Positions 1 through 20,422 of a stretch of DNA of 20,422 nt are shown here, one piece after another. The stretch is taken from NCBI GenBank assembly GCA_964396115.1, contig CAYNDL010000016.1:1-20422 (forward strand), written 5' to 3'. The number at the start of each line of letters is the position of its first letter. The stretch's first letter is position 1. The stretch is from an uncultured Candidatus Saccharibacteria bacterium (GTDB lineage Bacteria; Patescibacteriota; Andersenbacteria; UBA10190; CAIZMI01). The notes under the pieces were generated by a model. It was given only the letters and a program-made list of their open reading frames with translations, was not told where the DNA came from and did not search any database. The position numbers and the translations under genes were made by a program.

Positions 1-1
1 A

Positions 2-88
2 ATCATCATTATTGGAGTAGCTGCCGCCGTAGTAAATTTTGTAATCGGAGCAATAACAGGGAATATCGGAACGGGCGGGACGATTTAG
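2..88 (+). CDS. 3' end of an upstream gene (partial); hydrophobic C-terminus ...IIIIGVAAAVVNFVIGAITGNIGTGGTI*
   Basis: Open frame 2 runs from the window edge to TAG at 86-88. The peptide is Gly/Ala/Ile-rich, like a membrane segment. No start codon is visible because the gene is truncated by the window. Confidence 0.3.
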   Translation: MIIIGVAAAVVNFVIGAITGNIGTGGTI

Positions 89-94
89 GCACAA

Positions 95-122
95 GAAAAA
101 ACGGCGACCTTGCGATCGCCGT
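95..122 (-). terminator. Rho-independent terminator for the minus-strand gene 153..962
   Basis: Inverted repeat ACGGCGA(101-107)/TCGCCGT(116-122). On the minus strand it is followed by a U6 run, seen as plus-strand A95-A100. It lies 30 nt past the stop of the 153..962 gene. Confidence 0.6.
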
Positions 123-152
123 TTCGATGAAACGAACAATTAGCCTGTTTTA

Positions 153-962
153 CTACTGTGCAAAGTAGGAAACCGGTACACCCGGCGTGTACTCGTTCAC
201 GTCCAGCTGTGTCGCGCTCTTCTCGATGTTAACCGTGTAACTGCCGGGACGGATCAGGCTGGTGGAAAAAACCAACTGTCCTTCACGCGGCGTTTGACGG
301 TAGACGGAGAAGGGGCGACCTCTTTCGGTAAACGCTGTTGCCGGTGTATTCAACAAGTGGACGTTTCCGTCCATCTCGCGGACCCCAACACGAAAGTGTT
401 CGATCACTCCTTGAGTGGAGATGTAGTAGCACTCGCGTGGTCGTAGAGGCAGCTGCGTATTGATAAGCTGCTTCGGACTATTGGGACCCCCGACCGTAAA
501 CTTGAGTGTCCACCGGTTGTTACCGTGGGAGATGAGCTGAAAACCATCACCAGCCGGTACCGTTCCCGAAAAAGACGGAATGGTACTTTGTTGTCGGCCA
601 GTCGTGATCTCCTGTCGCACATCACGGATCTCCTTGCGGATATCCTGGAGCACCTCACCGGTTACTTGGCCGCCCTTCTTCACTCCACGGTCGTAGATTT
701 CGGCGGAAGACTTCTTGTAGTCCTCTCGCTTCATAGCGACGATAGGCGGCTGTGAGGACGTCGGTGTCCCGGTCGATGCGGCGTCTTCTTTCTTGTGACT
801 CCTGCTCATCGAAAAGATGGCGAGTGTCACTAAGAGAAGCAATGGGCCGGATGCCATAATGGCCAACCCTGACCATCGCGGCATATTACCGGGGGAGAAT
901 CTCCACCAGAGGACTCCGCCCAGAAATAGGGCGAAGGACAGGAAAACCAAAAAGTAGTACAT
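153..962 (-). CDS. Hypothetical membrane protein (two N-terminal TM helices, soluble C-terminal domain), co-operonic with the SPFH gene
   Basis: 269-aa ORF with 2 N-terminal hydrophobic helices. Only a 10-nt gap separates it from the upstream SPFH gene. High GC3, same as its neighbour. Confidence 0.6.
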   Translation of the reverse strand: MYYFLVFLSFALFLGGVLWWRFSPGNMPRWSGLAIMASGPLLLLVTLAIFSMSRSHKKEDAASTGTPTSSQPPIVAMKREDYKKSSAEIYDRGVKKGGQVTGEVLQDIRKEIRDVRQEITTGRQQSTIPSFSGTVPAGDGFQLISHGNNRWTLKFTVGGPNSPKQLINTQLPLRPRECYYISTQGVIEHFRVGVREMDGNVHLLNTPATAFTERGRPFSVYRQTPREGQLVFSTSLIRPGSYTVNIEKSATQLDVNEYTPGVPVSYFAQ

Positions 963-972
963 GAAGGGCCTC

Positions 973-2145
973 CTATATTGTGATTCTGAGCCTTCTCAAG
1001 AAATTGATGCCCTCGTCCAAGATTCGCTGTCTGGCGTCGGGGGCGAGGCCTTGAGTCATGCTCTCCAACAAATCCATGAAGTTCCTGCCTGATCGAGAGC
1101 CGGTTGCTGTGGCGGTGAGATTAAACAGATCAGTGGGGAAGAGGATAGCCTTTCCACCCTTCGCTGCTTCTCTCAACGTGAGCAACTTTTCTGCAAGCTG
1201 ATTCTGGGCGGTTTCGTCGCCTCCGCCGCCCCTAATCGTTGCAAACAGGATACGGCGGGCTGTTGCCTCACCTTCACCAACGCGTTCGAGCCGGTACTTC
1301 TCTCCGTCTGCCCGGTGCATCGCCGCTCTTGCTTCAATGATCGCCACCTCTTCGTTGTTGATGACAGTCCGAAGAGCATCGGGCAGCTCAACTTTGGGCA
1401 ACGACATCGATATGCATGCGGAGTCGGTGATCCCAGACCGTCGCAACGCCAAGCCGCCAGCTTTTCGGGGATCGAGAAGAGTCTCTTCGATCTCTTTCTC
1501 GATTTTGTTGCGGTCGTTGTAGACATCAACCCAAGTATGGCGGGATGCGACACGTCGCATGGCATCGTCAACTTCCGGCCGGATCAGCTCGACAAGTGCC
1601 GCGCTTACACGGCCGTCGGGCCCAATGGGGGACGGTGCGTTGACTACGGCGGGGGAAAGATGGCTGACGTCCCACTGGAAGTTAACATTTACTTCCAGGT
1701 TCAGTTCAGCCGACCCCACATTCCGTAGTTCCTTCGTCCGTCCTTTTCCTATTCTGGACTTGCCCGGCATCGTTACAACGCGTCCCACTTCTATGGGGAT
1801 CTGCTGCATCGTCATCGGGAAACGGTGGACACGGAAAAAAGGGAAGAGGAGGAACACAATTCCTGTACCGAACAATCCTTTGTCCGGCGGGGAAACAGGA
1901 ATTCGGTTACCGTGACAATCGTCACGCCACCCTCTTTTTTCGTCCTCGGTCAAAGTGACCCCGATTTCCTTCATTAGCTTGCCCAAGAGGACAGGCTTCA
2001 GGCGTTCATTCTCGCGAACAAACATCATTGAAAGGCCGATCTCTCCCAGCCCCATGAAAGTCAGAGCCCAAGACCAGGGGTTAATGAACCCGGCCAAGGC
2101 GGTCATGAGAGTGAGGATAGAGACGACCATAAAAGGGAATACCAT
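973..2145 (-). CDS. SPFH/band-7 (stomatin/prohibitin-like) domain membrane protein; the true start may be internal
   Basis: The C-terminal two thirds match the SPFH pattern: hydrophobic anchor, a beta-rich core (...VVNAPSPIGPDGRVSAALVELIRPEV...), then an Ala/Glu/Arg-rich coiled-coil (AIIEARAAMHRADGEKYRLERVGEGEATARRIL). The N-terminal ~90 aa carry extra TM helices, so the annotated start may be over-extended. C-ending codons are preferred. Confidence 0.6.
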   Translation of the reverse strand: MVFPFMVVSILTLMTALAGFINPWSWALTFMGLGEIGLSMMFVRENERLKPVLLGKLMKEIGVTLTEDEKRGWRDDCHGNRIPVSPPDKGLFGTGIVFLLFPFFRVHRFPMTMQQIPIEVGRVVTMPGKSRIGKGRTKELRNVGSAELNLEVNVNFQWDVSHLSPAVVNAPSPIGPDGRVSAALVELIRPEVDDAMRRVASRHTWVDVYNDRNKIEKEIEETLLDPRKAGGLALRRSGITDSACISMSLPKVELPDALRTVINNEEVAIIEARAAMHRADGEKYRLERVGEGEATARRILFATIRGGGGDETAQNQLAEKLLTLREAAKGGKAILFPTDLFNLTATATGSRSGRNFMDLLESMTQGLAPDARQRILDEGINFLRRLRITI

Positions 2146-2287
2146 GAGATGTTTCCTTGTCTAGTAGGTTGTCGAAGTTACAGGGGTTTCTACCGTGAAA
2201 TCGTAGCTAATTAAACTGCGATATCACGAAAGAAATGACTAATAATATACGTTAAAAAGAAGATGGTATTGTATACCTTTTTTGCGA

Positions 2288-2310
2288 TTTTGTCAATCGT
2301 ACTGACAAAA
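2288..2310. promoter_or_regulatory. Perfect 8-bp inverted repeat TTTTGTCA-N7-TGACAAAA (operator-like) in the divergent promoter region
   Basis: TTTTGTCA at 2288-2295 and TGACAAAA at 2303-2310 are exact reverse complements. They sit in the AT-rich 286-bp divergent intergenic between the SPFH gene and 2432..3175. Confidence 0.35.
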
Positions 2311-2331
2311 CAGGTAATTAATAATAAAGTA

Positions 2332-2360
2332 TTGACAAGTTTTATATTTTATGTAAAAAT
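2332..2360 (+). promoter_or_regulatory. Sigma70-like promoter candidate for 2432..3175 (TTGACA -35, A/T-rich -10 TAAAAAT)
   Basis: TTGACA at 2332-2337, a 16-nt spacer, then TAAAAAT at 2354-2360. This is about 70 nt upstream of the ATG at 2432. Confidence 0.3.
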
Positions 2361-2431
2361 GTCGGGTTCTTTCGATAACGCATATTGAGCTTACCCAACC
2401 CGTATCCTCTTGTTTAAAGGAATCGAGACTC

Positions 2432-3175
2432 ATGCCTCCGACCGACCCCAACCAGAATCCCCAGAACCCCACGCCGGACCCCAACAATACCCAGGTTCCG
2501 AACAACACGCAGGTGCCGCCGGCCGGCCCGGCCCCCGTCGTCACGCAGACGACGACCGTCCAGAGCGACCCGTCGCAGACCCCACCGAATCCGGCCACTA
2601 CGACCACGACTGATCCGGCGCCCGCCGCTGGGGCGACGGCCACTGCTCCCGCTACCGCTCGTCGTACGAGCGGATGGCTCGGCAAGGCCGTGATGGTCTT
2701 GCTGCTGCTCCTGGTTGTCGCTCTCCTCGGTATCAGCGTGGCCTTCATGCAGGACATGTACGCGCGGCGCAACGCGGCTTCCCAGTCGCAACAGCAACAA
2801 GCGAGCGAGTCGATGATCGTCCCGGCCTCCGGCGCGAAGATCGCGATGGGGAAGGAAACCTACCAACGGGCGGCGGCCACGATCCATGATCGCGGTTATG
2901 CCCAAGGCCTCAAGGTTACCGGGATCGAGATGCTGGACCTCAACAAAGCGATCGAGGTCGGCATGGAAGGTGTACGGAAGTACTCCGCCATCGAATCCGG
3001 GGTTCAGCCTCCACCTGATCCGGTGCAGACCCCCGCGAATCCGGCTGCGCCGGCCACCAAGAAGACTTCGGCAACCTTTCCGAGTGCCTTCAAATCAGTG
3101 GTCGGACAGATGGATCCGAACGCCCTCATTCGGGTCAGCGACCTGACCGCCGCAGTCACCAAGGCGGAAAAGTAG
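2432..3175 (+). CDS. Single-pass membrane protein with a Pro/Thr/Asn/Gln-rich N-terminus (NNTQVP x2, poly-Thr) and a globular C-terminal domain; no recognisable family
   Basis: 247-aa ORF. A low-complexity P/T-rich N-terminus precedes one strong TM helix (AVMVLLLLLVVALLGISVAF) and a ~150-aa ordinary-composition C-terminus. A terminator follows it. Confidence 0.6.
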   Translation: MPPTDPNQNPQNPTPDPNNTQVPNNTQVPPAGPAPVVTQTTTVQSDPSQTPPNPATTTTTDPAPAAGATATAPATARRTSGWLGKAVMVLLLLLVVALLGISVAFMQDMYARRNAASQSQQQQASESMIVPASGAKIAMGKETYQRAAATIHDRGYAQGLKVTGIEMLDLNKAIEVGMEGVRKYSAIESGVQPPPDPVQTPANPAAPATKKTSATFPSAFKSVVGQMDPNALIRVSDLTAAVTKAEK

Positions 3176-3220
3176 CGGCAGGGCTCAGAAGTGTGCGTTT
3201 TTTTGGGTCTAGAACCCAGA

Positions 3221-3249
3221 GACGCGGATGAAAGTCCGCGTCTTTTTTT
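3221..3249 (+). terminator. Rho-independent terminator
   Basis: GACGCGGA(3221-3228) tgaaag TCCGCGTC(3235-3242), followed by T7 at 3243-3249. Confidence 0.8.
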
Positions 3250-3260
3250 AAAGTTTAATA

Positions 3261-3290
3261 TTGACAGAAACCGGAAAATGGGTACATAAT
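3261..3290 (+). promoter_or_regulatory. Sigma70-like promoter (TTGACA-N18-CATAAT) for the 3345..3935 gene
   Basis: TTGACA at 3261-3266 and TACATAAT at 3283-3290. A GAGGAG Shine-Dalgarno at 3333-3338 sits 7 nt before the ATG at 3345. Confidence 0.45.
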
Positions 3291-3344
3291 CTACGTTCTG
3301 CTGTTTTTGCCAGATTGTCATGTCCTTTCCCAGAGGAGCGGTTT

Positions 3345-3935
3345 ATGTTCCGGATTTGGATGGTTGTGAGTGCTTTATTGGTGGTCGCTTCCCCTGCAAT
3401 GGGGCAGCGGTACTACCGGTCAGGCTGTGCGTCCTGTGTCGCGGTCCCCGGCCAACAGGCGGTTTGCACGAACCCGGCGGTGTGCGGAGTGCCGATGGCG
3501 ACGGCCGTCGTTCAGCCGGCACAGCCCGTGCAACCGGCAGCGACGACGGCGCCGAGTACCCTCGCGTGCCCGAAGGAAGTCGCACCTGCGGTCTCTACGG
3601 CGCCTGCGGTAGTGGCTTCTACGCCCGCCGTTACTCCACCGGCAAACTCAACGCCGGCGGCAAAGTCGTCGAAGAGCGATGCGGACGCGATCCCCTCGAT
3701 CAACCCTCTTTTGAACAAGCCGGCTAAGCAGGAACCTCCTGCGGATAAGCCGGCGGCAGCCGAACCGGCTCAGGGGCCCCCGGAGGAATTCGTGCCGAAG
3801 TCCATGGTGGAAGCCGGCCTGAAGGCGGCCTTCCAGAAGGGCATCGCCGCGGAGAAGAAGAAGTACAAGATCCTCTCGAAGAACGAGGTCGACTCGCTGA
3901 TCGAGAAGATCGTCGACGAGATGGACAAGGAATAG
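3345..3935 (+). CDS. Secreted protein: signal peptide, Cys-containing N-terminal motif, long Ala/Pro/Thr/Val-rich linker, charged amphipathic C-terminus
   Basis: The start is placed at ATG 3345 (MFRIWMVVSALLVVASPAMG...) on the basis of the promoter and SD. The six-frame ORF runs in from 3261, but that extension would cover the promoter itself. There are 4 Cys in CASCVAVPGQQAVCTNPAVC, then PA/TA repeats, then KKKYKILSKNEVDSLIEKIVDEMDKE. Confidence 0.55.
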   Translation: MFRIWMVVSALLVVASPAMGQRYYRSGCASCVAVPGQQAVCTNPAVCGVPMATAVVQPAQPVQPAATTAPSTLACPKEVAPAVSTAPAVVASTPAVTPPANSTPAAKSSKSDADAIPSINPLLNKPAKQEPPADKPAAAEPAQGPPEEFVPKSMVEAGLKAAFQKGIAAEKKKYKILSKNEVDSLIEKIVDEMDKE

Positions 3936-3976
3936 CATCTCGAAGTCCTGACCCGAGAAATCAAGGGAGTGAGGCA

Positions 3977-4001
3977 GACGGGAATAAATCCCGTCTTTTT
4001 T
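3977..4001 (+). terminator. Rho-independent terminator of the 3345..3935 gene
   Basis: GACGGGA(3977-3983) ataaa TCCCGTC(3989-3995), followed by T6. Confidence 0.75.
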
Positions 4002-4006
4002 GTATG

Positions 4007-4032
4007 AAAAAACCGGCACGCATGCGTGCCGG
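4007..4032 (-). terminator. Rho-independent terminator of the 4056..4664 gene (20-nt perfect palindrome plus U-run on the minus strand)
   Basis: CCGGCACGCATGCGTGCCGG at 4013-4032 is a perfect palindrome. It is preceded by A6 on the plus strand, which is U6 after the hairpin on the minus strand. It lies 24 nt past the minus-strand stop. Confidence 0.7.
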
Positions 4033-4055
4033 TGATCGATCTTGGTTCGAGGCGA

Positions 4056-4664
4056 CTATTCCTCGAATTTCCGGTAGTACTGGAACGTCCCTGTGGCATT
4101 CTCGGGAGCAGCCGGTTGCTGGATGATGTACGTCGGCTGGTTGATTGTGACGTTGACCGGTCGGTCGTCTTCATGAGGCGAAGCGCCGGAGCCCCAGTAG
4201 TACCATGGCCGGGATGGAACGCTGTGAGGAGGCCGGAGAAGGGGAGGTGTCCAACCACCCCAGTAGTTGCCATAGTCACCGGTGTAGTAACTCCAGAACG
4301 GAGCACCGCGATACCAGGGGAAGTACGTTCCTCCCCCAGGAACCCAACCGCCCCAACTGCTGCCGTAATTGCCGGTGTAGTGACTCCACATGGGAGCGCC
4401 CACCCTGTAGGGGACGTAGGTGCCGCCGCGCGAAACAGGTGTGCCGCCGAGGAACGACGGGGTGTGGTGAGGTACAGCTCTCACTGGACTCCCGATGTGG
4501 GTTACACCACTCGGTTTGAAGGAGGGCGCATGCGGGACACTTGGAGGACAGAAGCCGCGAGTCGGTGGATTGAACCTGACCGAGGGCGGGTGTCCAACGG
4601 GTGGTCCCGCGAACAGCGGAACCGCCATTCCAGATGCCAAGATGGTAAGAATGAACAATCGCAC
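4056..4664 (-). CDS. Secreted Gly/Tyr/Trp/Pro-rich protein with two tandem ~31-aa aromatic-glycine repeats; GTG start
   Basis: 202 aa with a signal peptide (MRLFILTILASGMAVPLFA). The repeats are GGTYVPYRVGAPMWSHYTGNYGSSWGGWVPG and GGTYFPWYRGAPFWSYYTGDYGNYWGGWTPP. A GAGGAG SD sits 8 nt before GTG at 4662-4664. A terminator follows it. The antisense ORF 4026..4709 is a GC-shadow. Confidence 0.55.
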   Translation of the reverse strand: MRLFILTILASGMAVPLFAGPPVGHPPSVRFNPPTRGFCPPSVPHAPSFKPSGVTHIGSPVRAVPHHTPSFLGGTPVSRGGTYVPYRVGAPMWSHYTGNYGSSWGGWVPGGGTYFPWYRGAPFWSYYTGDYGNYWGGWTPPLLRPPHSVPSRPWYYWGSGASPHEDDRPVNVTINQPTYIIQQPAAPENATGTFQYYRKFEE

Positions 4665-4740
4665 GGGTATTCTCCTCTGAAAAAGCGCCGGTACATCAGG
4701 AACAGGTAACGGCTATTTATACCACGTTTTATACTTTATT

Positions 4741-5076
4741 TCAAGGGGCGAGGGTTGGTAAGAATATCCTCAAAAAGTTAGGTTGCGTTTGCGGCTGTGT
4801 GACTCCGGGAGCAGCTTGGCCAGGAGCGTAGTAGTAGTTAGAAGATCCGACAGGATTATACGGAGTCATTAATCCTGGAGGGTAAGCATAAGCCGGAACG
4901 GGATCCTGAGCATATGCGTACGTTTGTAAGTACCACGTATACATTGGATCGCCTGGTTGCGTTGGCAGATATACGCCATTGTAAAAGATGGCTGCGTGTG
5001 ACAAATGCGGAAGTAACATTGCACCAGCTAGGACCGCGAGTATGAACAGGTATTTATGTAAGCGAGGAAATTTCAT
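4741..5076 (-). CDS. Small secreted Tyr/Pro-rich protein (signal peptide then YxY/PxY-rich low-complexity region)
   Basis: 111 aa. It opens MKFPRLHKYLFILAVLAGAMLLPHLSHA and continues Tyr/Pro/Gln-rich. It has the same flavour as 4056..4664 but moderate GC. No clear SD. Confidence 0.45.
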   Translation of the reverse strand: MKFPRLHKYLFILAVLAGAMLLPHLSHAAIFYNGVYLPTQPGDPMYTWYLQTYAYAQDPVPAYAYPPGLMTPYNPVGSSNYYYAPGQAAPGVTQPQTQPNFLRIFLPTLAP

Positions 5077-5146
5077 AATATGATAAAAGCATCTTATTGT
5101 GGCGGCTTGTCAATGTAAGTAATTAAACGCACACTTTATTAACTAA

Positions 5147-5227
5147 GGGCACGTGGCGGAACGGTATACGCGCATGGCTTAGGACCATGTGACGCAAGTC
5201 GTGTGGGTTCGATTCCCACCGTGCCCA
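5147..5227 (+). tRNA. tRNA-Leu (anticodon UAG), type II with long variable arm; CCA not encoded
   Basis: Manual fold. Acceptor GGGCACG/CGTGCCC is perfect. The D-stem is 3 bp with G18G19 in the loop. Anticodon stem CATGG/CCATG is perfect, and loop CTTAGGA gives U33 and anticodon TAG. The variable arm is 13 nt. T-arm is GTGGG TTCGATT CCCAC, and the discriminator is A. Confidence 0.85.
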
Positions 5228-5229
5228 CA

Positions 5230-5266
5230 CAGTAAAAAGGCTGCTTTCAGGCAGCCCTTTTTACTG
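5230..5266 (+). terminator. Strong Rho-independent terminator after the tRNA
   Basis: 15/16-nt inverted repeat CAGTAAAAAGGCTGC tttcag GCAGCCCTTTTTACTG. The GC core is followed by a U5 run. Confidence 0.7.
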
Positions 5267-5295
5267 TGTTAGAGTGAGCCAACTGCTTGGCTCAC

Positions 5296-5410
5296 GTGTG
5301 GGAATCGAAAGGCGGAGCGTTGCACGAGTTTGTGAAGCAAGGCTAGTGCCGCGAGCCAGGGTCGCTAAATTTTTCCGTCAGGAAAAATATTTGTGACCGA
5401 TTCCCACAGT
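5296..5410. repeat. Inverted pair of short tRNA T-arm-derived fragments flanking a hairpin-rich ~100-nt segment
   Basis: Minus-strand 5296-5307 is TTCGATTCCCAC, 12/12 identical to the tRNA T-loop and stem. Plus-strand 5398-5410 CGATTCCCACAGT matches the tRNA 3' region 12/13. The two pair as a 10-bp long-range helix (GTGGGAATCG/CGATTCCCAC) enclosing GCGG...CCGC and other stems. Confidence 0.3.
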
Positions 5411-5485
5411 TCTTGAACTTCTAATTAATTAAATATAAATTAGGAATCTGTCCTTTTTGTCTCCCGAAGTCACAGGATACGAATC

Positions 5486-5866
5486 ATGCTGATCCTCACT
5501 ATCCAAGGTATCCCCCAGATGAACGAGGAACTTTTGGCACGTTTCATTAGGGATTTGCAGTTCGGCATTAACAGCATCGCCGAGCTAGGAATCACTCCCA
5601 TGAACGTGACCGTGTTTATGCCGTCGGATAGGGTGCAGGAAGGTCTTGGAGACGAGCTGATATGCACCATTTACTCACTCCCAGACATCACAAAAAACGC
5701 GCTCCGCTTTCGTCTCATGAAGCATGTGTACTGGCTGATCTGCGGCTTTGCAAGAACGAATCTCGAGGAGTGCAAGAAGGTCGCTGTTGTTTTTCCTCCA
5801 ATCAACATCCGCGACCATATGGAAGGAGACCCACATACCTTTTCTGATCAACCCAGCCACGGCTAG
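5486..5866 (+). CDS. Hypothetical protein, 126 aa, no recognisable domain
   Basis: ORF with AGGA 8 nt upstream of the ATG. A clean terminator overlaps its stop. Composition is typical of the host-like moderate-GC region. Confidence 0.45.
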   Translation: MLILTIQGIPQMNEELLARFIRDLQFGINSIAELGITPMNVTVFMPSDRVQEGLGDELICTIYSLPDITKNALRFRLMKHVYWLICGFARTNLEECKKVAVVFPPINIRDHMEGDPHTFSDQPSHG

Positions 5867-5881
5867 CTCCGTGGTTTTTTT
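5857..5881 (+). terminator. Rho-independent terminator (CCACGG ctagct CCGTGG + T7); its loop contains the stop codon of 5486..5866
   Basis: Stem 5857-5862 and 5869-5874, with a T-run at 5875-5881. It overlaps the last 2 nt of the convergent glycosyltransferase gene. Confidence 0.75.
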
Positions 5882-6860
5882 AAGCCAGCTCGCGGCGTGT
5901 CAACGAGTCCACTGGAACTTTTTGTAACTTTGTTTTTCGGTATATGTGTAGGTATTCGTCCGCTACTTGGTCCCATGAGAAAAGACGAGCAGTGTATTGA
6001 GCAAGTCTGCGTGCTTCAACTTTCGCTTGTTTGTATTTTTCATGCTGCTCCTTGAGGGCAGCGCGAACAAGTTTGGAGGAGTAACCAGGAATAAATGACG
6101 CATTATTGCGCAATGCCTCCTGGTGTTCGGGAGTTTCGATACTTATAATCGGTGCTTCGTAAAGCGCGAGCTGTCTAACAGTCCCCGCGAATCGGAGTGG
6201 CTGCAGGAGAAGAATCGAATGGGCGCGTCGAAGTAATTCCTTGTTCTGTGTATCAAATATCCTCTGCTCGTCGGTTATGTTTAACATTTCAATATTTTCG
6301 CCCTTGATTTGTTTGATGTATTTCCGAACACGCAAAAACGTTTCCGCTGAGGAAATAATCACAACGATTCTTTTGCCTATCTTTCTTTTGATCCCTAAAG
6401 TAACTGCCTGCGGGACATAACGGGGAAGAGTATGGAAGCGACGGAACGTAACGTATTGCAGCATCTTTTGAGTAGTCACCACCTGGTCAGCCAGACGGAT
6501 GCCGAACCATGTGCCGAAGCGGATGTACGTTCTTTGCAGGAATCTTTTTTCTGGTTGGAATTCCTCCTGGTCATGCAAGGAAAATATTACCGATGAACCG
6601 AAACGTAATTTTGCGGCGGGGAGCAAAAAGGCGGTGAAGGCACCATGAAAATCGAAGATGTCGGCTTTTGCGAAGAGAATCTTGAAGAAGGAACCAAAAC
6701 CTTTTTTTATGATTCGTGCTTCATGACCAAGTTTTTTGTATTCCCACAATAATTGCAGAACAGTCTGCTGTTCAAATTCTGATGGTTTTTTCCGTATAAT
6801 TAGAACGATGGACGCCATGAAATGCCAAACTAACAGATGGTGGTCGGGAACGTCAAACAA
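5880..6860 (-). CDS. GT-B fold glycosyltransferase (GT4-like, divergent); the true start may be the internal Met 15 (MASIVLIIRKK...)
   Basis: The C-terminal ...FSWDQVADEYLHIY resembles the conserved SWE/D..A..Y..Y tail of GT4 glycosyltransferases. A YEAPIIS segment sits at the usual E-x7-E position, with a Rossmann-like alternation. Family assignment is by motif memory only. Confidence 0.5.
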   Translation of the reverse strand: MFDVPDHHLLVWHFMASIVLIIRKKPSEFEQQTVLQLLWEYKKLGHEARIIKKGFGSFFKILFAKADIFDFHGAFTAFLLPAAKLRFGSSVIFSLHDQEEFQPEKRFLQRTYIRFGTWFGIRLADQVVTTQKMLQYVTFRRFHTLPRYVPQAVTLGIKRKIGKRIVVIISSAETFLRVRKYIKQIKGENIEMLNITDEQRIFDTQNKELLRRAHSILLLQPLRFAGTVRQLALYEAPIISIETPEHQEALRNNASFIPGYSSKLVRAALKEQHEKYKQAKVEARRLAQYTARLFSWDQVADEYLHIYRKTKLQKVPVDSLTRRELA

Positions 6861-6935
6861 TCTTGGTTGAAGAGAATAGTCTAAACATTAAACTCTTGAC
6901 ATAACCCTCATTGTGGGGTAAAGGAGAAAATAACT

Positions 6936-9632
6936 ATGGCAACAACAACATGTGAAAATTGCAAAATTCGGCCAGCTGCTCTAACGCTTCTGCGCACCGT
7001 TAATGGAAAGGAACAACGGATGAATCTTTGTCATACCTGCGCAGAGGATTTGCAGGTCTTTGGTTCAGAATTTGCTGATTTCGGGTCCTTCTTTAATGAC
7101 CCTTTTCTTGGTGCCCGGCGCGTTCCAGGCTGGCAGCCTCGAGAAGAAGAAAGAGTAAACATATTGGAAATGTTTGCGGAACGTGCTAAGGGAGTGGTGG
7201 CGAAAGCTGCCGCCGTAGCTCAGGAGAGAGGGGTAAAATATCTGGACACGGAACACTTGTTGATTGGGGTAGCGGAGGAACCTGAAGTGGGAGCTAAATT
7301 GTTGAAAGCATTAGATGTAAATCCTGATGACCTTATCAGTTACTTAAAAGAGAATACCCCGGCCGGGGAACCTCACACTGCTGAACCAGAACTTTCTCCC
7401 CGCGCGAAGCAGGCATTGGAGCTCGCTTTCCATGCTTCCAGGAATCTTGAGCATGACTATGTTGGAAGTGAACACATTTTGCTTGGCTTGATTATGGAAG
7501 AGGAAGGTTTAGCCGCCCAGACTTTAAAGAAGTACGGCATTACTGAAGTAAAAGCGAGACAGGCACTGTTATCTTTAGTCGGAGCGAAAGGAAAGAAGAA
7601 AGGACCCGTTGTGGAGAAAAGTAAGACGCCGACTTTAGACGAATATTCACGGGATCTTACTCAATTAGCGCATGAGAATAAACTAGATCCGGTTATCGGA
7701 AGGGCATCGGAAGTGCAGCGCGTTATCCAAATTTTGAGCAGACGTACAAAAAATAATCCCGTGTTGATTGGTGAACCTGGTGTTGGTAAAACGGCCATAG
7801 CAGAAGGACTTGCAGCCCGCATAGCAGCAGGAACTGTGCCAGAAGTTTTGAATGGTAAAAGAGTACTATCGCTTGATTTGCCAGGCATGCTGGCTGGTAC
7901 AAAGTACCGCGGTGAATTCGAGGAAAGATTGAAAAAAGTAATCGATGAAATACAAAAAGCCCAAGGAGGGATAATCTTGTTCATCGATGAGCTTCACACA
8001 GTCGTTGGGGCAGGTTCAACAGGGGAAGGTGGCGGGCTAGATGCCGCGAATATTTTGAAACCGGCATTAGCTCGAGGGGAACTGCAGGCAATCGGCGCTA
8101 CGACACTAAACGAATACAGGAAATACATCGAAAAAGATGCGGCGCTCGAAAGACGTTTCCAGCCAGTCATGGTGGCAGAGCCGTCAGTTGCCGATTCGAT
8201 CGAAATTTTACGTGGACTGAAGGATCGCTATGAAGCGCACCATAAAGTCAGAATTACTGATGAAGCAATCCAGGCAGCCGCAGTTCTCTCGGACAAATAT
8301 TTACGCGATAGGTTTCTGCCTGATAAAGCAATTGATCTAATGGATGAAGCAGCAGCTAAAGTTCGATTGTCCGCCCTTGAGCAGCCGGAAGAGATGTCTC
8401 ACAAGGAAGTTGAAATCAAACGTTTGAAGCGGGAGAAGGCAGCGGCGCAACGTGCAAATAATAAGGAGAAAACTAAGACTTTAACTGCCGAATTGGAGAA
8501 GTTAAACAAAGAGATTGCTGACATGCAATCACAATGGCACAAGCGACGTGGAACTACTGACCTTGAAGTTCTTGCTTCGGATATTGAACAGATCATCGCG
8601 CAGTGGACAGGTATCCCTGTAGAAAAACTGTCTGCATCGGAACTGGATCGTTTGCTGAACCTGGAACAACTACTGCACCAAAGAGTGATTGCCCAGGAAG
8701 AGGCGATTAGAGTTGTATCGGAAGCAATTCGGAGGGCCCGTGCAGGAATGAAAGATCCTAAACGTCCTATCGGCTCGTTCTTGTTCCTAGGCCCAACGGG
8801 AGTGGGGAAGACCGAATTGTCCCGTGCTCTAGCCAACACATTATTCGGCGACGACAATGCGATGATCAGAATTGATATGTCTGAATACATGGAGAAACAT
8901 TCAGTCGCTCGCTTGATTGGATCTCCTCCTGGATACGTGGGTTATGAAGAAGGCGGACAGCTAACCGAAAGGGTTAGAAGAAAGCCCTACAGTGTAATCT
9001 TGCTGGACGAGATAGAAAAAGCTCATCCGGACATTATGAATGTCCTGCTTCAGGTACTGGATGATGGACGGCTAACGGATGGCAAAGGAAAGACGGTAGA
9101 TTTCAAAAATACAATTATTATTGCGACTTCCAATGTCGGAAGTAAGGAAATCCACGAAGCCACTTCTTTGGGTGTCCCTAATTCGGATGTTTGGAACAAG
9201 CTTAAACAGGCTTTATTGGAGCATCTTAAGGAAGTGTTTCGTCCGGAATTTTTGAATCGCTTGGATGAGATCGTTGTCTTCCATGCCTTAACAAAGGCCA
9301 ATGTTCAACAGATAACCGATCTTATTTTGCAGGAAGTAAGCCGTCGCATGCATGCGCAAGGGTATACATTAAAGGTTAGCGAAGATGTGAGAAATCGCCT
9401 CGCGCAAGATGGTTTTGATCCCAGTTTTGGCGCACGTCAGCTGCGGAGGGAAGTGCAACGTCGTCTCGAAAATCCTTTGGCGACGGCGTTGCTTAGACAA
9501 ACGTTTCCTCGCGGAGCGGAAATAACTGCGCAATTAAATGGGGACGATGTTGAATTTGTGGTCGGGAAAGGGTCTGGGAATAAGGGAAGAGGAGTTCACA
9601 CTAGGAAAAAGCCGGAAAAAGTGGGAAGTTGA
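6936..9632 (+). CDS. clpC: ClpC-type Clp/Hsp100 class I AAA+ chaperone/unfoldase with an extra N-terminal Cys4 zinc ribbon
   Basis: Two Clp_N repeats. Walker A GEPGVGKT in D1 and GPTGVGKT in D2. The coiled-coil M-domain is short, which is ClpC-like rather than ClpB-like. The D2-small domain is present. The N-terminus has CxxC-x22-CxxC (CENC...CHTC). LGV (residues 745-747) sits where ClpC usually has the ClpP-binding VGF loop. An AGGAG SD precedes the ATG. Confidence 0.9.
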
Positions 9633-9656
9633 GCATTTTAAACAAGACAGTTGCCG

Positions 9657-9687
9657 GGTAGGCTAGTGGCCTACCTTGCTTCTTTTT
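9657..9687 (+). terminator. Rho-independent terminator of clpC
   Basis: GGTAGGC(9657-9663) tagtg GCCTACC(9669-9675), followed by a T-rich tail TTGCTTCTTTTT. Confidence 0.7.
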
Positions 9688-9717
9688 AGCCTATATGTTA
9701 CGTTATACGCCATAAGT

Positions 9718-9987
9718 ATGAGCAAAGTAGACGCGGAAAAACCGAAAATTATTCAGAAGTACCGTTTGCATGACTCCGATACAGGGTCTCCTGAAGTTCA
9801 AATCGCGATCTTCACCGAGAAGATCTCTGAGTTGACAGAGCACCTGAAGAGTCACAAGAAGGACCAACATTCCCGCAGGGGCTTATTGGGAATGGTGAGC
9901 AAAAGGAAACGCCTGCTTACTTACTTGCAGCGCGAAGATCCTTCTCGGTACTCACAAATCATAAAAAAACTCAAGCTTAAAGGGTAA
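9718..9987 (+). CDS. rpsO: 30S ribosomal protein S15
   Basis: [71 protein letters not shown]... matches the S15 signature ([22 protein letters not shown]). The rpsO-pnp synteny is conserved. The six-frame ORF is TTG-extended upstream. ATG 9718 is preferred, and it lies 30 nt after the clpC terminator. Confidence 0.85.
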
Positions 9988-10198
9988 GAAGCGTTGGAGG
10001 AATCCCTGAAGCAAGGTTTTAAGGGATCCCTCGGGCGTTCCCTTATCATCATTCGTGCCGTAGCTTTCCAGGAACGCGTATCCTGTTCTTGGTCTCTACA
10101 CACACATGGTTTATTGAAGTGTTGGTACACTTCTCAAAAACCTTGTTGCGTGGCGATCAGAGAAGGGAACGAAGGCAGCGGAAAGAAAGGTAAAAAAT
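9988..10198 (+). promoter_or_regulatory. Structured rpsO-pnp intergenic region / pnp 5' leader (hairpins; likely processing/autoregulation site)
   Basis: 210-nt non-coding gap. It holds imperfect hairpin GGAATCCCT...AGGGATCCC (10000-10035) and perfect hairpin GAAGTG ttggta CACTTC (10118-10135). The E. coli pnp leader is a known RNase III/PNPase autoregulatory target. Confidence 0.35.
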
Positions 10199-12310
10199 AT
10201 GGAATTTCCTAGTTCTCGGGAATTTAAAAAAACCATCGCTGGAGAAGAGTTTATTTTAAAGGTTGGAGGTCTAGCTCCACAAACAGACGCCTCGGTCTCG
10301 TGCCAGGTTGGCGGTACTTTCGTATTGGCAACTGTAGTTATGGCGAGTACAGCGCGGCCCGGTGTCGATTATATGCCACTATTGGTTGAATATGAGGAAA
10401 AGTATTATGCCGCAGGGAAAATAAAAGGTAGCCGTTTTGTTAAAAGGGAAGGTCGACCGACTGACACGGCAATTACGACGAGCCGAATGATCGATAGGGC
10501 GCTTCGTCCACTTTTCCCGGATAACATGTTGAATGATGTCCAGGTTGTAACAACAGTCTTGTCTTACGACGGTGAACACCAAACTGATGTTCCGGCCATG
10601 ATCGCAGCTAGTGCCGCCTTGTCTATCTCACGAGTGCCGTGGGCTGGACCACTTGGCGCGGTACGTGTTGGAAGAGTCGATGGAAAGTTCGTAGTAAATC
10701 CGTTAGTAGCCAGCTTCGATAAAAGTGATCTGGATTTAATTGTCTCAACTACTACCGAGGAAGTGGTGATGCTTGAAGCTGACGGCAAAGAAGTGGCAGA
10801 TGCTGATCTTTTTGAAGCAATCAAATTCGGGCGGGAGGAGTCTGTTGAAATAGCTAAGTTAATTGCGGAAATCCAAAAAGAGATTGGCGTTGCGAAATCC
10901 GAATACATTTCGGCAACCGCGTCGCCTGAACTGACCGAAAAGGTACGAAATGCAGCTTTGCCGACGGCTCAAGAGATCGTAAGTGCTGGTGGCAAGAAAA
11001 TGGATATAGAGAACAAGTTCGCTACTTTGACCGATAAAATTATTGCGGATTTGGCTTTGGAGGCAAATGATGCGAGTTTGGCAAAAAAGGTTGTTCGAGA
11101 CACATACCGGGAAGTCGTCCGTGACTTCATTCTTGATTCTGGAAAACGCGTAAACAACAGGAAGGTTGATGAGGTTCGTGAAATTAAAGCACAGGTAGGA
11201 GTAATTCCAAGAACTCACGGCTCAGCCCTTTTCCAGAGAGGGGAGACGCAGGTTTTAACTACAGTTACCCTCGGTGCTCCCGGTGATTCCATGATCCTGG
11301 ATACAATGATTGATGAGGAGTTCGAGAAACGCTATATGCACTTCTATAATTTCCCCGGTTTTTCTGTACATGAAGTACGGCCGAATCGAGGACCTGGCCG
11401 GCGCGATATCGGACACGGTGCCCTAGCGGAACGAGCACTGGCACGGTTGATTCCGAATAAGGAACAATTCGGCTATACCGTTATGGCAGTTTCTGAAGTT
11501 CTATCGTCTAATGGTTCCAGTTCAATGGGTTCAGCTTGCGGTAGCTCGCTTGCTTTGATGGATGCTGGTGTTCCGGTGCCTGCCACTGTCGCTGGTATTG
11601 CTATGGGGTTGGTAACTGATGAGAAAGGGCAGAATCGTAAGCCTGTGGTTTTGACCGATATCGCTGGAATGGAAGATGAAGGTTGCGATATGGACTTCAA
11701 GGTTGCAGGTACAAGAAATGGTGTTACTGCGTTGCAAGTTGATATCAAGACTCATGGTCTCCCATTGGAGATTATTGAAGAAGCTATCAAGGGAGCTCGA
11801 GTTGCCCGCCTGCACATAATGGAAACCATGGAGGCCGCAATAAAAGAACCAAGAAAAGAGATGTCTCCTTATGCTCCACGTCTCCTCACTATTCGTATAA
11901 ATCCTGAAAAGATCGGTGACCTTATCGGTCCAAAAGGAAAGAATATTAACCAGATTATTGCGGAAACAAAGGTAGATATCGATGTAGAGGATGACGGTCT
12001 GGTAACCATTACTGCGAAAGACGGCGATTCAATGGAAAAAGCTAAACAGATGGTTGAAAGCCTTACTAGGGAAGTTGTTGCTGGTGAACGCTTTGACGGC
12101 CGCGTTACGCGTATTATGAAGTTCGGAGCTTTCGTCGAAGTTCTCCCTGGAAAGGAAGGTCTGGTGCATATCTCAGAGCTAGCCCCTCAACGAGTCAACA
12201 GGGTAGAGGATATCGTTAAAATCGGTGACGTCATTCCTGTTGTGGTGACCGAGATAGACGATCAGGGAAGAATTAACCTTTCTCACAAGCGCGCAAAACA
12301 TGTAAACTAA
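10199..12310 (+). CDS. pnp: Polyribonucleotide nucleotidyltransferase (PNPase): two RNase PH domains, KH and S1
   Basis: 703 aa. Diagnostic motifs include GEEFILKVGGLAPQTDASV, FFQRGETQVLT, HGSALF..., MAVSEVLSSNGSSSMGSACG, KIGDLIGPKGKNI (KH) and the C-terminal S1 GERFDGRVTRIMKFGAFVE. Confidence 0.95.
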   Translation: MEFPSSREFKKTIAGEEFILKVGGLAPQTDASVSCQVGGTFVLATVVMASTARPGVDYMPLLVEYEEKYYAAGKIKGSRFVKREGRPTDTAITTSRMIDRALRPLFPDNMLNDVQVVTTVLSYDGEHQTDVPAMIAASAALSISRVPWAGPLGAVRVGRVDGKFVVNPLVASFDKSDLDLIVSTTTEEVVMLEADGKEVADADLFEAIKFGREESVEIAKLIAEIQKEIGVAKSEYISATASPELTEKVRNAALPTAQEIVSAGGKKMDIENKFATLTDKIIADLALEANDASLAKKVVRDTYREVVRDFILDSGKRVNNRKVDEVREIKAQVGVIPRTHGSALFQRGETQVLTTVTLGAPGDSMILDTMIDEEFEKRYMHFYNFPGFSVHEVRPNRGPGRRDIGHGALAERALARLIPNKEQFGYTVMAVSEVLSSNGSSSMGSACGSSLALMDAGVPVPATVAGIAMGLVTDEKGQNRKPVVLTDIAGMEDEGCDMDFKVAGTRNGVTALQVDIKTHGLPLEIIEEAIKGARVARLHIMETMEAAIKEPRKEMSPYAPRLLTIRINPEKIGDLIGPKGKNINQIIAETKVDIDVEDDGLVTITAKDGDSMEKAKQMVESLTREVVAGERFDGRVTRIMKFGAFVEVLPGKEGLVHISELAPQRVNRVEDIVKIGDVIPVVVTEIDDQGRINLSHKRAKHVN

Positions 12311-12345
12311 AAGAGATAGGGTTTTCCCCAAGACACCAAACAAAA

Positions 12346-14028
12346 ATGAATCAAGACCAACAACGCGAAATTCCCAAAACACCGCAAAAGGCAGCAGAAG
12401 AAGCTCTTTCTGCTACTTTTGCTATGCCTTTTATTCGCACTATGGCCGACGACCTTCTTGAGGCATCGCGGGGAACGCCTCCGGTTGTACAGCAGGTGCC
12501 AGTTAACGGAGTAACCCCACAAAGGAATGCAGAACCTAATAATGCTCCTGAGGTATTTTATGGCGATCCCAGGAAGGCTAATATTCCGATTCCACAAGTT
12601 AGGATTGGGGGCGTTGCAAAGTCACAGCAGCAAGTTAAGGGGAACGAAGTTTTTCTACCTGAAACTGAGAAAAGGAAGGGTGTTGGTCTAAGTTTGGTAG
12701 TTGGTGTCATTCTTGCTTTAGTTATATGTGGCGGTGTCTGGGGCTCGTGGCTTTTGTGGCCACGTGAATCGGGAACAATAGCTGACAAAATTCCGGCAGA
12801 GGCGGTCGCTTTTATGAATGTGAGTCGGGAAAAAGGCGTGTTGCAGCAGGTCGCACTTGATAGTTTCATTGGCGATTTTGGCTTAACCAAGGAAAAACTC
12901 GGAGATAGCTGGAACAACATTGTTTACGTAGCGCTTCCCGGTGCATCACCCTCAGAGCCGATAAAGATGCTTCTTGTTGATGGGCAAGCGCCCCAAACTG
13001 ATAACCCAAACATCGTTGTAAAAACTTTGGCCTCTGGCGCTACAGCCTTGATCGAAGCTGCACAATCCGGGAGAGTCGATGGCCTAAGCAATAAACCTCT
13101 CGGCAAAACTAATGACTTTAGGCGTTTGGTGGGTAAGTTGCCTCAAGGAAATGAATATTTGTACATACGGCAGGGGCAAGTGCCGACGTTTTTGAAGTCT
13201 TATGTTTATCTGCCCATAGATGTTGATTATTCAACATTGATAACGTTTGCGTCTGAAATGAAGCAGGGGACAGTGGCGGTATACGGAATGAATAATGGAC
13301 CGAAGAAAAAAGTCAGCAACGAGCAGGTAGTGTGGCAGAACATGTTGAAACCGGTCCCGGTTTCCGTCGTCGCTGCTGCTGGTCACAATAATCTAGAGGC
13401 AAATGTGGATGAGTGGCGCCTGGGTCAGTCCAACAACGCCAAAATGCAAGATTTCTTGAACGCCCTAAATGCTCGTTCCAAGACATTAACGGATCTCAAA
13501 AATGTGACTACGGGTCGTTATGTGGCAGGATCGTTGAGGGAGACAATCGACGGATTTGCTGTAATAGAGTTGAAAGAGAATAGCCGTGAAACTGCAGTTG
13601 CTGGGATGAATGGTCTCGAGGAAGCATTCAATAAACTTGGGCAGCTTATCGGTAATGCATCGTACGCCGATGCCTCGTTTGGAGAAACGTCCTATAAAGA
13701 TGTAACCATCCGTTTTGTGAATTTCGGTGACGCTAACCATACTTTTGACTACGCGGTACTGGACAACTTGTTGGTAGTGTCTACGTCGAAAGATAGTATG
13801 TTTGAATTAATTAATACTTACCAAAATCAAGACCAAGGAGCCTCGTTCATGTCGTTACTTGCAGGGCTTAACGCTGGCGCTGGTCAGTGGCAATATGTAC
13901 GTTTGGACAGTGCTGCCACATCTAAGGTACCAGCACTCTGGGTGACAATTTTCAGGCCTTTTGCGTTCCTATACATCGAACCAAGCAGTACACCCCAGGC
14001 ATTCAGCGGGATTGTGGCAATTCCATAG
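12346..14028 (+). CDS. Large hypothetical membrane-anchored protein (cytoplasmic N-terminus, one TM near residue 110-140, ~420-aa extracytoplasmic domain)
   Basis: 560-aa ORF with TM helix GVGLSLVVGVILALVICGGVWGSWLLW. No SD. No recognisable catalytic motif. A strong terminator follows it. Confidence 0.55.
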   Translation: MNQDQQREIPKTPQKAAEEALSATFAMPFIRTMADDLLEASRGTPPVVQQVPVNGVTPQRNAEPNNAPEVFYGDPRKANIPIPQVRIGGVAKSQQQVKGNEVFLPETEKRKGVGLSLVVGVILALVICGGVWGSWLLWPRESGTIADKIPAEAVAFMNVSREKGVLQQVALDSFIGDFGLTKEKLGDSWNNIVYVALPGASPSEPIKMLLVDGQAPQTDNPNIVVKTLASGATALIEAAQSGRVDGLSNKPLGKTNDFRRLVGKLPQGNEYLYIRQGQVPTFLKSYVYLPIDVDYSTLITFASEMKQGTVAVYGMNNGPKKKVSNEQVVWQNMLKPVPVSVVAAAGHNNLEANVDEWRLGQSNNAKMQDFLNALNARSKTLTDLKNVTTGRYVAGSLRETIDGFAVIELKENSRETAVAGMNGLEEAFNKLGQLIGNASYADASFGETSYKDVTIRFVNFGDANHTFDYAVLDNLLVVSTSKDSMFELINTYQNQDQGASFMSLLAGLNAGAGQWQYVRLDSAATSKVPALWVTIFRPFAFLYIEPSSTPQAFSGIVAIP

Positions 14029-14049
14029 AAATTTAAAAAGTAAAAAACA

Positions 14050-14077
14050 GGAGACACGACTGTCTCCCGTTTTTTTA
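14050..14077 (+). terminator. Rho-independent terminator
   Basis: GGAGACA(14050-14056) cgac TGTCTCC(14061-14067) cg, then T7. Confidence 0.8.
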
Positions 14078-16372
14078 ATGGACGATCATTTCATTACCTT
14101 TATTGATTTAAGCATTAACACGAGTCTGTCGGCGGTCTGCTCTTAAATTAAAAACTAACGTATTACCAGTATGGCAATAAAAACCAATAGTGAAGTGTGA
14201 ATGATCAACAGAAAGTATTGTATGAGGATGAAGTCTGGGATGATCGATCTGTGCCAACAAATTGAAGCAGTATTCCATGACAGGCGATTACACGGTTTTA
14301 GTTGAACCCATTGCTCGCCAGCCAACTTCTTTAAAGGAGAAATGTATATTTGTTATTGATACTTAATTTGTTCTAATGATTTTCGCTTCAAAAATAATTA
14401 GAAAATTCTTTTAGGTTTATATCAAACAGTTAACTCAAATCAATCACGTACTCGTCATACATCCTAAATATAAAAATAATTGACTAAGCTTATTTAAAAA
14501 TGAATAAAGTTGCTAATAATCTAAACAGAAAAAAGATTGGCCGTTAAAAAAAATAAAGGCACACGAAGATTGAATAAACCCGTAACCATTTGGTGCAATC
14601 AAAGCAAAACTCTTAACAGTAAAATCATAATTTAATAAAATATTTAGCTCTTAAAAATACTAAAAAATGTCATCGGTTGAAGACAATGAAAATGAAACGC
14701 ATAAAATATGAATGCATAAATAATATGGTCGCATTCAATATTAGTGCTCTAAGATAGCACGCGAATAATTTGTATATATTTTATTGTGCTGCATTGTAAC
14801 TCATCACATAAAAATTAATCGAAAGCTCAAGAAGTAAGAAAAAATGGATTTCAATACTAGTTCAAAATGAATCACATAATCGATAACAAAATTAAAAAAT
14901 AAAATAATAATCAGCAAAAATAGTTATACAAAATTATTTGTACAATTAATTTACAAAATGAGTTAAATAAAGCGATATGCAAATAGCGAACAAATTCTTA
15001 TTCAAAAATATTTATATCAGCAAAAAAACCTTTTTAAAAAAAGCGTGTTTAGTTTTCCGGTGGGGAAGGGTAGTAGCAAAAAAAACATTAACGATATTCA
15101 CATAAAAATTATTGAATTTTAAAAAACAATTGTTTTTCTTAACACTCATAGACTTTAAAAAAGTAATAATAAAGTAGGTGTACAACAAAAGTAGTCAAGC
15201 TGAACATTATTTGTGTACAGCCAAAATTGCTATCAAATACTTACGCTATGCCGAAAACAAACAGAGGTTTACTGATGCAAAAAGTATCAATGTCGCAAAT
15301 ATTATTGCGACAAATATTTTAAAGGTTGAAATACACGATCATTAATCTCATAAAATTTACAAAAAACTTATTATTATTCTTCGCTGACTTTTGTTTCACT
15401 TGCAAAGTATTTTGGGTTTATTATTTTCGTTCTGCTTGTAGCAAAATAAATCCAAGACCTAGGAATAATTTTCAAATGAGATAATTTATGGTTACTGAAT
15501 ATTAATATTTAAGTTAACTTGTAATGCGAGTTGTATATGCGTCATAAAATGACTAAGTGTGTTGTGTATGCGTAAATTGTTAAAGAAGCATGAGTTAGTT
15601 TTGTCCTCGAAAAAATCTTTATGTGAATCGATGACTAAAGTTTTGCTTGTACTCTGTCCTTAATTAAGATGTGGTGGACATAGCGGGGAGGAGTATTGGC
15701 AGTAAAAATCACGATGATACCGTGGCGTGTTTAATAAGTGACAGTCTTTTTATGGGATGTGGAAAAGTTGCAATATAGCTAACAAAATATTGTTAAATTT
15801 AGTCTATAATTTTTTAGATCTAGGCTTGGTATATTGCCCTATAAGGGCTTTTTTAAATAATTTTTGTCCAAAGATATTGACGGGAGGCAAAAGTTCTGCT
15901 ATTATTAGTTATGTAGTAAGTTAGTTCGTTAGAAATTTAATATCCGATTGGTCGAAGGTTCCTCAAAAAAATCGGAGTCACCGTTCGACCACTAATCTCC
16001 CCCTATTAGTGGTCGTACGGTGTCTCTGACCAAATGAGTGTGCACGCACTCGCTATAAAAACAAACACAAACAACCTCGAAAAGATTGCACCATTGATCT
16101 TTGGAGGAACTAAGCGGTTAGAAAAAGAGTTTTTGGGAGATTAATCTTTTTCTCTACCAGAAGATCGGAGTCACTAACTTGCTCTGCGTGCAGAAGAGTA
16201 AGTGCATCGCTCCACGCGTCTAGAAGTCATGGCCTCCATGCACTTTTGTACGGAATAAATTCTGTTCAAAAGCGCATGGATGCCGTGCTGATTCGTGGGG
16301 CTAAGCCCCACTAGGCATATAACATTTTTTATGGCCAATCATGTGGGGCTTTTCCTTTATTAACAAACATTT
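14078..16372. other. ~2.3-kb extremely AT-rich tract, A-rich on the plus strand, with no ORF of 60 aa or more on either strand (non-coding or degraded DNA)
   Basis: The six-frame track has no ORF between 14146 and 16373. By eye GC is under ~30%, against low-to-mid 40s in the flanking genes. Runs of A dominate the plus strand. It is bounded by a terminator (14050-14077) and the next gene start (16373). Confidence 0.6.
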
Positions 16373-16738
16373 ATGTCACTCGAAAAAGAATTTGTAGAGC
16401 AGCAAAAAGAAACTTTATTACAAGAAAAGAAAAAAATTGAAGAAGAACTAAAAACATTTACAGCAAAGGATTCTAAACTTGCTGGTGATTATGATGCAAA
16501 ATTTCCTGACTACGGACGAAGTGAATCGGAGAACGCCCAAGAGGAAGAAGAGTATTACTCCCGCGTGGGTAGGGAAGGTTTGCTTGAAACACAATTAGTC
16601 AAAGTTAACTCTGCCTTGAAAAACATTGAAGCCGGTAAATATGGTCTTTGCGAAAAATGCGGTTCAGAAATTGAAAAAGAACGTTTACAAGCAGAACCTG
16701 CTGCCGTAACTTGTCTTGAACACAAGTCTAATCGGTAA
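16373..16738 (+). CDS. TraR/DksA-family zinc-finger protein (variant Cx2C-x17-Cx2H finger)
   Basis: 121 aa. An acidic coiled-coil N-terminus is followed by the C-terminal GKYGLCEKCGSEIEKERLQAEPAAVTCLEH, which is DksA/TraR-like. The 4th ligand is His rather than Cys. Confidence 0.7.
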   Translation: MSLEKEFVEQQKETLLQEKKKIEEELKTFTAKDSKLAGDYDAKFPDYGRSESENAQEEEEYYSRVGREGLLETQLVKVNSALKNIEAGKYGLCEKCGSEIEKERLQAEPAAVTCLEHKSNR

Positions 16739-16760
16739 ATTAACCGTTGGTCTTTCCTGA

Positions 16761-17198
16761 ATGGTCAGACAAAAAACATTCATTGTTGTGATTGCAGCCG
16801 CTGTGGTTGCGTTTGATTTATTTGTAAAATCTCTTGCGGCGGAAAAATTACCTGGCAGTCTTCATGTTGGTTTTGTCGGGTACTATTTTAATGAAAGAGG
16901 CTTGTTTGGGCTTGCACCATTACCTGTGACAATTTTTATTTCTTTAGGTCTCCTGGTTGTTTTTTCTTGGCTGTTTTTGAACACGAAGTCCTTTGCGGAA
17001 AAGACAGCAGTGACATTGATCGTGGCTGGAGGTCTTAGTAATTTTATCGAAAGAATAACCAAGGGAGGTACGACAGATATTTTTATCGTAGGGAAACTCG
17101 GTGCTTTTAACGTCGCAGATGTTGTTATCGTTATTGGGATAATGCTGGTTACAATTAGACAACTTCGGGTTACAAGAACGAAACGACCAAGCGTTTAA
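16761..17198 (+). CDS. lspA: Lipoprotein signal peptidase (signal peptidase II)
   Basis: 145 aa with 4 TM segments. Conserved LspA blocks are present (...GGLSNFIERITKGGTTDIFIVGKLGAFNVADVVIVIG...), with the catalytic Asp in FNVAD. Confidence 0.8.
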   Translation: MVRQKTFIVVIAAAVVAFDLFVKSLAAEKLPGSLHVGFVGYYFNERGLFGLAPLPVTIFISLGLLVVFSWLFLNTKSFAEKTAVTLIVAGGLSNFIERITKGGTTDIFIVGKLGAFNVADVVIVIGIMLVTIRQLRVTRTKRPSV

Positions 17199-17329
17199 AG
17201 AATTTCTAAAAGCTTAGGAAAATTGTCAAAAAAATAGGGCGCATTCCAGGTTGAATGTGTTGTTCTTCACTACGGGTCAGATGAATTAGTTGTATCGTCA
17301 TTGTTACTAACATCGCTTAGTAAGACGAT

Positions 17330-17358
17330 TTGTAAATTTATCGGACGAACATATTATG
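17330..17358 (+). promoter_or_regulatory. Sigma70-like promoter candidate (TTGTAA-N16-TATTAT) for the GlsB-family gene
   Basis: TTGTAA at 17330-17335 and TATTAT at 17352-17357. A GGGGG SD at 17366-17370 precedes the ATG at 17377. Confidence 0.35.
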
Positions 17359-17376
17359 CGAAAGGGGGCGAGATAA

Positions 17377-17622
17377 ATGGGGATAATTCTTTGGATAGTT
17401 CTTGGAGCTATCGCGGGATGGATTGCATCAGCGATAACGAGGTCTAACACAAGTATTGGATGGGATATTATTTTGGGAATTGTTGGCGCATTGGTTGGTG
17501 GGTTTGTGATGTCACTGTTCGGACAGCCGGGAGTCACCGGGTTTAACGTATACAGTATGGTTGTTGCGATCATCGGTGCGATTATAGTTGTTTACTTGGG
17601 AAGACTTTTACGCAGCGCGTAA
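17377..17622 (+). CDS. GlsB/YeaQ/YmgE family stress-response membrane protein (transglycosylase-associated protein)
   Basis: 81 aa. MGIILWIVLGAIAGWIASAI...ILGIVGALVGGFVMSLFG...VVAIIGAIIVVYLGRLL matches the family's GxxxG-rich helices. Confidence 0.8.
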   Translation: MGIILWIVLGAIAGWIASAITRSNTSIGWDIILGIVGALVGGFVMSLFGQPGVTGFNVYSMVVAIIGAIIVVYLGRLLRSA

Positions 17623-17691
17623 GTAGTAGTGCTAACTGCTCTTTAATTAACTCGAGTTTCAAATAACAATTAATAAAAATAAGGAGGTGAA

Positions 17692-17850
17692 ATGATGTCT
17701 GCAGGGGGGAAGAAAAAAGGCTGGAGAAGATCCCGACGGGTCTTTTACGACGATGCATATCTTGAGAGCGGCCTTTCAAAGGGGGAAGCAGAACGCAGAG
17801 CTTGGAAAGCGATATCGATGATTGAGTTTTCTAAGAGAAGCAAAATTTAA
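17692..17850 (+). CDS. Small basic protein, 52 aa (MMSAGGKKKGWRRSRRVFYDDAYLESGLSKGEAERRAWKAISMIEFSKRSKI); absent from the ORF track because it is under 60 aa
   Basis: A perfect SD AAGGAGGTGA at 17681-17690 sits 2 nt before an ATG-ATG start. A terminator lies immediately downstream. The overlapping minus-strand ORF 17582..17779 has no such signals. Confidence 0.5.
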   Translation: MMSAGGKKKGWRRSRRVFYDDAYLESGLSKGEAERRAWKAISMIEFSKRSKI

Positions 17851-17866
17851 TAAATAGCTTAACAGC

Positions 17867-17895
17867 AGGCTCCGCATTCAACGGAGCCTGTTTGT
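17867..17895 (+). terminator. Rho-independent terminator
   Basis: AGGCTCCG(17867-17874) cattcaa CGGAGCCT(17882-17889) GTTTGT. Confidence 0.6.
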
Positions 17896-17924
17896 ATAAA
17901 AGTTAAAAACCATAGCCGTATGGG

Positions 17925-18218
17925 CTATGGTTGGGGAAGGGTCGTCTTCTGGGGGATCGGTGGACGGAAGGGGAGTCGTGCTGGGTGTCTTCCTTCGACG
18001 ATCCGAAATTGAAACGTTTTTCCTGGTAACAGTGCCTGGATCTTTTCACGTGATTGCTCACCGAGGATAATCAGATCCCGTTTAAAGCGGCTGTCGAGGA
18101 AAACTTGGTAAAACCCCAGTAGTGCCTTGACCTCGGGATCCAGCCACTCACTGCCAGTTCTCCTGAGGACAGTAAAGCGTAGTCCCAAGAGATTCGGTAG
18201 GGTATCGGGCAGCTCCAT
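17925..18218 (-). CDS. Hypothetical protein, 97 aa, transcribed divergently from comM/yifB
   Basis: ORF only. No confident domain. Proline-rich C-terminus. Confidence 0.4.
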   Translation of the reverse strand: MELPDTLPNLLGLRFTVLRRTGSEWLDPEVKALLGFYQVFLDSRFKRDLIILGEQSREKIQALLPGKTFQFRIVEGRHPARLPFRPPIPQKTTLPQP

Positions 18219-18318
18219 GCGAGTTCTCCAAAATGAACAAGAAACGGGTCACTAGAAAATAATTTAGATTACGCATCAGGTCAATGTGTAATTTAATATA
18301 TGAACGTATAATATATTC

Positions 18319-19827
18319 ATGTCATCTTTAGTTCACTCAGTTACGATTATTGGCCTTGATGCCGAACCCATAGATGTTGAAGTGGAAGTAATGCCAGGAC
18401 TGCCTAGTGTTACTATTGTTGGTTTACCCGATGCTGCCGTCAAAGAAGCAAAGGAGCGAATAACCGCCGCTTTGGTTAATTCCGGGTTTATACCTCCGCG
18501 TCATAGAACTATCGTAAATCTTGCACCTGCTCATTTAAGGAAGGAGGGGCCACAATTCGATTTACCGATCGCACTGGCTTTCCTGCTTGCATCCGGTCAA
18601 CTTACTGCAAAGGTGGAGAACTTGGTGTTTTCTGGTTCGCTAGGGCTCGACGGATCATTACGGCCGATCTTGGGCAGTGTGGCTGTCGGGGAGTTTGTTG
18701 GTTCAAAAAAGGATCTCATTTTGTTTGTACCAAAGGAGAATGCACAAGAGGCATTATTGGCCGGGGGCAGAGTCTTCGGAGTTGATAGTTTGCGGGACAT
18801 TGTTGATTTTCTTGAGAAAAGAAAAGAATTATTCCTAGCGGAGCGTAGGAACGATAATAACGAACAAAATAATGTATTCTCTGATTTTGCGGAAATTGCC
18901 GGTCAGGAACATGCGAAAAGAGCGTTGGAAGTTGCGGCTGCTGGAGGACATAATGTTCTTTTGCATGGTCCGCCCGGCTCGGGCAAAACATTGTTAGCTC
19001 GGGCTTTTGCCGGAATACTTCCACCGTTAAGTAAGGATGAGGCGTTTCAAGTTACCAAAATTTACAGCATCAAGGGTCTACTGTCAGTACGGGAATCATT
19101 AATGACGCAACGACCTTTTCGATCGCCACACCATTCGACATCAGCGGTCGCCTTAATTGGCGGAGGAACATCACCTCAACCAGGGGAAGTAACGCTCGCA
19201 CACCGCGGTGTCTTGTTTTTAGACGAGTTCGCCGAATTTCCGCGTCATGTTCTCGAACACCTGCGGCAACCTCTTGAGGATGGATATGTGACTGTGAGTA
19301 GAGCAGCAGGAAGCCATGCATTTCCTGCACGCTTTTCACTAGTTGCAGCAATGAATCCTTGCCCCTGCGGTTTTTCAGGAGACACTGGCCGAGTCTGTAC
19401 TTGTAGCTCGGGAGAAATTGCGAGGTACCAGAGAAAAATTTCGGGTCCTCTTCTGGACCGTATTGATCTTCATGTACATGTGCCGGCTGTCCGTGCTGAT
19501 ATTGTTCTTGATACATTCACATCGGAACCTTCTGTTGATGTAAGGCATAGGATAATTAATGCCCGATCCAAACAAACGCAAAGATTTGGCCGCTCAATAA
19601 CGAACGCAGAAATGGGTGGAGAAGAGATCAGAAAACACTGTGTGCTGTCGATGGAAACGAGGAATCTCCTAGCGAAAGCAGCCGACACCCTTAAACTTAG
19701 TACACGTGCAGTGCACCGGACGATGAAGGTAGCCCGAACAATAGCTGATTTGGAAGGTGCTGAAGGGGTCGAGAAGGACCATTTGGCAGAGGCCCTTCAA
19801 TACAGGACTCCTCTAGCGGATCCTTGA
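18319..19827 (+). CDS. comM: YifB/ComM family Mg-chelatase-like AAA+ ATPase
   Basis: 502 aa. The N-terminal Lon-like ChlI domain is present (VEVEVMPGLPSVTIVGLPDAAVKEAKERI...NLAPAHLRKEGPQFDLPIA). Walker A is GPPGSGKT and Walker B is VLFLDEFAEF. The Cys cluster CPCG...C.C and the C-terminal Mg_chelatase_C region are also present. Confidence 0.9.
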   Translation: MSSLVHSVTIIGLDAEPIDVEVEVMPGLPSVTIVGLPDAAVKEAKERITAALVNSGFIPPRHRTIVNLAPAHLRKEGPQFDLPIALAFLLASGQLTAKVENLVFSGSLGLDGSLRPILGSVAVGEFVGSKKDLILFVPKENAQEALLAGGRVFGVDSLRDIVDFLEKRKELFLAERRNDNNEQNNVFSDFAEIAGQEHAKRALEVAAAGGHNVLLHGPPGSGKTLLARAFAGILPPLSKDEAFQVTKIYSIKGLLSVRESLMTQRPFRSPHHSTSAVALIGGGTSPQPGEVTLAHRGVLFLDEFAEFPRHVLEHLRQPLEDGYVTVSRAAGSHAFPARFSLVAAMNPCPCGFSGDTGRVCTCSSGEIARYQRKISGPLLDRIDLHVHVPAVRADIVLDTFTSEPSVDVRHRIINARSKQTQRFGRSITNAEMGGEEIRKHCVLSMETRNLLAKAADTLKLSTRAVHRTMKVARTIADLEGAEGVEKDHLAEALQYRTPLADP

Positions 19828-19929
19828 TTTACGGGTGGTGGGGCGTTAGATTGTCAAAAATGATGACTTTAATTATTGGCTGTTGAAAGCCGTAAATTAT
19901 AGTTGTTTAAACTATAGTATTGACAAAAT

Positions 19930-19958
19930 CGCTATGAAGGAGTATCATAACCCCTTCA
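19930..19958 (+). promoter_or_regulatory. Sigma70-like promoter (TTGACA-N17-TATCAT)
   Basis: TTGACA at 19930-19935 and TATCAT at 19953-19958. It lies about 100 nt past comM and about 375 nt before the next ORF. Confidence 0.45.
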
Positions 19959-19959
19959 A

Positions 19960-20334
19960 AGTTATAAGGGTCTGGATTGAGAGAGCTGGCCCCTTTGACA
20001 ACTAAACTACGGGATTCAAGGAAAAGGCAGGGATGCAGCGGTAATTGCCGCTTCGCTACCCCTGGAATCCAACTGCTTAAACAGCAGGAGCGATAAATGG
20101 CGATTCAGCGTGATGGAAAGGACTGCCCAAGTCTTTACTTGTCATTCTGTGATCAATTATTAATATCGCACTCTTTCCTTGTTACAGCCCGTCAACGGGT
20201 CCGCACTAACTGGTGCGGTTTCCGTCTATGGCGACTTACATCCTTGTGGTGCACTCCTTCCTAGAGAAGGTTAAGCCGCCAGAGACGGGAAATAGATAAC
20301 AATACTGGAGGCCTGCTGAAGGCAGGTAAGAAAA
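19960..20334 (+). ncRNA. Long structured 5' leader / candidate cis-regulatory RNA (riboswitch or attenuator), class not identified
   Basis: ~370 nt with no credible ORF. It contains a nested three-level hairpin GGATTC[..CAGGG[..AGCGG taattg CCGCT..]CCCTG..]GAATCC (~20024-20087). CTGCT taaac AGCAG follows. A terminator-like CCGCAC taactg GTGCGG + TTTCC sits at 20200-20225. GCCTGC tgaa GGCAGG lies next to the start codon. Confidence 0.3.
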
Positions 20335-20422
20335 TGATTGAGAATCTTGTGAGCTGGGTCGAGGTGTTTGTTGTCCTCGGCATCCTCAGTTCCATCGCGA
20401 TCGTTCTGCTTGGTTTTGGACG
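20335..20422 (+). CDS. 5' end of a membrane protein gene (partial; MIENLVSWVEVFVVLGILSSIAIVLLGFG...)
   Basis: ATG at 20335, then a hydrophobic TM-like segment, open to the window edge. No canonical SD at the right spacing. Confidence 0.35.

Follow-up and report, generated by a model that had tools for sequence, protein, structure and literature searches.

A GC-rich SPFH gene module beside tRNA-Leu(UAG) in a Parcubacteria-group bacterium: a possible replacement-type flexible locus

Genes, promoters and boundaries of the block

The window (the whole stretch of 20,422 nucleotides that was analyzed) carries near its left end a GC-rich block of five genes. One of them (973..2145, minus strand, GC3 0.62) encodes a membrane scaffold protein of the SPFH/Band-7 family that is 390 aa long and has a TM helix at its N-terminus. 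This identity, proposed earlier from the sequence, was confirmed by a match to PF01145 (44.7 bits, E = 2e-11, cut-off 23.6), and the orthologues from two related loci, L093 and L095, score 56.8 and 45.7 bits, respectively. The SPFH gene forms an operon, with a 10-bp gap, with the gene of a 269-aa partner (153..962, minus strand, GC3 0.64). In this partner, a helical linker containing a YDRG motif connects two TM helices at the N-terminus to a beta domain of ~130 aa at the C-terminus. This domain was also found in two giant proteins, as 19 and 6 tandem copies, and is probably an adhesin-like repeat module. A partner of this type lies directly downstream of SPFH in four of four family-member loci and in L004. 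The partner and its relatives showed no Pfam or NCBIfam match (Pfam E ≤ 0.01, NfeD included), and its structure model, with a pLDDT of 41, was too poor for an OB-fold comparison.

Divergently from the SPFH gene, a plus-strand gene (2432..3175) with the highest GC3 of the block (0.78) and an 18-bp tandem repeat (2483-2518) encodes a protein of 247 aa that is rich in Pro, Thr, and Ala and has one TM helix and a conserved "YDxG...G...ADEG..KY"-type motif. Its homologue is the small gene divergent from SPFH in L004, L174, L175, and L176. The next gene (3345..3935, plus strand, GC3 0.76), which has its own promoter (3261-3290) and terminator (3976-3996), encodes a 196-aa, Ala/Pro-rich protein that has either a signal peptide or a TM helix. 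It showed no counterpart in L004 and is possibly a paralogue of the 247-aa gene that is specific to this lineage. The last gene (4056..4664, minus strand, GC3 0.66, terminator at 4033-4012) encodes a secreted, Pro/Gly/Tyr-rich protein of 202 aa with an internal "YYTGxYG..WGGW" repeat, whose counterparts have 225 aa in L004, 260 aa in L176, and 150 aa in L092. Hydropathy indicated a TM helix or a signal-like N-terminus in all five proteins of the segment, suggesting an envelope or surface role for the products of the module.

The region between the divergent genes (2146..2431) has a GC content of 0.34 and holds two near-consensus sigma-70-type sites, TTGACA-17-TACAAT on the SPFH side (minus strand, 2296-2268) and TTGACA-17-AAAAAT on the side of the 247-aa gene (plus strand, 2332-2360). 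In total, seven near-consensus TTGACA/−10 pairs were observed in intergenic regions, compared to 3.0 ± 1.7 in shuffled sequences. The AT-rich promoters with TTGACA boxes described in an earlier note on this DNA, which had been made from the sequence alone, are thus borne out, and the segment is plausibly expressed from native-type promoters, as that note proposed.

A terminator hairpin on the minus strand (98..125; a 12-pair stem and a T-run) separates the 269-aa gene from a convergent pilin gene that ends at ~88, and it also marks the left compositional boundary: left of ~150, GC falls at once to 0.43-0.47 and remains so for 10 kb. The composition boundaries match the module ends. The earlier note had placed the end of a presumed island beyond position 1 and had suggested looking leftward for an integrase and a repeat of the tRNA 3' end. 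However, the window itself contains the boundary, and seven T4SS-pilin genes, an SBP gene, a methyltransferase gene, and gyrA, but no integrase gene, occupy the 10 kb to its left. The statement that the window contains no integrase was correct and extends to 10 kb left and ~10 kb right of it; integrase Pfam families were absent among the genes called from window-equivalent position −9847 to about +30000.

Just beyond the GC-rich block lie a minus-strand ORF of 111 aa (4741..5076; signal-peptide, Tyr/Pro-rich, with an ordinary GC3 of 0.44) and, as noted previously, tRNA-Leu(UAG) (5147..5228). The tRNA is encoded on the plus strand with the segment on its 5' side, and its 3' end therefore points away from the segment. 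Matches of at least 10 nt to the tRNA were found only at 70 and 170 nt downstream of it; all tRNA-derived repeats lie on its 3' side, within 180 bp, and the distal boundary has none, merely a 9-nt chance match inside a gene. In the tRNA trailer (5229..5410, plus strand), a terminator hairpin is accompanied by a second, conserved hairpin and by a long-range stem, the 5' strand of which (5298-5309) is the exact complement of the T-loop and 3' T-stem of tRNA-Leu. This long-range stem is common to the window and L004 and covaries with the tRNA of L004. The trailer T-arm copy was considered as an att repeat bounding the segment and rejected, since it is on the far side of the tRNA and has no equivalent at the distal boundary. 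Also on the 3' side of the tRNA, a plus-strand ORF of 126 aa (5486..5866) with a raised GC3 (0.63) is absent from L004; it possibly belongs to the same compositional class as an additional flexible gene.

Base composition and codon usage

The GC content of positions 150-4700 is 0.56, compared to 0.465 across the adjoining 9 kb (block averages of 0.561 for 1-4700 and 0.465 for 4701-14000), and sliding values are 0.52-0.66 over 1-4750, then 0.42-0.49 over 4750-14000. The earlier estimate of around 60% against the low-to-mid 40s thus had the right direction but slightly overstated the size of the contrast. Change-point analysis gave an optimum at 2433-4632, and the block is in two parts, 153-2145 (GC 0.55) and 2432-4664 (0.61-0.65), with the AT-rich promoter region between them.

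An abrupt change of this kind would also be expected if the contig of a GC-rich organism had been joined to a CPR contig near 4700 or 150, and nothing else speaks for such an assembly chimera. Two JGI assemblies (1,017,687 and 1,017,689 bp), each made from a different sample, contain both junctions, as does, identically, a Logan contig; the window is identical to L008 across their overlap; and the gene order recurs in related lineages that were assembled independently (ENA, JGI, and Logan). Between samples there are 3 mismatches in 10.9 kb, and all three SNPs fall in the segment, which speaks for a flexible locus, with a clustering p of ~0.07. A chimera, which the earlier note had wanted ruled out, is excluded by these assemblies, and we attach practically no credence to it.

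Codon usage shows the same contrast. The five genes have GC3 values of 0.62-0.78, compared to ~0.44 for other genes (clpC 0.43, pnp 0.41, the 560-aa gene 0.45, comM 0.39). The difference from the 27 other genes of the 40-kb neighbourhood is significant (p = 3e-4, Mann-Whitney), with z-scores of 2.4-4.5 against the same background, and composition and codon usage are therefore atypical of the host as represented by ~40 kb of its genome. With core codon usage, these proteins would be encoded at a GC content of 0.47-0.54 and a GC3 of ~0.44. The observed gene GC of 0.55-0.65 lies above this expectation, so amino-acid bias alone does not account for the excess, which arises mostly through synonymous codon choice, with both NNC and NNG codons enriched. 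The proposals that the segment stands apart in GC, GC3, and codon usage, and that its C/G-ending codons go beyond amino-acid bias, were thus upheld.

Other properties are native or differ less. Intergenic DNA of the segment (GC 0.34-0.52) is no less AT-rich than that of the host, TTG is still preferred for Leu, as in the core (RSCU 1.57), while CTT/ATT/GTT are replaced by CTC/ATC/GTC, and the composition-normalized tetranucleotide signature differs only moderately (0.61-0.64 for segment versus core, 0.82 for core versus core). The RSCU values of the module do not correlate with those of core sets (r = −0.14), which correlate among themselves at 0.75-0.89. In contrast, they correlate with the modules of L004 (0.73) and L176 (0.76), with cluster 2, a set of lineage-specific genes 15 kb away in the same genome (0.74), and with the whole L174 contig (0.85), which has a GC content of 0.60 and a pilin GC3 of 0.77.

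The same slot in related genomes

We compared 5-21 kb per relative; other than members of the same population, none of the relatives is above 90% identity. In related CPR (Parcubacteria-group) genomes, the module slot lies between a T4SS-type pilin array and tRNA-Leu(UAG)/GT-like/clpC. An SPFH gene followed by the partner, convergent with the pilin array and then SBP, methyltransferase, and gyrA genes, was found in L004, L176, L177, and L092. L174 has the same local arrangement, and its short contig ends within the pilin genes; in L093 and L095, a Band_7 gene and a small downstream membrane gene lie between the pilins and tRNA-Leu(UAG). A syntenic SPFH or SPFH-like gene is present in nine related loci (among them L004, L092, L093, L095, and L174-L177), and no empty site was found, since the slot is filled in all nine, at a minimum by the SPFH gene and a small downstream membrane gene. 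Five lineages share a homologous YDxG gene, and four share a homologous Tyr-rich protein. The comparison of relatives for presence or absence that the earlier note had called for thus returned the module, or at least its SPFH and small membrane genes, in every slot, and gene order suggests that the module is ancestral and occupies one position throughout the related genomes examined. The tRNA-Leu(UAG) neighbours the locus in L004, L092, L093, L095, and L103, and is beside clpC in L011; the orientation of the block is opposite to that in L004, L011, and L092. Wherever a contig reaches that far, the adjacency of the tRNA appears to be ancestral synteny. Segment genes had no links to phage, plasmid, and PHROG collections and are, as judged from homology, clade-specific and not borrowed cargo.

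These results bear on the model originally proposed, a foreign-gene island at tRNA-Leu, integrated by an integrase encoded outside the window. The compositional contrast is real, the tRNA is close by, partial T-arm copies are found near it, and compositional genomic islands have been reported in Patescibacteria (PMC12455944). However, the missing integrase, the left terminator inside the window, the orientation of the tRNA with T-arm copies on its far side, the lack of a distal repeat, and the clade-specific genes at the same site in every relative examined all argue against it. This model is already contradicted on four defining features, and we consider it very improbable.

Flanking genes are conserved and collinear across related genomes, whereas the module is highly divergent. 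Among the sister lineages, gyrA is 84-87%, pilB 75-85%, and SBP 67-76% identical (gyrA and pilB for the window, L004, L176, and L177), while SPFH identity is 25-51%: 44-51% within the window, L004, and L177, and 25-28% to L176. In pairwise identities, which are not a tree, the SPFH protein of L176 is closest to that of L175 and not to those of its sister lineages, so the SPFH allele classes appear incongruent with the flanking genes. For the partner, identity is 27-40% in all comparisons. Searches of 5.8 billion proteins and of 1.84 billion representatives yielded no near-identical donor allele; the nearest SPFH protein is 51% identical, and that of L174 just 33% identical to the one in the window.

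The module is GC3-enriched in three of the four sister lineages, the excess of SPFH and partner over the core being +0.17 in the window, +0.12 in L004, and +0.16 in L176, but there is no excess in L177 (+0.03) or in L092 (−0.05). The GC3 of the YDxG gene is 0.78-0.84 in the window, L004, and L176. The common excess, together with module codon signatures that intercorrelate at 0.70-0.76, could reflect one ancient acquisition, by an ancestor that the sister lineages share, from a high-GC donor, with incomplete amelioration. However, four-fold sites at conserved core-gene residues match at 0.30-0.36, compared to 0.26-0.28 expected at saturation. Synonymous sites are thus essentially saturated, and the GC3 excess, which persists at up to +0.35-0.45, is no passive relic; according to the amelioration argument attributed to Lawrence and Ochman, an inherited excess is said to decay largely over time. 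Moreover, the equally close sister L177 has no excess, and the synteny of SPFH, small membrane gene, and tRNA-Leu is deeper (L092, L093, L095), with little or no excess. Such an acquisition is improbable.

Origin of the block and comparison with known systems

The GC3 signature common to the sister modules, to cluster 2, and to a GC-rich member of the clade points to a slot that would be a replacement-type flexible locus, refreshed by recombination with GC-richer alleles of the clade, an explanation that we hold with about even confidence. On this reading, the segment would be the copy, in a CPR (Parcubacteria-group) bacterium with a ~1-Mb genome, of an ancestral cell-envelope gene module. This module would consist of one or two proteins that cross the membrane once and carry a "YDxG" helical motif and tails rich in Pro, Ala, and Thr; an SPFH/Band-7 membrane scaffold; a membrane partner that is transcribed together with the scaffold and bears an adhesin-like beta domain; and a secreted repeat protein rich in Tyr, Gly, and Pro. 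Its alleles would be repeatedly refreshed via homologous recombination from GC-richer members of the same clade and would then be expressed from native-type promoters. As no donor allele was found, we infer the import from a GC-rich relative, its direction, and its mechanism rather than observe them. The AT-rich intergenic regions, the lack of excess in L177 and L092, and the moderate tetranucleotide difference count against refreshment, as does the heterogeneous GC3 within the module: a block from a single donor should be more uniform, and the heterogeneity therefore favours gene-specific forces acting in place.

The main rival is a vertically inherited, fast-evolving module whose GC3 is raised in situ, by codon selection for abundant envelope proteins or by GC-biased gene conversion (gBGC) at a recombination hot spot, the same force acting on other flexible slots of the genome. 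The native intergenic composition and Leu TTG preference fit this view. Despite saturated synonymous sites, the window and L004 have their genes in the same GC3 order (YDxG gene > Tyr-rich > partner > SPFH), and the YDxG gene also has the highest GC3 in L176 (0.78). SPFH has a mild GC3 excess in AT-rich distant relatives (L093 +0.10, L095 +0.07), and the GC3 of ribosomal protein S15 is also raised (window 0.57, L004 0.51; cores 0.39-0.47), although with an NNC preference only, without the NNG preference of the segment. However, pilins, expected to be abundant, are not enriched (GC3 0.34-0.49), GC3 is ordinary in fast-evolving neighbours such as the 560-aa gene and the GT-like gene (39% identity), and neither the modules without excess nor the clash of SPFH allele classes with their flanks is readily accommodated. 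Differences ascribed to gBGC in bacteria amount to a few percent, and the shift seen here, +0.2 to +0.35 in GC3, is far above that. A point for the in-place view is that higher GC3 in recombining genes is described for 11 of 14 bacterial groups (PMC4450053), in passages that give no comparable effect size. An in-place origin is the less probable of the two, and gene flow remains a leading explanation for the composition of the segment. The horizontal acquisition claimed in the earlier note is thus partly supported, but not in the form of a tRNA-Leu-integrated island with an outside integrase.

More doubtful still is a generalization, that flexible lineage-specific genes are systematically GC3-richer than the core in this CPR clade through a force acting in place (e.g., gBGC linked to frequent recombination at variable slots). 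If true, it would mean that a small genome is bimodal, with a polarity opposite to that of the usual AT-rich accessory genome, and that the SPFH/YDxG/beta-domain module beside the pilin array is a previously undescribed, conserved, and rapidly diversifying cell-surface system of CPR bacteria.

Compared with known systems, the locus resembles tRNA-associated integrative islands in its contrast with host composition and its tRNA neighbour, but it lacks an integrase, flanking direct repeats, and mobile-element genes, lies on the wrong side of the tRNA, and has no empty site in relatives. Closer is the concept of replacement-type flexible islands, reportedly developed by Rodriguez-Valera and Lopez-Perez for O-antigen, capsule, and glycosylation islands. 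As in these, a fixed slot with conserved collinear flanks encodes products that are predicted to be membrane-anchored or secreted, with an atypical composition and alleles barely alignable between otherwise similar genomes, and such islands need no integrase because exchange occurs by homologous recombination in the flanks. Unlike them, the locus is an SPFH-centred protein module without glycosyltransferases and is GC-richer than the core, whereas these islands, like accessory genes generally, are usually AT-richer; our comparison is between lineages at ~85% gyrA identity and not strains of one species, and exchange is presumed rather than observed. Finally, SPFH-NfeD operons combine stomatin, flotillin, or YqiK with an NfeD partner. 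Here too, an SPFH/Band-7 gene is co-transcribed with a small partner that has an N-terminal TM region and a C-terminal beta-rich soluble domain. However, this partner has no NfeD Pfam match (E ≤ 0.01), lies downstream of SPFH, and ends in a domain of a small family that also forms 6-19 tandem repeats in giant proteins, and the module is distinguished by its additional YDxG-motif and Tyr-rich proteins and by its linkage to the pilin array.

Composition and assembly of the GC-rich segment

The earlier note singled out five genes as more GC-rich than the rest of the window: 153..962 (−, the partner gene), 973..2145 (−, SPFH), 2432..3175 (+, YDxG), 3345..3935 (+) and 4056..4664 (−, encoding a Tyr-rich protein). 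This contrast is real. Sliding GC content was 0.52-0.66 over positions 1-4750 and 0.42-0.49 over 4750-14000, with a mean of 0.561 for the GC-rich block versus 0.465 for the adjoining block to 14000. The GC3 values of the five genes were 0.64, 0.62, 0.78, 0.76 and 0.66, respectively, and those of clpC, pnp, comM, gyrA, SBP and others were 0.39-0.48. Against a background of ~40 kb of the genome, the separation from 27 other neighbourhood genes was near-complete (Mann-Whitney p = 3e-4; per-gene z = 2.4-4.5). When the segment proteins were recoded with core codon usage, the predicted GC was 0.47-0.54 and the predicted GC3 about 0.44. Richness in Pro, Ala, Gly and Thr thus accounts for the smaller part of the excess in three genes, the remainder reflecting synonymous choice, which rules out amino-acid bias as the sole cause, as the note had anticipated. 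A C-ending translational preference was also ruled out as the sole cause, since NNG codons were in excess as well as NNC codons. The SPFH assignment (PF01145, 44.7 bits), the tRNA-Leu(UAG) gene (5147-5228) and the near-consensus promoters within AT-rich intergenic regions were likewise corroborated.

The possibility that the junction was an assembly chimera was excluded, because the window is identical, across the overlap, to the 1,017,689-bp contig Ga0248167_1000003 of JGI metagenome 3300022663, and a Logan assembly carries the same sequence. A sister-sample contig (1,017,687 bp) showed three differences from the window in 10.9 kb, all of them inside the GC-rich segment (positions 1405, 3916 and 3950; p about 0.07) and one altering the SPFH protein sequence. 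No database record was found for the exact product of the window's SPFH gene.

The window also contains a 2.3-kb AT-rich stretch (14029-16372; GC 0.25-0.33) with no ORF longer than 61 aa, no repeats and no Rfam match, although the genome of ~1 Mb is compact elsewhere. The final ~500 bp of the stretch (15870-16364), directly upstream of a dksA-type gene, are 76% identical to positions 7776-8268 of a related contig, L171, despite saturated synonymous sites, which implies a conserved non-coding element; in L171, the same slot is occupied by a GC3-rich ORF of 307 aa with AT-rich DNA after it. GC3 is unusually low in two genes at 16373-17198, one of dksA type encoding a zinc finger (0.26) and lspA (0.33), versus about 0.44 for the core, and is similarly low in a sister genome (0.30 and 0.31), and three compositional classes are therefore present in the window.

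Boundaries and synteny of the locus

The segment had been proposed to be a foreign island integrated at tRNA-Leu, with its integrase-bearing end to the left of position 1. However, the GC content drops at once to 0.43-0.47 left of about position 150 and stays so throughout a leftward extension of 10 kb, and the boundary is a terminator hairpin between convergent genes at 98-125, inside the window. The left flank contains seven tandem T4SS-type pilin genes (PF18895), the SBP gene, a methyltransferase (MT) gene and gyrA, whereas small ORFs lie together with a HisK/RR pair on the window's right. An integrase was absent from the 10-kb left flank, where the proposed end should have lain, from the window and from the right flank. 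The tRNA-Leu gene is on the + strand, so that its 3' end faces away from the segment. In the 40 kb scanned, matches of at least 10 nt to the tRNA occurred only 70 and 170 nt downstream of it, and the direct repeat of its 3' end expected at the distal boundary was absent. Neither were att repeats found enclosing the segment.

A phage or plasmid origin was also rejected. Region 100-4750 had zero blastn matches in PLSDB and INPHARED, and PHROGs returned only a weak 'lipoprotein' match for SPFH and a marginal one (E = 0.0012) for one protein of a second GC3-rich gene group (cluster 2). IMG/VR scans with SPFH and a 255-aa cluster-2 protein found no relatives, and an NCBIfam search gave nothing meaningful.

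Among named organisms, the nearest relatives by comM are Parcubacteria-group CPR bacteria. The best clpC identity among reference genomes was 65%, but the contig of that representative stops 210 bp past the tRNA and is hence uninformative on the segment. A word-indexed SPFH search of 5.8 billion proteins recovered the protein itself and a single relative (48% identity by BLASTP). Such searches are too insensitive for proteins evolving this fast: with the GT-like gene, only the query was returned and a known 39% orthologue was missed. Further relatives were obtained from a metagenome scan anchored on SBP and from look-ups of partner-family members.

In L004, the 138-kb contig that carries this single SPFH relative, the gene order is pnp, S15, clpC, GT-like, tRNA-Leu(UAG), Tyr-rich protein, small TM protein (−), SPFH (+), partner (+), seven pilins, SBP, MT and gyrA. 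The order is the same, tRNA-Leu(UAG) included, in L092 (SBP 47% identical by tblastn, 50% pairwise), and L093 and L095 (SBP 42-44% identical) carry Band_7 and a small downstream gene with pilins on one side and tRNA-Leu(UAG) on the other. SPFH is followed by its partner in all four contigs L174-L177. In L174, L176 and L177, the pair is oriented convergently to the pilin genes, and in the latter two the array runs on to SBP, MT and gyrA, the L174 and L175 contigs being short. The small gene divergent from SPFH, with a TM helix and a 'YDxG...ADEG..KY' motif, was found in five lineages, and the Tyr-rich secreted protein in four. Every gene class of the segment thus belongs to an ancestral module, and adjacency to tRNA-Leu is inherited synteny rather than the trace of an insertion. 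The classical tRNA-Leu island model does not hold, having failed four of its defining tests.

The pilin array directly left of the segment (window 1-88 and 10875-14036 of the leftward contig L002) comprises seven tandem paralogues (PF18895/TrbC-like), with seven copies also in L004, L092, L176 and L177 and three to five in more distant relatives. Ahead of its Clp_N repeats, ClpC is extended N-terminally by about 75 aa (6936-7160) that include a CxxC...CxxC motif (...LCHTCAEDL); this extension is kept in L004, and the match in L011 begins at residue 6. In L172 (508-9971), from a sister CPR lineage with a 73% identical comM, a full chemotaxis cluster (MCP, CheW, CheB, CheA, CheC/X, CheD and several response regulators) lies directly upstream of comM, a position taken in the window genome by dksA, lspA and small ORFs.

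Within the trailer of tRNA-Leu(UAG) (5229-5410; L004 7913-8100), 12 nt are exactly complementary, in reverse, to the T-loop and 3' T-stem of the same genome's tRNA (5298-5309; L004 7977-7988), and a direct copy farther downstream pairs with them. Three of the 12 T-arm positions differ between the window and L004, and the trailer copies covary. RNAalifold, applied to these two sequences only, gave a conserved structure with 14 of 40 pairs changed on both sides. The element is missing from L011, L092, L093, L095 and L103, and Rfam returned no family in the trailer or the AT-rich spacer; it may represent a scar of recombination, a structured RNA or a regulatory element that pairs with the tRNA. 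Relative to clpC, the tRNA-Leu and trailer block (5147-5410) is inverted compared with L004 (7829-8100), L011 (211-295) and L092, and the window's orientation is found in L093, L095 and L103; two extra small ORFs (111 and 126 aa) flank the block in the window genome.

Divergence and codon signature of the module

Pairwise identities showed that the window, L004, L176 and L177 are about equidistant (gyrA 84-87%, pilB 75-85%, SBP 67-76%, MT 69-76%). SPFH identity was 44-51% within the window, L004 and L177, and just 25-28% between any of these and L176, whose allele is nearest that of L175; partner identity was 27-40% throughout. The segment is an ancestral, fixed-position, hypervariable module, probably of the cell envelope.

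The compositional signature recurs in relatives. The L004 module has a GC content of 0.50-0.58 versus 0.36-0.46 for its own flanks, and the L176 module is likewise GC-richer than its flanks. The GC3 of SPFH and partner exceeded that of the core by 0.17 in the window, 0.12 in L004 and 0.16 in L176, and the YDxG gene reached 0.78-0.84 in all three. The excess of the pair was near zero in L177 (+0.03) and L092 (−0.05), and that of SPFH was mild in L093 (+0.10) and L095 (+0.07). L174, from SRR22387999, is GC-rich all over (GC 0.60, pilin GC3 0.77). Within the genome, cluster 2, between comM and HisK/RR (window-equivalent 20727-25681), consists of seven Pfam-less genes with a GC3 of 0.56-0.73, and sister genomes fill the same variable slots with GC3-rich ORFs that are not homologous. 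Ahead of cluster 2 is an ORF of 94 aa (GC3 0.51) whose start lies in the window (region 20271-25681 is 11953-17363 of the rightward contig L008), and the slot of the cluster is retained in L172 with non-homologous gene content. The RSCU of the window module correlated with that of cluster 2 (0.74), the L004 module (0.73), the L176 module (0.76) and the whole L174 contig (0.85), but not with core sets (−0.14), which correlate among themselves at 0.75-0.89. A dominant Leu CTC is common to the segment, cluster 2 and L174. The GC-rich codon signature is a property of the clade's flexible gene class.

At four-fold sites under identical core-gene residues, the third base was the same in 0.30-0.36 of cases between the window and L004, the saturation expectation being 0.26-0.28. 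Synonymous sites have thus turned over, and a GC3 excess predating the split should have mostly decayed, so that it must be maintained or re-introduced. Re-introduction could quite plausibly have occurred by repeated allele replacement, in which GC-richer members of the clade would supply module alleles that are swapped by homologous recombination within the conserved flanks. This explanation is favoured because the allele classes, as judged by pairwise identities, are incongruent, the boundaries at the module ends are sharp, and a GC-rich relative (L174) has the same locus with the RSCU match of 0.85; the SPFH search of 5.8 billion proteins found no donor allele. The main rival, which is less likely, is that codon selection or gBGC (PMC4450053) maintains the excess in situ. 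In its favour, the GC3 rank order inside the module recurs, intergenic regions are AT-rich, the preference for TTG is retained and S15 has a raised GC3. Against it, the GC3 shift is large for such a force, the pilins and the fast-evolving neighbours have ordinary GC3 values, and L177 and L092 show no excess.

Predicted functions and implications

By hydropathy, each of the five segment proteins carries a TM helix or a signal-like N-terminus, and members of the SPFH family act as membrane scaffolds. The partner's family is small (about 16 clusters), and its C-terminal beta domain is also found in two giant proteins, repeated in tandem 19 and 6 times, suggesting that this repeat-capable domain is an exposed binding module; a single-sequence AlphaFold model of the 269-aa partner (pLDDT 41) was too poor for use. 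CPR cells of this kind are presumably epibiotic, and the constant linkage of the module to the pilin array suggests, from gene order, a cell-surface or host-contact role. The SPFH scaffold, the YDxG-motif proteins, the adhesin-like beta-domain partner and the Tyr-rich protein are thus candidates for the host-contact surface. For CPR biology, the locus defines a group of membrane and secreted proteins that is conserved yet hypervariable and is physically tied to a T4SS-type pilin array.

The combination of flexible genes GC-richer than the core and saturated synonymous divergence provides a tractable test case for separating within-clade gene flow from GC-biased conversion or selection. Composition-based tools would call a GC/GC3 anomaly adjoining a tRNA a genomic island, whereas here it is an ancestral module in a fixed position, and composition-based HGT estimates for CPR genomes (e.g., IslandViewer-type, PMC12455944) may count such loci.

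Follow-up and report, generated by a model that had tools for sequence, protein, structure and literature searches.

The 2.3-kb tract at positions 14078-16372 of the window, by which the whole analysed stretch of 20,422 nucleotides is meant, is probably a composite of about 1.8 kb of AT-rich filler and the gene of a 445-nt structured RNA, as judged from sequence comparison; this degree of confidence belongs to the joint reading of filler plus an RNA gene with a leader role. The RNA is previously undescribed and matches no Rfam family. The first-pass annotation had treated the tract as a single object, whereas it falls into two parts (Table 1), and in an alignment of the window with the loci L007 and L008 only its last ~500 nt are conserved and align. 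The view that the tract fits none of the standard feature classes was half right, as the 3' part has the layout of a promoter-RNA-terminator gene, although its family lies outside Rfam.

Table 1. Features in and around the tract (positions are those of the window).
Feature	Positions	Strand	Basis
Intrinsic terminator of the upstream 560-aa gene; the hairpin reads as a terminator on both strands	14050-14077	+	Terminator scan
AT-rich filler without ORFs or conservation, in the variable slot that separates the 560-aa gene from the RNA gene	14078-15876	.
Terminator-like hairpin GCCCTATAAGGGC and T run just before the RNA promoter; genome-specific	15836-15854	+	Terminator scan; absent from the alignment of relatives
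Putative sigma-70 promoter of the RNA: -35 TTGACG (15877-15882), 17-nt spacer, extended -10 TGCTATTAT (15897-15905)	15877-15905	+
Predicted gene of a conserved structured non-coding RNA, ~445 nt	15912-16356	+	Identity, homologs, covariation, fold
Helix 2, best conserved of all elements of the RNA: long hairpin with invariant C-rich loop CUCCCCCU (15997-16004)	15972-16029	+
CA-rich single-stranded linker (16055-16078), 3' strand of helix 1 (16089-16099, with 15950-15958) and conserved UUGGAGGA (16101-16108)	16055-16108	+	Alignments, predicted pairs
Universally conserved unpaired motif ACCAGAAGAUCGGAGUCAC	16156-16174	+	Alignment
Long irregular hairpin, helices 10/11; sequence variable, structure kept	16209-16302	+	Covariation
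Terminal hairpin AAGCCCCAC...GUGGGGCUU, then UUUUCCUUU; putative intrinsic terminator and 3' end of the RNA	16303-16361	+	Covarying stem
DksA/TraR C4 zinc-finger gene (16373-16738) and lspA (16761-17198)	16373-17198	+	Pfam

Composition of the tract

The tract is real and not an assembly artefact, as the same sequence was assembled at 99.97-100% identity in five independent datasets, of which three are JGI metagenomes and two are SRA runs; two of the five place it in a 1.018-Mb contig. The borders first proposed, a terminator at 14050-14077 and a gene start at 16373, both stand, and so does the claim that no ORF of at least 60 aa is present: the ORF list holds none in 14147-16372 on either strand, and the longest within the tract are of 55-58 aa. 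Such a lack of long ORFs is expected from composition, since ORFs of at least 60 aa are also missing from 16% of composition-matched shuffles. The suggested checks of codon potential and of windowed GC and skew found AT-rich sequence over most of the tract and no coding signal, with a three-base periodicity of 0.2-1.5 over the tract vs. 4-8 in the flanking genes, a GC of 0.25-0.33 in 500-nt windows over 14001-15500 vs. ~0.46 in the adjacent genes, and an AT skew that reaches its maximum of +0.27 at 14501-15000. The description of the tract as AT-rich and A-rich on the plus strand fits the filler, but not positions 15912-16356, where GC is 44% and skew is zero; likewise, the third of the GC islands that had been listed is a separate conserved element and not part of the AT-rich tract. 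The near-repeats pointed out by the first-pass annotation are at chance level, since 16% of shuffles hold a repeat of at least 14 nt. An origin of replication was considered and rejected: the tract holds one DnaA box with 1 mismatch, the window total of such boxes is at chance, and the cumulative GC skew rises monotonically across the window with no change of sign.

A battery of small-protein genes, each encoding fewer than 60 aa, could be imagined from the several ORFs of 20-58 aa in the tract, and the JGI gene caller predicted one, a 55-aa ORF at 15178-15345. However, the three-base periodicity expected of codons is absent, the number and length of the ORFs match expectation for the composition, and the short ORFs are conserved in no relative's slot. 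Further, the 55-aa ORF has a GTG start that lacks ribosome-binding-site spacing, and the weakly similar region of L008 has no ORF at its place, so that the small-protein reading, although offered at first, is now very improbable. It is extremely improbable that the 2.3 kb form a single giant non-coding RNA, or a CRISPR/TIGR-type guide-RNA or repeat array, in spite of the tract being ORF-free, A-rich on its plus strand and set between a terminator and the start of a gene. CPR bacteria do have TIGR arrays, which consist of repeats with a period of ~36-40 nt beside a Nop-domain tas gene (PMC12045711). However, autocorrelation of the tract has no peak at 36-40 nt or at any other lag, a multi-copy repeat family is lacking, and neither Nop-domain nor Cas genes were found among the window proteins scanned with Pfam. 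In addition, conservation and structure are limited to the last 445 nt, and a terminator-like hairpin and a conserved promoter divide the two parts. A large AT-rich transcript, as it had been put, is wrong, as the AT-rich part has neither conservation nor excess structure; a real non-coding RNA does appear to exist, but it is 445 nt long, has 44% GC and is confined to 15912-16356. Nothing in the sequence analysis favors the curved or silenced regulatory domain that had also been proposed.

The AT-rich filler and its slot

The gene order at the locus is PNPase, 560-aa membrane protein, slot, RNA, dksA-like gene and lspA, and synteny extends from PNPase to ComM apart from the slot. In seven genomes the 560-aa gene and dksA are 2.3-3.1 kb apart, with intervening contents that are unrelated and range from 20 to 59% GC. 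The slot of the more distant relatives L015, L020, L021, and L024 is occupied by a ~470-aa orphan membrane-protein gene, here called geneX, which was probably its ancestral occupant. In the window's clade geneX is gone and the slot holds unrelated orphan ORFs of varied GC, or, in the window genome and in L008, ORF-free DNA of 21-29% GC. The orphan ORFs had no informative match in Pfam, PHROG or NCBIfam, where weak sub-threshold matches were all that was returned. A search of GTDB genomes with the 560-aa protein gave no relative, and one with the DksA-like protein gave one further match, which was uninformative because its contig ends 163 nt upstream.

The filler itself has 29% GC (A 38.9%, T 32.1%), which is below both the other intergenic regions (35-47%) and the third codon positions (39-45%) of the genome. 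A six-frame scan at E up to 1 found no Pfam remnants, folding z-scores of +1.4 and -1.4 indicate no excess of RNA structure, and phage, plasmid and viral collections gave no match. Comparison with the slots of relatives found no similarity, except for a marginal match of 15160-15379 to L008 (~58% identity, z ~3.6, local score 30 vs. a null of 22 +/- 2.2), which is possibly residual homology and nothing firmer. We infer that positions 14078-15876 are decayed or foreign DNA with no function at the level of sequence; a decayed or xenogeneic origin, one of the readings first proposed for the tract, is the best description of this part but not of the 3' part. However, the filler may be under compositional constraint, since its GC is lower than that of intergenic regions and third codon positions and L008 has the same anomaly at the same place, or it may have a function invisible in sequence.

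The filler could stem from the decay and AT-rich drift of one ordinary gene or of two, the most plausible candidate being the ancestral geneX. Homologs of geneX fill exactly this slot in the four loci named above, the slot size of 1.8-2.6 kb is near that of geneX plus spacers, and the marginal similarity between the fillers of the window and L008 could be a residue of such a gene. Bacterial mutation is AT-biased, which also counts in favor of decay. As in pseudogene remnants and AT-rich islands, the filler is ORF-free, has no codon periodicity, is AT-richer than the genome and sits in a slot of variable content. However, neither tblastn nor a profile HMM, for which a positive control worked, found any geneX remnant in the filler, and, unlike pseudogene remnants, the filler resembles no protein family and shows nothing left of the ancestral slot gene. 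Dead DNA is usually lost from small CPR genomes, yet a spacer of similar length is kept in seven of seven divergent small genomes, again unlike pseudogene remnants, and the GC-rich orphan ORFs in the slots of other relatives point to insertions. Decay is, on balance, plausible rather than probable. The same six-frame Pfam scan and geneX searches yielded nothing to support a recently pseudogenised ordinary gene, a simple explanation that the first-pass annotation had raised.

Alternatively, the filler may be horizontally acquired AT-rich foreign DNA, or the remnant of a mobile element at a recombination hot spot. Its 29% GC is far from the intergenic and third-codon-position values of the genome, slot contents are unrelated between genomes at 20-59% GC, and foreign DNA does seem to enter this genome, since a block of 55-66% GC adjoins tRNA-Leu in the window. 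However, the searches of viral, phage and plasmid collections were negative, and the filler has no integrase gene, no transposase gene and no terminal repeats, nor any direct repeats above chance; this lack of mobility genes and insertion scars sets it apart from AT-rich islands. Further, the recurrence of the compositional anomaly at the same place in L008, together with the marginal similarity, suggests common descent and not independent insertion. A foreign origin is unlikely.

The conserved RNA and its predicted fold

Positions 15912-16356 appear to be the gene of a ~445-nt highly structured RNA with its own near-consensus extended -10 promoter; this promoter indicates where the RNA would begin, and the terminal hairpin and U tract indicate where it would end. 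The promoter arrangement TTGAC(G/T)-17-TGC-TAT(G/T)(A/C)T recurs in each of the 12 homologs for which upstream sequence exists. Nucleotide identity of the RNA between the window and L007 and L008 is 76-84%, while the adjacent 560-aa protein is ~37% identical in the same genomes; in a genome of ~1 Mb, this difference implies that the RNA is under strong selection. Homologs were found at 16 loci of Parcubacteria-related CPR bacteria, among them L010-L018 by pattern searches, L020 and L021 by nhmmer (2e-75 and 1e-50), and L023 and L024 (1e-21 and 6e-21). The Andersenbacteria locus L025 has a distant match to the hairpin domain only (covariance model, 28 bits, E = 2e-5). The invariance of the C-rich loop is inflated, because some of the homologs were found by a pattern made from the C-loop hairpin; L020-L025 were reached via proteins, and the loop is kept there too. 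A further locus from the metagenome pattern scan, L019, was discarded as a chance match to the 18-mer. The window holds one copy of the RNA. In the homolog alignment the RNA has no conserved ORF and no codon-phase bias; a candidate 32-aa ORF from the TTG of UUGGAGGA is present in 8 homologs but broken in the window, L008, L012, L014, L015, and L021, likewise with no codon-phase bias, and was rejected.

The RNA is predicted to take up a large fold of several domains, in which blocks of 30 nt are invariant, with a minimum free energy of -166.6 kcal/mol and a folding z of -9.3. Compensatory changes affect 53 of 103 predicted pairs among 14 sequences, 51 of 92 pairs among 15 sequences and 18 of 134 pairs among three sequences. 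When 12 sequences were compared, 45 pairs had changed on both sides vs. 11-22 in slid controls, 96.8% of cells were paired, and covariation was 0.351 vs. at most 0.094 in slid controls; the observed covariation values were reached by none of 500 shuffles. The conserved 5' domain consists of the C-rich loop, the CA-rich linker, GGAGGA and a duplicated CGGAGUCAC, whose first copy lies in the 5' strand of helix 2 and whose second copy lies within ACCAGAAGAUCGGAGUCAC. The stem of helix 2 covaries fully in L023, L024, and L025 around an unchanged loop. The ACCAGAAGAUCGGAGUCAC region could instead pair with 16019-16028; 96.8% of cells allow this alternative pairing, although it is nearly invariant. 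A kissing loop between UAAUCUCCC of the helix-2 loop and GGGAGAUUA (16133-16141) was tried and dropped, as L012, L014, L020, and L021 have unrelated sequence in place of the second hairpin. The long hairpin of helices 10/11 is the richest source of compensatory changes, with 23 of its 37 pairs changed on both sides. At the 3' end, all homologs have the covarying 9-bp terminal stem (five of nine pairs compensatory, 100% of cells paired), followed by CUUUUCC, as in the window RNA, CUUUUUC or CUUUUUUU. The GGAG of UUGGAGGA is predicted to pair with the UUCC of the 3' tail, and because the tail would in this way be joined to a conserved internal element, the RNA may accumulate as a discrete folded molecule.

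Searches with Rfam 15 returned tRNA-Leu only for the window at the gathering threshold, noise only (at most 23 bits) for the tract at E up to 10, and tRNAs and noise only for eight divergent homolog loci at E up to 1. The families covered include RNase P RNA types A/B, tmRNA, 6S, SRP RNA, T-box, OLE, GOLLD, ROOL, HEARO and raiA. ARAGORN likewise found tRNA-Leu and no tmRNA in the window, and no relevant description of such a CPR RNA was found in the literature. A very divergent form of a universal RNA (RNase P RNA, tmRNA, 6S, SRP RNA or a T-box leader) would fit the size range, the single copy, the strong promoter and the presence in every relative examined, and GGAGGAAA and CAGAAG..CGG are what we take to be vague motif resemblances to known RNAs. 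However, Rfam and ARAGORN were negative, the 5' and 3' ends are not mutually paired, and there is neither a tRNA-like domain nor a tag ORF, so that this identity is extremely improbable. The closer likeness is in general character to the OLE, GOLLD, ROOL, HEARO and raiA motif RNAs, which are also several hundred nucleotides long, combine many covarying helices with highly conserved unpaired nucleotides, have a narrow phylogenetic range, and came to light through comparative genomics of uncultured or little-studied bacteria. However, the present RNA has no sequence or structure match to the Rfam covariance models of these families, and it differs from them in its host group, the Parcubacteria-related CPR bacteria, in its strictly fixed context 5' of the dksA-like gene and lspA, and in ending in a putative terminator that abuts the next ORF.

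Position upstream of the dksA-like gene

In 16 of 16 homolog loci the gene that directly follows the RNA, on its strand, is of the DksA/TraR type, and lspA comes next in all loci except L023 and the truncated L017. In L025 the gene order is the same, but the gene after the RNA has no Pfam zinc-finger match. The ATG of the dksA-like gene is 16 nt past the U tract of the RNA in the window, 16-20 nt past it in several genomes, and 16-110 nt 3' of the terminal hairpin and U tract across homologs, and no recognisable -10 element was seen in the short RNA-dksA spacers inspected. Most likely, the RNA is both a stable structured molecule and a leader of dksA-lspA that contains a terminator. In this model, dksA-lspA would be transcribed by read-through from the RNA promoter, since the ATG follows so closely on the U tract and no promoter of its own is recognisable, and the terminal hairpin would act as an attenuator setting how strongly the DksA-like regulator and signal peptidase II are expressed. 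As in attenuation leaders of the riboswitch, T-box or ribosomal-protein type, the RNA is immediately 5' of the operon on the same strand, has its own promoter (12 of 12), and has a 3' hairpin and U tract right before the start codon. It also has, like them, a candidate exclusive pairing: the base of the long hairpin, which is the closing helix of the upstream stem, has a 3' strand complementary to the terminator's 5' strand, and the two could form an antiterminator.

This antiterminator pairing (B:C) is 82% paired, compared with 97-100% for the main helices, with a covariation of 0.245 vs. at most 0.17 in slid controls, and it is weak or fails in L007 and L016. Matched B:C duplexes have a mean of -10.5 kcal/mol vs. 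-8.2 kcal/mol for mismatched ones, and the two GC-rich helices involved are alike, of which the pairing could be a by-product. The terminator, too, may be weak, or may be mainly a structural helix, because its hairpin has a large internal loop and its U tract is interrupted by CC. The RNA departs from known attenuation leaders in further respects: Rfam gave no known aptamer or T-box sequence, the hairpin closed by the switch helix varies in sequence and is no conserved ligand pocket, the antiterminator has only moderate support, and the 3' tail is apparently part of the fold, as in a stand-alone RNA. We know of no riboswitch or T-box leader as large as ~445 nt.

An alternate scenario is that the RNA is purely trans-acting, as a stable housekeeping or regulatory RNA (part of an RNP, a protein sponge or a ribozyme), and that its position next to dksA-lspA is inherited synteny. 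The promoter is strong and near-consensus, the fold is large and multi-domain with its 30-nt invariant blocks, and the 3' tail would be held in the fold through GGAG:UUCC, as expected of a terminated discrete molecule. In addition, the linkage to dksA may reflect general synteny and not function, because the whole neighborhood from PNPase to ComM is syntenic, which would make the linkage uninformative. However, with a dksA start 16-20 nt past the U tract in several genomes and no recognisable promoter, some read-through coupling seems unavoidable, and the RNA stays beside dksA in even the most distant homologs, including L023, which lacks an adjacent lspA. A purely trans-acting role is thus a substantial possibility that stays short of probable, and the combined reading, a stable RNA that is also a leader, is preferred.

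Structured bacterial RNAs of more than 400 nt are rare, and those that have been characterised are ribozymes, RNP scaffolds and, lately, self-assembling RNA cages. On such RNAs, see also PMC12286853. The present RNA may, as a tentative and somewhat doubtful proposal, represent a new large functional class of Parcubacteria/Andersenbacteria-related CPR bacteria, either a big sensing leader or a ribozyme or RNP scaffold, whose 5' domain would bind a factor and gate the dksA-like gene and signal peptidase II, and for which the odd spacer would be kept as relevant to the locus. The CPR, or Patescibacteria, are a huge and mostly uncultured radiation with tiny genomes, and to our knowledge almost nothing is known of RNA-based regulation in them. 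DksA/TraR proteins bind in the secondary channel of RNA polymerase. The fixed coupling of the RNA to a DksA/TraR-type factor thus provides a concrete and testable handle, namely the response of the terminator to that protein or to another signal. Further, an unannotated RNA gene can lie hidden in an "empty" AT-rich gap of a metagenome-assembled genome, and 15912-16356 would be misclassified on composition alone.

The gene-free tract and its two components

As the first-pass annotation had stated, neither strand carries an ORF of 60 aa or more between the 560-aa gene, which stops at 14028, and the DksA/TraR zinc-finger gene, which starts at 16373; the longest ORFs within the tract (14078-16372) are 55-58 aa. 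The AT-richness that it had described (GC 0.25-0.33 over 14001-15500 vs. ~0.46 in the flanking genes), the A bias of the plus strand (AT skew up to +0.27) and the terminator at 14050-14077, the hairpin of which is bidirectional, were likewise recovered, and the coding-potential check that it had proposed gave a three-base periodicity of 0.2-1.5 across the tract vs. 4-8 in neighbouring genes. An assembly artefact is ruled out, as five independent assemblies, of three JGI metagenomes and two SRA runs, contain the same tract (99.97-100% identity); in two of them it sits within a contig of 1.018 Mb that probably represents a complete genome. As support for an unusual feature, the absence of ORFs and the near-repeats both stand at chance level, with 16% of composition-matched shuffles also lacking an ORF of at least 60 aa and 16% containing an exact repeat of at least 14 nt. 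The tract thus exists, but its reading as one object is only partly right, as it comprises two things, an AT-rich filler (14078-15876) and an RNA gene (15912-16356). In the suggested blastn comparison with relatives (here L007 and L008; loci from genomes or metagenomes are numbered L007-L025), only the last ~500 nt of the tract align, at 76-84% pairwise identity, and the remainder does not. What had been singled out as a third island of higher GC is a gene, running from promoter to terminator, for a 445-nt RNA with strong covariation.

Conservation and structure of the RNA

The RNA block is conserved far more strongly than the adjacent protein gene. A promoter of the form TTGAC(G/T)-17-TGC-TAT(G/T)(A/C)T is present in 12 of the 12 loci with upstream sequence, and it places the predicted 5' end of the RNA near 15912 and sets the length at ~445 nt; at the 3' end, a hairpin is followed by CUUUUCC at ~16356. 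Nine additional homologs (L010-L018) emerged when GTDB genomes and JGI metagenomes were scanned for an 18-20-nt pattern drawn from the hairpin with the strongest conservation. Contigs L020, L021, L023 and L024 were reached via more distant PNPase proteins, hence independently of the RNA pattern, and contain RNA matches with nhmmer E = 2e-75 (L020) and 1e-50 (L021), and with E = 1e-21 (L023) and 6e-21 (L024). The Andersenbacteria locus L025 was matched by a small hairpin-domain covariance model, from the building of which it had been left out, at 28 bits (E = 2e-5). In every locus the element lies on the same strand as, and directly 5' of, a DksA/TraR-type gene, usually with lspA next.

From 3, 12, 14 and 15 sequences, RNAalifold predicted 134, 111, 103 and 92 pairs, of which 18, 44, 53 and 51, respectively, show compensatory changes. 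By explicit count on the 12-sequence structure, 96.8% of cells pair vs. 43-47% in controls with pairing partners slid out of register, both-side changes occur in 45 pairs vs. 11-22, and the covariation score is 0.351 vs. at most 0.094; none of 500 shuffles attains any of the observed values. Folded alone, the window RNA reaches -166.6 kcal/mol (z = -9.3). The stem of helix 2 is invariant among close relatives and fully covaried in L023, L024 and L025, and a second copy of CGGAGUCAC might take the place of the first as the partner of GGUGUCUCUG (96.8% of cells), these columns being nearly invariant. The 445-nt RNA is non-coding: there is neither a codon-phase bias in its variation (0.77, 0.76 and 0.70 of columns variable) nor a conserved ORF within it. 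No Rfam 15 model matches it (at the gathering threshold, at E ≤ 10 on the tract, or at E ≤ 1 on eight divergent homolog loci), ARAGORN finds no tmRNA, phage, plasmid and viral-contig collections hold no match to the element, and full-text literature searches returned no published description. Within the limits of the resources searched, the RNA is an undescribed family.

Positions of the RNA elements, genes and other segments discussed
Feature	Locus	Position	Strand	Remarks
RNA promoter	window	15877-15905	+	TTGACG, 17 nt, TGCTATTAT; near-consensus
Helix 1	window	15950-15958 with 16089-16099		long-range helix
Helix 2	window	15972-16029		long hairpin; apical loop CUCCCCCU invariant
Helix 3	window	16036-16051		small hairpin
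Linker	window	16055-16078		CA-rich, single-stranded
UUGGAGGA	window	16101-16108		conserved; GGAG within pairs with UUCC of 3' tail
Hairpin	window	16114-16158		unrelated hairpins instead in distant members
ACCAGAAGAUCGGAGUCAC	window	16156-16174		unpaired, universally conserved
Hairpin	window	16176-16203		loop CGUGCA conserved
Long hairpin	window	16209-16302		sequence variable, structure kept
Terminal hairpin	window	16303-16351
560-aa gene (H560)	window	12346-14028
DksA-like gene	window	16373-16738
geneX	L015	2003-3382
geneX	L020	7433-8878
geneX	L021	11625-13034
geneX	L024	5583-7130
Slot orphan ORF	L013	2616-3518
Slot orphan ORF	L017	1897-2991
Shared slot segment	L007	~10142-10344
Shared slot segment	L010	~5536-5739
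GC-rich block	window	1-4700		left quarter
tRNA-Leu	window	5147-5228
Second large gap	window	17623-18318		696 nt, 45% GC
ComM/YifB-like gene start	window	18290-18321		ATG 18319
Repeat-bearing segment	L009	1-170		AATTTCTACTACCTGGTATGCC at 1 and 148

Neighbourhood, variable slot and filler

The gene order is ClpB, S15, PNPase, 560-aa protein, tract, dksA-like, lspA, Transgly_assoc protein and ComM. As the nearest named relatives of the PNPase are from 'Parcubacteria group bacterium' and 'Candidatus Andersenbacteria' (57-60% identity), the host is an uncultured member of the CPR/Patescibacteria whose genome measures ~1 Mb. Belonging to no family, the 560-aa protein has only five relatives among 5.8 billion clusters (36-39% identity), the contigs of which show the same synteny and a gap of 2.5-2.8 kb in the matching place; its sole Pfam match, to DUF3352, is weak and stays below threshold (18.5 bits vs. 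a cut-off of 26.8), and it has no NCBIfam match. Its gene lies 2.3-3.1 kb from dksA in seven genomes, and the slot between it and the RNA gene is hypervariable, with contents unrelated between genomes and a local GC of 20-59%. This slot holds ORFs of 291 aa (L007), 144 aa (L010), 300 aa (L013) and 364 aa (L017), with weak sub-threshold matches only and none that is informative in Pfam, PHROG or NCBIfam, and nothing in the window and L008. In L015 and the more distant L020, L021 and L024, it is filled by homologous orphan membrane proteins of ~460-515 aa (geneX; blastp E = 1e-31 to 4e-7) that match neither Pfam nor NCBIfam. geneX is probably the ancestral occupant, later lost in the window's clade; tblastn and a profile HMM detected no remnant in the window, the positive control having worked. 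H560 and geneX are two lineage-specific orphan families with N-terminal membrane anchors and a conserved order after PNPase throughout these CPR genomes. At 50-59%, the GC of the orphan-ORF segments of L013 and L017 well exceeds that of their host genomes, and the L017 slot has long ORFs on both strands, which suggests that foreign DNA has landed in this slot repeatedly. A slot segment of ~200 nt, 75% identical between L007 and L010 and not present in the window, reads on its minus strand as a common peptide (…GQFMNCPYA…) and may represent either a conserved small gene or another RNA.

The filler shows no conservation in any relative, save that 15160-15379 marginally resembles L008 (local score 30 vs. 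a null of 22 +/- 2.2; ~58% identity). It has no excess of RNA structure (z +1.4 and -1.4), no codon periodicity, no DnaA-box cluster or skew switch, and no Pfam domain in six frames; periodic repeats are also absent, so that a CRISPR or TIGR array is rejected. No sign of sequence-level function is seen in the filler. Its GC of 29% is much lower than the 35-47% of other intergenic regions and the 39-45% at third codon positions of the same window, and L008 has the same anomaly in the same place. This composition fits dead DNA that has drifted over a long time under AT-biased mutation, an insert of AT-rich foreign DNA, or a compositional constraint. The filler is the ordinary part of the tract, non-coding and variable, and probably decayed or foreign.

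Several further observations concern the surroundings. Third-position GC in the DksA-like gene is 0.26 (A3 0.44) vs. 0.39-0.45 in its neighbours, so the compositional anomaly reaches past the ORF-free tract. The GC-rich block (52-66% vs. ~46% elsewhere) stops a few hundred bases before tRNA-Leu and resembles an island acquired by horizontal transfer at a tRNA site; it continues beyond the left edge, and the window contains no other copy of the tRNA 3' end. Upstream of the ComM/YifB-like gene, a perfect TATAAT ends 7 nt 5' of the start codon and no Shine-Dalgarno sequence is found, suggesting that the mRNA is leaderless; several other window genes also have no Shine-Dalgarno sequence. The second large gap, which separates the Transgly_assoc gene from ComM, contains just two ORFs placed by gene callers, one of 51 aa and one of 97 aa on the minus strand, with no family. 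The 22-mer repeat in L009, a short Logan contig with a DksA-like gene, is probably an assembly-graph artefact, and this contig was therefore left out when the RNA was sought 5' of such genes.

Possible roles of the RNA

The strong promoter, the large fold with long invariant blocks and the pairing of the 3' tail into the structure suggest that the RNA may be a discrete, stable molecule. It may also act on dksA-lspA as a leader or attenuator, and the two readings are compatible and non-exclusive. In the window, L011, L013 and L018, the dksA ATG follows the U tract by only 16-20 nt and no -10 element can be recognised, so most transcription of the operon would have to read through the terminal hairpin of the RNA. 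A candidate antiterminator could form between the 3' strand of the long-hairpin base (e.g., GUGGGGCU) and the complementary 5' strand of the terminator (AAGCCCCAC). These strands change together across species, the duplexes averaging -10.5 kcal/mol when matched vs. -8.2 for mismatched species pairs, and they pair in 82% of cells with a covariation of 0.245 vs. at most 0.17 in slid controls; such support is clearly weaker than that for the main helices, and the pairing fails in L007 and L016. The complementarity may instead arise because two GC-rich helices resemble each other, and the antiterminator is a lead rather than a result. Throughout a clade of CPR bacteria related to Parcubacteria and Andersenbacteria, the RNA family is conserved and always coupled to a DksA-like gene.

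Follow-up and report, generated by a model that had tools for sequence, protein, structure and literature searches.

Among the structured RNAs of bacteria, attenuation leaders (riboswitches, T-boxes and protein-dependent leaders) are co-oriented with an operon and separate its promoter from its first gene; they carry conserved, mutually exclusive helices, end in an intrinsic terminator a short way ahead of the start codon, and keep the same genes downstream. Ornate RNAs such as OLE, ROOL, GOLLD and raiA are hundreds of nucleotides long, carry many covarying helices and a covarying loop-loop (kissing) interaction, have a narrow range, and were found comparatively, with function unassigned. A third group comprises trans-acting regulators such as RsaE/RoxS and Staphylococcus aureus RNAIII, the latter about 500 nt long with many hairpins, in which C-rich loops pair with Shine-Dalgarno regions. 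OLE, ROOL, GOLLD, raiA and the T-box have each opened a line of structural and mechanistic work, and large bacterial RNAs that combine such dense covariation as described below with a long-range contact between loops and with alternative folds that are conserved are, to our knowledge, rare. The CPR bacteria have genomes of about 1 Mb and few known regulators; the full-text literature that we searched describes no lineage-specific structured RNA for CPR/Patescibacteria and no RNA such as the one reported here, and none of the cis-regulatory families of Rfam 15 matches upstream of traR/dksA-lspA.

Here, we describe an element that shares features with each of these systems, found in a 20,422-nt stretch of DNA (the window) from an uncultured member of the Patescibacteria. 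An initial annotation had proposed a candidate structured RNA in a hairpin-rich block at 15940-16330, at the edge of an AT-rich desert, and the Rfam, covariation and desert-conservation checks all favour that proposal. We consider it almost certain that the RNA is real and represents a new family of highly structured RNAs of about 445 nt from a Patescibacteria (CPR) clade. The block had been located correctly, with a near-normal GC content (0.45; the desert has 0.29 and the window as a whole 0.47) and a position just 5' of a TraR/DksA-like gene, whereas its extent had been drawn too short: 15877-16358 on the plus strand is a single predicted transcription unit made of a promoter, the RNA and an intrinsic terminator.

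15877..15905, plus strand: promoter, with a -35 box TTGACG (15877-82), a 17-nt spacer and an extended -10 element TGC-TATTAT (15897-15905)
15912..16358, plus strand: predicted transcript of the RNA family, about 445 nt, both ends predicted
16303..16358, plus strand: intrinsic terminator, AAGCCCCAC (16303-11) paired with GUGGGGCUU (16343-51), then UUUUCCUUU
16373..16738, plus strand: traR/dksA-like zinc-finger gene, 121 aa (Pfam PF01258, E = 2e-8), the first gene downstream
16761..17198, plus strand: lspA (signal peptidase II), 145 aa (Pfam PF01252, E = 1e-15), the second gene downstream

The promoter is near-consensus for sigma-70 and the best promoter-like site in the scan (10 of 12 matches, plus the TG), with a predicted transcription start at about 15911-15913. 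All 16 homologues with sequence upstream of the element share its pattern, TTGAC(G/T)-17-TAnnnT; TGC precedes the -10 box in 15 of the 16, and this conservation holds at a genome GC content of 41% as it does at 62%. At the other end, the terminator stem encloses an inner hairpin (GGC 16314-16 with GCC 16334-36); its nine pairs are 94% paired in the curated alignment, five of them with double changes, and the native stem reaches -17.6 kcal/mol versus -11.9 kcal/mol for cross-sequence pairs. The U-run and the CC that follows it are also conserved, and profile nhmmer matches the whole transcript span in homologues (E 1e-13 to 1e-137).

The folding of the block is far beyond chance. For 15940-16372, the plus-strand fold reaches -163.6 kcal/mol, as compared with -107.6 +/- 6.7 kcal/mol for dinucleotide shuffles (z = -8.35, 0/100), and the minus strand gives a z of -5.85. 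Compensatory changes are abundant in the stems: in an alignment of 19 sequences, 93.4% of the cells of the curated structure are paired and 58 of its 95 pairs show compensatory double changes, with a covariation score of 0.454 versus 0.164 in shuffles, none of 500 scoring as high. Slid controls of the same structure are 38-45% paired, and RNAalifold finds compensatory pairs at 60/118 and 48/78. The predicted consensus is a series of six hairpins supported by covariation (H1 to H6), followed by the terminator.

15950..15960, plus strand: 5' segment GGUCGAAGGUU, which pairs with the H1 5' strand at 15979-15990 as alternative helix alpha
15972..16029, plus strand: H1, a long hairpin with 25-nt arms; 21 pairs, 97.8% paired, 7 doubly changed
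16036..16051, plus strand: H2, a short hairpin; 4/4 stem pairs doubly changed
16052..16074, plus strand: A/C-rich linker GCUAUAAAAACAAACACAAACAA, predicted single-stranded
16075..16112, plus strand: central conserved region, with a probable H3 (CCUC 16075-78 with GAGG 16104-07)
16116..16158, plus strand: H4, a hairpin closed by GGU(G/A)...(C/U)ACC, already annotated as a GAAAAAGA/TCTTTTTC stem
16160..16175, plus strand: J4/5, conserved GAAGAUCGGAGUCAC(U), the second copy of a previously annotated direct repeat
16177..16203, plus strand: H5, a hairpin with 4/8 stem pairs doubly changed and the loop CGUGCA (16187-92)
16209..16301, plus strand: H6, an irregular 93-nt hairpin with the base GCUCCACG (16209-16) paired with CGUGGGGC (16294-16301)

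The sequence features listed in the initial annotation all lie where it had placed them, although the boundaries of the block and two of the pairings had to be corrected. The perfect 11-bp stem (15986-96/16005-15) is the tip of H1, whose arms (15972-96/16005-29) are 88% complementary; the inverted repeat at about 16120-16156 consists of AGAAAAAGA (16120-28) and TCTTTTTCT (16145-53), and the 12/13-bp stem CCATGCAC.../...GCGCATGG, contained in H6, forms the core of two 29-nt arms (16228-56/16259-87). GTGGGGC and GCCCCAC, which had been joined across 16295-16311, are both present, but the best-conserved pairing of each arm lies elsewhere: GTGGGGC pairs chiefly with GCUCCACG and thereby closes H6, while the partner of GCCCCAC is the GTGGGGC at 16343-49, in the terminator stem. 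H6 has 35 pairs that are 97-98% paired, 30 of them with double changes, and a conserved bulge nAGU (16224-27). Its U-G pair at alignment columns 364/424 is invariant in 19/19 sequences and thus fixes the RNA to the plus strand.

Conservation is distributed differently in the other segments. Almost no variation occurs in the apical loop of H1 and the pairs that close it, ACUAAUYUCCCCCUAUUAGU (15991-16010), and the C-rich loop CUCCCCCU (15997-16004) varies at a single C/U position in the 17/17 sequences that cover it; this almost-invariant apical loop, given as 12 nt, sits on a stem that covaries. The H4 closing stem is formed by each of 13 distinct sequences folded singly, and its inner pairs all show double changes (5/5), with interiors that are unrelated between lineages. 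The linker is unpaired in both minimum free energy (MFE) and consensus folds, and its A/C-rich character is common to all lineages. In the central region, the words UUGnnCnnUUGAnC and UUGGAGGA are conserved; the probable H3 is only 83% paired, with scant covariation, and is missing in the L008 group. J4/5 contains CCAGAAGAUCGGAGUCAC, which resembles the 3' strand of RNase P P4, superficially only.

Covariation further reveals a tertiary contact between the H2 loop (UGCACG, 16041-46) and the H5 loop, which pair over 6 bp, intramolecular and intermolecular contacts being indistinguishable by sequence covariation. The native loop-loop duplex reaches -10.5 kcal/mol, versus -3.1 and -4.5 kcal/mol across groups. 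Three homologues (L008, L105 and L107, the L008 group) have AGUGGC:GCCACU in place of UGCACG:CGUGCA, with 5/6 loop pairs doubly changed; the palindrome GUGCAC occurs in both loops of the main group, and the loops of the L008 group are non-palindromic. Three other candidate pairings were rejected. A P1-type closing helix taken from the MFE fold (CCGAUU 15944-49 / GAUCGG 16163-68) is no better in native than in shuffled form (-10.5 vs -9.5); a central helix proposed by RNAalifold, UUGAUCUU/AAGAUCGG, is broken in L007, L094, L100 and L008 and clashes with the covarying GGUG/CACC stem of H4; and an H1-loop:H4-loop pseudoknot, UAAUCUCCC (15993-16001) / GGGAGAUUA (16135-43), has complementarity in the main subgroup only.

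We collected 19 distinct homologues from related Patescibacteria MAGs and from metagenomes, at 47-93% identity and with one copy per locus. The element is 81, 79, 68 and 64% identical to its counterparts in four relatives, where traR is 66, 67, 57 and 61% and the PNPase 3' end 72, 71, 65 and 64% identical, and by this comparison it is more conserved at the nucleotide level than either gene. The block is kept in the 19 homologues, in contrast to the AT desert, which has no nucleotide conservation in relatives. We rejected the idea that the desert is a decayed gene, as it contains no ORF longer than 65 codons (code 11) or 80 codons (code 4) and no similarity to the gap genes of relatives. Beyond the family, a profile nhmmer search gave no match in 77 loci retrieved via PNPase, from CPR, Firmicutes and a few further groups, although 26 of these loci carry a traR homologue. 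The phage, plasmid and viral-contig collections also gave no match, and a mobile or phage origin was rejected on that ground.

In 19/19 loci, the element lies directly upstream of traR and is co-oriented with it. In the window, traR starts 15 nt past the terminator U-tract; in the homologues, this distance is 13-43 nt, save for 82 nt in L008. An LspA homologue or Peptidase_A8 gene follows traR in each locus that reaches far enough, except L102, where the next gene encodes 160 aa with no Pfam hit on record. Gene order is kept throughout the surrounding region (ClpB-S15-PNPase ... ComM), so that general synteny could account for part of the linkage to traR.

Two further predicted helices are both conserved, and both would compete with H1. 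Alpha has a mean native duplex energy of -15.3 kcal/mol versus -8.1 +/- 4.0 kcal/mol for shuffled 5' segments, and was found in 15 of 17 sequences, with shifted registers in divergent lineages. Beta joins J4/5 to the lower 3' strand of H1 (16019-16031) through 11 pairs that are 96.8% paired, three of them doubly changed (CG->UA, UA->GU, GC->AU). Forcing beta costs 3-21 kcal/mol relative to the MFE in most sequences, and in L007 beta is itself the MFE, within 0.1 kcal/mol of the H1-forced fold. Beta and alpha also explain two repeats of the initial annotation, namely the direct repeat (AAAATCGGAGTCAC 15968-81 / AAGATCGGAGTCAC 16161-74) and the inverted repeat GGTCGAA...TTCGACC (TGGTCGAA 15949-56 / TTCGACCA 15984-91), respectively.

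Taken as a whole, the data are best explained, with a probability of roughly 50%, by a new RNA family that acts as an attenuator-type leader and also gives a stable RNA; for the attenuator mechanism in itself, we would put the odds a little short of even. The short gap between terminator and traR leaves no room for a separate traR promoter, and therefore the RNA is probably an obligatory 5' leader of the traR-lspA mRNA; the promoter upstream is conserved, and the arrangement recurs in 19/19 loci. Transcription would mostly end at the terminator, leaving a stable RNA of about 445 nt, and traR-lspA would be expressed by read-through only. The large folded domain might then serve as a cis-acting sensor or attenuator, in which two folds, H1 versus alpha plus beta, would respond to some signal and set the level of read-through. 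A small molecule, a second RNA or a protein could supply this signal, and the protein might be the TraR/DksA-like product, which binds RNA polymerase. The constant position before traR, the conservation of alpha and beta and the near-equal energies of the two folds in some members are consistent with this mechanism, as is another CPR lineage in which an analogous arrangement of promoter, structured RNA and terminator, apparently unrelated in sequence, precedes traR. Were the element a leader, a DksA/TraR-type polymerase-binding factor and the lipoprotein signal peptidase would be under the control of an RNA of unusual size.

Several points stand against an attenuator. At 445 nt and with a tertiary contact, the element is far larger than known riboswitch or attenuator leaders (2-4 times longer than typical), and unlike these it matches no Rfam leader and lacks a consistently conserved antiterminator. 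The adjacent antiterminator candidate, GUGGGGC 16295-16301 with GCCCCAC 16305-11, was rejected because it is weakly co-conserved (native -9.3 vs cross -7.3 kcal/mol), such pairing being essentially missing in 5/19 sequences. Alpha and beta stand 130-300 nt upstream of the terminator, and we found no conserved path from a 5' switch to the terminator. The possible contribution of synteny to the traR linkage also weighs against a leader, and an abundant trans-acting RNA would just as typically have a near-consensus promoter, a strong terminator and an invariant loop.

While we rank the attenuator leader as most likely, it is nearly as likely that the RNA stands alone, is made in abundance from its own promoter up to its own terminator, and acts in trans as a regulatory sRNA, protein sponge or scaffold. 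The loop CUCCCCCU would then be the working end, for instance by pairing with G-rich, Shine-Dalgarno-like sequences or by binding a protein, and traR-lspA would be expressed by leaky read-through. At the sequence level, the element has the attributes of a stand-alone non-coding RNA gene, with promoter, terminator, covariation and no conserved ORF around a predicted transcript. The conservation of both expression signals in all members, the almost-invariant apical loop on a covarying stem, the single-stranded A/C-rich linker and the lack of a robust conserved antiterminator all fit such an RNA, and some genes in the window have a G-rich Shine-Dalgarno sequence, such as AAAGGGGG before the Transgly_assoc gene. 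As in RsaE/RoxS and RNAIII, a C-run occupies an apical loop and the RNA is bounded by a promoter of its own and a Rho-independent terminator; unlike them, it has a single C-rich loop, no homology to either and no identified target, the Shine-Dalgarno match being generic, and those RNAs have neither its tertiary contact nor its alternative folds. In addition, the 19/19 placement before traR, in the same orientation and at 13-43 nt, is a pattern typical of cis elements, and a simple base-pairing sRNA would not need conserved, mutually exclusive helices.

A more ambitious proposal, which we regard as rather unlikely, is that a large, bistable RNA with tertiary structure forms a new class confined to one lineage of ultra-small CPR bacteria and works either as a new kind of attenuator reading the state of RNA polymerase or of the secondary-channel factor TraR/DksA, or as a new ornate or catalytic RNA that assembles through kissing loops. 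In its attenuator form, the fold switch would amount to autogenous control by the TraR/DksA encoded just downstream. The ornate form, a ribozyme or self-assembling RNA of the OLE/ROOL/GOLLD kind with the H2-H5 pairing as an intermolecular bridge, is improbable when considered separately. The element would fit such a class by its size, its wealth of covarying helices and its covarying contact between loops, and the palindromic GUGCAC in both main-group loops would permit symmetric dimer contacts. The kissing loops of OLE, ROOL and GOLLD were themselves first found by covariation and later shown to be intermolecular (PMC12286853). The non-palindromic loops of the L008 group fit an intramolecular contact equally well, however, and we recognised no conserved motif resembling a catalytic core. 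Moreover, the element is smaller than OLE, ROOL and GOLLD, has no sequence or structure match to them, and is strictly tied to one downstream operon. Should it prove trans-acting or ornate, a new family would be added to a very small set, and its clear delimitation (promoter, ~445-nt RNA, terminator and 19-member seed alignment) makes it amenable to synthesis, probing and imaging.

A highly divergent RNase P RNA, tmRNA, SRP RNA or 6S RNA, T-box or known riboswitch missed by Rfam is very improbable. CPR RNAs can be atypical, and a length of about 400 nt (RNase P RNA and tmRNA span ~350-450 nt), strong expression signals and long-range helices would be compatible with RNase P RNA or tmRNA. At gathering thresholds, the 4227 covariance models of Rfam 15 (among them RNase P A/B, tmRNA, 6S, SRP, T-box, all riboswitches, OLE, ROOL, GOLLD, raiA and HEARO) identify no family in the element; their sole match in the window is a tRNA-Leu at 5147-5227. 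With relaxed filters and E<=10, cmscan found nothing inside 15877-16358 or in the element of eight homologous loci differing in GC, nor any sub-threshold family shared among those loci. A tmRNA combines a tRNA-like acceptor/T-arm domain with a tag-peptide reading frame; the element has neither, and ARAGORN reports only the tRNA-Leu in the window. RNase P RNA has a conserved P4 core (GGAAAGUCC... / ACAGAAnnCGGCUUA) and a type A or B helix layout; the element lacks a P4-type core, the motif search of the initial annotation was negative, as were its checks for tmRNA and SRP RNA features, and neither RF00010 nor RF00011 matches at E<=10. That annotation had also suggested a 6S-like RNA, which is not supported here: 6S RNA is a single extended helix of ~180 nt whose large central bubble mimics an open promoter, whereas the element has six separate hairpins in series, one kissing contact and a terminator, with no RF00013 match. 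A T-box leader has a stem I with a specifier loop and an antiterminator bulge that carries the conserved T-box sequence, and it precedes an aminoacyl-tRNA-related gene; here RF00230 does not match, the downstream genes are traR/dksA-like and lspA, and antiterminator-like pairing is absent in 5/19 sequences.

Finally, it is barely credible that there is no RNA at all and that the block is a set of palindromes arisen by chance, an element acting at the DNA level (protein-binding repeats, an origin or a mobile-element end) or a small protein gene: the AT-rich surroundings could hint at foreign or regulatory DNA and short ORFs overlap the element, but its substitutions are compensatory in pairs and not codon-like, G-U pairs fix the plus strand, the ORFs are unconserved in position, and it is single-copy at each locus with no phage, plasmid or viral match. 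These ORFs are a 36-aa frame on the plus strand and a 54-aa frame on the minus strand (16174-16338) in the window, and 47-55-aa minus-strand frames in many homologues, displaced or missing in several lineages including the window. A leader peptide or other small ORF was rejected, as none holds its position across lineages and the 36-aa plus-strand frame is lost in L007. In practical terms, the alignment provides a seed for an Rfam family and allows spurious protein calls over the element in GC-rich MAGs to be corrected.

We identify the block directly before the traR/dksA-like gene as a probable RNA gene of a new family; comparative data could scarcely make this assignment firmer. PNPase relatives place the organism in the Patescibacteria (CPR). 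The gene order in the window is ClpB, S15, PNPase, a 560-aa protein of unassigned function, an AT desert of ~1.8 kb, the block, traR/dksA-like, lspA, a Transgly_assoc gene and comM. The features needed here are as follows.

15877-15882 and 15900-15905, + strand: predicted promoter, -35 TTGACG and -10 TATTAT, 17-nt spacer, -10 preceded by TGC; no promoter-like site nearby matches better
15912-16358 (approximate), + strand: inferred transcript of roughly 445 nt, both ends predicted
16303-16311 and 16343-16351, + strand: terminator, AAGCCCCAC paired with GUGGGGCUU, then UUUUCCUUU; 3' end
16373-16738: traR/dksA-like gene
16761-17198: lspA

Inspection of 15000-17200, together with a repeat search, recovered every stem and the direct repeat described in the initial annotation. 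The 11-bp stem proved to cap a hairpin whose arms measure 25 nt (15972-96/16005-29, 88% complementary), and the 12/13-bp stem to form the core of 29-nt arms (16228-56/16259-87). At 0.45, the GC content of the block is close to the window average (0.47) and above that of the desert (0.29). Folded as RNA, the + strand of 15940-16372 reaches -163.6 kcal/mol, where dinucleotide shuffles give -107.6 +/- 6.7 (z = -8.35), compared with z = -5.85 for the - strand of the same span; the density of structure is thus far above chance, and the + strand is favoured.

A full-length match lies between the 560-aa gene and traR, as in the window, at all three of the loci whose PNPase is most similar (76, 65 and 59% identical). 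A metagenome pattern scan combining the hairpin loop with J4/5, the conserved word between hairpins H4 and H5, returned six loci, all six of them full-length homologues. Among 1439 CPR homologues found with a TraR-like protein profile, the element accompanies every close TraR homologue with enough upstream DNA on its contig, and also two more distant ones (44-45% TraR identity). In total, 19 distinct element sequences (17 of them complete or almost so) share 47-93% pairwise identity, come from genomes of ~41-62% GC, and all lie directly upstream of traR and co-oriented with it (19/19). The next gene after traR, wherever the contig reaches it, is an LspA homologue or a Peptidase_A8 gene, except in L102, whose following gene lacks a recorded Pfam hit. 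At the nucleotide level the element is better conserved than the surrounding genes: identities to four relatives are 81/79/68/64%, against 66/67/57/61% for traR and 72/71/65/64% for the PNPase 3' end. No element homologue was found at 77 other PNPase loci, though 26 of them have a traR relative. Two loci carry CsrA-domain genes (PF02599) two genes downstream of traR-lspA (L095 2180-2977; L102 1414-1782); the window has no such gene.

RNAalifold predicts 118 pairs, 60 of them compensatory, from 10 sequences, and 78 pairs, 48 compensatory, from all 19. The curated structure, comprising hairpins H1-H6, the terminator and a loop-loop contact, was scored on a MAFFT alignment against shuffles and slid controls: 93.4% of paired cells are complementary (77.0% in shuffles, 38-45% in slid controls), 58 of 95 pairs show double changes (35.4 in shuffles), and the covariation score of 0.454 (0.164 in shuffles) was reached by 0 of 500 shuffles. 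The earlier proposal of a structured RNA is supported, with no matching Rfam family, compensated stems, and an element that is kept in relatives while the desert is not. Support is strongest for helix H6 (16209-16301), where 30 of 35 pairs are doubly changed. G-U pairs, both invariant and frequent ones, identify the RNA as + strand. The H4 closing stem GGU(G/A)/(C/U)ACC occurs in every lineage around an interior unrelated between lineages, and the central region, 16075-16112, shows sequence conservation. The loops of H2 (UGCACG, 16041-46) and H5 (CGUGCA, 16187-92) are complementary; in the loci L008, L105 and L107 the loops read AGUGGC and GCCACU, with five of six pairs changed on both sides, and the native duplex has -10.5 kcal/mol in both groups, against -3.1 and -4.5 across groups. 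The predicted H2:H5 tertiary contact may be intra- or intermolecular; similar covarying kissing loops in OLE, ROOL and GOLLD proved to be intermolecular bridges (PMC12286853). In the main homologue subgroup only, the H1-loop side 15993-16001 (UAAUCUCCC) has perfect 9-nt complementarity to the H4 loop 16135-16143 (GGGAGAUUA), which may be a lineage-specific pseudoknot.

Two of the originally noted repeats, one inverted and one direct, mark competing pairings. In helix alpha, the 5' segment GGUCGAAGGUU (15950-60) resembles the H1 3' strand and can take its place opposite the 5' strand (15979-90), with a native mean of -15.3 kcal/mol versus -8.1 +/- 4.0 for shuffled segments, and this complementarity is retained in divergent lineages in shifted registers. 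In helix beta, the H1 3' lower strand (16019-31) is the possible partner of the second direct-repeat copy (J4/5, 16163-75), with 96.8% pairing and three doubly changed pairs. The H1 lower stem has compensatory changes too, and each of these two pairings has columns compensated for it alone. Folds forced to contain H1 equal the MFE or lie near it; forcing beta costs 3-21 kcal/mol relative to the MFE in most members, and in L007 beta is the MFE. H1 and its alternatives suggest either a two-state fold or an intermediate of co-transcriptional folding, conserved in either case.

The predicted transcript is delimited by its conserved promoter and covarying terminator. The motif TTGAC(G/T)-17-TAnnnT stands at the same position in 16 of 16 homologues with upstream DNA, 15 of which have TGC ahead of the -10 box, and the terminator stem covaries (e.g., GCCGAGG/CCUCGGC in L089), at -17.6 kcal/mol native versus -11.9 for cross-sequence pairs. 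GUGGGGC at 16295-16301 pairs with GCUCCACG at the H6 base, strongly co-conserved (-11.5 native vs -5.3 cross pairs). Its alternative partner, the terminator 5' half GCCCCAC, is weakly co-conserved (-9.3 vs -7.3) and the pairing is negligible in 5 of 19 sequences, so a classical antiterminator is not established. RNAalifold also pairs J4/5 GGAG (16167-16170) with UUCC (16352-16355) after the terminator U-run, a candidate with one-sided changes only; most members keep the CC after the U-tract. About 20 nt upstream of the -35 box, the terminator-like hairpin GCCCTATAAGGGC with its trailing TTTTTT (15836-15854) closes off the region before it and may insulate the promoter from any transcription in the desert.

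In nearly all members traR starts 13-43 nt past the U-tract, so traR-lspA must be transcribed through the element, which would make the terminator an attenuator, regulated or not. Given this short gap and the conserved alternative helices, we tentatively prefer (probability about 0.45) a large cis-acting sensor/attenuator: polymerase would pass through the element, the terminator would limit traR-lspA transcription, and a stable ~445-nt RNA would be released alongside. A stand-alone trans-acting RNA, with the invariant C-rich loop as its working end, is nearly as likely, given its consensus promoter, strong terminator and unusual size and given that no conserved antiterminator was found. An ornate or catalytic RNA, an idea overlapping with the trans-acting one, is unlikely. 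The element's size, covariation quality, predicted tertiary contact, potentially bistable helices and CPR host make it noteworthy.

At gathering thresholds, tRNA-Leu is the sole Rfam 15 match in the window; within the block nothing matched at E<=10 with relaxed filters, ARAGORN found no tmRNA, and eight homologous loci of differing base composition gave no consistent Rfam match. A divergent housekeeping RNA is very improbable, and a non-RNA explanation slightly more so. Phage, plasmid and viral-contig collections returned no match. With no Rfam match and no description of such an RNA found in literature searches, we regard the element as a new family of an already known kind (structured leader or large ncRNA). 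No ORF of at least 30 codons on either strand is positionally conserved across lineages. A 108-aa "gene" called across the element in a GC-rich relative (L105 1716-2042; same in L106 1359-1685) is most likely spurious, the element's ncRNA annotation being missing. A minus-strand ORF of 47-55 aa over H1-H4 (columns 110-286 of the homologue alignment A4) occurs in L006, L092, L090, L089, L098, L088, L086, L091 and L007 and is absent from the window, L087, L094, L100 and L008; we judge it non-coding.

Yanofskybacteria-type CPR loci have a 300-600-nt gap before the traR homologue, with a GGTGACA/TGTCACC box array, at these positions:

L035 13449-13958
L027 13195-13755
L026 13653-14046
L021 13628-14132
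L024 7063-7485
L030 3637-3942
L043 13956-14446
L028 13689-14018

The gap holds a DnaA-box-like TTATCCACA, a sigma-70-like promoter overlapping the boxes, and a ~120-170-nt hairpin-plus-terminator unit with an inner hairpin inside the terminator loop, as in the window. This unit gave no match to the window RNA by profile nhmmer, being apparently unrelated in sequence, nor to Rfam at gathering thresholds. A different promoter, structured RNA and terminator before traR hint that RNA-level control of this gene may be recurrent in CPR bacteria.

The desert (14100-15900, GC 0.24-0.32) could be a decayed or foreign insert. It has no ORF above 65 codons under code 11 or above 80 under code 4, no nucleotide conservation was found in relatives, and it does not resemble the unrelated ORFs that occupy the corresponding gap there. 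In the GC-rich genomes, that gap has ordinary GC. Directly 3' of the 560-aa gene, a strong terminator-like hairpin (14042-14075; GGAGACAcgacTGTCTCC between A-runs and T-runs) has the form of a terminator in either direction. Elsewhere in the window, 2400-4700 has a GC of 0.56-0.68 against 0.47 overall and long overlapping ORFs on both strands. Low-complexity Pro/Ala/Thr-rich proteins are encoded by the plausible ORFs, among them 2432-3175 (+), 3261-3935 (+) and 4056-4664 (-), the last with YYTGxYG repeats.
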